Source: an uncultured Candidatus Saccharibacteria bacterium
GTDB taxonomy: Bacteria; Patescibacteriota; Minisyncoccia; Phycocordibacterales; Phycocordibacteraceae
Length of the DNA stretch: 64,000 nt
Direction of reading: 5' to 3'
Assembly (NCBI GenBank): GCA_964546795.1
Contig: CAZJKG010000004.1
Location: forward strand, 18,994 to 82,993
Position 1 is the stretch's first letter, and each line of letters starts with the position of its first letter. The position numbers and the translations under genes are program-made. Below the pieces are notes generated by a model. The model was not told where the DNA came from and ran no database searches. It saw only the letters and a program-made list of their open reading frames with translations. This document shows positions 1-64,000 of this stretch, piece by piece.

Positions 1-21
1 GGAATCTCGGCTAACCAAGAT

Positions 22-1476
22 TTATCTTGGTATATCTTTTATGTCCTTTTCTATCTCCTGTTCCGATTGGTCAAGCAACTTCTTGAATCGGGCGATAATC
101 TTCTCTTCCTCGCGAGTCAATTCGCGAGCTGATTTCACTCGTTCGAGTTTGAGTACCTCTTCCGTGATGGCATCTTTGAGATTATCGAATTTCTTATGAA
201 TGTGCGTTTCAGTAATGCTGAGTTGATGATTGAGGCGGCGGCGATACGCAGAAAAATGAACGTGGATATACCATGCCGCGAACAGTAGCGTACCGAGTAT
301 CGCAAGCACGATGAATATGAGTGAAATGTAGTTGACGGTTAACCATCCGAACGCAAAGAAATCAAATGGCTCTGGCTGCGCGGTTCCCTCGGTAATGAAG
401 AATCTTCCATTTGCAAGCGAGAAGTTCCCCGCCTTGTCATACGCTCGCACCAGGAGCATATGCGCTCCCGGATCTGCAGATATGGCATACGGCTTACTCC
501 CCTCATCGGCGGTGACTGTGAATTCTTTTCCATCGACTGCAACCTGATAATGGTCAATGCCGGAAAGTTCATCGGTCGCCGCAAAGAGCGCAGAGATCGA
601 ATTCCCGGATGGTGTCGTTGTCCCTTGCGGGAACAGTACCGTAAACGGAAGAGGTGATGCGGTATCAATTTGTATCCTATAGGTACTTATAGGACCCCAT
701 CCGCTTGGATCTCTTTCTTGTACATGGAAGTACCAGATACCGCCATCAAGCTGTAACTCTTTGTGTGATATTGGATCGCTATAGAGAACACTGGGTTTTC
801 CTTCCTCATTTTTATCGTATCCGAGACGTACAGAGGTAACACCTTGTGCATTGGTCCAATCAAACACCGCGTGAGCGAGTTTATACCATTGTGTTTCATT
901 TGGGTGCGTCGACGAAGTGATATGAGCGAGAAGTCCGACACCCGACACTGGAGAAGAAACACTTGGAGGAGGTGGTTCGGACTGCGGCTGGGAAGCGCTA
1001 ATATTTATCGTGGATGATTGGGTCCCCGTTAAAATATTCGTGCCATTGCCATCATTTGCGAGCACTTCGGATGATGAAGAAAATGTAACTGCCGCAGTAC
1101 CCTCTTTCTTCGCACGAAATTGAATTAAAAGAACTTGTCTGCGGCTGCCGATATATCCCGGATTCGGCACAACGCCGCTAAAGGAAATAGTCCCGTCATT
1201 ATTTGAGTAGGTAGGGTCTTGTACCCACAATGATAAAACGGAATTCGTTTTTGATATCGAAACTACTTGCAGGAGGTCTTCCGAGAAAGATAGCGTTCCA
1301 GAAATGGCGTTCATTGCCTGGTCGGCGCTCGTCACCACCACGGTTTCCGTGACGATTGCACCGATACCAATGCTAGTATTTAAGGGCGTTAGCCCAAGTG
1401 TCGCCGCTAGTGCCGAAGTAGGCAGCAAGAAAAACACTATCAGGGCAAGCAGATATGCTCGAAGGTACAATGTCAT
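22..1476 (-). CDS. Cohesin-like domain protein with N-terminal signal peptide, C-terminal transmembrane anchor and cytoplasmic coiled-coil tail
   Basis: Signal peptide MTLYLRAYLLALIVFFLLPTSALA. Beta-rich domain with cohesin-like pattern (ISFSGVVPNPGYIG...LLIQFRAKKEGTAAVTF...NDGNGTNIL). Paralog of the next ORF. C-terminal TM helix (ISLIFIVLAILGTLLFAAWYI) followed by a Lys/Glu-rich coiled coil. Confidence 0.5.
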   Translation of the reverse strand: MTLYLRAYLLALIVFFLLPTSALAATLGLTPLNTSIGIGAIVTETVVVTSADQAMNAISGTLSFSEDLLQVVSISKTNSVLSLWVQDPTYSNNDGTISFSGVVPNPGYIGSRRQVLLIQFRAKKEGTAAVTFSSSSEVLANDGNGTNILTGTQSSTINISASQPQSEPPPPSVSSPVSGVGLLAHITSSTHPNETQWYKLAHAVFDWTNAQGVTSVRLGYDKNEEGKPSVLYSDPISHKELQLDGGIWYFHVQERDPSGWGPISTYRIQIDTASPLPFTVLFPQGTTTPSGNSISALFAATDELSGIDHYQVAVDGKEFTVTADEGSKPYAISADPGAHMLLVRAYDKAGNFSLANGRFFITEGTAQPEPFDFFAFGWLTVNYISLIFIVLAILGTLLFAAWYIHVHFSAYRRRLNHQLSITETHIHKKFDNLKDAITEEVLKLERVKSARELTREEEKIIARFKKLLDQSEQEIEKDIKDIPR

Positions 1477-1482
1477 ACATTC

Positions 1483-2358
1483 TTATCGCCTTCCCCACCA
1501 TCTCCTCCAGAGGAAAACGAGTAACATAAGTATAACTAGAAACGCAAACATTTCATATGCGGTGAGGAGGCGCTGAGGTGGAAAAACACTAAGTCGTTCG
1601 TTACCGGCCCGGTCAACCGCCTTGATGTATATCGTGCTCGTGAGCCGCTGATCGATGATCTTATAAGGGCTTATGTCTTCTTTCCATGAAGGTGGAAAAA
1701 GCCAAAATAGGAACGATGGCAAACGGCTCTCAGTAACGGTATAGCGGTCAATTCCTGAGCCCTTATCAACCGCCGAAAAGGCGAGATAGGACCGACCGTT
1801 AAACAATTGAGGATCGCTTCCTTTGTATACAGTGAAGGGTTCTGGTGGAATCTGATCAGTTGGTTCCGTATATCCTCCAAACGGTTTTGGTTCAATGGAA
1901 AGAGTGAGTGATTTTGTTGTTGTCGGTTCATTTCCTCCTAAGCCGTCATTACGTAGCACTTCGATATCCTTGAGGGAGACCGTGGCTGTACCCGCGGCTT
2001 TCACTCGAAACAGAACTGAAAACAAAGTGCCGTCACTACCGGAAAATCCTCCGGGAGTAATTCCTGCAAATATGATCGGCATATCCGCATGAATCACAGG
2101 GCGAGTGATCCACATATTTATGAGCGAATTGCCATCGCTTATGGTAATCGGTTCCAGTGCGGCTTCGGAATAAAACAGTGTTCCGGAAAAAGCGTTGGCA
2201 GGAACGGTACTCGTAAGAAGAACGTCCACTCGCACCGTATCGCCAGCACCGATATCAGCGGGTTGCGCTTGAAGTGACATACTTGCCGCGGACGCCACCA
2301 TCGGTGACAGTAACGAAAGCAGAACAATGCAGATAGAAATTTGTTTGTGTACAGTCAT
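1483..2358 (-). CDS. Cohesin-like domain protein, membrane anchored (paralog of 22..1476)
   Basis: Start placed at internal Met (MTVHKQISICIVLL, signal peptide); this leaves a 4-nt gap to the upstream gene. Alignable to ORF 22..1476 (TLFYSEAALEPITI / TLSFSEDLLQVVSI; LFRVKAAGTATVSL...NDGLGGNEP). C-terminal TM helix FAFLVILMLLVFLW. Confidence 0.5.
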   Translation of the reverse strand: MTVHKQISICIVLLSLLSPMVASAASMSLQAQPADIGAGDTVRVDVLLTSTVPANAFSGTLFYSEAALEPITISDGNSLINMWITRPVIHADMPIIFAGITPGGFSGSDGTLFSVLFRVKAAGTATVSLKDIEVLRNDGLGGNEPTTTKSLTLSIEPKPFGGYTEPTDQIPPEPFTVYKGSDPQLFNGRSYLAFSAVDKGSGIDRYTVTESRLPSFLFWLFPPSWKEDISPYKIIDQRLTSTIYIKAVDRAGNERLSVFPPQRLLTAYEMFAFLVILMLLVFLWRRWWGRR

Positions 2359-2362
2359 GATG

Positions 2363-3688
2363 TTAGCCCGTCCAACGAGCGGCAAGGATGGAGAAGTCGG
2401 TGAGGTTAACTTTACCGTCGTTATTGAGGTCCGCTTTCGTTCCATTACCAGAAAGTGTTCGTTTATACCAATAGGCCACTATGGAGAAATCAACAAGGTT
2501 GACGCGCGTGTCAGTATTAATATCGCCAATGCTAGTTTTTTTAACCAGTTCCGCTAAGACATTTTTTGTTCCCACTTTGAAATTCACTGCGGGACTGAGT
2601 CCACTTACAAGCTGATTTCCTATAAGTGCTTTTGATTGGGCACTGTGCGAACCATATTCAAGCACCGAACTGTCAAAGTTATACAGATAGACACCGATCT
2701 TATCAGAAATCGTTTTCCCAAAGTATGTTTGGTCCGAATTGACAGAAATGACAATATCGCTTTGCGGGGCCGATTGTCCGAAAAGTGTGATGATATCGCC
2801 TCGATTTACTTCACTCTTGTTCGCCGCAATGGTTGGTGCAATGAAAATACCCGTCACATTCGTTGTAACGCCAGCGGTTAAACTTACGGGAAAAGAGAGG
2901 AGTGCTGAGCGATTGCCGTTATTGTCTTCACTGTACACCGAAAAAATAAAATTTCCCGCGCTGAGATTCGCTACGTTTATCTGAAACGTAGCATCTGGCC
3001 CTGCGATTGATGTGGCTACAACTTGCGCATCCTTGAGAATCGTAACTGTTCTGCTCGGGTATGCTCTGCCGCTAAAGTTTGCGCCGGTGTTTGAGACAGG
3101 AATTATTGCACCGCCTCCTCCTCCGCCACCGCCACCGCCACCTCCTCCGCCACCGCCACTATCAGAAGCTGCGGGGGTTCCCGACGTCTGTGTTGATGTT
3201 GCAATTCTGTTACCAAACGCATCTTTAGGGTTAACGACAAAATAATACGTTGTGCCATTCGTGAGCCCTGTCCTCGTTGAGGAAGTCACATTTCCTAGCG
3301 AAGAATACGTGTAAGGACCGCCAGAGGTTGTGGACTGTCCGACGTCATATCCCGAGACCGTCCAACCTATAAATCCTTCCGAGGCCGTCCAGGTGAGTGC
3401 CACTTGAGCATCGCCGGCCGTCGCGCCAACGGCCGGCGTTGATACGAAAGGATACGCGATAAAACCAGGATTGATACTGAAGGAGGTTGCACTGCTCGTA
3501 CTGTGGGCAAATTCGGAAATACTGCTGAAGAGCGTGAAGCTACTTGAAGTCGCGTATCCGCCTGGATTCATGACCGGGCTAAGCACTTGATAAGTGGTGG
3601 AAGTAAGATCTTCCGCATGAGCGATATCGAATCCGATACTCACGAAGAGCAAGAGAAATGTTCCCCATCGAAAGATTCTTTTACACAT
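2363..3688 (-). CDS. Secreted fibronectin type III / poly-Gly linker / type-I dockerin domain protein
   Basis: Signal peptide. FN3-like segment (ALTWTASEG...GTTYYFVV). 16 consecutive Gly codons. C-terminal tandem Ca-binding dockerin repeats GDINTDTRVNLVDFSIVAYWY and ADLNNDGKVNLTDFSILAARW. Confidence 0.6.
   Translation of the reverse strand: MCKRIFRWGTFLLLFVSIGFDIAHAEDLTSTTYQVLSPVMNPGGYATSSSFTLFSSISEFAHSTSSATSFSINPGFIAYPFVSTPAVGATAGDAQVALTWTASEGFIGWTVSGYDVGQSTTSGGPYTYSSLGNVTSSTRTGLTNGTTYYFVVNPKDAFGNRIATSTQTSGTPAASDSGGGGGGGGGGGGGGGGAIIPVSNTGANFSGRAYPSRTVTILKDAQVVATSIAGPDATFQINVANLSAGNFIFSVYSEDNNGNRSALLSFPVSLTAGVTTNVTGIFIAPTIAANKSEVNRGDIITLFGQSAPQSDIVISVNSDQTYFGKTISDKIGVYLYNFDSSVLEYGSHSAQSKALIGNQLVSGLSPAVNFKVGTKNVLAELVKKTSIGDINTDTRVNLVDFSIVAYWYKRTLSGNGTKADLNNDGKVNLTDFSILAARWTG
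3110..3157 (-). repeat. (GGN)16 simple-sequence tract encoding a poly-glycine linker
   Basis: Plus strand reads ccgcctcctcctccgccaccgccaccgccacctcctccgccaccgcc. Codon phase checked against the ORF end at 2363. Confidence 0.9.
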
Positions 3689-3724
3689 GGAGCAAGCACT
3701 ACATATCGTAGCACGCTACTTCTG

Positions 3725-3809
3725 CGGAGGCGGAGAGATTCGAACTCTCGGAGGGTTGCCCCTCACATGCTTTCCAAGCATGCGCACTAGACCGCTATGC
3801 GACGCCTCC
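3725..3809 (-). tRNA. tRNA-Ser (GGA), class II with long variable arm
   Basis: Hand-folded: acceptor GGAGGCG/CGCCUCC; 3-bp D stem; anticodon stem CAUGC/GCAUG; loop UUGGAAA; variable arm GAGGG-GCAA-CCCUC; T arm GAGAG-UUCGAAU-CUCUC. Confidence 0.8.
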
Positions 3810-3811
3810 TT

Positions 3812-4054
3812 TTATAAACCAAACTCACGTTTGATTTCCTCTCTTTTATACCCTTTTTTGTACTCTCGCTCAAGACGCACAGATTCCATTTCAGATTCAG
3901 TCTCAATAGTTTTCAATAACATAAATGGTGTACGGGATTTTGTGGCAGGCACGGCACCACGATTATGCTCCGCCAAACGTCTTTTGATATCATTGGTCCG
4001 CCCAATATAAAAATGGTTGTCCTTCAAACTCTTCAAGATGTAAACAAAGTACAT
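3812..4054 (-). CDS. GIY-YIG nuclease family protein (small, UPF0213/YhbQ-like)
   Basis: MYFVYILKS...YIGRTNDIKRRLAEHN matches the GIY-YIG core (YIG..RR..EH). One of three paralogs in the window sharing the MYFVYI N-terminus. Confidence 0.8.
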   Translation of the reverse strand: MYFVYILKSLKDNHFYIGRTNDIKRRLAEHNRGAVPATKSRTPFMLLKTIETESEMESVRLEREYKKGYKREEIKREFGL

Positions 4055-4080
4055 ATAAGTTCAAGGTAGTGTACTAGACC

Positions 4081-4116
4081 CCTGCCTGCCGGCAGGCAGG
4101 ACTATGCGACGCCTCC
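4081..4116. repeat. 20-bp perfect palindrome plus 15-bp direct repeat of the tRNA-Ser 5' end
   Basis: 4081-4100 is the palindrome cctgcctgccggcaggcagg. 4102-4116 ctatgcgacgcctcc is identical to 3795-3809 (tRNA-Ser positions 1-15). Together they bracket the GIY-YIG gene. Confidence 0.85.
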
Positions 4117-4243
4117 GTACCCCAAAGGGCCCCGTTAGGGTGTTTCTGTTATAACAGACAAACTTCTTATTTTCCAAGCAAGGCCTTTATTCTTTCTTGA
4201 ATCGGAGGCCGCGCCTACATTCGCGGACTCACTCGGCGCGGCA

Positions 4244-5149
4244 CTAGATGCTTTTGTTTGATCCAAGCAAAGCTTGGATCCTACTTGGAATCGTCGGGTG
4301 TGTGGAGAACATCCCTTCAATCCAACCGCCGATGCTGCTCGATTTTTTCCCAAAAGGATCGCCAATGAAGAGGTGCGCTGTTGCTGTATTGGCACTCTTC
4401 ATTGGCGAAGCATAATTCCCGATTTTTCCGAGCGCGGATGCAAGACCTTCGGGATAGCGAGTAAGCAGAGCGCCTGAAGCATCCGCAAGATATTCACGGC
4501 GGCGCGAGACGGCAAGCTGAATAAGTTTCGCGGCCACAGGCGCGAGCACGATGCCGACGACGGCGAGGACCATTATGAGCGCGTTTCCGTTCTTAGTATC
4601 GCTTCGACCTCCACTATGGAGCGAGATTCGTAAAAAAATATCAGCAACGATAGCAACAAATCCGGCAAGCACTACCGCGATCGTCATGAGAAGCATATCG
4701 CGGTTCTTGATATGCGAAAGTTCATGACCGATGACGCCTTCAAGCTCCGGCCGCGACATCATAGAGAGGAGACCGGTCGTCGCACAGACGACCGCATGTT
4801 GTTCGTCGCGGCCAGTCGCGAATGCGTTCGGCGCCGGATCATCTATCACATAGAGCTTCGGCGTAGGGAGTCCTGCCGTAATCGCGAGGTTCTCCGTAAC
4901 GGTGTAGAAGTCAAAGAATTCTTCTCGGGTCGCCTTTCGTGCATGATTCAAAGAAAGAACGAGTGTGTCCGATGCCCAATACGCATAGAAATTCGTCGCC
5001 ACCGCGATAACGACCGCGATATAGAGAATGGAAGAATCGTTGTAATACCACGAGATCGCATAACCAACAGCGATGACAACTATCAAGAACCCTAGAACGA
5101 GTGCCCAGGTTCGGCGAATATTAGACGTGCGCTGTTCATACAGATTCAT
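4244..5149 (-). CDS. htpX: Zinc metalloprotease HtpX (M48 family)
   Basis: HELSHIKNRD HEXXH motif; N-terminal TM helices; length and architecture typical of HtpX. Confidence 0.9.
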   Translation of the reverse strand: MNLYEQRTSNIRRTWALVLGFLIVVIAVGYAISWYYNDSSILYIAVVIAVATNFYAYWASDTLVLSLNHARKATREEFFDFYTVTENLAITAGLPTPKLYVIDDPAPNAFATGRDEQHAVVCATTGLLSMMSRPELEGVIGHELSHIKNRDMLLMTIAVVLAGFVAIVADIFLRISLHSGGRSDTKNGNALIMVLAVVGIVLAPVAAKLIQLAVSRRREYLADASGALLTRYPEGLASALGKIGNYASPMKSANTATAHLFIGDPFGKKSSSIGGWIEGMFSTHPTIPSRIQALLGSNKSI

Positions 5150-5155
5150 AGAGGT

Positions 5156-5641
5156 TTAATGCCGTTTCCATTCGTATTTCTCGCCCTTTCGTAATGCGTC
5201 CGCCATAGCGAGCTCATCATAGATACCATCAAGAAGTTCGTACTGCTTTGCCTCTTCAGTATTCACCCATTCGTAGGCATCGGCCTCTTCCTTCTGAAGC
5301 GTGATGTCTCCATCGACATAATCGGCCAAGCAGGAAAGGACTATCGAAGCGGCACCGTCCTTATGTTCTGTAGCGAGAGAGGTAACGTATCTCACATTCC
5401 CTATCGTGAGGCCGACTTCTTCCTGTATCTCCCGTGTGAGGGCTTTTTCCAAGACGTTGTACCAATAATGCTCAGTATCTTTGGGATAACTCATGAAGTC
5501 GGAGGGTTCCAGGTGCCCGCCCGGTACCGTCCACTTCCCCGGGAACCGCGACTTGGCCATTGAACGGCGCGTAATGAGATACTTTCCTTCTTTTTGAATT
5601 ATCGCCGTTATCACCACCTCAAATGGACTGTACTTACTCAC
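5156..5641 (-). CDS. NUDIX hydrolase
   Basis: Nudix box GGHLEPSDF...ALTREIQEEVGL. Confidence 0.8.
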   Translation of the reverse strand: MSKYSPFEVVITAIIQKEGKYLITRRSMAKSRFPGKWTVPGGHLEPSDFMSYPKDTEHYWYNVLEKALTREIQEEVGLTIGNVRYVTSLATEHKDGAASIVLSCLADYVDGDITLQKEEADAYEWVNTEEAKQYELLDGIYDELAMADALRKGEKYEWKRH

Positions 5642-5646
5642 GATGG

Positions 5647-6213
5647 CTAGAATCGCACATTTACCGGATTGGCCGCCGCAGCATCGTCCGCGGTAAGTTC
5701 AAAAAGGTCCATCGGCTTAAATCCGAACGAAGAGGCAATAAGATTGCCTGGAAATGCCTGTTCCGCGGTATTGAGTGCCATGACAGTGGAATTATAAAAG
5801 CGGCGGGCGGCTTGTATTTTATCTTCGGTGTCGGACAACTCCTGCTGCAACCGCAGGAAGTTCTGATTCGCCTTCAGATCCGGATAGGCCTCTGAAACGG
5901 CAAAGAGCGTCTTTAGCGCTCCCGAAAGCTGATTCTCAGCGCGGGCCTGCGAAGAGGGGTTTGAACTGGAGGCGCCCATCGCTGCGGCGCGTGCTTTAGT
6001 AACGTTCTCAAAAGCGCCGGATTCGTGGGCCGCGTAGCCCTTCACCGTCTCCACCAGATTCGGGATGAGGTCATAGCGGCGCTTCAGCTGCACATTGATG
6101 TCAGCCCACGCCTCCTTCGCTTGATTAACGAGCGTTACAAGGCGGTTATAAGCAAAAATGACCCAGAGCACGACAAGTGCGATAACTATAAGAACGATTG
6201 TGGAGGTGGACAT
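5647..6213 (-). CDS. lemA: LemA family membrane protein
   Basis: N-terminal TM followed by the LemA consensus (AYNRLV...QAKEAWADINVQLKRRYDLIPNLVETVKGYA). Confidence 0.85.
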   Translation of the reverse strand: MSTSTIVLIVIALVVLWVIFAYNRLVTLVNQAKEAWADINVQLKRRYDLIPNLVETVKGYAAHESGAFENVTKARAAAMGASSSNPSSQARAENQLSGALKTLFAVSEAYPDLKANQNFLRLQQELSDTEDKIQAARRFYNSTVMALNTAEQAFPGNLIASSFGFKPMDLFELTADDAAAANPVNVRF

Positions 6214-6279
6214 AGACAGAGTATATCCTATGTATGTTAGGATTCAAGCACGTTACTTTACTTAAAATAATTCATAGGT

Positions 6280-6771
6280 ATGAATGGAAATGTCATAGGG
6301 ACTGTTATTGTTTTGATCATTGTCATTGCTGGCGGTTGGTTTCTATTTTCGAAAACTCCGGCAAATGCCCCATCCACAATCACGACAGAAGAGGCGGCTG
6401 TGACGAGCACAACTATCGACGTGTCGCCTACGACGCCTACGACAGTCGTTTACAGCGATCAAGGATTCTCACCGGCAAGCATCACTGTCACTCTCGGTAC
6501 AACTGTAACGTTCGTGAATCAAAGTTCGGATGATATGTGGGTCGCTTCGGCTATGCATCCAGCGCATACCGTCTACAGCGGCACCAGTTTGAGCCAGCAT
6601 TGTCCTGATACGGATAGTTCTGCGTTCGATGAGTGCAAAGGTGATACATCCGGAAGTTCCTACTCCTTCACATTCAATAAAGAAGGTGTCTGGAAATATC
6701 ACGATCACCTAAATCCAACTCGATTTGGCACTATCATCGTGACTGCCGCACCAGCAGCTACACCGATCTAA
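6280..6771 (+). CDS. Membrane-anchored cupredoxin-like domain protein
   Basis: N-terminal TM, Thr/Pro-rich linker, then a beta-domain with TVTFVNQSSDDMWVASAMHPAH and YHDHLNPTRFGTIIV. Paralog of 58706..59113. Confidence 0.5.
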   Translation: MNGNVIGTVIVLIIVIAGGWFLFSKTPANAPSTITTEEAAVTSTTIDVSPTTPTTVVYSDQGFSPASITVTLGTTVTFVNQSSDDMWVASAMHPAHTVYSGTSLSQHCPDTDSSAFDECKGDTSGSSYSFTFNKEGVWKYHDHLNPTRFGTIIVTAAPAATPI

Positions 6772-6790
6772 ATTGGAGAGAAATGCCGTC

Positions 6791-7927
6791 CTAGCGCACT
6801 GCTCGCGCGACGGCCGTGACTACGCGCGGGTCAAGGAGGTCGGGAATAATCTTAGCGGAAGAGGGTTTGGGGACAAGCGCCGCGAGCGCGCGGGCGGCGC
6901 GTATCTTGGTCTCTTGCGTTATTTTCTTGATGCCTTTGTCGAGCGCGCCGCGAAAGATGCCCGGAAATACGAGAGCATTGTTGATCTGGTTGGGATAATC
7001 GGAACGGCCGGTCGCGATGACTGCCGCTCCCGCCCTTCTCGCAGCATCCGGAAGGATTTCCGGATCGGGATTCGCCATAGCAAAGACGATTCCACGAGGA
7101 GCCATCAGTGCGACATGTTCGGCTTTAAGGAGTCCCTTCCCGGAGACGCCGATAAAAACGTCTGCATCTTTCATCGCTTCGGCGAGGCCTCCGCGCACTT
7201 TGCGCGGATTCGTGAGTTCAGCCAACTCGGCTTTGTGCGCATTCAACTCGGGGCGTTTCTTATAGATCGCGCCTGCGCGATCAAGGAGAATAATATCGGT
7301 GGCGCCCGCGGCGATGAGAAGTTTGGCAACCGCCGTGCCTGCCGCTCCCGCGCCGCTGATAACGACCCGTATCTTTCTGATATTCTTCTTCACCACCTTC
7401 ACTGCATTGAGCAGACCGGCAAGTACAACGATAGCCGTACCGTGCTGATCATCGTGCATTACGGGAATATTCAATTCCTCGACAAGCCGCCGTTCAATAT
7501 CAAAACATTTTGGCGCGGCGATGTCCTCAAGATTGATTCCGCCGAAAGCAGGCGCGATGGCCTTCACGATTCTCACTATCTCATCCGGGTCTTGCGTGTC
7601 GAGTACGAGAGGCCACGCATCGATATCCGCTTTTTCTTTAAAGATGAGCGCCTTCCCTTCCATGACGGGAAGCGCTCCGTATGGGCCGATGTTCCCTAGA
7701 CCGAGCACGGCGGAACCATCGGAGACGACTGCGACACTATTCCTCTTTATCGACATCGTTCGCGCGTCCGCAGGATGTTTTGCTAGATGTACGGATGCGG
7801 CACCGACGCCCGGCGTGTACCAGAGCGAGAAATCTTTTCTCCCAGCAAGCTTCACGCGAGCTTTTGTTCCTATCCGAGCGCCCTGCCTTTTGAAAGCAGC
7901 CAGTATCTTTTTCGATTTCGCGTCCAT
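6791..7927 (-). CDS. NAD(P)-dependent malic enzyme (short form)
   Basis: FSLWYTPGVGAAS, VSDGSAVLGLGNIGP and the Rossmann motif ISGAGAAGTAVAKLL are characteristic of malic enzyme. Confidence 0.85.
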   Translation of the reverse strand: MDAKSKKILAAFKRQGARIGTKARVKLAGRKDFSLWYTPGVGAASVHLAKHPADARTMSIKRNSVAVVSDGSAVLGLGNIGPYGALPVMEGKALIFKEKADIDAWPLVLDTQDPDEIVRIVKAIAPAFGGINLEDIAAPKCFDIERRLVEELNIPVMHDDQHGTAIVVLAGLLNAVKVVKKNIRKIRVVISGAGAAGTAVAKLLIAAGATDIILLDRAGAIYKKRPELNAHKAELAELTNPRKVRGGLAEAMKDADVFIGVSGKGLLKAEHVALMAPRGIVFAMANPDPEILPDAARRAGAAVIATGRSDYPNQINNALVFPGIFRGALDKGIKKITQETKIRAARALAALVPKPSSAKIIPDLLDPRVVTAVARAVR

Positions 7928-7963
7928 AAGAGACCGCTAGTATACCCCGGTTATACTATAAAA

Positions 7964-10144
7964 GTGAATCCAGAAGATATTCTAGAGAAGCATTTTACGC
8001 GCCTGAAAACTGAGCAGAAACGGGCGTTGCATAAGCTTGGGATACGGACCGTGCGCGACCTGCTCTACCACTTTCCGGCCCGCTATGAATCGAGCGGATC
8101 GCTGGGAACAATAGCCGGGGTGGCGGCTGGAGCGGAAGTGACGCTCTACGGTACGGTAAGAAAGCCCGATATCAGGAAGACGTGGAAAAGCCGCCGGCCG
8201 ATAGCAGAGGCATGGCTTGAGGATGCCTCGGGGAAAATAAAGATGATGTGGTTCTCGCAGCCATACATCGCGAAGACACTGCATGACGGCATGCTTGTGA
8301 AAGTCAGCGGCCGAGTAGCGGGCCAAGGCGCAAAGGTATATCTCGCGAATCCAGCTATTGATAGGACACCTATTGATCCTGAGGAAGCGCATGATTCTCT
8401 CTTTCATCAGGGTCGAACCTTGCAACAAGGTTCGACCCTGGATTCAGCACTCTATCCCATCTATCCGGAGAGTCAGGGCGTCTCGTCGCTATGGTTATTG
8501 CATGCGGTCAGAAAGGTCTTTGAGACGGGGACACATGAACGCCTGGAAGATCCCATTCCGAAAGAAATCCTCATTCGCTACAAACTCCCTTCACTCTCTT
8601 CGGCTCTTGTATTCATACACGCGCCGCGGCGGCTCGCAGACAGCGCGGCGGCGCGCAAACGTTTCGCTTTTGAAGAAGTTTTTGCGCTCCAAGTCGTGAT
8701 GCAACAGCGCCGGCGCACTCTTGCAGCACAGAGCGCGCTTTCGGTCGCGGTGGACCGACAGGCGCTTGCGGACTTTGTCGCATCCTTCCCTTTCCCAGCG
8801 ACCGCCGCGCAGATGCGCGCGATAGAGGCCATCGTTGCCGACTTCAAGAAAACACATCCGATGCTCCGCCTCCTGGAGGGCGATGTGGGGAGCGGCAAGA
8901 CCGCAGTGGCGGCGGCGACCGCATATCTTGTCGCCACGTCGCTGCCGAAGGGCCGCATTGCCGGAACGCTCCAGGTCGCCTATCTAGTCCCTACCGAGAT
9001 TCTCGCCAAACAGCATTTCTCCACATTCGTTTCCTATTTTAAGGACCATCCCATCCCGATCGGCCTTATTACGGGAAGCGAGTGCCGGAAGTTCCCTTCC
9101 AGAGTCAGGTATGAGGAATCCGCAAAACTATCAAAGGCGGCATTCAAGAAAATGGTGGCGAACGGCGAGATTCCCATCGTTATCGGCACGCACGCGCTCA
9201 TTGAGAAATCGCTTTCATTCAAATATTTCGCTTATGCCATCATTGACGAACAGCACCGCTTCGGCACTATGCATCGGCAGAAACTCGCAACAAAAGGTGA
9301 GACAATGCCGCATCTCCTGTCCATGACGGCAACGCCAATTCCACGGACGCTTGCCCTCACTCTGTACGGCGATCTTGACCTCACTCTACTCGACGAAATG
9401 CCCTCGGGCAGAAAACCGGTTGCAACCCAAGTGCTTGGACCGAAAGAACGCGACATCGCGTACGAGCGCGTGCGCAAGGAGCTGGCCGCCGGTCACCAAG
9501 TATATGTCATCTGTCCGCGCATTGATGAACCTGATCCAGCGAAGGAACTTGCGCTCCAGGCCAAGTCGGTCAAGGCGGAGGCGGCACGGCTCTCGCGTGA
9601 GGTATTCAAGAACGCGACGATAGATATTCTGCACAGCAAGATGCGGCCGTCGGAGAAAGAAGAGGCGATGAAGAAATTCGAGAACAGGAAAATTGATATT
9701 CTCGTGGCGACATCCGTCGTTGAAGTTGGCGTCAATGTCCCGAATGCAACCGTTATCCTAATAGAAGGTGCCGAACGCTTCGGACTCGCGCAACTCCACC
9801 AATTGCGCGGCCGAGTGCTGCGCTCCACGCATCAGTCCTATTGTTTCGCACTGCCCGAATCATTCGGCACCGCGACCAGAGAACGCATGAAAGCCCTTTC
9901 CTCGGCGAAAAATGGGTTTGAACTCGCCGAGTATGATCTCGCATTGCGCGGCGCCGGAGAGCTCGCGGGCGGCAAGCAATGGGGTATTTCGGACATAGCA
10001 ATGGAAGCGCTGAAAAACATCAAGTTGGTGGAGGCGGCGCGTGCAGAGGCGGCGCGCCTTGTTGCTCTCGACCCTGCGTTAAAAAACCATCCCGCACTTT
10101 CTCTGCGCGCTCTCACGGCCGACCGCGAGATGCATTTGGAGTAG
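7964..10144 (+). CDS. recG: ATP-dependent DNA helicase RecG
   Basis: Walker A LEGDVGSGKTAVA; DEQHRFG (DEQH box); helicase C motifs. The longest ORF starts at 7787 but overlaps malic enzyme antisense, so the start was moved to GTG 7964 (VNPEDILEKHF...LGIRTVRDLLYHFPARYE). Confidence 0.8.
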   Translation: MNPEDILEKHFTRLKTEQKRALHKLGIRTVRDLLYHFPARYESSGSLGTIAGVAAGAEVTLYGTVRKPDIRKTWKSRRPIAEAWLEDASGKIKMMWFSQPYIAKTLHDGMLVKVSGRVAGQGAKVYLANPAIDRTPIDPEEAHDSLFHQGRTLQQGSTLDSALYPIYPESQGVSSLWLLHAVRKVFETGTHERLEDPIPKEILIRYKLPSLSSALVFIHAPRRLADSAAARKRFAFEEVFALQVVMQQRRRTLAAQSALSVAVDRQALADFVASFPFPATAAQMRAIEAIVADFKKTHPMLRLLEGDVGSGKTAVAAATAYLVATSLPKGRIAGTLQVAYLVPTEILAKQHFSTFVSYFKDHPIPIGLITGSECRKFPSRVRYEESAKLSKAAFKKMVANGEIPIVIGTHALIEKSLSFKYFAYAIIDEQHRFGTMHRQKLATKGETMPHLLSMTATPIPRTLALTLYGDLDLTLLDEMPSGRKPVATQVLGPKERDIAYERVRKELAAGHQVYVICPRIDEPDPAKELALQAKSVKAEAARLSREVFKNATIDILHSKMRPSEKEEAMKKFENRKIDILVATSVVEVGVNVPNATVILIEGAERFGLAQLHQLRGRVLRSTHQSYCFALPESFGTATRERMKALSSAKNGFELAEYDLALRGAGELAGGKQWGISDIAMEALKNIKLVEAARAEAARLVALDPALKNHPALSLRALTADREMHLE

Positions 10145-10167
10145 CGGTGCGTTACAGTACAGATACA

Positions 10168-10241
10168 CCGCCCCTAGCTCAGCTGGTTAGAGCATCGAGC
10201 TTATACCTCGAGGGTCCTTGGTTCGAGTCCAAGGGGGCGGA
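10168..10241 (+). tRNA. tRNA-Ile (UAU)
   Basis: Acceptor CCGCCCC/GGGGCGG; U8A9; D arm GCUC-AGCUGGUUA-GAGC; anticodon stem UCGAG/CUCGA; loop CUUAUAC; T arm CUUGG-UUCGAGU-CCAAG; discriminator A. Confidence 0.8.
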
Positions 10242-10250
10242 CAAAACAAG

Positions 10251-12227
10251 TTATGCGATATCGCCTGCCTCCGCGGACAGGCCTGAACCGAGTGGCGCGA
10301 TGACGATTCCCTCTTCCTCGCGTTTTTTTGGCGTGATACCGTTGGCAATGAGTATCTTCTCAAATTCGGCGCGTTCAATAGTTTCCTTCTCGATGAGCTC
10401 CTTTGCGATGGCATCGAGCGCGCCGCGATGCTCGGTGATGACTATCTTCGCACGCGCTTTTGCCTCCTCAATGATACGCGCCACCTCGGCGTCTATCTCA
10501 GCCGCGACACGCTCGGAGTATGGCTCGTTACCGAGCTGTCGTTCGCCGAAAGCGATGGGTCCCATTTTCTCGCTCATGCCGTAGCGCACGACCATGTCGC
10601 GTGCGAGCGCCGTGATGACCATGAGATCATTACTCGGCCCCGTGGTTACGTCGTCAAAAAGCATTTCTTCCGCGACGTAGCCGCCGAGCGTCGCGGCGAT
10701 ATCGTCAAGGAATTGTTTTTTGGAATGCATCTTCCTGTCCTCAAAAGGAAGCTTCAATGTGTAGCCGGCAGCGCGCCCGCGACTGATGATGGAAATCTTA
10801 TGCACCGGATCGGCGTTCGGGAGCACCGAAGAAACGAGTGCATGTCCGGCCTCGTGATATGACGTGAGTTCTTTTTCCTTCTTGGAGAGCAGGTGGCTTT
10901 TGCGTTCCGGGCCGAGCATCACTTTTTCTATGGAGCGGATGAGGTCGTACTGTGTCACTTCGGTCCTGTTCTCCCGCGCTGCAAGAATAGCCCCTTCATT
11001 CATAAGCGAGTAGAGCTCGGCTCCTGAGAAACCGGGCGTGCGCTCGGCGATGACCGACAACGTTACATCCGGTCCCAAGGGCTTCTTGCGCGCATGTATC
11101 TGCAGTATCTCCTCGCGATCCTTCCTGTCCGGAAGGTCAATGGTAACGCGCCTATCAAAACGCCCCGGGCGCAACAATGCCGGATCAAGGACGTCGGGCC
11201 TATTGGTCGCTGCCATGACCACCACCTTTTCGGTTGGCTCGAAACCGTCCATTTCAACGAGTATCTGATTGAGTGTTTGTTCGCGCTCGTCATTGCCGCC
11301 ACCGACTCCCGCGCCGCGCACGCGCCCGACCGCGTCTATCTCGTCCACAAAAATGATGGCCGGGGCGGCTTTCTTCGCCAATTGAAAGAGATCGCGCACT
11401 CTTGAAGCCCCGACGCCGACAAACATCTCCACAAACTCGGAACCCGATATGGAGAAAAACGGTACGCCTGCTTCGCCGGCGACCGCGCGCGCCAAGAGCG
11501 TCTTGCCCGTACCTGGCGCGCCCATGAGGATGATACCTTTCGGGATGCGCGCGCCTATATCCAAAAATTTCTTCGGGCTCTTGAGGAAGTCCACGATCTC
11601 CAGAAGTTCTTCTTTCGCTTCGCGTGCGCCCGCGACATCCGCGAAGGTAACCCGCTGCGAAGAGTCGGCGGGGTCAATGACGCGCGCTTTTGATTGTCCG
11701 AAGCTGAAGGCCTGCATGCCCGCCCCCTTGACTTGTCGTGAGAGAAACCAAAAGAGAAACGCAATAAAAATAAGTGGCAGAAGAACCGGCGCAAGTGTGA
11801 GGAACCAGAATTGGAATCCCGATTGTCCTTGTATCGTGATGGACACTTTGGAAAGTTCCCCGGGCGTGACACCGTACGTCGCAAGCGTCTCCGGAAGACC
11901 GGCGGAAGGGTCCTTGCGTGACGTTTTATTGGAATCGTCGATGTAGACAAGTTTGAGTGAATCCCCGTTCACAATAATCGAACTTACTTTCCCCGCCGCG
12001 ACATCCGCCGCGACGACCGAGAGCGGAACATCGCTTGTCGGCTCCGTAAAACTCGCTATGAGCGAATACACGCTCATGAGGAGAAGGAAAATAAGAACCG
12101 TGGTTGTGAGATTGCCGAAAAACGAAGGGCCGCCCAAAAACGAGCGCCAGCCACGGCGTGCATTCCCTTTCAAATGAGAAGGGGGTGTCGCGCTCTGTTT
12201 CTGTTTCTTTGCCAGTACAAAAGACAT
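10251..12227 (-). CDS. ftsH: ATP-dependent zinc metalloprotease FtsH
   Basis: AAA+ Walker A GAPGTGKT; SRH region; HEAGHALV zinc-binding motif; two N-terminal TM helices. Confidence 0.95.
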
Positions 12228-12283
12228 GTGAAGGAGTATACAGAAAAACGCCCGATTTTCCTATTTTTCGCTATACTCACGCT

Positions 12284-12727
12284 ATGACGCTTGTGAAAAA
12301 CAAAAAAGCTCATCTGAAATATGCGCCGCTTGAGAGTTTCTCGGCGGGTCTTGAACTTCTTGGTTCAGAAGTGAAGTCGCTGCGAAATAAGAACGGGTCG
12401 CTTGATGGCGCGCGCGTGGTGGTGCGCGGTGGCGAGGCGTTTCTCGTCGGCATGACGATTCCGCCGTATCAGACGGCGAATATGCCGAAGAGTTACGACC
12501 CAGAACGGTCGCGACGTCTCCTTTTGACAAAGAAAGAAATAGCCACACTCGCCCTCGCCGAGTCCAAGAAGGGATTGACAATTATCCCACTTGAGGTATA
12601 TACTGCGGGTAGATTCGTGAAGGTGCGCATCGCCATCGCTCGCGGTAAAGGTAAGTCCGACAAACGCGAGGACTTGAAGAAGCGTGATGCGCTACGCGAA
12701 ACAGGGCGCGTCTTAAAAAATCGTTAA
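12284..12727 (+). CDS. smpB: SsrA-binding protein SmpB
   Basis: Internal Met start (MTLVKNKKA...) gives a typical ~147-aa SmpB with GSEVKSLR and a C-terminal basic tail. Confidence 0.9.
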   Translation: MTLVKNKKAHLKYAPLESFSAGLELLGSEVKSLRNKNGSLDGARVVVRGGEAFLVGMTIPPYQTANMPKSYDPERSRRLLLTKKEIATLALAESKKGLTIIPLEVYTAGRFVKVRIAIARGKGKSDKREDLKKRDALRETGRVLKNR

Positions 12728-12780
12728 GAACGAAACGTTGATCAGTCGCAGAAAGTACACGATGGTATCATGTGTTTTCT

Positions 12781-13202
12781 GGGGGTGACCGGCTTTGACG
12801 GTCTGTACCTTGAAAGACGTGCGACGCAGTGCACTCCCGTCATCACTTAAAAACGCGGGAAAACAAACTTGCCAAGAACACTCTTGCAAGCGCAATGAAG
12901 TCGCCTTACTTCGGTAAGGTTGGCGACATCGCGTTCGCCTACGCGACGGCTCGCGGCTAACGCCCGACGCCCTCGCCCAGCGCGACGTTCATCCTCTCGA
13001 GTTCCCGCAGTCGGAGGCATGGGCGGAATTATCTGCGTGATCGTCCCTCGCGTTCCCACGCGTTGGGATTAAATAAGGGATCGAGCAGGAATGGTTTCGT
13101 CTGCGTTCCTCGCATCCTGTTTTAGACACTAACGCTGACTATGCGTCGTAGAAGCGCTTTCATAGACGGATTCGGACCGGAGTTCAACTCTCCGCACCTC
13201 CA
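12781..13202 (+). ncRNA. ssrA: tmRNA (ssrA)
   Basis: 5' end GGGGGUGACCGGCUUUGACGG resembles E. coli GGGGCUGAUUCUGGAUUCGACGGG. 3' end UUCGGACCGGAGUUCAACUCUCCGCACCUCCAC resembles UUCGGACGCGGGUUCAACUCCCGCCAGCUCCACCA. Acceptor GGGGGUG/CACCUCC has G3:U70. Lies immediately downstream of smpB. Confidence 0.8.
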
Positions 13203-13282
13203 CAAAATAACGAGTCCTTCCGAGGACGACTATATTTTGTGAGAATCCCGAGCGTACTCGCGAGGGGCTCCACAACAAACAT

Positions 13283-13309
13283 AAAACCTGCTCGGCTGAG
13301 CAGGTTTTA
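13283..13309 (+). terminator. Rho-independent terminator hairpin, bidirectional-looking
   Basis: aaaaCCTGCTCggctGAGCAGGtttt: stem 7 bp, loop 4 nt, flanked by an A-tract and a T-tract. Lies between tmRNA and a minus-strand small ORF. Confidence 0.6.
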
Positions 13310-13333
13310 TGGGGAACTATATACAAAGCTACC

Positions 13334-13537
13334 CTAGCGTTTAGAGGCATTTTTCTCGATTAAATATTGGTTTATTTGTTCTAGTTGAGCGACCTTATCC
13401 TCTAACTCACGAATGCGCTTCTTCCCAAACAAGTTGCTTATAGTGTCGCCAATATCGTCTAATAGCTTTAGTAGTAGAGCCACTGGATATAAAAAGATAA
13501 AAGCCAAAAACTTTTTCATATTTACCAAAAATGCCAC
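13334..13537 (-). CDS. Small membrane/coiled-coil protein (hypothetical)
   Basis: Hydrophobic helix FLAFIFLYPVALLLKLL, then a heptad-like tail ELEDKVAQLEQINQYLIEK. A second 38-aa TM mini-ORF lies immediately upstream at about 13529..13645 (minus strand). Confidence 0.3.
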   Translation of the reverse strand: MAFLVNMKKFLAFIFLYPVALLLKLLDDIGDTISNLFGKKRIRELEDKVAQLEQINQYLIEKNASKR

Positions 13538-13688
13538 AGAGCAATAAGACCGAGGACGACGAGACCGCCTGCCGAGGCGACCAAGATATTGATGTTGCTC
13601 TGTATTTCTTTCAGTTGTTCAAGTATGCGTTGTTCCATACCCACATTCTACCGTACCCTATCGGTTATCCACACATCAGAATATCCCC

Positions 13689-13713
13689 TTGACAGGTCAG
13701 TAAGGTGTATAAT
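13689..13713 (+). promoter_or_regulatory. Promoter-like element (TTGACA ... TATAAT)
   Basis: ttgaca at 13689-13694 and tataat at 13708-13713. The spacer is only 13 bp (atypical), but TG lies directly upstream of the -10. Predicted start about 13720, matching the candidate ncRNA 5' end. Confidence 0.4.
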
Positions 13714-13720
13714 GCGCATA

Positions 13721-14085
13721 GGTAATTGCCTCACGTTTGGCGACATGAGGCGGGCGGCGAAAGCCACGGAAGTCCGTAGAGGGTGGTCTTGCGAGGAGCG
13801 AAAGCTCCGCAAGCCAAACTGCGGGAGCTTTCAAACGGGGAAACCCAAACTTGAAATCCCTCCTGCAAGGCCGCCCCCTGCGGATTTTTCATTGCCTAAT
13901 AAACGAACCGCCCCCAAAGTGGGGGCAGTAGCGCGACTAGTAGGGGCCAGTCAAGACCAAAACGTGGTGAGGGTCGGGAGACATACCCGATATTAAACCT
14001 TACAAGTGTCTGGAAGCTTCTAGACTTCAACAACTCTGCAGAGTAAATCTAGCGTGTCTAGTGCCTCTTCGTTGTGAGCGATTAT
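13721..14085 (+). ncRNA. rnpB: Candidate RNase P RNA (rnpB)
   Basis: Non-coding ~365 nt. Has GGAAGUCCG (compare P4 GGAAAGUCCGG); GGGGAAACCCAAAC (compare GGGGAAACCCA of P15-16 region); GCAAGGCCGCC; a P12-like hairpin UCGGG-AGACAUA-CCCGA. Terminal pairing UAAUUGCCUCAC (13724-13735) with GUGAGCGAUUA (14074-14084) is P1-like. Fold not verified. Confidence 0.4.
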
Positions 14086-14170
14086 GTGCTGGTGGCGGAA
14101 GCGGTATACGCATCTACTTTGTGAGTAGGTATCCTGCGCGGATGTGCGGGTTCAAGTCCCGTCCAGTACA
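14086..14170 (+). tRNA. Atypical class II tRNA: Leu-type body with UGU (Thr) anticodon, G3:U70, A73
   Basis: Acceptor GUGCUGG/CCAGUAC with G3:U70; D arm UGGCGGAAGCGGUAUACGC (compare E. coli tRNA-Leu UGGCGGAAUUGGUAGACGC); anticodon stem UCUAC/GUAGG; loop UUUGUGA; 16-nt variable stem-loop; T arm GCGGG-UUCAAGU-CCCGU; discriminator A. Abuts the candidate rnpB 3' end. Confidence 0.55.
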
Positions 14171-14464
14171 CATCATTACAGCAGAGTAGTGGCGAGTTTC
14201 CTATTAAAATCTACCCTGTAGGGAAAGTATACCCCACCCGTTGAGCGTTATCCACATCCTTACCCGAGGGATTAAGATAGACCTATGAACAACTTCAAGA
14301 ACCTAGCCGACTTTAATAGAGGGGTGTGGACAACGTGTGGTAAGTCGTATACACTATCTGTATATTAATAACTAGGAAGTTGTGAATTTTTGCGGGAGTG
14401 AAAAATTGCAGAAAGGCTCTACTGCGGGGTGTAATTAGGCTAGCGCGAGCTAGAATCGAAAGCA

Positions 14465-15043
14465 CTACGATGAAGGAGTGCCGCCCTTCCACTCCCACAA
14501 AAGTTCGTAACTCTTTAGATAGTTTTCGTCCGTTCTGAAGAAAGTAACTACTTCACAAACAGGAGGCTGGTCGTCTTTAATTGTGGTCTCCAGAGAGCAT
14601 AGGCATTTATAATTATTTATCTCCTTCACAAAACAGTAAGCTCCTCGTTTCCCATCTTTATTCTTGTACACCTTGTCTGGGTACTTCAGGATAACGTGAA
14701 GATTTGCAACCCAAAAGTCAAACTCTTCGGCAGTGCGCTTATCGTAAATATGTTTGATAACGCGCGTATTTAGATAGACTTTATTGCACGAAGCATCAAT
14801 GCCTTTTACCACAGCAACAGTGAAGTGACATATAAATATCTGTACAAACTGAACGATTGCCTTCTTAGGCGTTCCGCGCACATATTTCTTGTATAGTTGG
14901 GCGAACATCGTCTGATTATTACACTTATTCATAAAAAGGAAATGCTCACAATCATAGGGTAACGTTGTATATAGTTCCCGTTTTATGTTTGTTGACTTCC
15001 CTACTGTTTTTACGTAGTGTGACCGCGGAACGGAAGGATTCAC
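14465..15043 (-). CDS. Hypothetical protein in an AT-richer segment
   Basis: 192-aa ORF with no recognisable motif. Local composition is visibly AT-richer than flanking genes. True start is uncertain; internal Mets exist. Confidence 0.35.
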   Translation of the reverse strand: MNPSVPRSHYVKTVGKSTNIKRELYTTLPYDCEHFLFMNKCNNQTMFAQLYKKYVRGTPKKAIVQFVQIFICHFTVAVVKGIDASCNKVYLNTRVIKHIYDKRTAEEFDFWVANLHVILKYPDKVYKNKDGKRGAYCFVKEINNYKCLCSLETTIKDDQPPVCEVVTFFRTDENYLKSYELLWEWKGGTPSS

Positions 15044-15080
15044 CGACCGTCGCTCATTACAAAAACAAGGAGGGTATCCA

Positions 15081-15794
15081 ATGCCAAGCAGAATCTGTCT
15101 GGCTCTCGATTGTCCAACGACTGCGCAAGCTTATCGCCTCACCAGAGCGCTCGGTAAACGATGCTATGCGGTCAAAATCCACAGTTTGTTCGACGCCGAG
15201 GGAGGACGACGTATTGTCGGCACATTATTGAATGCTGGCGCTAAACGAGTGTGGGTTGATGCGAAACTCCATGACACTCCGAAAGCGGCGGCTAAACGCG
15301 CAGCAGCAATCGCTTGTTATGGCGCTCATATCATCTCGGTACATGCAAGCGGCGATGTTCCGATGATGAAAGCGGTTGTGGACCGGCTTAACACGACTTT
15401 TGGATCGGGCGCTGTGTCGGTGTGGGCGATCACTCTTCTGACGTCACTTGAGTCGCGGGGAATTGCTCGTATCTACGGCAGGGGACGGACGCCACAAGAG
15501 ATCGTGACCGAACTCGCCCTGATGGCGAAGGAGGCCGGATTAAAATGTGTCGTTTGTTCACCATGGGAGGTCAAACTACTTTCCAAGCATCCGAACCTCC
15601 AAGGGTTGGAGTTGGTGACGCCCGCTGTCCGTTCTGAGAAAGTGAATGCTGGCGATCACAAGCGGTTCAGCACTCCAAAGAAAGCCATCGACAGTGGCGC
15701 GAACCTCATTGTCGTCGGCGAAGAAGTGACCGAGGCAGAAGATCCGGTGGCGGCATTCAACGCCATTGAGAAAGAAATTGCTGACATCTCATAA
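15081..15794 (+). CDS. pyrF: Orotidine 5'-phosphate decarboxylase
   Basis: LALD...VWVDAKLHDTPKAA (DxKxxDIP motif) and GANLIVVG. A Shine-Dalgarno aaggagg lies 7 nt upstream. Confidence 0.85.
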   Translation: MPSRICLALDCPTTAQAYRLTRALGKRCYAVKIHSLFDAEGGRRIVGTLLNAGAKRVWVDAKLHDTPKAAAKRAAAIACYGAHIISVHASGDVPMMKAVVDRLNTTFGSGAVSVWAITLLTSLESRGIARIYGRGRTPQEIVTELALMAKEAGLKCVVCSPWEVKLLSKHPNLQGLELVTPAVRSEKVNAGDHKRFSTPKKAIDSGANLIVVGEEVTEAEDPVAAFNAIEKEIADIS

Positions 15795-15816
15795 TCAACG
15801 CTGATGGGAGGAAACC

Positions 15817-16494
15817 ATGCTACGCAAAAATACTCCGGGCCAAGAATTCCTTCAATGTGCACTGCGCACCGGCGCGCTTGAGTTCATCCCGGAGGGACGG
15901 AAACTGGAGAGCGGTCGACTGTCGCCCTACTTCTTCAACTCCGGAAAATTCGATAGCGGTAGAACGATGTTGCAGCTGGTCTCTGCATACGCCAAAGTCA
16001 TTCGTGCGAATATCGGCACCGGACTCGAATTTGACCTTCTGTACGGCCCGCCATACAAAGGGACGATCCTTGTTCCCGCCATCGCCATAAAGCTCGAAAC
16101 CATCGGCTGCGGCAATATCCGTTTCTGCACAAGCCGCAAGGAGGCCAAGGATCATGGCGAGGGAGGTTCCCTCATCGGAGCTCCAATAAAAGACACGAGC
16201 CGTGTTCTTATCATTGACGATGTCATTACTGATGGAGGAACGAAACGAGAAGCCGTAGAGTTCATCCGCCAGCAAGGCGGTGAACCCGTCGGTCTCATCA
16301 TAGCTTTCGACCGGCAGGAACGGGGGACGGGAAAACTTTCAGCCGTTCAGGAGTTCGAACGGAAATACAACATTCCTGTGTACGCCATTGCGACGTTGGC
16401 TGACCTGATGTCATTTACGCTCGGTATAGACAACAAGGACATGCCGAATCTCAGGAAGATCATCGACTATAAAGAGAGGTACGGGGTGTTGTGA
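15817..16494 (+). CDS. pyrE: Orotate phosphoribosyltransferase
   Basis: PRPP-binding motif VLIIDDVITDGGTKREAVEF; typical PyrE length. Confidence 0.9.
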   Translation: MLRKNTPGQEFLQCALRTGALEFIPEGRKLESGRLSPYFFNSGKFDSGRTMLQLVSAYAKVIRANIGTGLEFDLLYGPPYKGTILVPAIAIKLETIGCGNIRFCTSRKEAKDHGEGGSLIGAPIKDTSRVLIIDDVITDGGTKREAVEFIRQQGGEPVGLIIAFDRQERGTGKLSAVQEFERKYNIPVYAIATLADLMSFTLGIDNKDMPNLRKIIDYKERYGVL

Positions 16495-16560
16495 TGCTTC
16501 GGCCTCAAAAGCAAATGGGACGAAAAGGGGCTGCGACCTGCAAGGTTGCAGCCCTTCTTT

Positions 16561-17934
16561 TTATCCCGGGTCGCGGGCTGGCACGTCAAAAATTGACTCC
16601 TCGACTTTTTCACCCACAAGGTGTCGTGCGATCTCCCGTCCGCCGTGGAGCGAAGGTAGTATCCCGACTCCATTGCAGCCGAGATTATAGAGGAGTACCG
16701 GATTCTTGGGCTCGGGGCCTATGAGACGAACACCGTTCTTGGTGTATCCCATGAGTCCGTGCCATGTGAAGAGATAATCAATTTTCTTATTCGGTTCGGT
16801 ATCGTAGACGCGGCGAACAAAGGTATCTATCACTTCTTCCATCTCGTCGGGAAAATCGTCCTCGGGCGAATACGTTTCAGTATCTGTAACCGATACGTCC
16901 GGACCGCCGACTGAAATCAAGTTGTGCTCTACTCCTTTTTCGTATTCGTAGCCGCGGCGGGTGAGATAAAAATAAGCATTATCCGGATCCGTGCTCGGGT
17001 CGGTGAAATAACTGATGGCGATGGGCTGTTTATCGAGCTTTTCAAGGTAACCGGACATATACCCGATCTTGCCCGAAAGGAGATGATGGTATTTGGCGTC
17101 TATATCAAGACCCGTTTCATTCAAGATATGGATATGTTCAAAGCCGTTCGTGCAGAGGACGACGCGTCCTGCGCGCACTTCGTGCTCACCTCCGTCCAGG
17201 AACGCGTAGCCGTGTTTGAGCACCAGTTTGCGAATGGTCGTGTGTTCATAGAATGTGAATCGTTCCGGATAGATGCGCGTTAGATACGTGGCTATCTCTT
17301 CGGTGAAGAGTGCGCTATTGACGCATCCCTTTTGGTATGAGAGGGCGGCAATAAAATCATTCGTCGCGGTTTCAAGAATGTCTCGTATCTCCTCAGGCGA
17401 CACGAGCGTATAGAGGCCCTGATACGTATCGGAAATGCTTTCAGCAAAATCAACGAGGGAAGAAATTCGAATGGTCTCCTGGGTCAGGCCGGCTGCGCGA
17501 CGGAGCCGATTGCTTTCCAGATGAGTAAAAACTTGTTCCCGACTTGAAAGCCCGGCATGCCCGATAAAACGCGAGAACGGTATATCGAGACCGGCATCGG
17601 TGTACATCTCGTCAAGAAGGTGCCAAGCGTCTTCAACGGCCTTTTGTCCACGAGCGGCTTTGGAAAGACCGAATTCTTCTACCAAGCTTGCGAATCCTCG
17701 TTCAAAATAACTGGTAATCTGTCCCGCATTGTGGCCAGTGGCGCCATGCGCGAGCTTGAAGCGCTCGAGAAGCGTAACGCTTAGGTTCGTGTATTTGAGC
17801 GCATAAAAAGCGCTTGTGATGCCGGCGATGCCGCCGCCCACAATAGCAACATCGGTCGTTAGGTCCGCCGCGAGCGTCCGGCGCTCGCGGTCCTGATGCA
17901 GTTGATAGAGCCACGGCGAGCGGTTCTTTTTCAT
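16561..17934 (-). CDS. FAD-dependent oxidoreductase (DAO family)
   Basis: N-terminal dinucleotide-binding motif VAIVGGGIAGITSAF. Confidence 0.75.
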   Translation of the reverse strand: MKKNRSPWLYQLHQDRERRTLAADLTTDVAIVGGGIAGITSAFYALKYTNLSVTLLERFKLAHGATGHNAGQITSYFERGFASLVEEFGLSKAARGQKAVEDAWHLLDEMYTDAGLDIPFSRFIGHAGLSSREQVFTHLESNRLRRAAGLTQETIRISSLVDFAESISDTYQGLYTLVSPEEIRDILETATNDFIAALSYQKGCVNSALFTEEIATYLTRIYPERFTFYEHTTIRKLVLKHGYAFLDGGEHEVRAGRVVLCTNGFEHIHILNETGLDIDAKYHHLLSGKIGYMSGYLEKLDKQPIAISYFTDPSTDPDNAYFYLTRRGYEYEKGVEHNLISVGGPDVSVTDTETYSPEDDFPDEMEEVIDTFVRRVYDTEPNKKIDYLFTWHGLMGYTKNGVRLIGPEPKNPVLLYNLGCNGVGILPSLHGGREIARHLVGEKVEESIFDVPARDPG

Positions 17935-17972
17935 ACGGAAAGTATAGCAAGAGGCCGACTCTTTCTTTTTTC

Positions 17973-18081
17973 ATTCCAACCGCGCCTACAAAACGTGCGA
18001 CGTCCGCGCCTGGCTGGCGCGGCGCCTTACTCTCGGCTCGTCATCCTCCGAGCCAACACGTTTTGCAGGCGCGATTGGAAT
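17973..18081. promoter_or_regulatory. Long imperfect inverted repeat (25-bp arms) enclosing two internal palindromes
   Basis: attccaaccgcgcctacaaaacgtg (17973-17997) versus cacgttttgcaggcgcgattggaat (18057-18081), 23/25 complementary. Inner ccgcgcc...ggcgcgg and ctcgg...ccgag stems. Sits between the typA 3' end and the oxidoreductase start. Confidence 0.6.
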
Positions 18082-18085
18082 ATGT

Positions 18086-19870
18086 TTAGCGGCGCGCCTT
18101 TGCGCGATCGTTCTCGGTAAGGAATTGTTTGCGTAGCCGGACGGAGGTGGGCGTTATCTCCAGGTATTCGTCGTCCGCCATAATCTCCATGCCGCGCTCA
18201 ATCGATAGGTCAAATATCGGCACCAGAGTGAGGGCTTCGTCCATACCGGAAGAACGGACGTTCGACTGGTTCTTGCCCTTCGTCGGATTCGCAAGCATCT
18301 CTTCGCCTTTTGACGTATTGCCGATGACCATACCTTCGTACACCTCGGTCGCCGGTTTGATATAGAGCTGGCCACGGTCCTGAAGATACCAGAGCGAATA
18401 GCCGAGCGCTTTGCCGGCAGCCATTGATATCATTGAGCCAACTTGGCGTTTCTTTATTTCCCCCGCATACGGCTTGAAGCCGAGCACGCGTGAAGAGAGA
18501 ATGCCTTCGCCCTTCGTATCAATAATGAACATGTTCTTGTAGCCGAGCAGACCGCGCGTCGGACCTTCGAGTGTGAGTCGTACGATGTTGCCATGCTGAG
18601 TAAGATTCTGTAGTACGAAAGCTCGCGCACCGAGCTTTTCAATGATGGCCCCCTGGAATTCTGATGGCGTATCAATGATGACTTCTTCGAACGGTTCTAG
18701 CTTCACACCATTCTCTTCGCGAATGATGACTTGCGGCTGAGAAACCTGGAGTTCGTAGCCCTCGCGACGCATATTTTCAAGGAGTACCGCGATATGAAGC
18801 TCTCCTCGACCGGACACGCGAAATACTTCTGCACTCCCGAAATCTATCTTTAAACCGACGTTGACCTCAAGCTCTTTGGTGAGCCGGTCGCGTATCTGCC
18901 GGCTCGTCACATACTTCCCTTCCCGTCCGGCAAACGGCGAATTATTGACGAGGAAGTTGAGCGCGATGGTCGGCTCGTCCACCGCGATTGCCGGCAAGGG
19001 CGCTGCCGACTCATCGGTCGTCACGGTCTCGCCGATATAAATGTCGGGAAGGCCTGCGATAAGGGCGATGTCCCCCGCCGATGCTTCGGTTGCCTCAACA
19101 CGTTCAAGTCCTTTGAAAGTAAAGACCTTGGTGGTACGTCCGGTGCGGGTCTCGCCGTCCGGCTTCTTGATAAAAACCTGCTGATTCGGGCGGACGGTTC
19201 CCGCATAAATGCGACCGACCGCAAGCCGGCCCATGAAGTTATCGTATGCGAGATTGAACGGCTGAAGCATGAGAGCTGCGCCCGCATCGGCATTACTGTT
19301 CGCTGGCGACACTTTCTCAAGAATGCTATCAAGCAATGGAGTAAGGTCCTTGCGCTCATCGGCGAGATTTTTTATCGCAATACCCTCGCGCCCTATTGAA
19401 TAGATGACCGGAAAATCGGACTGTTCATCCGAGGCACCAAGCTCAAGGAAGAGTTCCAAGACCTGTTCTTCGGAACGGGCCGGGTTGGCTGCGGGCTTGT
19501 CTATCTTGTTGAGGACGACAATGGGCTTCAAGCCGAGTTCCAGGGATTTCTTCAGTACGAAACGGGTCTGCGGCATCGGACCTTCCTGCGCATCCACGAC
19601 CAGAAGCACCGAATCGATGGAACGCAGTACGCGCTCAACCTCGCTACCAAAATCCGCGTGCCCGGGAGTGTCCACGATGTTTATCTTCGTGCCCTTATAT
19701 TCAACCGCCGCGTTCTTGGCATAAATGGTAATACCGCGCTCAAGCTCGAGCGCGTTGCTGTCCATCGAAGTCCCTTCTACCGCCGCACCGGTCTGTTTGA
19801 GGATGGCGTCAGTGAGCGCGGTCTTTCCGTGGTCCACGTGCGCGATGATCGCGATATTACGAATTTCCAT
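18086..19870 (-). CDS. typA: Translational GTPase TypA/BipA
   Basis: [20 protein letters not shown]1 motif; DTPGHADF; NKIDK; full-length EF-G-like architecture with the BipA C-terminal domain. Start set at the internal Met preceding [11 protein letters not shown]. Confidence 0.9.
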
Positions 19871-19924
19871 ACAAATAAAAATGGCCGCAAGGGCCGATGA
19901 GTCCAATATACAACAGATGGACTT

Positions 19925-20704
19925 TTATGCAAGAAGAACGCCGCCGTCGGCCACTATCTGCGAGCCAGTCATATACGAAGAGAGGTCGGAAGCGAGGAAG
20001 AGTGCGACCTTGCCTATCTCATCGGCATCGGCCATGCGATGCATTGGAATCTTCTTGAGAAATGGTTCTGTCGTGGCCGCAAGAGCCGGGTCGACGGGCT
20101 TCCCGAGGCCTGTCCCGGGCGTAAGGACGCCGCCCGGCGCGATAGCATTCACCCATATCTTGTGTGGCGCGAGCTCAAGCGCAAGATTCTTCGTGAAGCC
20201 CCAGAGACCGTGCTTGCTGGCATCGTAGAATGCGAGACCGATTGAAGAAGGGTGGAGCGCATCAATGGAAGTGATGTTGATGATCTTTCCACCTCTTCCT
20301 TGCACAATCATCTGTTTGGCTACGGCCTGTGCCGCAAGGAATGCTCCTATGAGATTCACGTGGAGTATCTTCTCAAAATCCTCCTTCGTCGCCGCGAGCG
20401 CGGGCACGGTCGGGTAAATGCCGGCATTGTTGACGAGGATATCCACACCGCTGAATTCACTTACCGCTTTTGCGACCATCGCTTCCACCTGTGCTCCATC
20501 GGAAACGTCCGCGGATATCGCGATTCCGTCGAGCTTTGCGGCCGCCGCCGAGGCGGCGGCCGCATCCTTATCCGCGACAAGCACTTTTGCACCCGCCTCC
20601 GCGAGCCGCGCGGCGATAGCATACCCGATACCCATCGCGCCGCCCGTCACAATGGCGACTTTCCCCGAGAGATCCATCGATGCTGAAATCGATTTCTGTT
20701 CCAT
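19925..20704 (-). CDS. SDR family NAD(P)-dependent oxidoreductase
   Basis: VAIVTGGAMGIGYAIA (TGxxxGxG) and catalytic YDASKHGLWGF (YxxxK). An alternative GTG start at 20722 would overlap the upstream gene. Confidence 0.85.
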   Translation of the reverse strand: MEQKSISASMDLSGKVAIVTGGAMGIGYAIAARLAEAGAKVLVADKDAAAASAAAAKLDGIAISADVSDGAQVEAMVAKAVSEFSGVDILVNNAGIYPTVPALAATKEDFEKILHVNLIGAFLAAQAVAKQMIVQGRGGKIINITSIDALHPSSIGLAFYDASKHGLWGFTKNLALELAPHKIWVNAIAPGGVLTPGTGLGKPVDPALAATTEPFLKKIPMHRMADADEIGKVALFLASDLSSYMTGSQIVADGGVLLA

Positions 20705-20718
20705 GCGAGAAGTATATC

Positions 20719-22098
20719 TCACATCAGCAACGTTATGATGGCGGCGATACCTGAGACCGCCATCACACCGATGGTTATCCAGCCGATCAAGGAAACGAAC
20801 GGATGATTTGCGTATTCGCCCATGAGGCGCTTGTCGCTTGAGAGGCGCACGACGAAGAAAAGGATGAAAGGTGCGATGATGCCATTGGCGACGGCGGCGT
20901 AAATGAGGCCGCGTATCGGGTCAAGGTGCGCGAAGTTCGCAACGATACCGATGAACATTGAGACGATGATGACACCGTAGAATGCATAGGCCTGCTTCAA
21001 TTTATGATGCAGGCCGTGCGTCCACCCGAAACTCTCGGCAAGGGCGTAGGCACTCGAGCCCGCAAGTACCGGTACTGCCAGAAGTCCGGTCCCGACGATG
21101 CCGAGCGCGAAGAGTAGGAAAGCAAACTCTCCAAAGGGGCGTAGCGCCAAAGCGGCCTGATCAGCCGTGACGATGTCCGTGATGCCGTTCGCATAGAGTG
21201 TGCCGGCGCAGGCAGCAAATATGAAGAAGGATATGAGGTTTGAAAAGAACATCCCGCTCCACACATCCGTGCGCATGCGCCGCAAGGAATGTCCGTTCAT
21301 CTGCTCGCGACGCGCTTCAATGGTCGTCTCCCCTTTCATGATTCTCTCTTCCACTTCTTGGGAGGTCTGCCAGAAGAAGAGATAGGGAGAGATGGTGGTT
21401 CCGAGTATGGCGCAGACGAGGAAGATTTGATCTTTGGAAAAAGTCATCGAGGGAATGAGGGTGTGGCGGAGCACGTCGCCCCAGTCGAGTCCTACAGAAA
21501 ATGCAACGACCGCATACGAGAGTAGCGCGAGTGCTAGATATTTCAGATACTTTGAATATCGCGCATAAGTGGTGAATATCTGGAGCATCAAGCTGAGGAG
21601 TGCAAAAATGATAACGAATAGTTCTAATCCAATATGTGGAAACAGGAGACGCGATGCCGCCGCCATCGCGCCAAGATCAGCAGCGATATTGAGCGCATTG
21701 GCGAAAAAGAGAAGCGCTGTTGCTATGTAGAGCACGTGCGGGGTATATTCACGCCGGATATTCGCCGCAAGCCCCTGGCCCGAGACGATACCGATGCGTG
21801 CGCACATCTCCTGCACGACGGCCATGAATGGATAGGTGAAGAGAGAAAGCCAGATGAGTTGAAGCCCGTAGCGGGCACCGGCTTGAGAATAGGTGGCGAT
21901 GCCGGACGGATCATCATCGGCGGCGCCGGTCGTGAGTCCGGGACCGAGCGTGTCCCAATATTGCTCTGCGAGCTTGAATGGTTTCTTACTAAGAAGAATT
22001 TTCTCTTCTTTCTCCACAAACTCAACGCCCTCTTCGAGGATTTTCGCAGGCGCTTCAAACGTTTCCACAAATTCTTCTTGAAATTCTTTCTTCTCCAT
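20719..22098 (-). CDS. mntH: NRAMP family divalent metal cation transporter
   Basis: GPGLTTGAADDDPSGIATYSQAGA matches the Nramp signature; multiple TM helices; ~460 aa. Confidence 0.85.
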   Translation of the reverse strand: MEKKEFQEEFVETFEAPAKILEEGVEFVEKEEKILLSKKPFKLAEQYWDTLGPGLTTGAADDDPSGIATYSQAGARYGLQLIWLSLFTYPFMAVVQEMCARIGIVSGQGLAANIRREYTPHVLYIATALLFFANALNIAADLGAMAAASRLLFPHIGLELFVIIFALLSLMLQIFTTYARYSKYLKYLALALLSYAVVAFSVGLDWGDVLRHTLIPSMTFSKDQIFLVCAILGTTISPYLFFWQTSQEVEERIMKGETTIEARREQMNGHSLRRMRTDVWSGMFFSNLISFFIFAACAGTLYANGITDIVTADQAALALRPFGEFAFLLFALGIVGTGLLAVPVLAGSSAYALAESFGWTHGLHHKLKQAYAFYGVIIVSMFIGIVANFAHLDPIRGLIYAAVANGIIAPFILFFVVRLSSDKRLMGEYANHPFVSLIGWITIGVMAVSGIAAIITLLM

Positions 22099-22131
22099 AA
22101 TACTCTCACTATAGCACCGCATGATGCTATG

Positions 22132-23592
22132 TTATTTTCCCAAATCGAGGATTTCGTCAATACGTATCTGTGCCACGAACTCCGGCACGTGGGAAACGAG
22201 AATCATTGCCCCGAGATAGGCGTCTAATGCCTTCGCGATAACGGGCAGATGGCGGAAGTTGATATGGTTAGTCGGTTCATCAAGGATAAGGAGTCCGGGC
22301 CGCTCTAATACGAGCGAAGCAAAGGCGACGAGGCCTTTCTGCCCTTCGGAAAGATTCTCAATTTTTGTCTCCAGTATGTCGGCAGTGAGCAGGAATCCTG
22401 CCGCGATTGCGCGAAGCTTCTGTTCATCCGGCTGCCCCATCGCTATCCGGAGCGCAGCGAGGACAGTTTGATTGAAATCAAGTGTGGAAAAATCTTGCCT
22501 ATAATAACCGAGTTTCACCCCCTTTGTTATGCCTATTCCTTCAAAAGTTCCGTATGCTATGTGCTCCAAGAGTGTACTCTTCCCAATACCATTCGGTCCT
22601 TTCAGGAGAAGGTGTTGATTCTTCCGAAGTGATATGTTTGCTTTTTTCTTCGCAATCTTTTTACCTTTCAGAATAGTATACGCCGAGAGCGAGAGCACGA
22701 CGCCACTTAACTCCGACTGGGTGGGAATGACAAATGGTCGGATGGTCCTATCCTCTTTGCGCACGTCCACTTTCGCTTCTTCCATTTCTTCCACCTCGGT
22801 GCGCATCTTCTTCGCCACGAGTCGCATCTTTCCTCCTTTCTGTGCAAAGAAGTTCGCTTTATCCTTATTATCCTGGATCTTTTTTTCAAGCTGCGCATTC
22901 TTTCTATTCTCTTTCTCAATACGCGCCGAGATGTCGCGGAGGACGTCGTGATAATTCCCGGGATACTGCTCTACTTTGCGCGTGAACACGTCCAGATAGA
23001 GAACGCCGGTGGTAAACGCGTTCAGGAATTCTGCATCGTGCGAAATGACGATGCAGGTTTTCGGATACTCAACGAGAAACTTCGTGAGATGTTCGATGCC
23101 GGCCGTGTCTAGATTATTCGTTGGTTCGTCAAGGAGAAGCAAATCGGGGTTCTGAATGAGCGCCGAAGCCAGGAGGAGCCGCGCCTGCTGTCCGCCCGAA
23201 AAACTCTTCATCACCCGGTCGTGCAATTTCTCGTGATATTTTAAATTCACCACCTCAAGTGCCTCATCTATTCGGGGATCTATGTCATAGACCGGCCCCG
23301 AGAAACACTTCTGGAAGAATGCACGTACCGTGAGTTCCATTTGATCGCGCGGAATGACCTGCGGGGCCGTCGCTATCGTCATGCCGCGCGACACATGTAT
23401 CTCGCCGGATTCCGGGGCAAGTGTTCCCGACATAAGAGCGAAGAGTGTGGACTTCCCTGCGCCGTTTTGACCCATCACCGCCATCTTCATTCCGCGGCGT
23501 ATGGGGAAATCCACCTCGTCAAGGATCGGCTTATTATGCCCGTATTGGAATGATACTTTCTCAAAGCGAATAACGCTTTCTTCTCTGGCCAT
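22132..23592 (-). CDS. ABC-F family ATPase (tandem ABC domains, no TMD)
   Basis: Two Walker A (GQNGAGKST; GPNGIGKST), two signature motifs (LSGGQQ; LSEGQK), two Walker B (LLLDEPTN; LILDEPTN), with a charged linker between them. Confidence 0.9.
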   Translation of the reverse strand: MAREESVIRFEKVSFQYGHNKPILDEVDFPIRRGMKMAVMGQNGAGKSTLFALMSGTLAPESGEIHVSRGMTIATAPQVIPRDQMELTVRAFFQKCFSGPVYDIDPRIDEALEVVNLKYHEKLHDRVMKSFSGGQQARLLLASALIQNPDLLLLDEPTNNLDTAGIEHLTKFLVEYPKTCIVISHDAEFLNAFTTGVLYLDVFTRKVEQYPGNYHDVLRDISARIEKENRKNAQLEKKIQDNKDKANFFAQKGGKMRLVAKKMRTEVEEMEEAKVDVRKEDRTIRPFVIPTQSELSGVVLSLSAYTILKGKKIAKKKANISLRKNQHLLLKGPNGIGKSTLLEHIAYGTFEGIGITKGVKLGYYRQDFSTLDFNQTVLAALRIAMGQPDEQKLRAIAAGFLLTADILETKIENLSEGQKGLVAFASLVLERPGLLILDEPTNHINFRHLPVIAKALDAYLGAMILVSHVPEFVAQIRIDEILDLGK

Positions 23593-23685
23593 CGTTCCAC
23601 CCTAACGTACTTCGTCTAAAAAAGGAAAAGACGTTATAGTGCCGTTATGCCGAAGACCGCACCTCGTACTGCAGATGCCTATCCG

Positions 23686-24369
23686 ATGCGCATTAATAAA
23701 TACCTCGCGCGCGAGGGTATCGCCACACGCCGCGGGGCGGATGAGCTTGTGGCGAGGGGAAAAGTGCTTATCAATGGCCGTGTCGCCGTGATAGGACAGA
23801 AGATCAGTAAAGGCGACAAAGTGGAAATGCGCGACACAAACACTCGGAAGAAATATCTCTATTACGCCTACAACAAGCCGACTGGTGTCATCACGCACTC
23901 GCCGCAACTTGGAGAGAAAGATATCAAGCAGAGCGTTCCTCTGGATGTGTTCCCTGTGGGCCGCCTGGATAAGGATTCGAGCGGACTCATTATTCTCACG
24001 AATGACGGGCGCATAACCGACCGGCTTCTGAACCCGCTCTTTGACCACGACAAGGAGTATCAGGTGCGCACCTCCGAGCCACTCCGCGAGGCCTTCAAGA
24101 AAACGATGGAGGCGGGCGTCAATATCGAGGGGTATATGACGAAGCACTGCACGGTGCGGAAGACCGGCCCGAAGAGTTTCAACATCACGCTCACCGAGGG
24201 CAAGAAGCATCAGATACGCCGTATGGTTGCGACACTTCACAACACCGTCGTCGCGCTTGAACGAACGCGCATACTGAATATACGGCTTGAGAATCTGAAA
24301 GTAGGCGCATGGCGTCCTATTGAGGGCAAAGAACTCGAGATATTCCTTTCACAGATAGGGATGAAATGA
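23686..24369 (+). CDS. Pseudouridine synthase (RsuA/RluB family) with S4 domain
   Basis: S4-like MRINKYLAREGIATRRGADELV and catalytic GRLDKDSSGLIILTNDG. Confidence 0.85.
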   Translation: MRINKYLAREGIATRRGADELVARGKVLINGRVAVIGQKISKGDKVEMRDTNTRKKYLYYAYNKPTGVITHSPQLGEKDIKQSVPLDVFPVGRLDKDSSGLIILTNDGRITDRLLNPLFDHDKEYQVRTSEPLREAFKKTMEAGVNIEGYMTKHCTVRKTGPKSFNITLTEGKKHQIRRMVATLHNTVVALERTRILNIRLENLKVGAWRPIEGKELEIFLSQIGMK

Positions 24370-24389
24370 TTTGATACGAGAAAATCATT

Positions 24390-25529
24390 TCATCCAAATG
24401 TGAATGCGTAGAGACGAACTTTCCCTTTTATCTTCAGCTCGAGCACATGCTCTCCAGGTTCCGGGTTATGAATCAACGTATAGAGTCGGCTTTCTTTCAT
24501 CATGACAACGCCATCTGCATTCACATCCGCACCGGCAGACATCCCGACCATCTTCCCGTCTTGCAGCACCTCCACTACGACCGGAGTATTTGCATCGGCT
24601 ACGATGTACACTTCTTTCGCATTGTATCGATAAACGACTGATGCATCGGAAGCCGATTCGGCATATTCAAGAGTTATGTTCCACGTTCCGTTAAGATAGA
24701 GAGTGTCCGATGCGAAATCCTGCGGCAATAAGAAGGTCTGTTCTCCCAAACGTCCCGGTATCCCGTTCGCGAGATAGGAATTTCGAAGTGAACCGAAATA
24801 GGTCTCAGGGCTTTTAGCGACATTTGTACCTTGTGGCACCGTCGAAACGGCAAGAGTTTTATCCATGTCTGATGTACCCATGCCGAGTACCTCGGCACGC
24901 TCTGCAAGCAATTCACGGATTTTCATTTCCGTCTCTTCATAGCCACCTTCCCCGATATGGTCATAGACGACATTGCCATATATGTCGATAATATATTTTC
25001 TCGGCCAATATCGGTTTCCATAAGCGTTCCATGTTGCATAGTTGTTATCGAGCACAATTGGATGCGTGATGTCGAATTTTTTCATCGCCTCTCGTACGTT
25101 GCCAATATCTTTTTCAAACGCAAATTCCGGTGTGTGTATACCGATGATCTCGAGTCCCTGATTCTTATATTTTTCATACCATGCGTTTAAATAAGGGAAT
25201 GTACGCTGGCAATTGATACAGCTATAAGTCAGGAAGTCCACTATTATCACTTTCTTGCCGATAAGTTCTTTAAGAGTAATGCTGTCGATATTCACGAAGC
25301 CAGAGGGATTCATTATTTCCGTATAGGGAATTCCTTTCGGTGTCGCTTTTTTCTGCTTTGCAGCAAATGTGGAAGAAGTTTCTGCGCCTAGAATTGTTGA
25401 TGTGGTCGCAGAAGAGATTCTCGTATCTTGCTGTATCGGTAATGTTGGTGAGGGCACGGAGTAAAGGTACGCTAGTCCTGCGAGAACAAATCCGCCAACG
25501 ACTGCGCCAATGGTGTATTCCGCTTTCAT
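24390..25529 (-). CDS. Thioredoxin-like thiol-disulfide oxidoreductase (DipZ C-terminal-type)
   Basis: N-terminal TM; thioredoxin fold with SCINCQ (CxxC) and ...YWPRKYIID... Immediately downstream of ccdA, as in split DipZ/ResA systems. Confidence 0.7.
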   Translation of the reverse strand: MKAEYTIGAVVGGFVLAGLAYLYSVPSPTLPIQQDTRISSATTSTILGAETSSTFAAKQKKATPKGIPYTEIMNPSGFVNIDSITLKELIGKKVIIVDFLTYSCINCQRTFPYLNAWYEKYKNQGLEIIGIHTPEFAFEKDIGNVREAMKKFDITHPIVLDNNYATWNAYGNRYWPRKYIIDIYGNVVYDHIGEGGYEETEMKIRELLAERAEVLGMGTSDMDKTLAVSTVPQGTNVAKSPETYFGSLRNSYLANGIPGRLGEQTFLLPQDFASDTLYLNGTWNITLEYAESASDASVVYRYNAKEVYIVADANTPVVVEVLQDGKMVGMSAGADVNADGVVMMKESRLYTLIHNPEPGEHVLELKIKGKVRLYAFTFG

Positions 25530-25530
25530 A

Positions 25531-26256
25531 TTATTTCACTTTTTTGAGAAGATTCTGTTCGATTTTTGTAATATCGAAGTATCCGCTGTCCAAAATTACT
25601 ATCTCAAGTTTTTTTTCGTATCCGGTTATAATGAAAAGTCCGAGGACGACAAAAAGGATGCCGATTATTCGTTTGAAATAGCCACGAGGATCCGATACTT
25701 CCGAGAGATGATCGGCAAATCGCTGGCCGAGAAGCGCAATGAGGAGGAGAATTAATGAGAGACCAAGAACATAGGCGAGGATGTACGTCGTGCCAAGAGC
25801 AAACGAGACGGGCAACACCGATGCTAGGATGACGAAATACGTCGGTGAACAAGTCGAGAACACTGGTCCGAGCGCAGCACCGATGAGTATGTCTCCGGCG
25901 ACGCTTTTGCGCTCATACCCCCTGCCGACGAGCTTGTTTGAACCGGCCGCAAATCTTGAAAGACCGGGAAGCTTCTCCCATAGGGATGGAAAAACAAGTG
26001 TGAGACCGAAGAACAGTACGATGCCACCGGACAGATACGTCCACACTTGTGGCGGTACCATGATGAATGCTGTTGACCACTTGAGAAGATAGGTGAAGAG
26101 GATAATGGAGACCGCCAACGACCCCACTACTATGTAGGGCGTCGAGCGGCTTCTTCCCGAAGCAGATGAGCCAATGATAACGGGTAAAATTGGTAGGATG
26201 CAGGGCGCAAGCACCGTCAACACCCCTGCGATGAATGAGACAATGAGAAACGTCAT
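25531..26256 (-). CDS. ccdA: Cytochrome c-type biogenesis / disulfide-reductant transporter CcdA (DsbD beta-domain family)
   Basis: MTFLIVSFIAGVLTVLAPCILPILP with the conserved Cys in TM1; six TM helices. Confidence 0.85.
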   Translation of the reverse strand: MTFLIVSFIAGVLTVLAPCILPILPVIIGSSASGRSRSTPYIVVGSLAVSIILFTYLLKWSTAFIMVPPQVWTYLSGGIVLFFGLTLVFPSLWEKLPGLSRFAAGSNKLVGRGYERKSVAGDILIGAALGPVFSTCSPTYFVILASVLPVSFALGTTYILAYVLGLSLILLLIALLGQRFADHLSEVSDPRGYFKRIIGILFVVLGLFIITGYEKKLEIVILDSGYFDITKIEQNLLKKVK

Positions 26257-26257
26257 G

Positions 26258-26809
26258 CTATGTTACTTCCAAAACGAGCGCCGCGAGCGTAGGACTTCCG
26301 CTCCATTTCTTGATGAGGTTGCCCTGCGCATCTACTTGAACAAAGGTATGCTGATAGGTCACGCCGTATTGTTGTTTGAGAGAGGTTGAATCGTCATAAT
26401 TGACATCAAGGATGGTCAGATCAGACGGGATGTTTTTGAGATTCGCCTTAATATCAGCATCGACAGTACGACATGTCGGACACCAGCTTGCTCTGAAAAA
26501 TAGTACGACGTTACCTGTCCCCGCTTTCGCGATCTTATCTGCGCTATACGGCTCGTATGAGCCGGTCTTCATCATAGTTTCCGTTGCAGCCATCGTTGTT
26601 CCTTCGTCCTTCTTCATCATGGTCTCATCGCTCGTGTCCGTCATGACGGTGTCTTTCTTTTCCATGGTGGTATCGTCTTTCTGCACCACATTCTCCTCCT
26701 TCTGCATCATGACATCATCCTTGATGCTTTGATTAGAAAATGCAAACCATCCTATGCCACCGAAAATAAGTATGATCGCGCCGATGCCAAGTGTTTTTGT
26801 CATGTCCAT
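26258..26809 (-). CDS. Membrane-anchored thioredoxin-family protein with Met-rich linker
   Basis: N-terminal TM; Met/Thr/Asp-rich segment (TMEKKDTVMTDTSDETMMKKDEGTTMAATETMMKTG); then a thioredoxin fold with WCPTC. Confidence 0.7.
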   Translation of the reverse strand: MDMTKTLGIGAIILIFGGIGWFAFSNQSIKDDVMMQKEENVVQKDDTTMEKKDTVMTDTSDETMMKKDEGTTMAATETMMKTGSYEPYSADKIAKAGTGNVVLFFRASWCPTCRTVDADIKANLKNIPSDLTILDVNYDDSTSLKQQYGVTYQHTFVQVDAQGNLIKKWSGSPTLAALVLEVT

Positions 26810-26884
26810 ATATCTATATGTTATGTAAGATTATGTCCCTAGTATATGAGGCATGGTCTGTAATGTAAAGTCGGTTTTACACAG

Positions 26885-27271
26885 CTATCGGTAGTATTCT
26901 GAATAGAGTCGCGCAAAAAGCTTGGAGACGACCATGACCCCGAGCGCGGTAGATACCCACGGATCAATAGCGTGCGCAAACCCTTGGAAGATCAAAGCGA
27001 GAGTGAGGACGGCAATGCCGGAGAGATACGCGATGCGCCCCGCATGCATTTTGTGCAGCATTTCCCGCTCATCATCCGCTCGTTCATACATGACAAATCC
27101 TGCCCATACACATGCGAGTACCGCCGCTCCAAGAATGACCGCCATTTGCGCCTCTGCCGGCATCCACAGCATGAATGGATCGGAGAGAAGCATGAGAAGG
27201 GCGATCAACACTACCGCTGTACCGATATGAAAGAATTTATTTGCCATATGAAATATGAAAGATGTTCTCAA
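26885..27271 (-). CDS. Small polytopic membrane protein (DUF2178-like, partner of the XRE regulator)
   Basis: Four predicted TM helices. Sits directly downstream of, and overlaps, the XRE-family HTH gene, a recurrent pair in Firmicutes-like genomes. Confidence 0.5.
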   Translation of the reverse strand: MRTSFIFHMANKFFHIGTAVVLIALLMLLSDPFMLWMPAEAQMAVILGAAVLACVWAGFVMYERADDEREMLHKMHAGRIAYLSGIAVLTLALIFQGFAHAIDPWVSTALGVMVVSKLFARLYSEYYR

Positions 27272-27449
27272 CCGGGACCTTAAAGATCGAAGATATTTTA
27301 AGAGCCAACAGCACCGAGGGCGTGTAGTTCCCCTTCTCGATAGAAATGACCGTCTGGCGAGTGATGCCGGCTTTCTCTGCCAATTCTTCCTGGGTCAGGC
27401 CTTTTGAGGTGCGTAGGGTATACACAGAATTTATAATTTTTTCTGTCAT
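27237..27449 (-). CDS. XRE-family helix-turn-helix transcriptional regulator
   Basis: LTQEELAEKAGITRQTVISIEKGNYTPSVLLALKIS is a canonical Cro/C1-type HTH. Confidence 0.8.
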   Translation of the reverse strand: MTEKIINSVYTLRTSKGLTQEELAEKAGITRQTVISIEKGNYTPSVLLALKISSIFKVPVENIFHISYGK

Positions 27450-27565
27450 GCTCTTGCTCGTGTCGATACAGCGTAGCTGTGCCGAATTGGTATGTCAAGA
27501 GCGTTTTACATCAGGATTAAAATGGAAAGATCTCTCAAAATGTAGTAGGATAAATATAAATAGAT

Positions 27566-27636
27566 TGCCAGATCGTCTAATGGTAGGACCTCAGACTCTG
27601 AATCTGAGTATCTTGGTTCGAATCCAAGTCTGGCAG
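27566..27636 (+). tRNA. tRNA-Gln (CUG)
   Basis: Acceptor UGCCAGA/UCUGGCA; D arm GUCU-AAUGGUA-GGAC; anticodon stem UCAGA/UCUGA; loop CUCUGAA; T arm CUUGG-UUCGAAU-CCAAG; discriminator G. Confidence 0.85.
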
Positions 27637-27818
27637 CTGACGAACGAAGGTGAGGAGGTACTGAGGCCAGCAACTGGGCGAGAGCGAAGGCGTACTGAGC
27701 CCAGCAGGCCGAATGTGCAGAGCGAAGTGCTGTATTCGACGAATGAAGGTTTCGTGCCTAATCTGGGTCATTCTTTCTTACTTCAGAACCCGTTGAACCT
27801 AGGATATACTGACGCTCT

Positions 27819-28739
27819 ATGAAGAAATGGTTGCTATCCGGACTTGGAATCGGGGTTCTTATTGTCGGAGGATTTTTCATCTTACATTCGTATGGGTATG
27901 ACGAAAAGCAGATCATCGCAGTGGCAGATTATAAAGATGCGGAATATGTCATAGACGGCCGGCGCGTACAGCTCGAGGATGGAGTTGCCGAAACCGACGC
28001 TGCCCCCGGCTCGGCATCCAAGGTCATCACGCGCTATTTCGGTAACGAAGTGGTAACCGATCTTGATGATGACGGTCGGGAGGATATTGTCTTCCTACTT
28101 TCACAAGAGACCGGCGGGAGCGGCATCTTTTATTATGTAGTCGCAGCACTCAACACCGAGCGAGGATATGCAGGGTCCGAAGGAATCTTCCTCGGCGACC
28201 GTATCGCGCCGCAGACCACCGAGCTGAGCCAAAACCCGAACCACCAGAACGTCATTATCGTTAACTATGCGGAACGCGCACTCGGAGAACCTATGACTGC
28301 GCGCCCTTCCATCGGGAAAAGCATATGGCTCAAGCTTGATCCTCAGATGATGCAATTTGGCGAAGTGGCACAGAACTTTGAAGGAGAAGCGGACCCTTCT
28401 CGCATGACTCTCGGTATGAAGACATGGGATTGGATACAGACCATGTATAATAACGACACGACCGTCACACCGCTCGCGGTAAAAAAGTTCACTCTCACGT
28501 TTAAGGACGGACAAACCTTCTCTGCGACAACGGATTGCAATGGCGTAGGCGGCGACTATGCAGTGAATGGTAATGCAATTATCTTTACCAACATGTTATC
28601 GACGCTTATGTACTGCATTGACTCACAAGAACAAGATTATACAAAAATGTTGAATCAGGTCCAGAGTTATCAGTTCACCTCAAAAGGCGAGCTCATTTTT
28701 GATTTGAAAATGGATAGTGGCTCAATGATTTTCAGATAA
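27819..28739 (+). CDS. Secreted/membrane protein with C-terminal META (HslJ-like) domain
   Basis: Signal/TM at the N-terminus. C-terminal segment (KKFTLTFKDGQTFSATTDCNGVGGDYAVNGNAIIFTNMLSTLMYC) fits the META-domain pattern. Confidence 0.5.
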   Translation: MKKWLLSGLGIGVLIVGGFFILHSYGYDEKQIIAVADYKDAEYVIDGRRVQLEDGVAETDAAPGSASKVITRYFGNEVVTDLDDDGREDIVFLLSQETGGSGIFYYVVAALNTERGYAGSEGIFLGDRIAPQTTELSQNPNHQNVIIVNYAERALGEPMTARPSIGKSIWLKLDPQMMQFGEVAQNFEGEADPSRMTLGMKTWDWIQTMYNNDTTVTPLAVKKFTLTFKDGQTFSATTDCNGVGGDYAVNGNAIIFTNMLSTLMYCIDSQEQDYTKMLNQVQSYQFTSKGELIFDLKMDSGSMIFR

Positions 28740-28775
28740 GAAGGTTCCCGCGAGGAGATACTGTATTCTTGATAC

Positions 28776-29012
28776 ATGTATTTTGTATATATAATGGAGT
28801 GCAAGGATGGCTCTCTCTATACCGGCATAACAACGAACATAAAGCGCCGCTTCGCAGAACATAAGAGTGGGATTGGAGGCCATTACACAAGATCGAAAGA
28901 GGTCATGAAGGTCGTATATACGGAACAATATCCTGACAGATCATCGGCCTCAAAAAGAGAATCAGAAATCAAAAGTTGGCGTCGCGAAAAAAAGTTAGGT
29001 TTATTCAAATAA
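28776..29012 (+). CDS. GIY-YIG nuclease family protein (paralog 2)
   Basis: MYFVYIMECKDGSLYTGITTNIKRRFAEHK. Confidence 0.8.
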   Translation: MYFVYIMECKDGSLYTGITTNIKRRFAEHKSGIGGHYTRSKEVMKVVYTEQYPDRSSASKRESEIKSWRREKKLGLFK

Positions 29013-29077
29013 GATTCCACCTTCGTACCACGCGCGATCAGATAGTCAAATCATCCTCGTATTGTATACTCTTTGCA

Positions 29078-29566
29078 ATGTCTGAATCCGAAATCTTTGA
29101 GACGCTATTCAAAGTCGCGCGGTCGGCTAATTCTGAACGTGGTGCCGTTGCTGCGTGTTTGGTTCGCAACGGAGTCATTCTTGTGATTAAAGCAAGTATA
29201 GATAATCCGAACCGGCACGCAGAAGATCTCTTGCTTGAGGAGATTCAGCAAAAAGGGATGCCTATTGGGAGTGGGGATATTTTATATTCAACAATTCAAC
29301 CCTGCGGCGAGAGAACTCCGGGTGGTGGTGGGGAGATGTTTGGAGATTGTGCGACGAAAATAATCAACTCCCCTATCAAGCGTGTCGTCTACGCAATGCC
29401 CGACATGCACTATTCTGTGAAGGTAAACGAGAGATTTGCGGCGGCAGGGATTACGGCTAGTCCAGTTAACGATTCCGTTCTTACCGAAAAGTCGCGCAGA
29501 ATCTTTAATGACACGATGTTAGATACTGAGTACATCAAGCAAAAAGGAAATCGGGCATTTTTGTAA
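29078..29566 (+). CDS. Cytidine/deoxycytidylate deaminase-family zinc enzyme
   Basis: HAE...PCGER (H[AC]E and PCxxC zinc ligands). Start moved to the internal Met (MSESEIFETLFK) to avoid overlap with the GIY-YIG gene. Confidence 0.65.
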   Translation: MSESEIFETLFKVARSANSERGAVAACLVRNGVILVIKASIDNPNRHAEDLLLEEIQQKGMPIGSGDILYSTIQPCGERTPGGGGEMFGDCATKIINSPIKRVVYAMPDMHYSVKVNERFAAAGITASPVNDSVLTEKSRRIFNDTMLDTEYIKQKGNRAFL

Positions 29567-29607
29567 TTCCTGTTCTAATATCGTACCGTGCAGCCAATCA
29601 ACAATCC

Positions 29608-30201
29608 ATGAAGAAACTTCTCATCTTTGACTTTGACGGAGTAGTGGAAGATTCCTTCGAGCTTAGTTTCAAATTCTTCAAAGAACAATTCGATACTCTC
29701 ACCCACGACGATTATCGCAGTTGGTTTGATGGAAATTTTTACAAAACGATTAAGGAGAAAAATATACCGATTGATATCAATCTCTACTATGAGAACTATG
29801 CAGCAGCACTGAAAGAAAGGATTATCGCGCCAGAAATGAAAAAGGTATTAATCCGGCTCAATAAGATTTTCTCTCTTTCAATCGTATCCTCAAGTCATGA
29901 TGACGCTATAAACGAATATTTGCAGAGAAACAACATTGAAGGACTTTTTGATCAGGTTTGGGGAGTAAACAAACATGCAAGTAAAGTTGAGAAGTTGGAA
30001 GGACTCATCAGTGAGCATTCTATTCCCAAAGAGGATTGTTATTTTATTACTGATACTTTAGGCGATATTCGCGAGTCAAATGAAGTTGGCATTAAGGCCA
30101 TTGCCGTTACTTGGGGCTTCCATCCGAGAGAACGTCTTGAACAAGGGCATCCTGCGGTTATTGTTGATACGCCGCAAGAATTACTGGATTTCCTCTTATA
30201 A
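29608..30201 (+). CDS. HAD-superfamily hydrolase
   Basis: Motif I LIFDFDGVVEDS (DxDG); later FITDTLGDI (motif IV-like). Confidence 0.8.
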   Translation: MKKLLIFDFDGVVEDSFELSFKFFKEQFDTLTHDDYRSWFDGNFYKTIKEKNIPIDINLYYENYAAALKERIIAPEMKKVLIRLNKIFSLSIVSSSHDDAINEYLQRNNIEGLFDQVWGVNKHASKVEKLEGLISEHSIPKEDCYFITDTLGDIRESNEVGIKAIAVTWGFHPRERLEQGHPAVIVDTPQELLDFLL

Positions 30202-30236
30202 AAATTCCAACATCGCACCATCCAGAGACATCATAA

Positions 30237-31895
30237 CTACTTCTTTCTCTTGCGTGCGATGGCGGCCTGAAGAAAAGCAGTGAACAAGGGATGCGGGGTA
30301 AGAGGGCGGGCCTGAAACTCGGGATGGAATTGTGTCCCAAGCATGAAGGGATGCATAGAGCGCGGAAGCTCGGCTATTTCCATCAGTACGCCATCGGGGC
30401 TCGTGCCGGAGAAAACGAAGCCGGCGGTCTCGAGCGGCTTCACGTAGGCGGGATTGATTTCATAGCGGTGGCGGTGACGCTCTTCCACAAGCTCTTTTTT
30501 GTATGCGGCGCGCGCCATAGTACCCTTTTTGAGGTAGCAGGGATAGACGCCAAGACGCATCGTGCCGCCGTATTTGTTATCGGCGAGATGTTTCTTCTGT
30601 TCCAGCATCACGTCAACCACCGGATCGGCAGTGCTTTTCTTGATCTCGGTCGTGTTCGCGTCCTTCAGCCCGAGTACATGGCGAGCGTATTCGATGACCA
30701 TGAGCTGCATGCCGTAGCAAAGGCCGAAATAAGGAATCTTCTTTTCGCGCGCAAATTGTATCGCCCGTATTTTCCCCTCGGTGCCGGTCTCGCCGAAGCC
30801 GCCCGGGACGATGATGCCATTGAACTTCGCGAGCTTGGCGGCGGCCTTGGCGCCGCCGCGCTCTAGATCCTTTGAATTGACCCAGGCGATATTCGCCCGG
30901 CGTCGGAGCTTGGCGGCGGAGAACTTGATGGCCTCGATGACCGAGAGATACGCGTCGGAAAGTACGAAATCGCCCGTATCGAAATATTTGCCGACGATGG
31001 CGATATTGATTTCCGGTGCTTTCATATTCGTCGCCGCGAGCGAGAATTTCTTCCATGCGGCAAGCGATGCTCTTCGTTTCTCGGGCAGGCGCAGCGCACT
31101 CAAAAGCGCGTCGCCGAGTTTGTCCTTTTCAAAATTGAGCGGCGCTTCGTAGATACTATCTATGTTCGGTGCGGCGATGATGCGATCTTTGCGCACGTTG
31201 CACCAGATGGCAAGCTTTCCTTTGCGTTTCTCATCAATGGGCTCTTTGGAGCGTGCGATGATGAAGTCCGGCTGTACACCATAAGAGTTCAGGTCGCGCA
31301 CCGCCGTCTGGGTGGGCTTCGTTTTCATCTCGCCGATGGTGCCGGGTGTTGGCAGATACGACACCATCACGAAAAGCACGTCTTCCGGACGCTCCATCTT
31401 AAGCACGCGAGCCGCTTCAATAAAAAGCGCGTTCTGAAAGTCGCCTATCGTGCCGCCGATCTCAATAACCGAGATGCGGCTGCCGTTGTATGCGGTCGCG
31501 GCCTCGATACGCCGAAGGATCTCGTCGCGCACATGCGGAATGGCCTCCACACACGTACCGCCGTACCCAAGCGCGCGCTCGCGCGCGATGACCGACTGAT
31601 ATACCATGCCGCTCGTCATGTAGTCCTCAGGCGTGAGGTCGCGCCCCAGAAAACGTTCATAATTTCCCATATCCTGGTCGGTCTCGAGCCCGCTTCGCAG
31701 CACGAACACTTCGCCATGTTCGGTCGGGTTCATCGTGCCTGCATCAACATTCAGGTACGGATCGACCTTCACCAAATTCATGGAATACCCTTTCTGCTGC
31801 AGAAGAAGGCCTATGGAACTGGTCACTACGCCCTTGCCGACGCCGCTCATCACCCCGCCCAACACGAATATATATTTATGACCTTCCTTTGCCAT
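30237..31895 (-). CDS. pyrG: CTP synthase
   Basis: N-terminal KYIFVLGGVMSGVGKGVVTSSIG; glutamine amidotransferase domain with GLCYGMQ; 552 aa. Confidence 0.95.
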   Translation of the reverse strand: MAKEGHKYIFVLGGVMSGVGKGVVTSSIGLLLQQKGYSMNLVKVDPYLNVDAGTMNPTEHGEVFVLRSGLETDQDMGNYERFLGRDLTPEDYMTSGMVYQSVIARERALGYGGTCVEAIPHVRDEILRRIEAATAYNGSRISVIEIGGTIGDFQNALFIEAARVLKMERPEDVLFVMVSYLPTPGTIGEMKTKPTQTAVRDLNSYGVQPDFIIARSKEPIDEKRKGKLAIWCNVRKDRIIAAPNIDSIYEAPLNFEKDKLGDALLSALRLPEKRRASLAAWKKFSLAATNMKAPEINIAIVGKYFDTGDFVLSDAYLSVIEAIKFSAAKLRRRANIAWVNSKDLERGGAKAAAKLAKFNGIIVPGGFGETGTEGKIRAIQFAREKKIPYFGLCYGMQLMVIEYARHVLGLKDANTTEIKKSTADPVVDVMLEQKKHLADNKYGGTMRLGVYPCYLKKGTMARAAYKKELVEERHRHRYEINPAYVKPLETAGFVFSGTSPDGVLMEIAELPRSMHPFMLGTQFHPEFQARPLTPHPLFTAFLQAAIARKRKK

Positions 31896-31897
31896 AA

Positions 31898-32824
31898 CTA
31901 GACCTTCAGATATCTACGAATGGCAAGCACAGAAGCGACCGCACCAAGCACAATGCCAGAACACATGAGTATGGAGAAAATGAGAGCGAAATGATCAGTG
32001 TAATAATTCGCGACATTGAACCCTCCGAACCACCCCGCCGTTTGCATGCCCGCGTACCACGTCGCCGGCCATAATAGGAGCAGAACGAGAATCGCTGCGG
32101 TAACGCCGGTAATGACACCGGTGATGATGAACGGTCCTTGGATATATGTATTGCTCGCGCCCACAAGCCGCATGACCGCGATCTCGTCCTTGGCGGTATA
32201 AATCGCAAGACGGATAGTCGCGAGCGCAATGAGAATTGAAGCAATCGCAAAGAGAATGACTATCGCAAAACCTATCTCGCGCGTCGCCTGTATCGCAAGA
32301 GCAAGGCGGTCGATGACATCCTTGTTCTGTGCATAGTTGATACGGTCTATGAGAGACGTGCCGCCAGCAGAGAGTGCGGGCGAGGCCTCAAGAAAATGCA
32401 CGATGCTTTCATATTCGGAAGGATTCTTAGCCCGCACGGAGAGCGAAGCATCCAGAGGATTCCCGCCGAGCTCGTTAAGCGCTTGGAGGGTAAGTTGGTC
32501 ATTCGCGTGCCGTTCGCGGAAAGCCGCCAGGGCGTCGGTGGCGGAAGTGTAAATGACGCTCTCCACCTGCGGCAATTTCTCGATTTGATCCTTCACGGCG
32601 AGGATTTGGGGCTCAGTCGCGGCGGTAACAAAGTAGACCGAAACATTCACTTTATCCTTGATAGTGTTCAGCGTGAAGGAAAGGAGGGAGGAAAGAAAGA
32701 TCAAAGAGGCGATGATGCCGAGGGTTACGGTCATGATGAGCACTGTCGCCACTGCGACCGCGCCGCCGCGCATAAAGTTCTTGCCGCCGCCCACGAGCAT
32801 CCGCTTCACAACCATCCAGGTCAT
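31898..32824 (-). CDS. ftsX: Cell-division ABC transporter permease FtsX
   Basis: Four TM segments with a large periplasmic loop; located immediately downstream of ftsE. Confidence 0.85.
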   Translation of the reverse strand: MTWMVVKRMLVGGGKNFMRGGAVAVATVLIMTVTLGIIASLIFLSSLLSFTLNTIKDKVNVSVYFVTAATEPQILAVKDQIEKLPQVESVIYTSATDALAAFRERHANDQLTLQALNELGGNPLDASLSVRAKNPSEYESIVHFLEASPALSAGGTSLIDRINYAQNKDVIDRLALAIQATREIGFAIVILFAIASILIALATIRLAIYTAKDEIAVMRLVGASNTYIQGPFIITGVITGVTAAILVLLLLWPATWYAGMQTAGWFGGFNVANYYTDHFALIFSILMCSGIVLGAVASVLAIRRYLKV

Positions 32825-32918
32825 AGGTCTATTATAGCAGTCGCCTCAATTTTTTGGCAGGAGGAAACCAGAAAATTATCGGCATCTAACGAAAACATAG
32901 CCGCTACGCTCGTTGTTT

Positions 32919-33596
32919 TCATAAGATATACTTCCCGCCCGCATCGTCGCGCACCATCCTCCCGCGGTCTATGGTGATGACACGCTTGCCGATGGCGTCG
33001 ACCACATCCTTATTGTGCGTCGTGATGACAATGGTCGTGCCAAGCTGATTTATTTTCTTCAGTATTTCAACGACCTCATAGGCATTTATGGGATCGAGAT
33101 TGCCGGTCGGCTCATCCGCAACGATGAGCTCCGGCTGGTTGATGATTGCGCGGCCGATGGCGATGCGCTGCTTCTCGCCTCCCGAGAGCTGATCGGGAAA
33201 ATGCGTCGCCTTATCGGCGAGATTCACCAGTTCAAGGATATGCGGTACGTCAGTCGCTATCTCCTCGTCCGAGCGGCCGGCGGCTTCCATCGCAAAAGCG
33301 ATGTTCTCATAGGCGGTCTTGTTGGGGATGAGACGGAAATCCTGAAATACCATGCCGATCTTTCGGCGATAGTAATGCAGCGCCGAGCTCGGCAGGTCGT
33401 TTACATCTATGGATTCAAAAAAAACGTTGCCGTCGGTCGGCTTTTCTTCAACAAGGAGGAGTTTCAGAAGCGTTGTCTTGCCCGCGCCCGAGTGGCCGAC
33501 GACGGAGACGAATTCTTTTGGCGCGACGGAGAGGGTAATTCCCTCAAGTGCTACCGTATCCCCGTATCGCTTCGTCACCTTGTCGAAATAGATCAT
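32919..33596 (-). CDS. ftsE: Cell-division ABC transporter ATP-binding protein FtsE
   Basis: [13 protein letters not shown] Walker A; LSGGEKQR signature; [13 protein letters not shown] Walker B. Confidence 0.9.
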
Positions 33597-33608
33597 GTGT
33601 TCCGCCTA

Positions 33609-33839
33609 TTATACCCTATCCTTGTTCAAAATCTCAACCATGCTCCGCAAGCGGTAGGTATTCCCATGGCTTAAAAGGCCGAGATAGGATTGAATTGTCT
33701 CTTTTTTGCCATTCACTTCTCTTATTCTCTTGAACATCCTGTGTTTCGTAGCTGTGCGAAGTACGCGATGGCCTGGGAAATGCACCCAACCGAGGAAATC
33801 GACACCGGAAGCGAATGAAGAAAGATACCTTATGAGCAA
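33609..33839 (-). pseudogene. Possible C-terminal fragment of a reverse transcriptase (RT motif 7 / thumb-like)
   Basis: VDFLGWVHFPGHRVLR resembles the FLG[FY] motif that follows YADD in group II intron/retron RTs. No upstream RT motifs are present, so this is a remnant at best. Confidence 0.2.
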
Positions 33840-33930
33840 GGACTACCCTTGCTCACTTGCTCATAAAAAGAAATACCGGCTCAAAGATACGAAGTATCTA
33901 GGAGCCGGCAATTCGAAAAGCGAACAAGGA

Positions 33931-34401
33931 TTAGTTGCGAACGAACACCCGATAGCCCGCGCCCCAGCCGTCGTCGTCGAGCCTCCACGCGAGCACGCCC
34001 CACTCGCGGTAGGCGGCGCGCCAGCGCACGCGCACCACGTACCCCGGAACATAGAACAAGTTGGCATCTCCGTTGTTCAGAAGGTCGCCTTTCTTGCCGT
34101 TCGGTTGTTGCTCGATCATCTGGGCGATGCGTGCGCAAACTTCCGATGCGTTCCACTCGTACCCTTCGGGAAGTTCCATCTTGATCTCGCGATCGTAGGC
34201 GTTCTTCTTCAGGTTGTAGGAGGAGCAGGTTCCGCTATCGAGCTTGTTCACAATACTTGCTTGCGAGAGAATACAGCTTTCGAACTCGTCCGAGACCCAG
34301 AGACCGTCCCGCGTCTTCAGGACTGCGTGCGGATCGAAGGGGCTCGTGAGAGCGGGCAGCGTAATGCTGTCATTCTCGAGCGCGAGGAGAGTTGTTTTCA
34401 T
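33931..34401 (-). CDS. Hypothetical protein (accessory island)
   Basis: 156-aa ORF with no recognisable motif, between the RT-like fragment and hicAB. The long antisense ORF 33706..34542 is judged spurious. Confidence 0.35.
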   Translation of the reverse strand: MKTTLLALENDSITLPALTSPFDPHAVLKTRDGLWVSDEFESCILSQASIVNKLDSGTCSSYNLKKNAYDREIKMELPEGYEWNASEVCARIAQMIEQQPNGKKGDLLNNGDANLFYVPGYVVRVRWRAAYREWGVLAWRLDDDGWGAGYRVFVRN

Positions 34402-34557
34402 GTGATGCCTCCGTCGATGACAGTTGTGAAATGCTGTTCAAGCTCGCCCGTATTCGGGTTTGCCACAGCGGAGAAAAGCCCAGTATTTGAGCCGCTTTCT
34501 GCTATGGCAAACCACAGATATATCAAAGAACTATCTTTTTAGTGTACACGAGATTTA

Positions 34558-34615
34558 TTTACTGTCAAGTGCCGTAGCATCAATGAAATCATCAAGGGAG
34601 CCGTCGAGGGCCTCA
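34558..34615 (-). pseudogene. Remnant of a release factor 2 C-terminus
   Basis: Encodes ...ALDGSLDDFIDATALDSK*. Compare E. coli RF2 C-terminus VLDGSLDQFIEASLKAGL and the intact local prfB C-terminus [17 protein letters not shown]. Lies directly downstream of the hicA stop. Confidence 0.3.
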
Positions 34616-34804
34616 TTTCGGTGGCCACGGGACGGCGAGCTGGCGACAGATGGCGCGGGCGGTATTTTCCAATAAGTTTGCGTGCCGAGGTACCGATGTC
34701 TGAACGCCAGTAACAAGGTTGCGGTAGATAGAATGCTTCGCACCCTCCCGCAAGAGAATACAGTCGTTTTGAAGGAGGTGTGCGACGAGTTTCGTGCGCC
34801 TCAT
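34613..34804 (-). CDS. hicA: HicA-family toxin (type II TA mRNA interferase)
   Basis: KLVAHLLQNDCILLREGAKHSIYRN...TSVPRHANLLENTARAICRQLAV follows the HicA pattern (G.....GSHh...P.H...L...T...I.RQ). Overlaps the upstream hicB by 4 nt. Confidence 0.7.
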   Translation of the reverse strand: MRRTKLVAHLLQNDCILLREGAKHSIYRNLVTGVQTSVPRHANLLENTARAICRQLAVPWPPK

Positions 34805-35049
34805 GCAACCACGTGTACTGGAAATGAAATCGACGAGCGCTCAACGTCTCCTTCTACGCCTTTGAAAGACATGATGCGGTTCGTCTCGAGCATGAGTTCG
34901 AGAGCATCTTTTATGTTTATTTTTGCTTCGGCTTTCGTCTTGCCTTCAGAGATGACATTTGGCATCTCTTCGATCCATGTCGTATACCCGCCGCGCACCT
35001 TCTGAAAGACGGCAGTAAAGGTATTTACTTTCTGTGACCCCTTATTCAT
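34801..35049 (-). CDS. hicB: HicB-family antitoxin (UPF0150)
   Basis: FTAVFQKVRGGYTTWIEEMPNVISEGKTKAEAKINIKDALELMLE is the typical HicB N-terminal RNase-H-like fold. Confidence 0.7.
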   Translation of the reverse strand: MNKGSQKVNTFTAVFQKVRGGYTTWIEEMPNVISEGKTKAEAKINIKDALELMLETNRIMSFKGVEGDVERSSISFPVHVVA

Positions 35050-35059
35050 ACGGTTAATA

Positions 35060-35929
35060 CTATGCGCTCTTGACTACTGCGTCAATGAAGCCGTCCAGAT
35101 CGCCCTCGAGGACCTTATCTGGATTGGAGGATTCGTGGCCCGTACGATGGTCTTTGACCATTTTGTAGGGGTGGAGGACATAGGAGCGGATCTGGCTCCC
35201 CCACTCGTTGGCGGTCGTCGCAGCGATAGAGCGGCCCTTCGCTTCGCTCTGGCGCTGTGCCTCTTCCTTTGTGAATATTTTTGCCTTCAAAAGTTCGATT
35301 GCCCGCTCCCGATTTGCTAGCTGACTGCGTTCGCTTGAGACATGCACTGAAAGATTGGTCGGGACGTGGAGGATGCGCACAGCCGTCTCGCGTTTATTCA
35401 CGTTTTGGCCGCCGGCGCCGCCCGAACGCGCGAATTGTATCTCCAGGTCGTCCGGCTTGAGGTCTACTTTGTCGGTCGCAACCAGGGTCGGCAACACTTC
35501 CACGAGCGCAAAACTCGTCTGACGCTTCGCATTCGCGTTGAAGGGCGATTGGCGCACCAAGCGATGCACACCCGCTTCGTGTTTTAAACGGCCATAGGCA
35601 CCAGCACCAGTTATTTCAAGCATGACGTTACGATACCCGCCCTGATCGTTCTCATTCGCGTGTAGTTCGCGTACGCGCCAACCCTTCTGCGCCGCATATC
35701 CTTCATACATGCGGCGGAGCATGCGTGCGAAATCCTCGGCATCATCCCCGCCTGCGCCCGCGAGGATGGCAAGCGTTGCGTTGCCGGCATCATGCGAATC
35801 GCCGCTACCACCCTCCTTCAGATTCTGATATTCTTGTACGAGTTCCTGTGCTTTGTTCTTGTCCGACCAGAAATCAGGCGATGCCATCATCGCTTCCAGT
35901 TCTGACAGTCGCTTCTCGTTTTCCTTCAT
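35060..35929 (-). CDS. prfB: Peptide chain release factor 2 (N-terminally short, no programmed frameshift)
   Basis: SPF tripeptide motif (RQSPFNA) and GGQ ([10 protein letters not shown]). The start is 1 nt from tRNA-Thr, leaving no room for the canonical +1 frameshift segment. Confidence 0.9.
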
Positions 35930-35930
35930 G

Positions 35931-36003
35931 AGCCGGAGATCGGATTCGGACCGATGGCCTACCCCTTACGAAGGGGTTGCTCTACCAACTGAGCTACTCC
36001 GGC
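35931..36003 (-). tRNA. tRNA-Thr (CGU)
   Basis: Acceptor GCCGGAG/CUCCGGC; D arm GCUC-AGUUGGUA-GAGC; anticodon stem ACCCC/GGGGU; loop UUCGUAA; T arm AUCGG-UCCGAAU-CCGAU. Confidence 0.85.
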
Positions 36004-36025
36004 AGGTGAGTATATGAAGAAATTA

Positions 36026-36478
36026 TCATGATTTCTTCTTTCTAGCGAGAAGTTTTCCTTCTTGTGCCCGCTTACTTGGTGCCCGTGATGACCTTCCGTT
36101 TCCCTTATTTGAACCTCCATATGTTGGATTCAACGCATCGCAATTCGGACATACGAGACGGAGATTTTCTTCAGAATTATTACGCCAATTGCCATCAATA
36201 TGGTCAGCGACCAGCGGTACAAGATTTGTCTTTGGGTTAACTCTCGCCCACCCGCAGAGTAGACATCTGTTGTCGAACTTCTCCCGAAGATATTTCTTTA
36301 CCGGTTTCGAAACCAATCCTATAGAACTCAGACCGCTTATATTACCACTTTTCCATCGCTTTATATATTCCCGGTATTGGAATTCATGCTGACAATTATT
36401 ACTGCAATATCTGTAAAATGAGCGAGCAGGTTCTTTGTCGCATACAGGACATTTTGGTCTCGGTTTCTTCGGATTCAT
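36026..36478 (-). CDS. HNH endonuclease
   Basis: CPVCDK...C..NC zinc knuckle plus HNH core DHIDGNWRNNSEENLRLVCPNCDALN. Sits between two tRNA genes. Confidence 0.75.
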   Translation of the reverse strand: MNPKKPRPKCPVCDKEPARSFYRYCSNNCQHEFQYREYIKRWKSGNISGLSSIGLVSKPVKKYLREKFDNRCLLCGWARVNPKTNLVPLVADHIDGNWRNNSEENLRLVCPNCDALNPTYGGSNKGNGRSSRAPSKRAQEGKLLARKKKS

Positions 36479-36563
36479 TCATGCATTATAGCTGAAACGC
36501 AGACCATTTTTGTCATATAACAATGGTCGTATGTTGATAACGAAGTTGACCTACCTTTGATTC

Positions 36564-36824
36564 TGGAGCCGAGAGTCGGGATTGAACCGACGACCTCGTC
36601 CTTCGCTTTTACCTTCTCTCCTTATGCCGCGTAAAGAAGGGCTAGACTGTATCTTTGCCCCTAGGGGGCACCCTTGTCAGTCGTTCGGGCCTTCAAAAAG
36701 AGTGCCACGGTCTTGGCCAGCGGGGCTATTAACCGTTATTCGGGATTCATCCCAGTATTGCTATTAGGATGGGCGGAGTTTGCGACCCACCATGGACGTG
36801 CTCTACCAACTGAGCTATCTCGGC
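36564..36824 (-). tRNA. tRNA-Thr (GGU) interrupted by a 185-nt intron in the anticodon loop; CCA encoded
   Basis: Exon 1 is 36789-36824: GCCGAGA-UA-GCUC-AGUUGGUA-GAGC-A-CGUCC-AUGGU. Exon 2 is 36564-36603: AA-GGACG-AGGUC-GUCGG-UUCAAUC-CCGAC-UCUCGGC-U-CCA. Acceptor halves are exactly complementary, and the joined loop AUGGUAA is the canonical Thr loop. Confidence 0.7.
36604..36788 (-). other. Intron in tRNA-Thr(GGU), inserted between anticodon positions 36 and 37; group-I-like splice-site rules
   Basis: 5' exon ends in U36. Intron begins GGGUCGCAAAC and ends ...AAAAGCG with a terminal G. Length is 185 nt and it has no internal ORF. Fold not verified. Confidence 0.5.
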
Positions 36825-36842
36825 TTCATGCACCTCTACATA

Positions 36843-37439
36843 CTAACGGAGTTCTTTCATTCTTTCAATTTCGCCGATCAAAATATTACGTAATTTTTTA
36901 TTATTAAAATAAACAGTGAGCACTCCATGCTTGGACTTCGTCCGGTAAGTTCCGATACTACCAGAGCGAGTATTGATAATTTTATAGAACTGTCGTGGGG
37001 AAACTTTGAGAAAACGCTGCCAGAATTGTTCTTCTTTCACCTGATCCATATCGCGAAAAATTTGCAGGCCGAAACGAAGACGAGATTCATCAATAGCGTA
37101 AGCTTTTCTTAAAAAGAGGATGAAAGACCGTACTAGATAAGGATCGGTATTGCCAAGTCGTACGGATGTTGGGTTCATTTTAGTACCTTCACCCCAATAT
37201 AAACCGAGACCAAGACCGAAAAGAAATGATTCTTTATTTGTTCGGTGGATTTGAAGCGAAAAAGGATCTCCATGTGGATTGTGTTTCGTATATATCGCCT
37301 CGCTAATCGAACGCTTTGAAATAGAATATTTATCTAGCCAATAATTTATCTTTCCATCGGAACAATGAAATGCTTGAGCGATATCGTGCACCGATTTTCG
37401 ATCGCGAATGTACCAATGCTCCAACAATTTCTTATTCAT
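36843..37439 (-). CDS. LAGLIDADG-type homing-endonuclease-like protein with N-terminal HTH, free-standing
   Basis: FLFGLGLGLYWGEGTK is a LAGLIDADG-motif variant. N-terminal HTH-like segment (SVHDIAQAFHCSDGKINYWL). Paralog of 61048..61815. Lies immediately upstream of the intron-containing tRNA-Thr. Confidence 0.65.
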   Translation of the reverse strand: MNKKLLEHWYIRDRKSVHDIAQAFHCSDGKINYWLDKYSISKRSISEAIYTKHNPHGDPFSLQIHRTNKESFLFGLGLGLYWGEGTKMNPTSVRLGNTDPYLVRSFILFLRKAYAIDESRLRFGLQIFRDMDQVKEEQFWQRFLKVSPRQFYKIINTRSGSIGTYRTKSKHGVLTVYFNNKKLRNILIGEIERMKELR

Positions 37440-37502
37440 TACTGCTAGTATCCCAACTATGATCTATTTAGTAAAGTAGTACCTGTGGATATATAAACTC
37501 TA

Positions 37503-37832
37503 CTAATACAGCAACACCCCAATCACGACCACGCTGTTGAAAACAGCCATAAGCATGTTCGCGAAGAAAATATGTTTGTCTTTATGCACGGCGCCATATG
37601 TCGCCCAAAGCGTGTTAAATAAAATGAAAAGAAGCCAAGTCGGAAGCGCTAGTCCGGCACCGCTCTTCGTCGTATAGATTTGCAGGATTTGCGGCACGAG
37701 CGCCAGTGGCGCGAAGATGCCGACGCCGTACATAACATAATCAAGAGTGCGTTTCCACGCATTCTTAGATGGAAACGGTTCAAGACCATTTGTAGCACGA
37801 ATACGCGCCCCTATGTGGTGAAAACCGAGCAT
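37503..37832 (-). CDS. SemiSWEET / PQ-loop small transporter
   Basis: About 109 aa with three TM helices and the PQ motif LALVPQILQIY. Confidence 0.6.
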   Translation of the reverse strand: MLGFHHIGARIRATNGLEPFPSKNAWKRTLDYVMYGVGIFAPLALVPQILQIYTTKSGAGLALPTWLLFILFNTLWATYGAVHKDKHIFFANMLMAVFNSVVVIGVLLY

Positions 37833-37910
37833 GGATTAAGAGCTTCTTGTAAATATAGCACGACAAAACTCTCGCATCACGAGAAAAAATCTTTTTGGGG
37901 AAATACGGTG

Positions 37911-37984
37911 CGCGAGAGACGGGACTTGAACCCGCAACCTCCGCCGTGACAGGGCGGCGCTCTAACCAGTTGAGCTACTCCCGC
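37911..37984 (-). tRNA. tRNA-Asp (GUC)
   Basis: Acceptor GCGGGAG/CUCUCGC (G4:U69); D arm GCUC-AACUGGUUA-GAGC; anticodon stem CCGCC/GGCGG; loop CUGUCAC; T arm GCGGG-UUCAAGU-CCCGU; discriminator G. Confidence 0.85.
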
Positions 37985-38158
37985 AAGCGAGGAGAAATCT
38001 ACAAGCTCGCTTGTATGTTCTCCGAGCGCAGCGGGAGCAAGCTTGCCTCAAGCTTACTACCGCAGCATTCGGATGTATCCTACCAAAATCCTTTAAAAAT
38101 GTCGTGTGCGACCAAGAAAACAAGGAGCGGAGCGATTATGTTTTCTGAAGTACTCTTG

Positions 38159-38235
38159 TGGTGCCGGCGGAAGGACTTGCACCTTCGACCTTGGCTTTAT
38201 GAATGCCATGCTCTAACTACCTGAGCTACGCCGGC
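38159..38235 (-). tRNA. tRNA-Met (CAU), elongator type; CCA encoded
   Basis: Acceptor GCCGGCG/CGCCGGC (G1-C72); D arm GCUC-AGGUAGUUA-GAGC; anticodon stem UGGCA/AGCCA; loop UUCAUAA; T arm GAAGG-UGCAAGU-CCUUC; A73 then CCA. Confidence 0.8.
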
Positions 38236-38344
38236 GAGTGAGGGCACATGGAATATATGTCTGCATATATTCCATGCTTCCCGAACGAGCCAAACGAACG
38301 GCTCGCTCCACAGACAGTAACAAAAGCATCCCTTTGAGACAATG

Positions 38345-39883
38345 TTAGGCGGCAAGACCGGGGAAAAAATCTGTTTTAATGGCGAAGCGCGAAATACCAA
38401 GATTGATAAGCACGACTTTCATCACGTCCACCATGCCGGGCGGGCCGGAGACATAGAACAGACGTTCGGCATAATCGGGAACTTCCTTTTTTATGAGCTC
38501 GGCATCAATGAATCCCTGATGGGTGCCGGGGAGGATTGGGGTTTCGCCAGAAATAACATAGACGGTACGCCAGCCGAATCGTCCCGCATTCGTGAACACG
38601 TCCTGATAGGCGATCTCGTCTGTTTTGCGACTGGAATAGAGCAATATTGCGTCACGCGACTCTCCCGCAGCTATGCAATGCCGCGCCATGCTGGCAAAGG
38701 GCGTTACACCGATACCGCCTGCAATGAAAACAAGTTTGCGTTCCTTATTTTCCGGCATTGTGAATTCGCCCGCAAGCGCGGTGGCGGAAATAACTCCCCC
38801 TACGGGAAGCTCCGCGAGCGTGCGCTTGAATGCACTCGGTTTGTCGTAGAAACGTACTCCGAGCGCAAGCATCATACTCTCGGGTGCCGACGCGATGGTG
38901 AAGAATCGACGATTGCCGCGGGTATCATTCGGCACCGAACCCAGCGTCCATTCAAGATATTGCCCGGGTGAAAAACTGAGTTGGCGATTGCTACGGAACA
39001 TATATTCGTAGATACCACTCGCGAGGGGATGGCGTTCAACGAGAGAAAGCGTATAGCGTCCCTTCGGACTCACGACATAGGAGAACAGATTTCCCACGAT
39101 GAGGGAGAATTCGGGAGAAAAATAGAAAGAACCGATATGCGGTGCCTGTATAAAGAGAGTGCCGATCAAGACGCCGTAGACAACGCGGAGCACGCGCGTG
39201 GGCGGCGTCGTGAGCGGCTCGGTGAGCATCACGAATGCGAAGAAGAATAAGACGGAATAGAGGAGCGTGGCTTGTATTCCGGCAATGGGATTGGAAGAGG
39301 TGAACGCAACGGCGGCGAGGGCGGCAATACCAAACGAGAGTACGAGGTCAAAACGTCGCAGTTTGTAAACGACGATCAATCCGCCGACAACAACAAAGGG
39401 GAGAAGTGCGGTATTCCCTGCGACCCACCACGACGCGGAAACACCGAGTACGAATGTAGAGAGTACCGCGGCGAGCGCGGCTGGATTGAATACATGTTTC
39501 TTCCATGGAGCAATGAGATATTTTGGTGCGATCGCCAGTAGCGCAATCACCGCAAGTCCTGCGGTTCCCACTGCATCGGTGGGCATGACCGACGGCATAA
39601 TGAGCGTAAGTATGAATGCCGTAATATAGATGGATTCAGTATTGGTGACTGCACAAAACATCCAAGCAAAGAAAGTGTTGGCCGCCCGTGACGCGGTTAT
39701 AAGAACCCCAGCCGACCAGAAAAGTGCGATTGGAGAATAAGGCAAGACACCAATTGCGCCAAAACAGAGCGCGGCGACAAAAAGCACGAGCAGATAATAG
39801 AGCATCAACCGATACGTCGTCGTACGGTCTATGAACTCTTTCAGTACTTTCTCTCCCCAGACGAAAGTGTTATTCCCCGGCAT
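38345..39883 (-). CDS. Membrane-bound FAD/NAD(P)-binding oxidoreductase (ferredoxin-NADP reductase-like C-terminal domain fused to a polytopic membrane domain)
   Basis: About 300 aa of TM helices, then RRFFTIAS (RxYS-type FAD site) and GGIGVTPFASMARH (NAD(P)-binding GxGxxP). Confidence 0.65.
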   Translation of the reverse strand: MPGNNTFVWGEKVLKEFIDRTTTYRLMLYYLLVLFVAALCFGAIGVLPYSPIALFWSAGVLITASRAANTFFAWMFCAVTNTESIYITAFILTLIMPSVMPTDAVGTAGLAVIALLAIAPKYLIAPWKKHVFNPAALAAVLSTFVLGVSASWWVAGNTALLPFVVVGGLIVVYKLRRFDLVLSFGIAALAAVAFTSSNPIAGIQATLLYSVLFFFAFVMLTEPLTTPPTRVLRVVYGVLIGTLFIQAPHIGSFYFSPEFSLIVGNLFSYVVSPKGRYTLSLVERHPLASGIYEYMFRSNRQLSFSPGQYLEWTLGSVPNDTRGNRRFFTIASAPESMMLALGVRFYDKPSAFKRTLAELPVGGVISATALAGEFTMPENKERKLVFIAGGIGVTPFASMARHCIAAGESRDAILLYSSRKTDEIAYQDVFTNAGRFGWRTVYVISGETPILPGTHQGFIDAELIKKEVPDYAERLFYVSGPPGMVDVMKVVLINLGISRFAIKTDFFPGLAA

Positions 39884-39902
39884 TATACCCTACTATAGCA
39901 GT

Positions 39903-40904
39903 ATGATTCATTATTTTGGGGGCGAACCGTGGGAAACGGATTATGTGCGCGCGAAGCTCCCAAACGAAAACATTGTTTTCCATGATGGCTCTATCGCGGC
40001 ACACCCGGACGCTGCGGATTCTAACGCATCGATGCTCTGCATCTTTGTAGAGGCACACGTCGGCGAGGACGAGCTCAAGCGATTTCCCGCCGTGAAGCTC
40101 ATCGCAACCCGGTCAACCGGCTTTGATCATATTGACCTAAGCGCGGCGGCCGCGCGCGGTATCACCGTGGTAAATGTTCCCTCGTATGGCGAGAACACCG
40201 TCGCCGAATTCGCGTTCGCACTCCTCCTCGCGCTCTCACGCCGCATTATTGACGCCGATGAGCGCGTGCGCGAGACCGGCACCTTCTCGCCGAGCGGGCT
40301 ACGTGGCTTTGACCTCGCCGGGAAAACCATCGGCGTCATCGGCACCGGTCATATCGGCATTCATGTTGTCCGTATGGCACAGGGCTTTGGCATGAAAGTC
40401 ATCGCATGCGATCCCTACCCGAATACGGAACTCGCCCGAACACTTCATTTTAACTACGTTCCTCTTGGTGATTTGCTTGCGGCCTCCGATATCGTCACTA
40501 TCCATGTCCCCTACAACAAACAAACGCATCATCTCATCAATAAAGAGAATATAAGGAACATAAAGAAAGGTGCCTATATCATAAATACCGCTCGCGGTGC
40601 GGTCATGGAAACACAGGCGCTTATCGAAGCACTGGAGAGCGGAATAGTCGCAGGTGCCGGACTTGACGTGCTGGAGGAGGAAGGTCAGCTAGCGGAAGAA
40701 GTGGCGCTTCTGACCGCACCACATCCAAATGAAGAAGGCCTCAAAATGGTGCTCGAAAATCACTATCTTATCAGCCATCCGCGCGTCATCGTGACGCCGC
40801 ACTTGGCATTCAATACGACGGAGGCCGTAGAGCGCATCCTCGATACGACCATAGAGAATATAGAGAACTTCAGAGCCGGCTTGCCGACCAACATCGTTAC
40901 ATAG
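39903..40904 (+). CDS. D-isomer-specific 2-hydroxyacid dehydrogenase
   Basis: GKTIGVIGTGHIGIHVVRMAQGFGMKVIACD Rossmann motif; catalytic region ...ARGAVMET...; typical length. Start moved to the internal Met to avoid overlap with the upstream gene. Confidence 0.85.
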   Translation: MIHYFGGEPWETDYVRAKLPNENIVFHDGSIAAHPDAADSNASMLCIFVEAHVGEDELKRFPAVKLIATRSTGFDHIDLSAAAARGITVVNVPSYGENTVAEFAFALLLALSRRIIDADERVRETGTFSPSGLRGFDLAGKTIGVIGTGHIGIHVVRMAQGFGMKVIACDPYPNTELARTLHFNYVPLGDLLAASDIVTIHVPYNKQTHHLINKENIRNIKKGAYIINTARGAVMETQALIEALESGIVAGAGLDVLEEEGQLAEEVALLTAPHPNEEGLKMVLENHYLISHPRVIVTPHLAFNTTEAVERILDTTIENIENFRAGLPTNIVT

Positions 40905-40952
40905 GGCTATATACAGATACCTGCACATACGCATGCGTGCAATATGGTGACC

Positions 40953-41000
40953 GAAGCCATCCACAACTTGTAGCTATAGCGACAAGTTGTGGATGGCTTC
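40953..41000. repeat. Palindromic repeat, copy 1 (48 bp, one mismatch)
   Basis: gaagccatccacaacttgtagctatagcgacaagttgtggatggcttc. Core shared with copies 2 and 3: tccacaacttgtagctatagc(t)acaagttgtgga. Confidence 0.9.
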
Positions 41001-41021
41001 TGTTTTCATCTATCATCTATT

Positions 41022-41606
41022 TTATTCAAAAGGGAGTGCAAAATACTCGCGCAAGTACTTGTCGCGTTCGAGACGTTCGACAATCATATACAATACATCG
41101 GCACCGATACGGAAATTAGTTTTCACCAAGGCGATGAGATCTTCACAATCATACGGATAGATCCACACGCTGTCCTGAAGTCGTACGAATCCGTATTCCC
41201 CCATAAAACGTCGGAGACGGGTTCGTATGCTTTTGCGTTTCTCAGGAATATCAAATATGACCACTCGCCATCGTCGATCCCATTTTTTCTTTTCTTCCAT
41301 TATTCCTCGCTCGGTTTCTATCTGGAGCATTCGTTTCCCTTTTTCAGTTATACGTGCATAACGTTTACCGTTTTCTTCTACAAACACGACGCATCCTTTT
41401 GCTGCAAGGCGCCCGAGTGCGGACTTTGCTTGATAGTTAAATTTCGCACCTTTTTTGTATCCAGGAAAATATTTGAGGAGCCGGACGGCGTTCGGCATCG
41501 TTGCAGCAATCAACACCACTCCGCCGACCGCAGCCGCAGCAAGCAACGTCTGTTGAAATATGCCCCATCTTCTTTCCCTTTTTACATCCTTTTCCATCAT
41601 TCCCAT
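41022..41606 (-). CDS. PaaX-like transcriptional regulator (wHTH plus Cas2-fold PaaX_C-like domain)
   Basis: wHTH-like LGRLAAKGCVVFVEENGKRYARITEKGKRML. C-terminal W..VVIFDIPEKRKSIRTRLRRFMGEYGFVRLQDSVWIYP matches the PaaX C-terminal/Cas2-like pattern. Flanked on both sides by the palindromic repeat. Confidence 0.5.
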   Translation of the reverse strand: MGMMEKDVKRERRWGIFQQTLLAAAAVGGVVLIAATMPNAVRLLKYFPGYKKGAKFNYQAKSALGRLAAKGCVVFVEENGKRYARITEKGKRMLQIETERGIMEEKKKWDRRWRVVIFDIPEKRKSIRTRLRRFMGEYGFVRLQDSVWIYPYDCEDLIALVKTNFRIGADVLYMIVERLERDKYLREYFALPFE

Positions 41607-41626
41607 CCGACTATTCTACCGCTCAC

Positions 41627-41668
41627 ACTATCCACAACTTGTAGCTATAGCTACAAGTTGTGGATAGT
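41627..41668. repeat. Palindromic repeat, copy 2 (42 bp, perfect)
   Basis: actatccacaacttgtagctatagctacaagttgtggatagt, located 21 bp upstream of the PaaX-like start codon. Confidence 0.9.
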
Positions 41669-41843
41669 ACGCATAGATTAGATTAATATGGCGTGAATGG
41701 ATAGAATGTTCGACAGAATCTAAATGGGCTGGAAGAAGATCTGGGTCACATTGATGTGGATGATGGATAGTAGGAATGCTGTATGTAAAATGTAGGGGTT
41801 TTGGTTCCTATGACACTTTGAGATGATGTTCCCAGATGGTTGT

Positions 41844-41875
41844 CTCGGATTTTTGCCTACAGGCGAAAATCCGAG
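41844..41875. other. Hairpin-forming inverted repeat between palindrome copies 2 and 3
   Basis: ctcggatttttgcctacaggcgaaaatccgag: 10/11 complementary arms and a self-complementary loop. Confidence 0.6.
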
Positions 41876-41909
41876 GCAGATGTGAACATGCAATGTACGT
41901 GTGATGACT

Positions 41910-41945
41910 ATCAACAACTTGTAGCTATAGCTACAAGTTGTGGAT
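41910..41945. repeat. Palindromic repeat, copy 3 (36 bp, one mismatch)
   Basis: atcaacaacttgtagctatagctacaagttgtggat. Confidence 0.9.
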
Positions 41946-42030
41946 GGTTGTACTAACTTAGTGAATGAGTATGGCTTGGGGGTATAAAAGAGAGCCGCCG
42001 CGTCGGGAGACGCGGCGAGTTAGAACGGTT

Positions 42031-42714
42031 TTATGTGCTTTGCTTTGATTCGTCCGGCTGCTTTTTGATTTGCTCAGCCGGCTTCTGTTCGCTTGGCTTC
42101 TTCTGTACTTGCTGGAAAATCGAGAAGGTAAAGACCCGATATGGAAGTATCATTTGGGCGAATTCCTCCGGGGTAATCGTCTCGTTTGCAGCGGCTTTGT
42201 CGATCCATGCATATACCAGTACATCTGGTTTTGGTATGAACACCATACCGAAGAAGTTTTGGTCACCGCGCGTTACGTAACGAAGCGAATCCGTTGCGAC
42301 TGCACCAGAACGAAGTTCACCCATAATGTGCCAACCGCGTAATTTTTCTTTTGCACTGGAAGAGAAGACGAAAATGGTTGTGAATTGAACCTCCTTTTCT
42401 TTTCCATCTTCCCCCACGATCAGCCGCGAACCGATTTGTTCCAGGTATACCGCTTTGTCCGCCGGTGGATTCTTCCAGAGATTGCGAATAAACGTCACTG
42501 CGCTGTCCCCAGAATTGATACTCGGGATACCTGCTCCCCGGTACATTCTGTCACCGTTGATGCTAAGAATCACGAGATTTTTTGTAATCGAACCTTCAGG
42601 AAGAAAAATCGCTCTGGGAGACACTTTTTCGATCCCTTGTTTCGGTTCCGAGGCGCATCCCGCACCGAATATCACCAGAAACAGAACGAGCGCTGGCTGT
42701 AGCATGGGAATCAC
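42031..42714 (-). CDS. Lipoprotein (hypothetical)
   Basis: Signal peptide with lipobox VIFGAGC; C-terminal Lys/Gln/Pro-rich tail. Confidence 0.55.
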   Translation of the reverse strand: MIPMLQPALVLFLVIFGAGCASEPKQGIEKVSPRAIFLPEGSITKNLVILSINGDRMYRGAGIPSINSGDSAVTFIRNLWKNPPADKAVYLEQIGSRLIVGEDGKEKEVQFTTIFVFSSSAKEKLRGWHIMGELRSGAVATDSLRYVTRGDQNFFGMVFIPKPDVLVYAWIDKAAANETITPEEFAQMILPYRVFTFSIFQQVQKKPSEQKPAEQIKKQPDESKQST

Positions 42715-42838
42715 CCCCTTTGTTTTGCGAAGTTATGAAGGACCAAAAGCACCTGCGATTACCGTACACCTAGATAGATAAAAAGTCAATAGTTATCAAC
42801 AAGATGCCAGAAAACCCTTATTCTTCAACATTTTTTGC

Positions 42839-44092
42839 CTAACCCGTTACCTCAAATGTGGTATTGAGCTTCGGTAGGAGTTTTTCAATGGGTTCGTACT
42901 TGAGTTTGAAATCAGCGTACAATTTCTTGAATTTCGTTCCCATGAGTCCCGCAAGGCAATTGTCCACGAATTCCAGAGGTGCTTCCTCGCAGAGCTTTGC
43001 GTATCCGGTCAGGCGTTCAATATCGGTCACAGAAGAAGTGTATTCGCCGCTGCTGTATTCGGAATCAATGAAGAGGCCAATCCCGCCACCAATGCCGATG
43101 TAGCAGTGTGTGCGGAGATCGGATGTGTTGGATACCCCAAGTGCCTCTATTTGGCGTATGACATCGGTGCAAATGCTATTCCCCGCTGCGAAATTAGTAT
43201 CCAGGAACCGCGGGGCACCCTCGTTAATACCTATGCGGTACAGGAGGAAAGCGAAACAATTCTCGCGGTTCTCTTCCGATATTGTGCTACACTCGCGGAA
43301 TTGCGAGGCAAATCCGTCGGGTGAGAATTCTGAGAAGAGAAATAGATTATGGCCGACTCCCGTGTAACACTGACGTATCAAGTCAGGTTTGGATATCGGA
43401 ATGATCTCTTCGCATTCTTCAAATGGAGCGTTCAGGTCGGTCGAGGATGATACGGCATACCGATACGTTTTCGGATAGGTAAGACCATAGTCACGTTCGG
43501 AAACCGAATCAATAATCTTCAGAACCGAGTACGTATGCTTGTCGTGGAGCAGATGTCCTATTTCGTGGGAGCACTGGTTTTCCTGCCCTTGCGGGCATAC
43601 GTCATAGAAGGACTTTAGGAGCGCTGTAGAATATCCATCCGCAAGCGCAAGCCGCTTATACACGCCCATAGTGTATCCCGCGGTGCATTTCCCAGAATTA
43701 TAGGAAAGGAGTTCCTGAAGCGGCTTGTCCCCGGCATGTGTCGCCGCAAAATCACCCACCGCATGATAGAACGTGTGGCAATTGGTGCCGAAAATCGCAT
43801 AGGCCTGATTGTCCACCGTCTTGAGGGATAGTTCGGTATTTTTCTCCAGAGTCCGGACGTATTGTCCAGTATCATCCGCCTGGGGAAAATGGTTCTCAAG
43901 AGTGACACGGTAACATGAGAACCGGAGGTGTGGCTTTGCCCTGTTGCAAGAGTAGACATCTTTCTCAAATGTATGAGTAGTTGTAGCGTAAAAGTAGAAG
44001 GAAGTTCCAAAAGAGATGATGAGAATAAAAACAAAGAAATATATTCTATGTGGGGATAGGGCCATGTCTAACATGCTCCACATACCACGCAT
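42839..44092 (-). CDS. Membrane-anchored Cys-rich zinc metalloprotease (HEXXH)
   Basis: N-terminal TM (IYFFVFILIISF); HEIGHLLHD zinc-binding motif; about 20 cysteines, suggesting an extracellular disulfide-rich fold. Co-oriented directly downstream of the giant surface-protein gene. Confidence 0.55.
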   Translation of the reverse strand: MRGMWSMLDMALSPHRIYFFVFILIISFGTSFYFYATTTHTFEKDVYSCNRAKPHLRFSCYRVTLENHFPQADDTGQYVRTLEKNTELSLKTVDNQAYAIFGTNCHTFYHAVGDFAATHAGDKPLQELLSYNSGKCTAGYTMGVYKRLALADGYSTALLKSFYDVCPQGQENQCSHEIGHLLHDKHTYSVLKIIDSVSERDYGLTYPKTYRYAVSSSTDLNAPFEECEEIIPISKPDLIRQCYTGVGHNLFLFSEFSPDGFASQFRECSTISEENRENCFAFLLYRIGINEGAPRFLDTNFAAGNSICTDVIRQIEALGVSNTSDLRTHCYIGIGGGIGLFIDSEYSSGEYTSSVTDIERLTGYAKLCEEAPLEFVDNCLAGLMGTKFKKLYADFKLKYEPIEKLLPKLNTTFEVTG

Positions 44093-44095
44093 CTA

Positions 44096-44512
44096 TTATC
44101 GCGGAGGTAATTCAAATGCGTCAGGCGGAATAAATAGATTCTGTGACATGGTTTCCAACTGTTCCTTGACTGTCGGGTTGGTATTCACGCGGGGGTCAAT
44201 GAGTGCGGTGGGCGTCTGAGATGCTCGTACATCTGCCATTTTCTTTTTCTCTTCAAGAACCGGTTTTTCTTCTTCCAGTGCTGCGCCAAATTCCTGTGTT
44301 TGCGTATTAATCTCCTCGACGGCGGCCGGGGAAAATACCCGTTCCTCGTAGTGTCCCTCCGGGTTCACAGATACGCGACGCGTGGCGTACCACGTACCGA
44401 GCACGATAAGAAAAAGTAGGGCAAGGACACCAAGCCCTACTGTGAGACGCTCTTTCGGAGTATATCGCTCGATTATCTTATGAAATTGTCCTGTAAAGGT
44501 GTCGTAATTCAT
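44096..44512 (-). CDS. Single-pass membrane protein (hypothetical)
   Basis: One TM helix (LTVGLGVLALLFLIVLGTWYA) followed by a charged extracytoplasmic tail. Lies between the giant gene and the metalloprotease. Confidence 0.45.
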   Translation of the reverse strand: MNYDTFTGQFHKIIERYTPKERLTVGLGVLALLFLIVLGTWYATRRVSVNPEGHYEERVFSPAAVEEINTQTQEFGAALEEEKPVLEEKKKMADVRASQTPTALIDPRVNTNPTVKEQLETMSQNLFIPPDAFELPPR

Positions 44513-44516
44513 AGCT

Positions 44517-47500
44517 TTAATGGGAGATTTCTCTGAACTTCGGAGGCCCCGACAATACCTTCACCGTGAGCGGTACGTCAACCGATCTCGTGATGCCTGC
44601 CGCAAGGCCGGTGACGCGCACGACGTATGTTGTAGCGGGGTCAAGCGTTGCGCCTGCGGCAAAGTGTAGCACGGGGACGGTGCCGACTGCGTATTCTTCG
44701 GGAGAGAAGGAGTCCTTCTCGAGGGTGACAGTGACTCCCTCGACCGCGGGGACGAGCTCGGTAGAAAGAACAATCGTCGTGGCGAAGCCGCCTTGCGCGA
44801 TTCCCCATACACGCACGTCCTTCGGCACCACGGACGTCGTACCGCCGGAACGAGAGACCTCAAAGAGTCCTTCGGAGCGTAGGAGGTAATTCGATTCTAT
44901 GACCGATACGGTAACTGCGTCATCCACTGTGCCGGTTTGATTTGAACAGGTCAACGTATACGTGGCCGTTTCCTGCAGATTCGAAATCGTCTCGGTGAAG
45001 GTGCCGTTGGCGGTCTTTGCGCCAGACCAGCTGCCGGAGGCGAGACAGCTGTCTGCATTTTCAGAAGTCCAGGTTAGGATTATTGATTCTCCTTGGTTTA
45101 TTGTCGTTTGATTGGCAGAGAGAGTTACTGTCGGGAGTACGGATGGCGGAGGAATAATGGATTCGCATGAAGTATTATCGGCGCTTTGTATGAATCCTGG
45201 GTTGCAAGTCCACCCTAGATAATATGTAGTGTCATTGCATGAGCCCGCAGGAGATGAGGAACAGAATTGCTGTCCCACAAAAGAGGAGTTTGCGGGCTTC
45301 ATCGTGACCGCTCCAGATGGTTTGACAATATTGCACAGATTGAAACATTGGTCTGTCACGGTCACTATAGGTGCCGTACTGGGGATATTAGGAATATCTT
45401 GAATAAAGGAATAAGGAGGCGCATACTGAAGTGAAGATGGCTCAGTAGTATCTACTATTGGTGCCGGACCAAGATAATCAAGTTGCTGATCTCCAGAAAC
45501 ATAACCAATGAAAGCCGCCGCTACAGTACCAGTTACATAACCAGGGAGAGCTAACCCGACAAGGCTAGCACCGCGCTGGAGATTGAGTGAGATGGTCGTC
45601 TGGTCCACTACAGAGTTTATTGCGAGACCGGTAGCTTCAGCACCAAATCTTATAGCTTTATTATGATCGGATTCGAGACAACCACAGAAAAAATTAGTAA
45701 CAGATTTTAACTTAACAATTGTTGATGAAAAGAGTCCTAATTCACTTCGTTCAATCCCCTGGGGCGGATTCCATATTGTGCTTGAATGGAAAGCCACTGC
45801 GCCAACAAAATTTCGATCTATAGCTTGAATTTGCGCATCAATGACACCAAGATCATGTGATAATTGACCAATTCTTGCTTGCAAAAATTCCGGAAAATTA
45901 GGGTCATTAGGGCCCATGACGTCCACGATTTTCTCAAGAACCATGTTAAAATTAAAAGCAGTAAGTGCCTTATCTGCTTCTAGCATAAACCTCCTTATTG
46001 CTAATTGCGCAATATTTAGAGATGTTCTGTCTTCAATTTTGACGCTGTCGACAAGCATCGGGAAGTTTGCTTGTGTTCGATCGGAAAGTTCACGAGCGGC
46101 TTCCGCAGTTAGAGGAGGAAGCTGTTCTGAAAGAACATCTAGTTTTTCTAGTGATGGTGCACTTTCCACGGCATTTATCTCCGAGACCCTGACTTCCAGT
46201 TCGTGAGGCACCTCTTGCGTAGGCGCTAGGCCAAGTTCAGATTTTAATGAAATATTTTGTCTCTCTTCCATCATTTCAGGGGTCACAAGACCTCTTTCCA
46301 AAAGCCAATTGAATTCCAAATCAACTAACTCGTTAGCTGCTACATTACGAGCTACTTTCAAATCTTCTAAGTTTTGTTTTCTTGTGTCCGAAATAGGTAT
46401 ATTGAAGGCCTTCCTGATAGCTGTGCCTGCTTCCGTGTCAGTAATTCGTTGATCGAGGTCCTGAACAAGTGATTTCTTTCCAACTATTTCTAGTGAGAAT
46501 AATTGTTCTGTCGCCTTATCAAACTCTATTGCTCTCAGTTCCGCTTGTTCGGATTTTAATGCGCCAACCCGATCAGAAACATTTATCCTCTCATCATCTG
46601 TAAGCAAGTTATATTTACGACCATATTGTCGGCCCATTGCATTTAATTCATTTCCTATTTCAATCAATCTCGGACCTTCAAGCCCATTCTCCTTAAGCCA
46701 GATGCCCTTCAAAGAATTTGACTCTTTATACAGATTACTCAGATTCTCTTGGACTTCATCAAGTCGTATTTCTAGGTTGATACTAAATTCTCCGCTCCTT
46801 ATCGAATTTATATCCGTTGGGAGTAATGCTGCAGCCAAGGCCTCATTTGCAGCAATCTCCCCGTCTACCTTTAGAATACTTGAGGGGACGCTGTAACGAA
46901 CATTTTGAGAATTGGCATCTGCAAATGCTATCGTTATTAATTCTGCTGCATGAGCATTATTCTCAGTAATTGCAGTTACGTTTTCCACCACAGTATCAGT
47001 TTTTGCACTGTTAAAGCGCAAAGATGTTGCTTGAGGTAGTTCGGCTTTCAAATCCGCAAGTAATAATCCTACGTTTGGATCATAGGGGATTATATGCACA
47101 TCATCAAGAACCGCAAAGTTTTTCCCTTGTGCGTCTTCAACAGAAATCAAGGGTAATAAGCGTGTTACCCCATCCTTACCGGTTTCACCACTGAATTCTG
47201 GAAATAGTATTCGGAAAATCTGACTCTCTGGATTTAATGTCAATCCACCGCCGCAATCTTGAGATACAGCATTAAGGCCTTCGCCAAGCGAGAAACTCCT
47301 TCCTGGTGTTTGTGCAGGCGACAAATCAGATACATCATTAAGAGCCACTCCTCGCGGAACGATTGAACAGAACGTATTTTGCGCTGGAAGTTTATTAACG
47401 GCGACACGGGATATAGTATTTCCCTTTGCAAAAGAAGAGATGGGCGAGAAGAGATTTTCACCTTGTTTCAAAATATCATTTAGTGCAAAGTGTGAGAACG

Positions 47501-50500
47501 AAGTATCTTCCTTTTTCGCAAGACGTATGGCGTCCCAATTTTCAAAGCCAATGCCAGTGGTTCCATTGATATCGGCCGAGAACGCAAAGCGTTCTTTATC
47601 TTCGGAAATGGCTTTCAAGAGAAGTTGGTCGCTGACATCCTTTACTTTAGGATCAATGAGACGAATTCTGTCACCATCGGGATTTTGCGTGCGCGTGATA
47701 AAACCGACATCCACGTGAGTATTCCCTTTTATCCCTCCGTAATCTTTCTCGCCAATGAGTCCGACTTGGGTTAATGCGAAATCAAGCGCGTCTTGGAGCG
47801 GCATCCCAATCGCGGCGTAGAACTTGCTTAACACATTCATAAGGACGCTCGCTTCCACAAACGCAAGGTCTTCGGAGTCCCCAATAATAGGAGATGCTAT
47901 TGTGCCATCGGGATTGACCTGAAGTGTATCGCGTACACTTTTCCACGTATCACTTGTATCATTTTGATCATACACAAAAGAGGGATAAAGCGCGTCATGC
48001 ACCAATTCCGCCATATCGTTCGCGGACTTACTTGCCAAATGGGACTGAGTTAGGAGTATATTACTGCCAAGCTTATCAACTGGCTCAATGAAAGGTTCGA
48101 GATAGGTATTCAAGGTCGAGAGTTTCTTTAGGTAATCAATGTTGAAATCAGGGACGCCATACGTCTGTTGCAATCCGGCAAGCGTAAAGTGCGGGGTCGC
48201 CCAGAATACAAATCCTTCAGGATCGGCAGATGGAGGAAATATAGCGTTAATGGAAGGAGGAATCGAGAAACGTTGAGTTCCTGTTGGTGTGGCGAAGCTC
48301 TGAACCAAGAAATAGGCCCCGAAAATGCCATTGGTGCCGGTTGCGTATGTCCCAAGTGTTACCGGAGAGACCGTATCGGTAGAATCCGTTATTTGTCCTG
48401 CAGTTGCGCCAAGTCCTTTCATAAGTCCGAGGGGCTCAATGAAATACAGCTTGCCGAAAGTATCTTTAAATCCTACGGACGCGTGTCCGGTGCCTGCCCT
48501 ATCGACAATCGGTCCGGCTTTATTGACAAATGCCGACATCGTTCCTACGCGATTTGCGGCATCAGTATTCCCTACGCGCAGGAACAGATTTCGGATCAAA
48601 GCATAAACGAGAATGGCGGAATCATCGCAGTCGCCACCCTTGCGCGCAAGGGTCTGGAACGGCAGCTGGACATTGTCGTAGCGCGCATCAAAACTCGGCG
48701 TATCAAAGAGATAGGTAATTAAATTCAAACTATAGAAATATTTATAGAATTCTTTGATAAGCGCAATCTCGCTTTTCGCCTTTAAATCAACTCCTTTGGC
48801 TGTCATATCTTTCTCAAATTGATCAAGGAGCAAAGCGATTGACGGATCGGTATACGAATTCACTTCATCAAGGGAGAAGAAACCACCTCTTCCGTTATTT
48901 ATCGTCGAGTTGTAGTGGTAGGTCTTGCTGCTATTCGCATCGATAAAAAGACCAGGGCCTTCAAAGGTGGAATCCCATATGTCATGGCGTCGTTCAAACG
49001 CAAGCATGTCATCGTAGCTTGTCGCTCGAAGCATTCGATTGACGCTTGCTACATCCGTCATGTCAATAAATGCCGAGTGCAGGGAACCCATACGCACTGC
49101 GCCGGGCATGATATAAAATCCCTTGAAGTATCCTGTCTGATCCTGACCGGTCCATGCCATCGCCGTCGTCTCAAGATCAAGGTCCGATGTCCATGATTTG
49201 GCCGCCCCCCACGCTCTATATTCAATCGCGTAGATCGCCTGCACCATGCGGCGCGTTGCGTCAAGCCATGCGGTCTGACGCTGAGGGTCCTTAGCGGAGT
49301 CCGTACCGATTGTCTCAAGCCGATTTTTGTAGGATTGCAAAAGATTCTTGGTTACCTGATACAGCGCTTCTTGTTCAGACATACTTACCGGGATGCCGAG
49401 GGATTCAAGGATTTTGATTCCCATATCGCGCTCCACGAATGGGTTCTGGTAGGTGAATTCTTCGGCGGTGTCGGATTGGCCGGGCAGTATTCCCTTCAGT
49501 TTATACCGCACGGTGCGCTTCAGTACTGATTCCTGATTGAAAATCCTGTACGTGGAGACCGTATAGGTTGACGCATCATCGCTGTAGGTATAGCGGTATT
49601 CGGTCCACGGTTTCCCTTCTCCGTCAAAATACCGGATAGTACTTGCCCGCGCCCCGTCAAATACCACTTCCGAAACCAATTCTTCCGCAGGACTGTACCC
49701 CTTGTATGACAACACGGTGAATGCCGCCGTATCGGCGTATTCGTAGACACCTCTACTGAGGAGCGAGCCGTCTGTTTGGTATTTGTCGATTTCGGCGGTT
49801 TTCAGATACCCACTTGGGTGATACGTGTAGCGGGTCTTTGACGTAACGTCGCCTGCGGCACTGTAGAGAAGACGTTCCGCGCCGGAACGCAGCCGCGTGG
49901 GCGTGTAGAAGAACGTATTTTGCGAGCGGAGCTGCGGCGTGTCCCCCGCATAGAGGGGCACCGTGTGGTACACCAATTCATTGTCTTCCAGAGAATACGT
50001 CCGTACGGCCCCCTGGCGGTTCCGCAGAGAAAGACCGACGGTCTCGGAATCATACGTGCCGTTCACGTAATCAATGAGTGTCTTCTCCGACAGTTGTCCG
50101 TTCGTAATTTTTGTCTTGCTGCTTGAAAGGAGCGTGCTGGGGCTCTGCGTTTCGGAGATAATAGTGTTTTCACCGGTCGCTTTGCCGTTTGCATCATAGG
50201 CGGTCTCGGTAAATGAATACTTCGGCTCGGGCGTTTGCGTGTAGGTGCGGACCGACGCGAGCGTACCATCCGCGCCATAGGAATACAGGTGCTTCTCGTA
50301 GCGATTCGCATCGTAATACAGCAAGTCGTCAGAGAGTTGGCCGTCGGGACGATACGTGTAGTTCTTGGACCATTCGTATGCGTTCGTCTGCACATTGAAG
50401 ACGTGGGAATACTGGAGTTTTCCCTGTTCGTCGTAGCGATTATAGCGTTCGCGATCGCCGCGGCGCATGATTTCTTTCCGTATCGTGCCGCTGGGGTAGT

Positions 50501-53500
50501 ACAGCCGGATGTCTTTTTTGGTGACGCCGTCGAGGCCGTAATTAAATTCTTTTTCGGGGCTTCCCTGCTCGCCATAGAACACCTCGCCGGTCTTCGTTGT
50601 GCCGTCCGGAGCGAATATGGTCGTAGAGAGGAGAGAGGAGGTTGAGATATTGTTGCTAGCGTAGGTATTGATAAACGCGACGGTGCCGTCCAGACGGATG
50701 AATGTCTTGGATGCGGGCGCGGCTGATATGGCCGGTTCAGTCGGAGCCGTCAGCGCCGGAGTCGGCAGAAGTTCTATCGATGGGACAAGTTCTCTGAGCG
50801 GCGTCGTTATATCAATGACTGGCGCATCGGCTGGCACATCCGCAAATGCGGCGGTGACGGAGGGGATGCGATTGCGAGTAACTTTTACCGTGCATGATCC
50901 GACTCCCCTACAATCCCCGGTCCATCCGATGAAACGCCCTCTGTTGTTTGCGTAGGAAGCAAGGGTTACTAACTGGTCGTCCGCAAAAAGGCCTTTGCAT
51001 GTTCCCGAGGAACAGGTGATTCCCGAAGGATTTGAGATAACGCTCCCCGAGCCGCGAACCGATACCCGCAATTCAGACACGCCGGACGCAAAGAGAGGTC
51101 TAAAGAGATATGATCTATCCATCTTGAGAGTGCAGAGATCGGTGCTTGGATAACATTCCGATCCGTTCCATCCGATAAACGAGTTTCCTTTTTCAGCGAC
51201 CGGAGTCAGGGTAACGAGCGACCCCACAGGGAATACTGCAGAACACGTCCCCGGACAATCAATGCCGGAAGGAGATGACTTCACGCGCCCTTGTTCTGTA
51301 GTAAGACCTTCTATTGAAATTGAGGGGCGCAGTGTGAAATTGAAAACTGGTCGATTTCCACTAAGGGAACCACATCTATTACCATAACAGTAGTACTCTC
51401 CATTATTAGGGCCATTAAATGCTCCGCCGGCATCAGGATATACCATAACAATCGAAGGTTTACTAAAGCTCGGCGTCGAGCAGACAGGCGGGCAATTAAT
51501 TCCTTTCCCCGTAACATGGCCGCTTCCATTCACCACGACGGAAAAGTCAGACGGTTGTGATCCAGCCCCTCCAATATCAAAAGCGAGCTGCAGATTTTTT
51601 GAGACCTTCACGGTGCATTTCTTGTGCGCCGTTTTCTGTTCCGCGTCTTCCGCACATGGAGAAGGCGTGCTGTACCTATAATTCGAATTGTCCTGTATGT
51701 CCGCCCATGACCATATGACAGTATCGCTGTAGCCGGACCCGGGAAGCATTATAAGCGTTACGTCATTATCCGTTGTAAATGTGGTGCTGCACACTGGGGC
51801 GTCCGATCTAATACCTCCTACTCCTCCAACACCTCCAACACTTCCAACACCTCCTCCCTGCCAACTGCAATTCATTCCCAGCGGATCAGAAATAATGCGC
51901 CCGCTGCTGCCTAGATAAACAACAGATCCGGCGTCCAAACTAAGGGTGCTTACCGTATCACCCCATGCTTCAAGCTCGTCAAGCGCAAAAACAATTGAGC
52001 TATTAAATTCGTCTTTGGCGTCGGGGAAACGCTCCGTCGTTAAACTCCCCGAACCCGTCGCGCGGACGCGCATCTGCGTCACCCCCTCCCACGAACCGAC
52101 CGCTTCAAGCTGTTTTTTTGTATCGGTTGCCTGGCGGGCTATGGGGTTGTTTCTCATCGGACTCTCGTAGGTCGCGACGTCTTTCCAGGCGCCGGACTGG
52201 AACACGGAGAGCGTTATGGTGAAATTCGCGTTGGCGATATAGTTCGGACTTGAGAGGAAGAACATTCCTTCCGTCGGAGCAATGGCTTTAATGCTCTTGA
52301 GCGAAACAGATTTATTGAAATTCACCGTCGCTTCATACGTGAATGAACACGGACTCGATGGAAGCAGGAGACAGAGTCCGTAGTTGCCGACCTGATTGCC
52401 CTGAATGCCGTCTTTGACTCTTGAGAAATTCCTGTAGCGCTCGGAGAATACGGGGTCTGTAGGCATTGACCACGCCGGGCCCGTGAATTGCTGACTGCCG
52501 GTTATCGTTGAGGCGGGATCAAGCACTCGGTTTGGAGCCGACGCTTGATATGTTTTGTCGCTAAAAGATGCAAGGACTTTGAATTCCGAACCTGCCGAAG
52601 GAAACTTGCAGGGACCAAGAGCGGAAAGACATGGTTGCGACCAACCGAGGAATGCTCCTTTTGTCTCAACGGCATCCAAACTCACGGCACCGATATTTCC
52701 GAATTCGGCGGTGCAGCTCACGTTCGGGCAGTCAATGCCCGCCGGAGTGGATACGACGCGGCCGACTCCGTCAAGCGTTACCGAGAGTTTTGTTTTCCCG
52801 AATTTCGCTTTCACGAAACGGTCTTTTGAAAAACTAAAGACGCAGGAAAAATTCGGATATTGCCAGAGTCCGGGTTTATTTTGTGCCGCGTTCCATCCGG
52901 TGCGATAACAGGCATAATCCGATGCTTCCCAGCCCAAAAATACAGAGTCATTCAGTGGGGTCTCGGTAAGATACTGACTCGTAAAGCTGCCGTATTGAGA
53001 ATAAGGAAATAGTGCTCTACAGGTCGGCGGACAGCTAATGCCCGCGGGAACCGATGTTACTTTCCCGTCCCCAACCACCAAGACAGAGATGGAGATCGGT
53101 TCCCCTATTTGGATCGGTTTTGAATATATGTCCAATGTCTTATCCCCGTCCATGGTAATGGTACAGGAGGGGAACGTCGTACCGCTGCATGTTCCGCCCC
53201 ACCCGAGAAATCTTCCTTGAGTACTGACTCCGTCCTGACTGTTATAGCCAAGATTGTATGTAGCGGTTGTAACAGTGCCGGGCGGAAAACGTACTGAGCA
53301 AGTTGATGTCGCTTCAACGCCAGAACCATTATTGAAAGAGCAGCCGTCTAAGGTTCCTGGTTGGAACAGGATGCCGCCAGAAATTGATTCGCCGGGCTTC
53401 AACTTCATGGACAGCGTCAACGTTTTCCCGCTGCCAAAAACGGCTTTCGCTGTTTTATCGCCATCAAGGGTAATGACACACCTACTGAACCAACTCTCAT

Positions 53501-56500
53501 CACCTACACAATCGCCTCCCCAATTGTAAAATGTATCAGATCTGTTATAGGCCCGAAGATCAACGTCGGTTCCCACATTGAATGTGGCACTACAGGTCGG
53601 CGGACAGTCAATACCGCGCGGACCCGAAACATGACCATCTCCTTGAACTTCAATGTTCAACGTCTTGGTTAAGGTTAAATCAAAGTTTGCCGTGACAGAA
53701 GAATCTTGGTTTATCAAAGATATACAGTCAGCGCTATACCCGGTGCAGAATCCGGACCAAGAAGAGAATGATCTTCCGAGAATTGTCAGTGCTTCCGCGT
53801 GTGAACCTCCTTTCGCTGGTGCCTCAAGCATGATTCTTTGATTTTGGGCATATCTTTGCACACAGGTCGTAACTAACGGTTTCTCGGGCGAAGGACAATT
53901 TGTAAGACTTACCTTACCATCTGAATATGCGATTCTCCCGCCTCCAGTGACGTTGATAGTAAGCTTGGGTCCTTGTCCGAATATCACGCTAAAAGATTTA
54001 TTATCATCAACTTTAACGAGACATGCTTGACCCGGTGGAGGAGCAACAAAACACGGCCCTTGTATGGAATTAGAGGATTCTCCCGGATCCGGATATGGTA
54101 CAAGATATAACTGTTCTCCAGGATTGTATTGTGCACTGCAGGTCGGCGGACAATTGATTTCGCTGCCGTGGTAAACACCATTGGACGAAACCTTACCGGG
54201 ACCAGTTACACTGACGGAGATTGTCTTTGTAGGAACCGCCGCAATATTTGCCGTGACGGTTTTGTCCGCATCCATGATGACGAGGCAGGCACTACTGTAT
54301 GGATTACTCTGTGTGCATACGCTTGAAAAGCTCTCTAATTTAAGCCCCGGTTGGGTGAAAGTCGTATAAAGAATGACTTTGGCACCGGGAACAAACTTGT
54401 CTTCGCATTTGTGAGGACACTGTATACTCCCACCTCTACCGTCTGAATATACACGGAATTCTGGGCTATCGGCTCCCGTACCTGTAAGCGACACCTTCAG
54501 TGTCTTTCTCATATCCAGGAAGTTCGCTTCAACCGACTTGCTTGCCTCCATGCTCACCGTGCAGGTGGTCGCGGTGCCAGTGCAGGCGCCGGACCATTCT
54601 TGGAATTGGAACCCCGGAGTCAGACGTACAGTGAGCGTGACGCTGTCGGTTTTGGCAAACCCGAAATGACAATATTTATTATTGTAACGAGTAAGATCGC
54701 AACCATTGCCGTTGGAAAGACCAATATATCCTCCATCCGGGATATTTTGAGAAATTGTCAGTACGGAAAGGTTCGTAAAGGTTGGTTGCAGGCCGATGTC
54801 GTAGAGAGGTGAGGTCGTGACCGTACAAGTTGACAGGGAAGCGTCCGGGCATCCATCAAAGCTGAGTAGAGATATTCCCGGTTTCGGCGTCGCAGTGAGG
54901 TTCACGGATGTGCCGGGGGGAAAATCAAACTCACATGCGGGTGGACAACTGATGCCTTGAGGTGATGAGGTGACACTTCCGGGCGCATTGTCGCCGAGAT
55001 TTCCCACACGGATCTTCCCGACATTCTCAACAAACCAAGGTGTGACGGTAAAGTCGGAGAGGGTTGGCTTGAGCGTACAAGGGTTCAGGTGCCCGACACA
55101 TCCAGGATCGGGACCCCTCCAATCGCGAAACACTTTACCATCGTCTGGAAGCGCGGCGAGGGTGAGCGTCTCGCCGGCGGGCACGCGCACCCTGCATACA
55201 GCGGGCGCGCGGCACTCCTCGGAGGAATCGGCGAGAGTAATGCTACCAAAATTGGTCGGCGTTATGGTGACGAGGCGGTTCGCGGCATTGAATACATTGA
55301 GGTCATAGATATCGGAAAAGATGTCTATGCCTCCTGAAGCGGAACCGGCAGAAACGTTCGCTTGGCCATCGACATGGATCTTCACTCCGCTCACATCCTC
55401 CCACGAGCCGATGATCTCAGGAACCCATCCGCCCATAGTGTCGTCACTCGATGACCGTTCAATGGTACGCACTTCCCTCCACACTCCCCCGATCTTGAGG
55501 GAGGTGGTGATAGTCACCGCTCCTGTGGCTTTGAATCCTCCAGAACCGTTATATCCGTAGTGGATATACTGTCCGCTGTATGTTGACCCTATTTGGCCCA
55601 CCGGAACCGATTGATGGAAATCAAGTTCGGCATCATAGGTGAAGCGGCATGATGTCGGAGTCACGCCCCCGATGGAACAACCTACTCGGTGGCGTGTTTC
55701 ATTCTTGTCATCTGTTATGTCAGCAAAGGTGCCTTCGGTTGATTTGCTGACGGTGATAGTGCCGCTGACGGTGGTTTTCGGGTCGACACTGTAGTTGAGG
55801 ACTGGTGTTGCAAAGGGCGATTTAAATGTCTCTCTTGCGTCCACGAAATTCGCCGTAACCGACTTGCTCGACTCCATGCTGACCGTGCAGGTGGTCGCGG
55901 TGCCGGTGCAGGCGCCGGTCCATTCTTTGAATTTGAAGAACTGGTTCGTATGGGGAAGTGCGGTAATCGTAACGGTAGCGGTCTTGACAAAATCGAAATT
56001 GCAATTTTTATTATTATAACGAGTAAGATCGCAAAAATGGCCGCTGGGAAGACGAACGTATCCTCCATTCGGAATATTTTGAGAAATTGTCAGCACGGAA
56101 AGATTCGTAAATATGGGCTGCATAGAGATGTCGTAGAGAGGTGAGGCCGTGACCGTACAGATTGACAGGGAATAGTCCGGGCATCCATAAAAGGTGAGAA
56201 GAGATGAGCCGGATTTTGGTGTTGCCGTCATGTTCACCGACGTACCGGAAGGGAAATTGAAGGTGCAGGTCGGAGGACACTCAATGCCCGAGGGGGATGA
56301 GGTAGTGATGCCAAGTTCACTACTATAGACCGAGATGCGTCCGACATTGTCGACAAACCATGGATTGACTGTGAGGTCGTAGAGGGTGGGTTTGAGCGTG
56401 CAGGGCTTTGCCGCTCCGACACATCCAGGGTCGGGCCCTCGCCAATCGCGAAGGGTCTTGCCATCGTCCGGAATCGCCGTGAAGGTGATCGTCTCTCCGA

Positions 56501-58592
56501 CGGGTACGTACACTTTGCACTCCGATGGCTCGCGGCAATCCGTGGCGGAGTCGGAAGAGACGATATGACCCGGACCCTGCGGCGTCAGAGTGATGGTGCG
56601 ACTCGGGACGTTGTATACGTTGAGATCGTAGAGGTCGGAATAAAAGTATACGTCTGTATCAGACGTAGCGGCTGCAGAGGTGCGGATGTTCCCTTCGACA
56701 TGCACCTTCACTCCAGTGACCCCTTCCCACGACCCGGTGATTTCGGGAATCCATTCGCCTATTTGTTTTTGTCCTGCAGCCCTTGATTGTTCAGTTTTAT
56801 TTATTTCTTGCCACACTCCCCCGATTTTCAAGAATGTGGTGATGGTATGGGTTGCTGTAATCGGAGCGTAACCGGGAAAGGCGATGTCGCTCCTGTGTCC
56901 GTTATAGGTTGACCCTATCTGACCCACCGGAACCGATTGATGGAAATCCAGTTCAACATCATAGGTGAAGTCGCAATGTCCCAGGGCAGCTCCCTTGATG
57001 CGGCAAGCGACTCGCTGAGATGTTCCTTTATTGTCATCTTTGACGTCATTGAGCGTGCCCGTGGTTGCATGATTCGTGCCGTTCGCGCTCCCGCTGATGG
57101 TTGTCTTGGGATCGATGGTGTAGTTGTGCGGTATGGTGGATCCTTTTGAAAATACGTCTCGTACCATGCTCACATCCAAGAAGTTCGCTTCAACCGACTT
57201 GCTCGCCTCCATGCTGACCGTGCAGGTGGTCGCGGTGCCGGAGCAGGCGCCGGACCAGTTCTGAAATTGAAATCCTCGATAGGGTTTTGCCGTAAGTGTG
57301 ACGGTGGCGGTTTTTTGATACTCCCAGCTGCATCTGGGTCCATACTCACCGGTACAAGAGTAATCGGGACCGGAAATAGATCCTGCACTTCGTATATTCA
57401 TCGAAACCAGCAGCACGGAAAGGCTTGTAAAGGTTGGTTGCAGGCCGATGTCATAGAGAGGTGAGGCCGTGACCGTGCAAGTTGGCAGGTAAACGTCCGA
57501 GCATCCCCAAAATCTCCAAAAAGATGTCCCCGGTTTCGGCGTTGCAGTGAGGGTTACTGACGTACCGGAAGGGAAATTAAAGGTGCACGTTGGCGGGCAG
57601 TTGATGCCCGCGGGAGAGGATGTAACGGTTTCTAATGAATTTTCACCGATTCCTCCTATATTTACGCGTCCGACATTATCAACAAACCAGGGATCGGCTC
57701 TAACGTCATACGATGCGGAAGTGAACGTGCAGGGCTTTGCCGCTCCGACACATCCAGGGTCGGGCCCTCGCCAATCGCGAAGGGTCTTGCCATCGTCCGG
57801 AATCGCCGTGAAGGTGATCGTCTCTCCGACGGGTACGTACACTTTGCACTCCGATGGCTCGCGGCAATCCGTGGCGGAGTCGGAAGAGACGATATGACCC
57901 GGACCCTGCGGCGTCAGAGTGATGGTGCGACTCGGGACGTTGTATACGTTGAGATCGTAGAGGTCGGAATAAAAGTATACGTCTGTATCAGACGTAGCGG
58001 CTGCAGAGGTGCGGATGTTCCCTTCGACATGCACCTTCACTCCAGTGACCCCTTCCCACGACCCGGTGATTTCGGGAATCCATTCGCCTATTTGTTTTTG
58101 TCCTGCAGCCCTTGATTGTTCAGTTTTATTTATTTCTTGCCACACTCCCCCGATTTTCAAGAATGTGGTGATGGTATGGGTTGCTGTAATCGGAGCGTAA
58201 CCGGGAAAGGCGATGTCGCTCCTGTGTCCGTTATAGGTTGACCCTATCTGACCCACCGGAACCGATTGATGGAAATCCAGTTCAACATCATAGGTGAAGT
58301 CGCAATGTCCCAGGGCAGCTCCCTTGATGCGGCAAGCGACTCGCTGAGATGTTCCTTTATTGTCATCTTTGACGTCATTGAGCGTGCCCGTGGTTGCATG
58401 ATTCGTGCCGTTCGCGCTCCCGCTGATGGTTGTCTTGGGATCGATGGTGTGATTGACTACGGTTGCCGCTCGAACGGCATGAGGAAGCAACAACACTATC
58501 GCGCTACACAATAAGAAAATAATTGTCTGGCGGATAAGGGAAACGGTCGCGAGCGCGTATGGCGACAAAGGAGCAATCGTGCTGGAGCGCAT
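44517..58592 (-). CDS. Giant (4691-aa) secreted surface protein: tandem InlB-B-repeat-like Ig domains, RHS/YD-repeat core, coiled-coil and C-terminal Ig-like domains
   Basis: Signal peptide. More than 10 copies of an ~80-aa module (G.G.V.SSP.GI.CPPTC...F..G..V.L.A.P..G..F..W.G.C) matching the divergent InlB B-repeat pattern. YD repeats (YTYRPDGQLS, YDANGKATGE, YEYADTAAF). A GGVGGVGGVGG linker. C-terminal TVTLSANQTTINQGESIILTWTSENADSC Ig-like domain. Confidence 0.85.
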   Translation of the reverse strand: MRSSTIAPLSPYALATVSLIRQTIIFLLCSAIVLLLPHAVRAATVVNHTIDPKTTISGSANGTNHATTGTLNDVKDDNKGTSQRVACRIKGAALGHCDFTYDVELDFHQSVPVGQIGSTYNGHRSDIAFPGYAPITATHTITTFLKIGGVWQEINKTEQSRAAGQKQIGEWIPEITGSWEGVTGVKVHVEGNIRTSAAATSDTDVYFYSDLYDLNVYNVPSRTITLTPQGPGHIVSSDSATDCREPSECKVYVPVGETITFTAIPDDGKTLRDWRGPDPGCVGAAKPCTFTSASYDVRADPWFVDNVGRVNIGGIGENSLETVTSSPAGINCPPTCTFNFPSGTSVTLTATPKPGTSFWRFWGCSDVYLPTCTVTASPLYDIGLQPTFTSLSVLLVSMNIRSAGSISGPDYSCTGEYGPRCSWEYQKTATVTLTAKPYRGFQFQNWSGACSGTATTCTVSMEASKSVEANFLDVSMVRDVFSKGSTIPHNYTIDPKTTISGSANGTNHATTGTLNDVKDDNKGTSQRVACRIKGAALGHCDFTYDVELDFHQSVPVGQIGSTYNGHRSDIAFPGYAPITATHTITTFLKIGGVWQEINKTEQSRAAGQKQIGEWIPEITGSWEGVTGVKVHVEGNIRTSAAATSDTDVYFYSDLYDLNVYNVPSRTITLTPQGPGHIVSSDSATDCREPSECKVYVPVGETITFTAIPDDGKTLRDWRGPDPGCVGAAKPCTLKPTLYDLTVNPWFVDNVGRISVYSSELGITTSSPSGIECPPTCTFNFPSGTSVNMTATPKSGSSLLTFYGCPDYSLSICTVTASPLYDISMQPIFTNLSVLTISQNIPNGGYVRLPSGHFCDLTRYNNKNCNFDFVKTATVTITALPHTNQFFKFKEWTGACTGTATTCTVSMESSKSVTANFVDARETFKSPFATPVLNYSVDPKTTVSGTITVSKSTEGTFADITDDKNETRHRVGCSIGGVTPTSCRFTYDAELDFHQSVPVGQIGSTYSGQYIHYGYNGSGGFKATGAVTITTSLKIGGVWREVRTIERSSSDDTMGGWVPEIIGSWEDVSGVKIHVDGQANVSAGSASGGIDIFSDIYDLNVFNAANRLVTITPTNFGSITLADSSEECRAPAVCRVRVPAGETLTLAALPDDGKVFRDWRGPDPGCVGHLNPCTLKPTLSDFTVTPWFVENVGKIRVGNLGDNAPGSVTSSPQGISCPPACEFDFPPGTSVNLTATPKPGISLLSFDGCPDASLSTCTVTTSPLYDIGLQPTFTNLSVLTISQNIPDGGYIGLSNGNGCDLTRYNNKYCHFGFAKTDSVTLTVRLTPGFQFQEWSGACTGTATTCTVSMEASKSVEANFLDMRKTLKVSLTGTGADSPEFRVYSDGRGGSIQCPHKCEDKFVPGAKVILYTTFTQPGLKLESFSSVCTQSNPYSSACLVIMDADKTVTANIAAVPTKTISVSVTGPGKVSSNGVYHGSEINCPPTCSAQYNPGEQLYLVPYPDPGESSNSIQGPCFVAPPPGQACLVKVDDNKSFSVIFGQGPKLTINVTGGGRIAYSDGKVSLTNCPSPEKPLVTTCVQRYAQNQRIMLEAPAKGGSHAEALTILGRSFSSWSGFCTGYSADCISLINQDSSVTANFDLTLTKTLNIEVQGDGHVSGPRGIDCPPTCSATFNVGTDVDLRAYNRSDTFYNWGGDCVGDESWFSRCVITLDGDKTAKAVFGSGKTLTLSMKLKPGESISGGILFQPGTLDGCSFNNGSGVEATSTCSVRFPPGTVTTATYNLGYNSQDGVSTQGRFLGWGGTCSGTTFPSCTITMDGDKTLDIYSKPIQIGEPISISVLVVGDGKVTSVPAGISCPPTCRALFPYSQYGSFTSQYLTETPLNDSVFLGWEASDYACYRTGWNAAQNKPGLWQYPNFSCVFSFSKDRFVKAKFGKTKLSVTLDGVGRVVSTPAGIDCPNVSCTAEFGNIGAVSLDAVETKGAFLGWSQPCLSALGPCKFPSAGSEFKVLASFSDKTYQASAPNRVLDPASTITGSQQFTGPAWSMPTDPVFSERYRNFSRVKDGIQGNQVGNYGLCLLLPSSPCSFTYEATVNFNKSVSLKSIKAIAPTEGMFFLSSPNYIANANFTITLSVFQSGAWKDVATYESPMRNNPIARQATDTKKQLEAVGSWEGVTQMRVRATGSGSLTTERFPDAKDEFNSSIVFALDELEAWGDTVSTLSLDAGSVVYLGSSGRIISDPLGMNCSWQGGGVGSVGGVGGVGGIRSDAPVCSTTFTTDNDVTLIMLPGSGYSDTVIWSWADIQDNSNYRYSTPSPCAEDAEQKTAHKKCTVKVSKNLQLAFDIGGAGSQPSDFSVVVNGSGHVTGKGINCPPVCSTPSFSKPSIVMVYPDAGGAFNGPNNGEYYCYGNRCGSLSGNRPVFNFTLRPSISIEGLTTEQGRVKSSPSGIDCPGTCSAVFPVGSLVTLTPVAEKGNSFIGWNGSECYPSTDLCTLKMDRSYLFRPLFASGVSELRVSVRGSGSVISNPSGITCSSGTCKGLFADDQLVTLASYANNRGRFIGWTGDCRGVGSCTVKVTRNRIPSVTAAFADVPADAPVIDITTPLRELVPSIELLPTPALTAPTEPAISAAPASKTFIRLDGTVAFINTYASNNISTSSLLSTTIFAPDGTTKTGEVFYGEQGSPEKEFNYGLDGVTKKDIRLYYPSGTIRKEIMRRGDRERYNRYDEQGKLQYSHVFNVQTNAYEWSKNYTYRPDGQLSDDLLYYDANRYEKHLYSYGADGTLASVRTYTQTPEPKYSFTETAYDANGKATGENTIISETQSPSTLLSSSKTKITNGQLSEKTLIDYVNGTYDSETVGLSLRNRQGAVRTYSLEDNELVYHTVPLYAGDTPQLRSQNTFFYTPTRLRSGAERLLYSAAGDVTSKTRYTYHPSGYLKTAEIDKYQTDGSLLSRGVYEYADTAAFTVLSYKGYSPAEELVSEVVFDGARASTIRYFDGEGKPWTEYRYTYSDDASTYTVSTYRIFNQESVLKRTVRYKLKGILPGQSDTAEEFTYQNPFVERDMGIKILESLGIPVSMSEQEALYQVTKNLLQSYKNRLETIGTDSAKDPQRQTAWLDATRRMVQAIYAIEYRAWGAAKSWTSDLDLETTAMAWTGQDQTGYFKGFYIMPGAVRMGSLHSAFIDMTDVASVNRMLRATSYDDMLAFERRHDIWDSTFEGPGLFIDANSSKTYHYNSTINNGRGGFFSLDEVNSYTDPSIALLLDQFEKDMTAKGVDLKAKSEIALIKEFYKYFYSLNLITYLFDTPSFDARYDNVQLPFQTLARKGGDCDDSAILVYALIRNLFLRVGNTDAANRVGTMSAFVNKAGPIVDRAGTGHASVGFKDTFGKLYFIEPLGLMKGLGATAGQITDSTDTVSPVTLGTYATGTNGIFGAYFLVQSFATPTGTQRFSIPPSINAIFPPSADPEGFVFWATPHFTLAGLQQTYGVPDFNIDYLKKLSTLNTYLEPFIEPVDKLGSNILLTQSHLASKSANDMAELVHDALYPSFVYDQNDTSDTWKSVRDTLQVNPDGTIASPIIGDSEDLAFVEASVLMNVLSKFYAAIGMPLQDALDFALTQVGLIGEKDYGGIKGNTHVDVGFITRTQNPDGDRIRLIDPKVKDVSDQLLLKAISEDKERFAFSADINGTTGIGFENWDAIRLAKKEDTSFSHFALNDILKQGENLFSPISSFAKGNTISRVAVNKLPAQNTFCSIVPRGVALNDVSDLSPAQTPGRSFSLGEGLNAVSQDCGGGLTLNPESQIFRILFPEFSGETGKDGVTRLLPLISVEDAQGKNFAVLDDVHIIPYDPNVGLLLADLKAELPQATSLRFNSAKTDTVVENVTAITENNAHAAELITIAFADANSQNVRYSVPSSILKVDGEIAANEALAAALLPTDINSIRSGEFSINLEIRLDEVQENLSNLYKESNSLKGIWLKENGLEGPRLIEIGNELNAMGRQYGRKYNLLTDDERINVSDRVGALKSEQAELRAIEFDKATEQLFSLEIVGKKSLVQDLDQRITDTEAGTAIRKAFNIPISDTRKQNLEDLKVARNVAANELVDLEFNWLLERGLVTPEMMEERQNISLKSELGLAPTQEVPHELEVRVSEINAVESAPSLEKLDVLSEQLPPLTAEAARELSDRTQANFPMLVDSVKIEDRTSLNIAQLAIRRFMLEADKALTAFNFNMVLEKIVDVMGPNDPNFPEFLQARIGQLSHDLGVIDAQIQAIDRNFVGAVAFHSSTIWNPPQGIERSELGLFSSTIVKLKSVTNFFCGCLESDHNKAIRFGAEATGLAINSVVDQTTISLNLQRGASLVGLALPGYVTGTVAAAFIGYVSGDQQLDYLGPAPIVDTTEPSSLQYAPPYSFIQDIPNIPSTAPIVTVTDQCFNLCNIVKPSGAVTMKPANSSFVGQQFCSSSPAGSCNDTTYYLGWTCNPGFIQSADNTSCESIIPPPSVLPTVTLSANQTTINQGESIILTWTSENADSCLASGSWSGAKTANGTFTETISNLQETATYTLTCSNQTGTVDDAVTVSVIESNYLLRSEGLFEVSRSGGTTSVVPKDVRVWGIAQGGFATTIVLSTELVPAVEGVTVTLEKDSFSPEEYAVGTVPVLHFAAGATLDPATTYVVRVTGLAAGITRSVDVPLTVKVLSGPPKFREISH
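56380..58480. repeat. Near-identical intragenic tandem duplication (~770 bp identical, period 1329 bp) inside the giant gene
   Basis: The six-frame track shows identical translated segments offset by exactly 1329 nt (e.g. 56386-56568 versus 57715-57897; 56565-56786 versus 57894-58115). The protein shows two identical ~260-aa modules and then a third, diverged copy. Confidence 0.85.
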
Positions 58593-58705
58593 ATATGCCC
58601 TATATAATAGAGCATGTGCTTACTGCAAATAGCACTTATCCCCTTCTTACGCTCAATGTAGAACCGAGGTCGGTTATACTGGTCTCTATAATTACACATT
58701 CAAAT

Positions 58706-59113
58706 ATGTACAATATAAATAAATGGATTATCGTGGTTGTTGTTCTAATCATTGTCGGGGTTCTCGTAAACAAGTACGCTCCGGTGCCCGGAAGCACCAA
58801 TGAGAGCCAGACACTCTCGCAAAGCGCATTTCCTCCGCAAATAATCGAGATGACGAAAGACGGATTTAAGCCGGATAATATAGTGATTCCGGTGGGAACT
58901 GTCGTTCGGTTCGTCAATAGTGACACTTCCCCTCACTGGCCTGCCTCAGGAGTACACCCCACCCATGAGCTATGTCCTGGGTTCGACGCATTCCATCCGA
59001 TAATACAAGGCGAGTTCTACGAATTCACATTCAGGGAGGCAAAAATTTGTCCAGTGCATGATCACTTGAATCCCTCATTCACAGGGACGATAACGGTAGG
59101 AAATTTCCAGTAG
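58706..59113 (+). CDS. Membrane-anchored cupredoxin-like domain protein (paralog of 6280..6771)
   Basis: Start set at the internal Met preceding the TM (MYNINKWIIVVVVLIIVGVLV). VRFVNSDTSPHWPASGVHPTH and CPVHDHLNPSFTGTITV align with the 6280 paralog. Confidence 0.5.
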   Translation: MYNINKWIIVVVVLIIVGVLVNKYAPVPGSTNESQTLSQSAFPPQIIEMTKDGFKPDNIVIPVGTVVRFVNSDTSPHWPASGVHPTHELCPGFDAFHPIIQGEFYEFTFREAKICPVHDHLNPSFTGTITVGNFQ

Positions 59114-59223
59114 ACAGCCGAGGGTGAAGTTAAGACAAACAGAAGACCGTCCCGCTTAACAGCGGGACGGTCTTCTGTTTGCTATCCCGGCTTTGACCCA
59201 AAATGTCATTAAAAAGACAAAGT

Positions 59224-59472
59224 TTACTCAGTATAGAAATACTGCCGCAAATCATCTTCTGGCACGTATCGCGCGGCCTGTCGAAAAATGCCGACTACGG
59301 CACCAGTTTTTAATTCTTTATGTTTCGAAATGAGTAATACTTGTTTGTCGTATTGTCCGAAACGGACAAGCTTCACATGACTCCCTCGCTGGCTCTCGAT
59401 TGCAAAACCAAACTGTTTCAATATCTGAACGATATCCGATCCCGAAAGTCGCCTCGGTTTAGGCATGCGCAA
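59224..59472 (-). CDS. hicA: HicA-family toxin
   Basis: RRLSGSDIVQILKQFGFAIESQRGSHVKLVR...LLISKHKELKTGAVVGIFRQAA fits the HicA pattern. Confidence 0.7.
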   Translation of the reverse strand: MRMPKPRRLSGSDIVQILKQFGFAIESQRGSHVKLVRFGQYDKQVLLISKHKELKTGAVVGIFRQAARYVPEDDLRQYFYTE

Positions 59473-59689
59473 GAGTAGGAAGTTCGAAATTTACTAGTAC
59501 TGATGGATCGGTCGCGAAGCCGAGTTTGGACAGATCTTCGTCTTCTACAAACAATCCGACTGCTTCCCGAATATTTTCGGTAAGTTCATCAAGGGTATCC
59601 CCCTGTGTGACAATGGGTACGTTCACACCCTCCGCGACATATCCCCCATCGCTTTCTGTAATCTGAAATTGAATAATATTCCTTTTCAT
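59459..59689 (-). CDS. hicB: HicB-family antitoxin (UPF0150)
   Basis: FQITESDGGYVAEGVNVPIVTQGDTLDELTENIREAVGLFVED. Overlaps the downstream hicA. Confidence 0.7.
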   Translation of the reverse strand: MKRNIIQFQITESDGGYVAEGVNVPIVTQGDTLDELTENIREAVGLFVEDEDLSKLGFATDPSVLVNFELPTLAHA

Positions 59690-59792
59690 AACGACGAGTA
59701 TAACATATTCAGAGTCAAAAACTACACTTCCTCACCTTGTTGTCTGTGTCGGAGGGTTGAGAGGCATGAAATTTGCTATGTAGATGGATGTT

Positions 59793-60188
59793 TTATTCGC
59801 TTGTGACGCCGTCGAAAGGCGCATCGTTCGCCATTGCATCGGCTTTGGTCTTGTGGATGAGACCATCTTTATGATCGGGCGGTGCATAGAGCGTATAGAG
59901 CTTCATCGCCTCGGTAGTGGAGGTATTGATAATGTTGTGGCGCGTACCCTCTGGCACGATGATGACTGAACCGTCTTTAATCGTGTGTTCAACGCCGTTG
60001 AGAACCGCCTTTCCTGTACCCTTTTCAATACGGATGAACTGATCAAGCTGATGCACCTCTTCCCCGATGTCTTCCAAGGGCTTCAGGCACATGACGACCA
60101 GCTGCAAATGTGTATCGGTATACAGCACCTCGCGGAAATAATCGTTGGCGATGGAGCGTTCTTCTATGTTGGTTATATATCCTTTCAT
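59793..60188 (-). CDS. Cupin-domain protein
   Basis: Cupin motif pair (LKPLEDIGEEVHQLDQFIRIEKG ... VIIVPEGTRHNIIN). Confidence 0.7.
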   Translation of the reverse strand: MKGYITNIEERSIANDYFREVLYTDTHLQLVVMCLKPLEDIGEEVHQLDQFIRIEKGTGKAVLNGVEHTIKDGSVIIVPEGTRHNIINTSTTEAMKLYTLYAPPDHKDGLIHKTKADAMANDAPFDGVTSE

Positions 60189-60227
60189 ATCTCGGATTGT
60201 AGCACCTGCAAAACAAATTGTACTTCG

Positions 60228-60476
60228 TCAATTGCGGGTTTTGAAGAGTTTCTTTAGCTCACTACGTCCGCTTCCGCTTTTCCACCATAATTCTCGCGCT
60301 TTAGCTTCTTTCATAGTTGGGAACTCTTCGAGATGAAATATTTTAAGCGGACGACGATGCTTCGTCGCTGTGACTTGCCCAGCATTGTGTTGAGTTAGTC
60401 GCCGCTCGACATTATCGGAGAAACCAACGTAGGTACGTTTATCTTGGTCGCTCATCAAAATGTAAACGAAGTACAT
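60228..60476 (-). CDS. GIY-YIG nuclease family protein (paralog 3)
   Basis: MYFVYILMSDQDKRTYVGFSDNVERRLTQHN. Lies about 150 bp downstream of the intron-containing tRNA-fMet. Confidence 0.8.
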   Translation of the reverse strand: MYFVYILMSDQDKRTYVGFSDNVERRLTQHNAGQVTATKHRRPLKIFHLEEFPTMKEAKARELWWKSGSGRSELKKLFKTRN

Positions 60477-60627
60477 ATATTAACTCTAGCGTATTTTATT
60501 GCGACCACTTAAAGCGAGTTTCGCAACAAGCAAATGAGAAAGCCGCCTTTCGGCGGCCTCTCATTATTGAATCTTCATTGCGGGTCGCCTGTGGCGAACC
60601 TCGCAACAAATTTTCTCTGAAAATTTG

Positions 60628-60950
60628 TTGCGGGGGCCGGAATTGAACCGGCGTCTGGAGGTTATGCTTACCACTACAATTTTCATTGCCCTATGGTTTG
60701 TGGTCTGGACTATGCCTTCACCCCTTATCACTTTCAGTAAGAAAGTGGTAAAGGGTATCTACCGTCTAGTCTCTACACCTTCTCCTTGTCGCTTTCATCA
60801 CTGAAAGTGGTGAAAGTGACAAGGAGCTTGGCTCGGTGTTGCCTTTCGCATTGCGAGAGGGGTTCGCCGAATTTGGCAGATAATCTTATGCGCAATTACT
60901 CACGCACACGCCCGTGAAAGCCTCCCGAGGTACCTCTCCTCTACCCCGCG
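60628..60950 (-). tRNA. Initiator-like tRNA-Met (CAU) interrupted by a 252-nt intron in the anticodon loop
   Basis: Exon 1 is 60919-60950: CGCGGGG-U-A-GAGG-AGAGGUA-CCUC-G-GGAGG-CU. Exon 2 is 60628-60666: CAUAA-CCUCC-AGAC-GCCGG-UUCAAUU-CCGGC-CCCCGCA-A. The joined loop CUCAUAA is the canonical Met loop. C1xA72 is unpaired, a bacterial initiator hallmark, while pairs 2-7 are perfect. Confidence 0.65.
60667..60918 (-). other. Group-I-like intron in tRNA-fMet, inserted between positions 33 and 34
   Basis: 5' exon ends in U33. Intron begins UUCACGGGCG and ends ...GUGGUAAG with a terminal G. Size (252 nt) is typical of bacterial tRNA group I introns. No ORF inside. Fold not verified. Confidence 0.5.
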
Positions 60951-61047
60951 AATGCAAGTATACACGCAAAAATATGCTCGGCAATACTATTTATAGAACC
61001 TGTGTATATCACAATAATATTCATATATAAGTGGTACCATATATACA

Positions 61048-61815
61048 ATGAAAATAATTGCGCGAGCGAAAGCAGAACTGTTAAGACATCAAGGAAAAAG
61101 TATCAAAGAAATTGCTCGTTTAGTTGACGTCAGTCAAGGTACCGCAAGTCGTTGGTGCTCTGGTATCAATCTTTCCCCAGAACAGCATCGCGAGCTTGAA
61201 AAGAAGCGGCGAGAAGCGGGTGCAAAAGCGCTTGCTCCTTGGATACGTAGGAATCGTGAATTGAAACAAAACGATATTAAGAAACAAAAACAGCAAGGTC
61301 GCCAAGATCTTGGTCGGATGACAAAAAAGGATTTATTTATACTTGGTCTTGGTCTTTACTGGGGAGAGGGATATAAACGCGGTAGTCAAGAATGGGGATT
61401 TACGAATTCGGACCCTGGAATGATAGGAGTCATTCTTGTATGGCTTCTCAAATATTATGACGTACCAATTGAACGCATCATCGCCCGACTCACGATAAAT
61501 CAACTTTATAAGAATCAAACTGAGCGTCTTATGAGCGCATGGGCATGCGAAACGGGTATCCCTCTTTCTCAATTCGGAAAACCAACTTTCATAAGCGGCT
61601 ACAACAATTCTAAATTGGATGAACGCACCTATCGAGGTACTCTCCGCATTAAAGTACATCGGGGAACATCACTTCGACGACGTATATTGTCGAGCATCGC
61701 CGAAATACAGAATCAAATCACTTTTAACTCGCGAAAGACGGATTCGAAGCGCGCGATAGTGCGGCGCGCAAGCGATTCTGAAAGATTGAAAGCAGAACCC
61801 TCGTGCGCTATCTGA
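61048..61815 (+). CDS. LAGLIDADG-type homing-endonuclease-like protein with N-terminal HTH (paralog of 36843..37439)
   Basis: N-terminal HTH (KSIKEIARLVDVSQGTASRWC); LFILGLGLYWGEGYK is a LAGLIDADG-motif variant. Free-standing, about 100 bp from the intron-containing tRNA-fMet. Confidence 0.6.
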   Translation: MKIIARAKAELLRHQGKSIKEIARLVDVSQGTASRWCSGINLSPEQHRELEKKRREAGAKALAPWIRRNRELKQNDIKKQKQQGRQDLGRMTKKDLFILGLGLYWGEGYKRGSQEWGFTNSDPGMIGVILVWLLKYYDVPIERIIARLTINQLYKNQTERLMSAWACETGIPLSQFGKPTFISGYNNSKLDERTYRGTLRIKVHRGTSLRRRILSSIAEIQNQITFNSRKTDSKRAIVRRASDSERLKAEPSCAI

Positions 61816-62282
61816 TTACGCACTTTGTGCGCCTCCCAGGCGTCCTGGAGCGTCTTGAGGTCGGCCGGTTCAACGGCCTTTAATTTCTCGCCAACGCCAT
61901 CGCCCACGTAGCCATGCCTCGCCAATACGTCGTCTAACATGATGTCCGCCTCAATGATGGCCTCGCGCCACTCGCTCGCGCTCGTTCCGTTTATGAGCGA
62001 TTCAATGTGCTGCCAGCGTGCACTGACACTGCCCGTCTTCTCCGCCACAGGAAGGAGTGTGCTGTAATATTTTTCCTCGCGCTCCCGCAATTCAAAGAGA
62101 CGTACCGTCGCATAGACGATGACAAAGAGTCCGATAATGGAAAGGATATAGCCGATGACAGTAATCCAGATCCACACATGTGCGAGCGACGCAGAAAGTC
62201 CGGCCGAACCGAAGCATCCGCCATGGAAACAGTCGTAGATGAGACGGAACCAATATTCGACGTTGAGTTGATTGCCGGTCAT
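61713..62282 (-). CDS. Membrane protein (hypothetical)
   Basis: TM helix VWIWITVIGYILSIIGLFVIVYATV and a soluble C-terminal domain. Its 3' end overlaps the convergent LAGLIDADG ORF by about 100 bp. Confidence 0.4.
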   Translation of the reverse strand: MTGNQLNVEYWFRLIYDCFHGGCFGSAGLSASLAHVWIWITVIGYILSIIGLFVIVYATVRLFELREREEKYYSTLLPVAEKTGSVSARWQHIESLINGTSASEWREAIIEADIMLDDVLARHGYVGDGVGEKLKAVEPADLKTLQDAWEAHKVRNQIAHEGSAFNLSESLARRTIARFESVFRELKVI

Positions 62283-62465
62283 TCCCCCTAGTATAGACGA
62301 GAAACCCTAGGAGCCGCGCACTTTCTCCACTGCTTCGCTCCTCCGCTAAGAGCTACGAAGCTACGCAGTGCACAGCACTAACCTATAAGTATTCGGGGGC
62401 GTACTGATTGCAGCGAAACAGTGTCCTTTGAAGCATCGCTTCTTCGAGGGGCGTAGTAGGGCAAT

Positions 62466-63908
62466 TTATCGAGTATTCTCGACGACTTGCCCAATAGTAA
62501 AGAGTACTTCCTCTGCTTGATGTGGCGCGGTGAAATGGATGCCGACTGGCAACTGCTTCCCGTCCCGTTCCACAAAACCCATCGGAATGGAAAGAGCCGG
62601 CATGCCGGTAAGATTTGCAGTAATAGTAAAGATGTCTCCCAAATACATAGAGAGCGGATCGCTCATCTCTCCGAATTTGAACGCCGGGGATGGTGTCGTT
62701 GGAAAAGCGATAACATCGGCTTTCTCAAAAGCCGATATATATTCCTGGCGGAGCACCGAACGCGCCGCGTCCGCCTTGCGGTAATAGGCATCGATATAGC
62801 CGGAAGAGAGCACGAATGTACCGAGCAGGATGCGGCGGCGCGTCTCCTCCCCGAATCCCTCCGTCCGTGAATTGACGTAATCATCAAGCAATGTCTCACC
62901 GTGAGCGGCGAGCCCATAACGCATGCCGTCAAACCGTGCGAGATTGGTCGAGGCCTCGGCAGGCATGATGACATAATATGCCGCGAGCGCGTGGCCACTC
63001 GTCGGGAGCATAACGTCAACGAGCGTATGTCCTGCATGCACCAGCGAATCGAGTGTTGTGTTGAATGCGGCAAGAACATCTTCATCAACGCCTTCATTCA
63101 GGAGATGGCGCGGAACGCCGATGCGCATGTTTTTCGGAATCTTTTGCGCAGGATAGAGGTCGTCGGAAATAGTTGTGGCATCCAGAACGTCTTTCCCGCG
63201 AATTGCTTCGTAGAGAATGTGTGCGTCTTCAATCGTCTTGGTCAAAGGACCGATCTGATCGAGGGATGAACCAAGCGCGATGGCACCCGAGCGCGAGACG
63301 GCACCATAGGTCGGTTTGAATCCTACAAGGCCGGTCAACGCGGAGGGCTGGCGAATGGAACCACCGGTGTCGGTACCGAGTGCGGCGATAGCGAGATGAG
63401 CGGCGACAGCGGCGGCGGAGCCGCCGGAGGAGCCGCCGGGCACGCGAGAGGTATCGTGCGGATTCTTCGCCGGACCGAACGCCGAGTGTTCGGTTGAGGA
63501 ACCCATTGCAAATTCGTCCATATTGGTGCGTCCGAGGAAAAGCGCGCCGACCTCTTTCAATCTTTTCACGACCGTCGCATCATAGGTCGCCCGATAGTTT
63601 TCTAATATTTTTGACCCGGCGCTCGCAATCTTTCCTTCTATCAAAATATTGTCTTTGATCGCGAGCGGAATACCGCAGAGGAACGACATATCGTTTGCAT
63701 CAATGCGCTTCTGCGCGGCGGCGATCGCAGCATCGTCAGCATCAAAAATTTCGAGGAAGGCGTTCAATTCCGGATTCTTCGCGTGCGCCGCAGCGGCGCA
63801 CGCGTCCCAGAGTTCACGCACCGTAACGCGCGCCTGCCTGCCGGCAGGCAGGCGAAGTGCGCGCGCTGCCTCAGTTATCGTCATTTCATTTGGTTTTTTC
63901 ATAGGCAA
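62466..63908 (-). CDS. gatA: Glutamyl-tRNA(Gln) amidotransferase subunit A
   Basis: Amidase signature GGSSGGSAAAVAAHLAIAALGTDTGGSIRQPSALTGLVGFKPTYG with the Ser-cisSer-Lys triad context. Confidence 0.9.
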   Translation of the reverse strand: MPMKKPNEMTITEAARALRLPAGRQARVTVRELWDACAAAAHAKNPELNAFLEIFDADDAAIAAAQKRIDANDMSFLCGIPLAIKDNILIEGKIASAGSKILENYRATYDATVVKRLKEVGALFLGRTNMDEFAMGSSTEHSAFGPAKNPHDTSRVPGGSSGGSAAAVAAHLAIAALGTDTGGSIRQPSALTGLVGFKPTYGAVSRSGAIALGSSLDQIGPLTKTIEDAHILYEAIRGKDVLDATTISDDLYPAQKIPKNMRIGVPRHLLNEGVDEDVLAAFNTTLDSLVHAGHTLVDVMLPTSGHALAAYYVIMPAEASTNLARFDGMRYGLAAHGETLLDDYVNSRTEGFGEETRRRILLGTFVLSSGYIDAYYRKADAARSVLRQEYISAFEKADVIAFPTTPSPAFKFGEMSDPLSMYLGDIFTITANLTGMPALSIPMGFVERDGKQLPVGIHFTAPHQAEEVLFTIGQVVENTR

Positions 63909-63910
63909 GT

Positions 63911-63979
63911 CCGCAATACAAAAATCGGTAGTAGGACTTGGCCTAGCGGCCCGGAGCGCGACCGATTTTTGTATTGCGG
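63911..63979. promoter_or_regulatory. 19-bp-arm inverted repeat upstream of gatA
   Basis: ccgcaatacaaaaatcggt ... accgatttttgtattgcgg are perfectly complementary arms separated by 31 nt. Confidence 0.6.
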
Positions 63980-64000
63980 ACGCAACCGTATATCGTACTT

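Follow-up and report, generated by a model that had tools for sequence, protein, structure and literature searches.

At the locus examined here, a tRNA gene with the anticodon CAU lies on the reverse strand at positions 60628-60950 of the 64-kb stretch of DNA that was analyzed as a whole (hereafter the window), and it is divided by an insert that falls exactly between U33 and C34 of the anticodon loop (Table 1). When the two exons are joined they read CGCGGGGTAGAGGAGAGGTACCTCGGGAGGCT/CATAACCTCCAGACGCCGGTTCAATTCCGGCCCCCGCAA, the slash marking the point of ligation, with GGAGGCU-CAUAACCUCC as the spliced junction. ARAGORN folds this product into a 71-nt tRNA-Met(CAU) cloverleaf in which pairs 2-7 are intact, A73 is the discriminator base, and the anticodon loop is CUCAUAA. 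C1 and A72 are unpaired in the cloverleaf (class CA), which is the initiator mark at 1:72. The preliminary description of this DNA had proposed an initiator-type tRNA with just these features and had allowed that its anticodon stem might fail as part of a standard tRNA; the tRNA is present as proposed, and the joined exons fold accordingly.

Table 1. Features of the interrupted initiator tRNA gene and its flanks. Positions are those of the window; nt numbers are those of the intron unless a length is given.
Feature	Position	Strand	Length or intron nt	Remarks
Putative sigma-70-like promoter	60984-60957	(-)		TTGCCG-16 nt-TATACT; consensus scan; ends 7 nt upstream of the tRNA 5' end
tRNA-fMet exon 1 (positions 1-33)	60950-60919	(-)	32 nt	CGCGGGGTAGAGGAGAGGTACCTCGGGAGGCT; acceptor 5' strand, D arm GAGG/CCUC with A11:U24, anticodon-stem 5' strand GGAGG, C32 U33
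Group I (IC3-type) intron	60918-60667	(-)	252 nt	Starts TTCACGGGCG, ends GTGGTAAG; no ORF; RF00028, family profile, covariation
P1	60921-60919/60912-60910	(-)	Guide nt 7-9	G31 C32 U33 with guide GGC; L1 is the 6-nt loop UUCACG
P2	60908-60887	(-)	nt 11-19/24-32	GNRA tetraloop GUAA, nt 20-23; 7/7 tested pairs compensatory
P3	60882-60875/60763-60756	(-)	nt 37-44/156-163	6/8 pairs compensatory
P4-P5 domain	60870-60833	(-)	P4 nt 49-54/81-86; P5 nt 58-59/76-77; P5a nt 63-66/70-73	
P6 and long P6a-c hairpin	60832-60777	(-)	P6 nt 87-88/141-142; P6a-c nt 93-137	12/18 pairs compensatory; inverted repeat I1
P7 (guanosine-binding helix)	60773-60768/60711-60707	(-)	G146, bulged A147, G148-U151/nt 208-212	Pseudoknot with P3
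P8/P8a hairpin	60755-60721	(-)	nt 164-198	9/14 pairs compensatory; repeats D3 and I3
P9 three-way junction	60703-60671	(-)	nt 216-248	P9 216-219/245-248; P9a 223-224/228-229; P9b 231-234/239-242
tRNA-fMet exon 2 (positions 34-73)	60666-60628	(-)	39 nt	CATAACCTCC...CCCCGCAA; anticodon CAU, A37 A38, anticodon-stem 3' strand CCUCC, 4-nt variable loop, T arm, acceptor 3' strand, A73; no encoded CCA
Near-perfect palindrome	60599-60635	(-)	17-nt arms	Arms 60599-60615 and 60619-60635, 94% complementary; final 8 nt of the tRNA fall within the 5' arm
GC-rich hairpin	60522-60564	(-)		GAGAGGCCGCC-GAAA-GGCGGCUUUCUC, then a U-rich tail; fold; lies directly 3' of the tRNA in L231

Run on the window with default settings, ARAGORN did not detect the split tRNA gene, and an Rfam scan at the gathering threshold reported neither a tRNA nor an intron at this position. 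In its intron mode, ARAGORN recovered the right cloverleaf and a 252-nt intron but set the junction at its default position, giving a tRNA-Glu(UUC). This junction was rejected because the exon side would end in C and the intron in U and because intron-less orthologues read CAU. [quoted passage not shown] A 3' splice site at 60674, where the Rfam alignment ends, was also considered in place of 60667 and was discarded, as it would not restore a tRNA. For annotation, the consequence is that tRNA finders overlook or mislabel the gene, and the genome would falsely seem to be without an initiator tRNA.

A scan of metagenomes for the predicted ligated sequence returned at least 120 contigs with an uninterrupted tRNA, and these intron-less orthologues read GGAGGCT/CATAACCTCC without a break. 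The best match, at locus L231, is identical to the predicted spliced product in 70 of 71 bases, the sole difference being a purine-for-purine change in the T loop; 13 contigs match in 69 of 71 bases among the matches listed. The junction can be regarded as fixed because intron-less orthologues at the same locus carry it as predicted.

Group I membership was assessed with a covariance model, as the preliminary description had advised. In a permissive Rfam scan, RF00028 matched over its full length at 60674-60926 on the reverse strand (47.5 bits; E = 4.7e-11 locally and 5.5e-9 over the whole window). The score is 2.5 bits short of the gathering cut-off of 50 bits, which is a curation threshold and not a structural feature. 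Scores of undoubted sister introns with this model span 41.3-73 bits, the closest relative (L071) having 41.3; therefore, a sub-threshold score is normal for the clade. The window contains no other RF00028 match and no further sign of a group I intron. A profile of 33 homologues, with the intron's own sequence excluded, likewise gave a single match in the window (nhmmer; 60655-60921, reverse strand; E = 1.2e-40), and the intron sequence is not repeated elsewhere within the 64 kb.

The intron was aligned with 33 short introns of initiator tRNAs (alignment A1; 34 sequences), and a P1-P9 structure was written on the alignment. In the intron itself this structure is canonical apart from one C.A in P4. 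Across the 34 sequences, 86.6% of cells are paired, compared with 31-47% in controls in which the 3' partners were slid by 1-3 columns, and the core folds from P1 to P9, a point on which the preliminary description had left room for failure. Compensatory change affects 48 pairs and 311 cells, values reached by none of 500 shuffles, and is seen in P2, P3, P5a, P6a, P8, P9, P9a, and P9b. P4 is 100% paired across the 34 sequences, and all four pairs of P5a are compensatory, as are three of four in P9, both in P9a, and all four in P9b, which is capped by a GAAA tetraloop (60684-60681). All five pairs of P7 are invariant and paired in 34/34 sequences, within the invariant block AAGGTGTAGAGACT. Relatives carry A-GNRA-U loops in the same P2 columns of A1.

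At the 5' splice site, U33 forms a U.G wobble with intron nt 7 in all 34 sequences, the neighboring pair is C-G in 34/34, and the guide GGGC is invariant or nearly so in A1. The terminal G (omega-G; 60667, intron nt 252) likewise lies in an invariant column (34/34). A longer P1, in which UUCAC would pair with GUGAG and the U.G would lie one base inside the intron, was rejected because nt 1-6 are unconserved, the GGGC guide is invariant, and GUGAG is part of the covarying P2. P1 has three pairs only, and no convincing candidate for P10 was found. The sequence departs from near-invariant columns at only two positions, namely nt 1, which is U (as it is in the closest relative), and nt 81, where G.U is replaced by G-C. 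The tips of P6 and P8 are extensions whose columns in A1 are occupied in this intron alone. The P8 tip (60741-60752) and the P6 tip (60803-60814) have in common the 12-nt motif GAAAGTGGT(A/G)AA, which suggests that one small hairpin may have been copied into two peripheral loops. The covarying P1-P9 structure, the splice-site U.G, the RF00028 match, and the intron-less orthologues together bear out the earlier proposal of a group-I-like intron of 252 nt that separates U33 from C34 and ends in G.

The initiator tRNA gene is thus, very probably, interrupted at U33/C34 by a 252-nt IC3-type group I intron that is free of an endonuclease and is predicted to splice by the group I route. We infer the individual steps from established group I chemistry; the junction itself comes from the intron-less orthologues. 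Transcription would start from the putative promoter just upstream, and the intron would fold into the standard P1-P9 core that covariation supports. G31 C32 U33 would pair with the guide GGC, which brings U33 into the 5'-splice-site U.G wobble. An external guanosine held at P7 would attack after U33, and G252 would then occupy the same site. The freed 3'-OH of U33 would in turn attack after G252, joining CU to CAUAA and rebuilding the CUCAUAA loop. Since the gene lacks CCA, this would be added after splicing.

A true group I intron might have lost its autonomy, so that it needs a protein helper or splices poorly and limits the supply of initiator tRNA. This would accord with the mismatch C53.A82 in an otherwise invariant P4, where relatives have G-C, U-A, or U.G, and with the 3-bp P1 and the want of a clear P10; the lineage-specific extensions of P6 and P8 and an RF00028 score that is low within the family range point the same way. 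However, all invariant core positions are retained, a C.A pair can replace a G.U wobble, and the still lower score of the closest relative makes low scores a feature of the clade; moreover, no maturase-like gene is found in or next to the intron. Such dependence is considered unlikely.

Group I splicing requires free guanosine or GTP, and Patescibacteria rely on hosts for nucleotides. Therefore, the intron, retained without an endonuclease in what may be the genome's sole initiator gene, could conceivably act as a putative gate through which the availability of guanosine would govern how much initiator tRNA is made and hence all translation initiation, and the P6/P8 extensions together with an acceptor-sequestering 3' hairpin might tune such a gate. 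A role of this kind is considered quite improbable, and the patchy presence of the intron in close relatives is better explained by a selfish remnant than by a regulator under selection.

The gene order gatA-orf189-tRNA is common to this locus and to the intron-less relatives. The most similar GatA proteins among the matches listed belong to intron-less relatives (L224, 79% identity; L153 and L139, 78%; L140, 77%), whereas GatA of the intron-bearing L071 is 74% identical; L071 and at least 10 other Patescibacteria loci carry an intron at the same locus. Synteny and GatA similarity connect the locus with MAGs labelled Kaiserbacteria, Paceibacterota, and Parcubacteria, so that the DNA probably stems from one of the Paceibacteria, within the Patescibacteria. 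Because the same gatA-orf189-tRNA locus is found with the intron in some genomes and without it in others, the intron is polymorphic among close relatives, and its presence or absence at one orthologous locus makes this a clean natural case in which to study how introns are gained and lost when no endonuclease is involved. The intron-less alleles in close relatives could also mean that the interrupted copy is a dead pseudogene and that a second, uninterrupted initiator gene elsewhere in the genome does the work, the more so as the view covers 64 kb of that genome. Nevertheless, the exons are identical in 70 of 71 bases to functional-looking orthologues, with the T-loop purine as the only difference; the gene sits at the very locus where relatives keep tRNA-fMet; the intron core is intact and has undergone compensatory change; and a promoter-like site is present. 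A pseudogene is therefore regarded as very improbable.

The identity of the host tRNA was considered next to that of other CAU tRNAs. Its D stem, as folded by ARAGORN, consists of G10-C25, A11-U24, G12-C23, and G13-C22 and so includes the initiator-type A11:U24, and the 5' strand of the acceptor, CGCGGGG, is the same as in classic initiators. The 5' exon of L077 is identical to exon 1. Two of the three initiator G-C pairs at 29-41, 30-40, and 31-39 are present (A29-U41, G30-C40, and G31-C39). The A29-U41 pair appears to be a clade trait and not decay, because intron-less orthologues have it too and 22 of 69 initiator-type hosts, among the matches listed, likewise have two of the three G-C pairs. 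These hosts come from a scan for the intron core plus GCATAAYC, made with one genome per species, which gave at least 120 matches; of 110 hosts classed by their 1:72 pair, 69 count as initiator-type and 33 as elongator or Ile2-type, with 8 left unassigned, among the matches listed. All classed CAU hosts are split at 33/34.

Elongator tRNA-Met and tRNA-Ile2 of other bacteria also have introns at 33/34. The 33 of 110 hosts with a paired 1:72, together with the incomplete set of G-C pairs, could thus suggest that the present host is an elongator tRNA-Met or a lysidine-modified tRNA-Ile2 and not an initiator. Against this stand C1xA72, A11:U24, and the acceptor strand of classic initiators, as well as two other tRNAs of the window that fill the other roles. 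One is a CAU tRNA at 38159-38235 with a G1-C72 pair (ARAGORN), which is not an initiator; the other is a tRNA-Ile with the anticodon UAU at 10168-10242 (+). The latter suggests that AUA may be read without a lysidine-modified CAU tRNA, which fits an elongator tRNA-Met at 38159-38235. An elongator or Ile2 host is accordingly hardly plausible. The notion that the insert is some other element (a small transposable element, a group II intron, or an archaeal-type intron) with an accidental likeness to group I introns, to which the silence of the default tools might lend color, has a negligible chance of being right and is refuted by the full-length covariance-model match, the covariation in all core helices, the profile match at E = 1.2e-40, and the lack of a second copy of the insert in the window.

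Two further RNA genes of the window were noted. A tRNA at 14086-14171 (+), called as Thr(UGU) by ARAGORN and matching the Rfam tRNA model at 47.4 bits, extends over 86 nt; its long variable arm and D stem of only 3 bp are odd for a class I tRNA. A tmRNA at 12781-13205 (+) is 425 nt long and contains large insertions relative to its Rfam model (91.7 bits).

Downstream of the tRNA, the preliminary description had reported a perfect palindrome that takes in the tRNA 3' end and had read it as the terminator. The palindrome is real, with arms slightly longer than claimed (17 nt), but it is not perfect, its arms being 94% complementary, and it is probably not the terminator. It has no U-tract, was not flagged by the terminator scan, and lies inside an insertion of ~56 nt that is missing from the nearest intron-less relative, L231. 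Relative to L231, this insertion (60572-60627, reverse strand) separates the tRNA 3' end from the GC-rich hairpin; it is flanked by an imperfect 17-nt direct repeat (60568-60584 and 60618-60634; spacing, 50 nt) and could have arisen when the tRNA 3' trailer was duplicated locally. No further copy of the insertion and palindrome region was found within the 64-kb window. In L077 and L085, long hairpins also reach into the tRNA 3' end; such extended 3' hairpins recur in the clade. The GC-rich hairpin, which is conserved and has a U-rich tail, was not flagged by the terminator scan either, but it would seem a likelier terminator than the palindrome.

The neighboring protein genes were examined in the same region. 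An ORF of 255 aa (61048-61815, forward strand) is divergent from the tRNA gene and overlaps orf189, on the other strand, over its last ~34 codons. It was considered as a homing endonuclease for the intron and rejected, giving only helix-turn-helix Pfam hits and no PDB relative. Its N-terminal domain is of the helix-turn-helix type; a LAGLIDADG-like motif, LGLGLYWGEGYK, was noted by eye, and no Pfam endonuclease was found in it. Homologues with 27-34% identity lie beside the intron-bearing L105, L067, and L013 and also beside the intron-less L226, L130, L161, and L208. Because they also adjoin intron-less tRNA-fMet genes, the ORF has no link to the intron and represents a gene of sporadic, locus-specific occurrence. 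Matches in other loci to a 32-residue "remnant" proved to be the conserved end of orf189 read in antisense. A small GIY-YIG protein (PF01541, E = 2.4e-17) is encoded at 60228-60476 (-), a short way downstream of the tRNA transcription unit, and homologues of it occur near the tRNA in only a few related loci. Farther along, two overlapping ORFs of 82 and 76 aa at 59224-59689 (-) resemble, by eye, a HicA/HicB toxin-antitoxin pair, and one ORF occupies 44517-58592 (-), coding for 4,691 aa and containing long internal repeats, in which antisense ORFs of 51 aa and of 70-82 aa recur ~1.3 kb apart.

Introns related to the present one are widespread. At least 69 further introns of initiator tRNAs were found across many phyla, and many MAGs labelled Patescibacteria carry related introns among the matches listed. 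In 23 of the 69 initiator hosts among the matches listed, the intron is long (350-720 nt), and most of the long introns contain an ORF of ~149 aa near the 5' end; the introns with such ORFs in L024, L070, L103, L114, and ~19 other loci measure 600-720 nt. Two of these ORFs were tested, one of them from a Patescibacteria MAG, and matched PF11645 at E = 6e-45 and 4e-53; PF11645 is the PD-(D/E)XK endonuclease family of I-Ssp6803I. Some of the long ORF-bearing introns lie in MAGs labelled Patescibacteria or Saccharibacteria, a phylum without reported intron-borne endonuclease genes in tRNA-fMet. A second, weak RF00028 match (29.9 bits) was noted at 906-1139 (-) of L013, from a Paceibacterota MAG, beside a tRNA gene at 1189-1260, and may represent another intron-bearing tRNA. 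The intron described here contains no ORF and no endonuclease remnant. It cannot home by itself and descends, in minimal, stripped-down form, from a family that includes mobile introns; some members of the clade possess it and others lack it.

Assignment to the IC3 type was made by architecture and by scores with the family profile. The architecture comprises a P9 junction, a short P2, and GNRA loops on P2 and P9, with no P5abc. With the family profile the intron scores 115.5 bits, introns labelled IC3 in a published survey (PMC13011429) score 119-167 bits, and IA1, IB2, and Microgenomatia introns score 16-32 bits; of the Microgenomatia Met introns, one scores 31.9 bits and the other was undetected. 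Among IC3 introns of other tRNAs, those of Azoarcus tRNA-Ile and Anabaena tRNA-Leu have long been known (Reinhold-Hurek and Shub 1992 and Zaug et al. 1993, as cited in PMC13011429). They resemble the present intron in their compact P1-P9 fold without P5abc and in their GNRA tetraloops on P2 and P9 but differ in host tRNA and insertion site (36/37 in Azoarcus and 34/35 in tRNA-Leu). The Azoarcus intron and the present one presumably also have the conserved blocks AAAUUCGG, CCGAGCCAAG, GGUGUAGAGACUAGACGG, and AUAGUCC in common.

In a survey of 4,934 complete genomes published in 2026, tRNA-fMet 33/34, tRNA-Leu 34/35, and tRNA-Arg 36/37 are the well-characterized insertion sites (PMC13011429). 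Among its 95 complete Patescibacteria genomes, no tRNA intron was assigned to subgroup IC, and Met(CAU) 33/34 introns were found in two Microgenomatia genomes (Nakagawa et al. 2026, PMC13011429). The Patescibacteria introns of that study share with the present one the probable phylum, in two Microgenomatia genomes the Met(CAU) 33/34 site, and the fact of having been overlooked by standard annotation tools; in contrast, none of them is IC, and the present intron groups with the introns labelled IC3. IC3-type tRNA-fMet introns are numerous in Patescibacteria once draft genomes and metagenomes are considered, and some of them contain homing endonuclease genes; the lack of IC-type tRNA introns from Patescibacteria in the survey is therefore probably an effect of sampling.

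The closest parallel was drawn with the tRNA-fMet introns of cyanobacteria, to which the preliminary description had likened the intron, and rightly, as host gene, site, and core blocks are the same. Such introns are known from Synechocystis, Scytonema, and Dermocarpa (Biniszkiewicz et al. 1994, as cited in PMC11622646 and PMC13011429). The initiator-tRNA intron of Synechocystis, whose description dates back 30 years, is frequently misannotated (PMC11622646), tRNA-fMet 33/34 is an established insertion site (PMC13011429; PMC11622646), and PF11645 genes occur within cyanobacterial tRNA-fMet introns (PMC13011429). The cyanobacterial introns also share with the present one the GGGC guide, the splice-site U.G, and a terminal G. 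The Scytonema locus L017 and many Nostoc loci align with the present intron throughout, with a nucleotide identity of ~70-74% to the cyanobacterial copies over the 3' half. Unlike the present intron, the cyanobacterial introns carry an extra hairpin in L1 or an endonuclease ORF, whereas this one has a minimal L1 of 6 nt, P6/P8 extensions of its own, and a Patescibacteria-type genome. Introns that bear I-Ssp6803I belong to the same family and occupy the same site, and the present copy differs from them in having no endonuclease ORF. It is a further case of well-established biology, group I introns at 33/34 of initiator tRNAs having been known since 1994.
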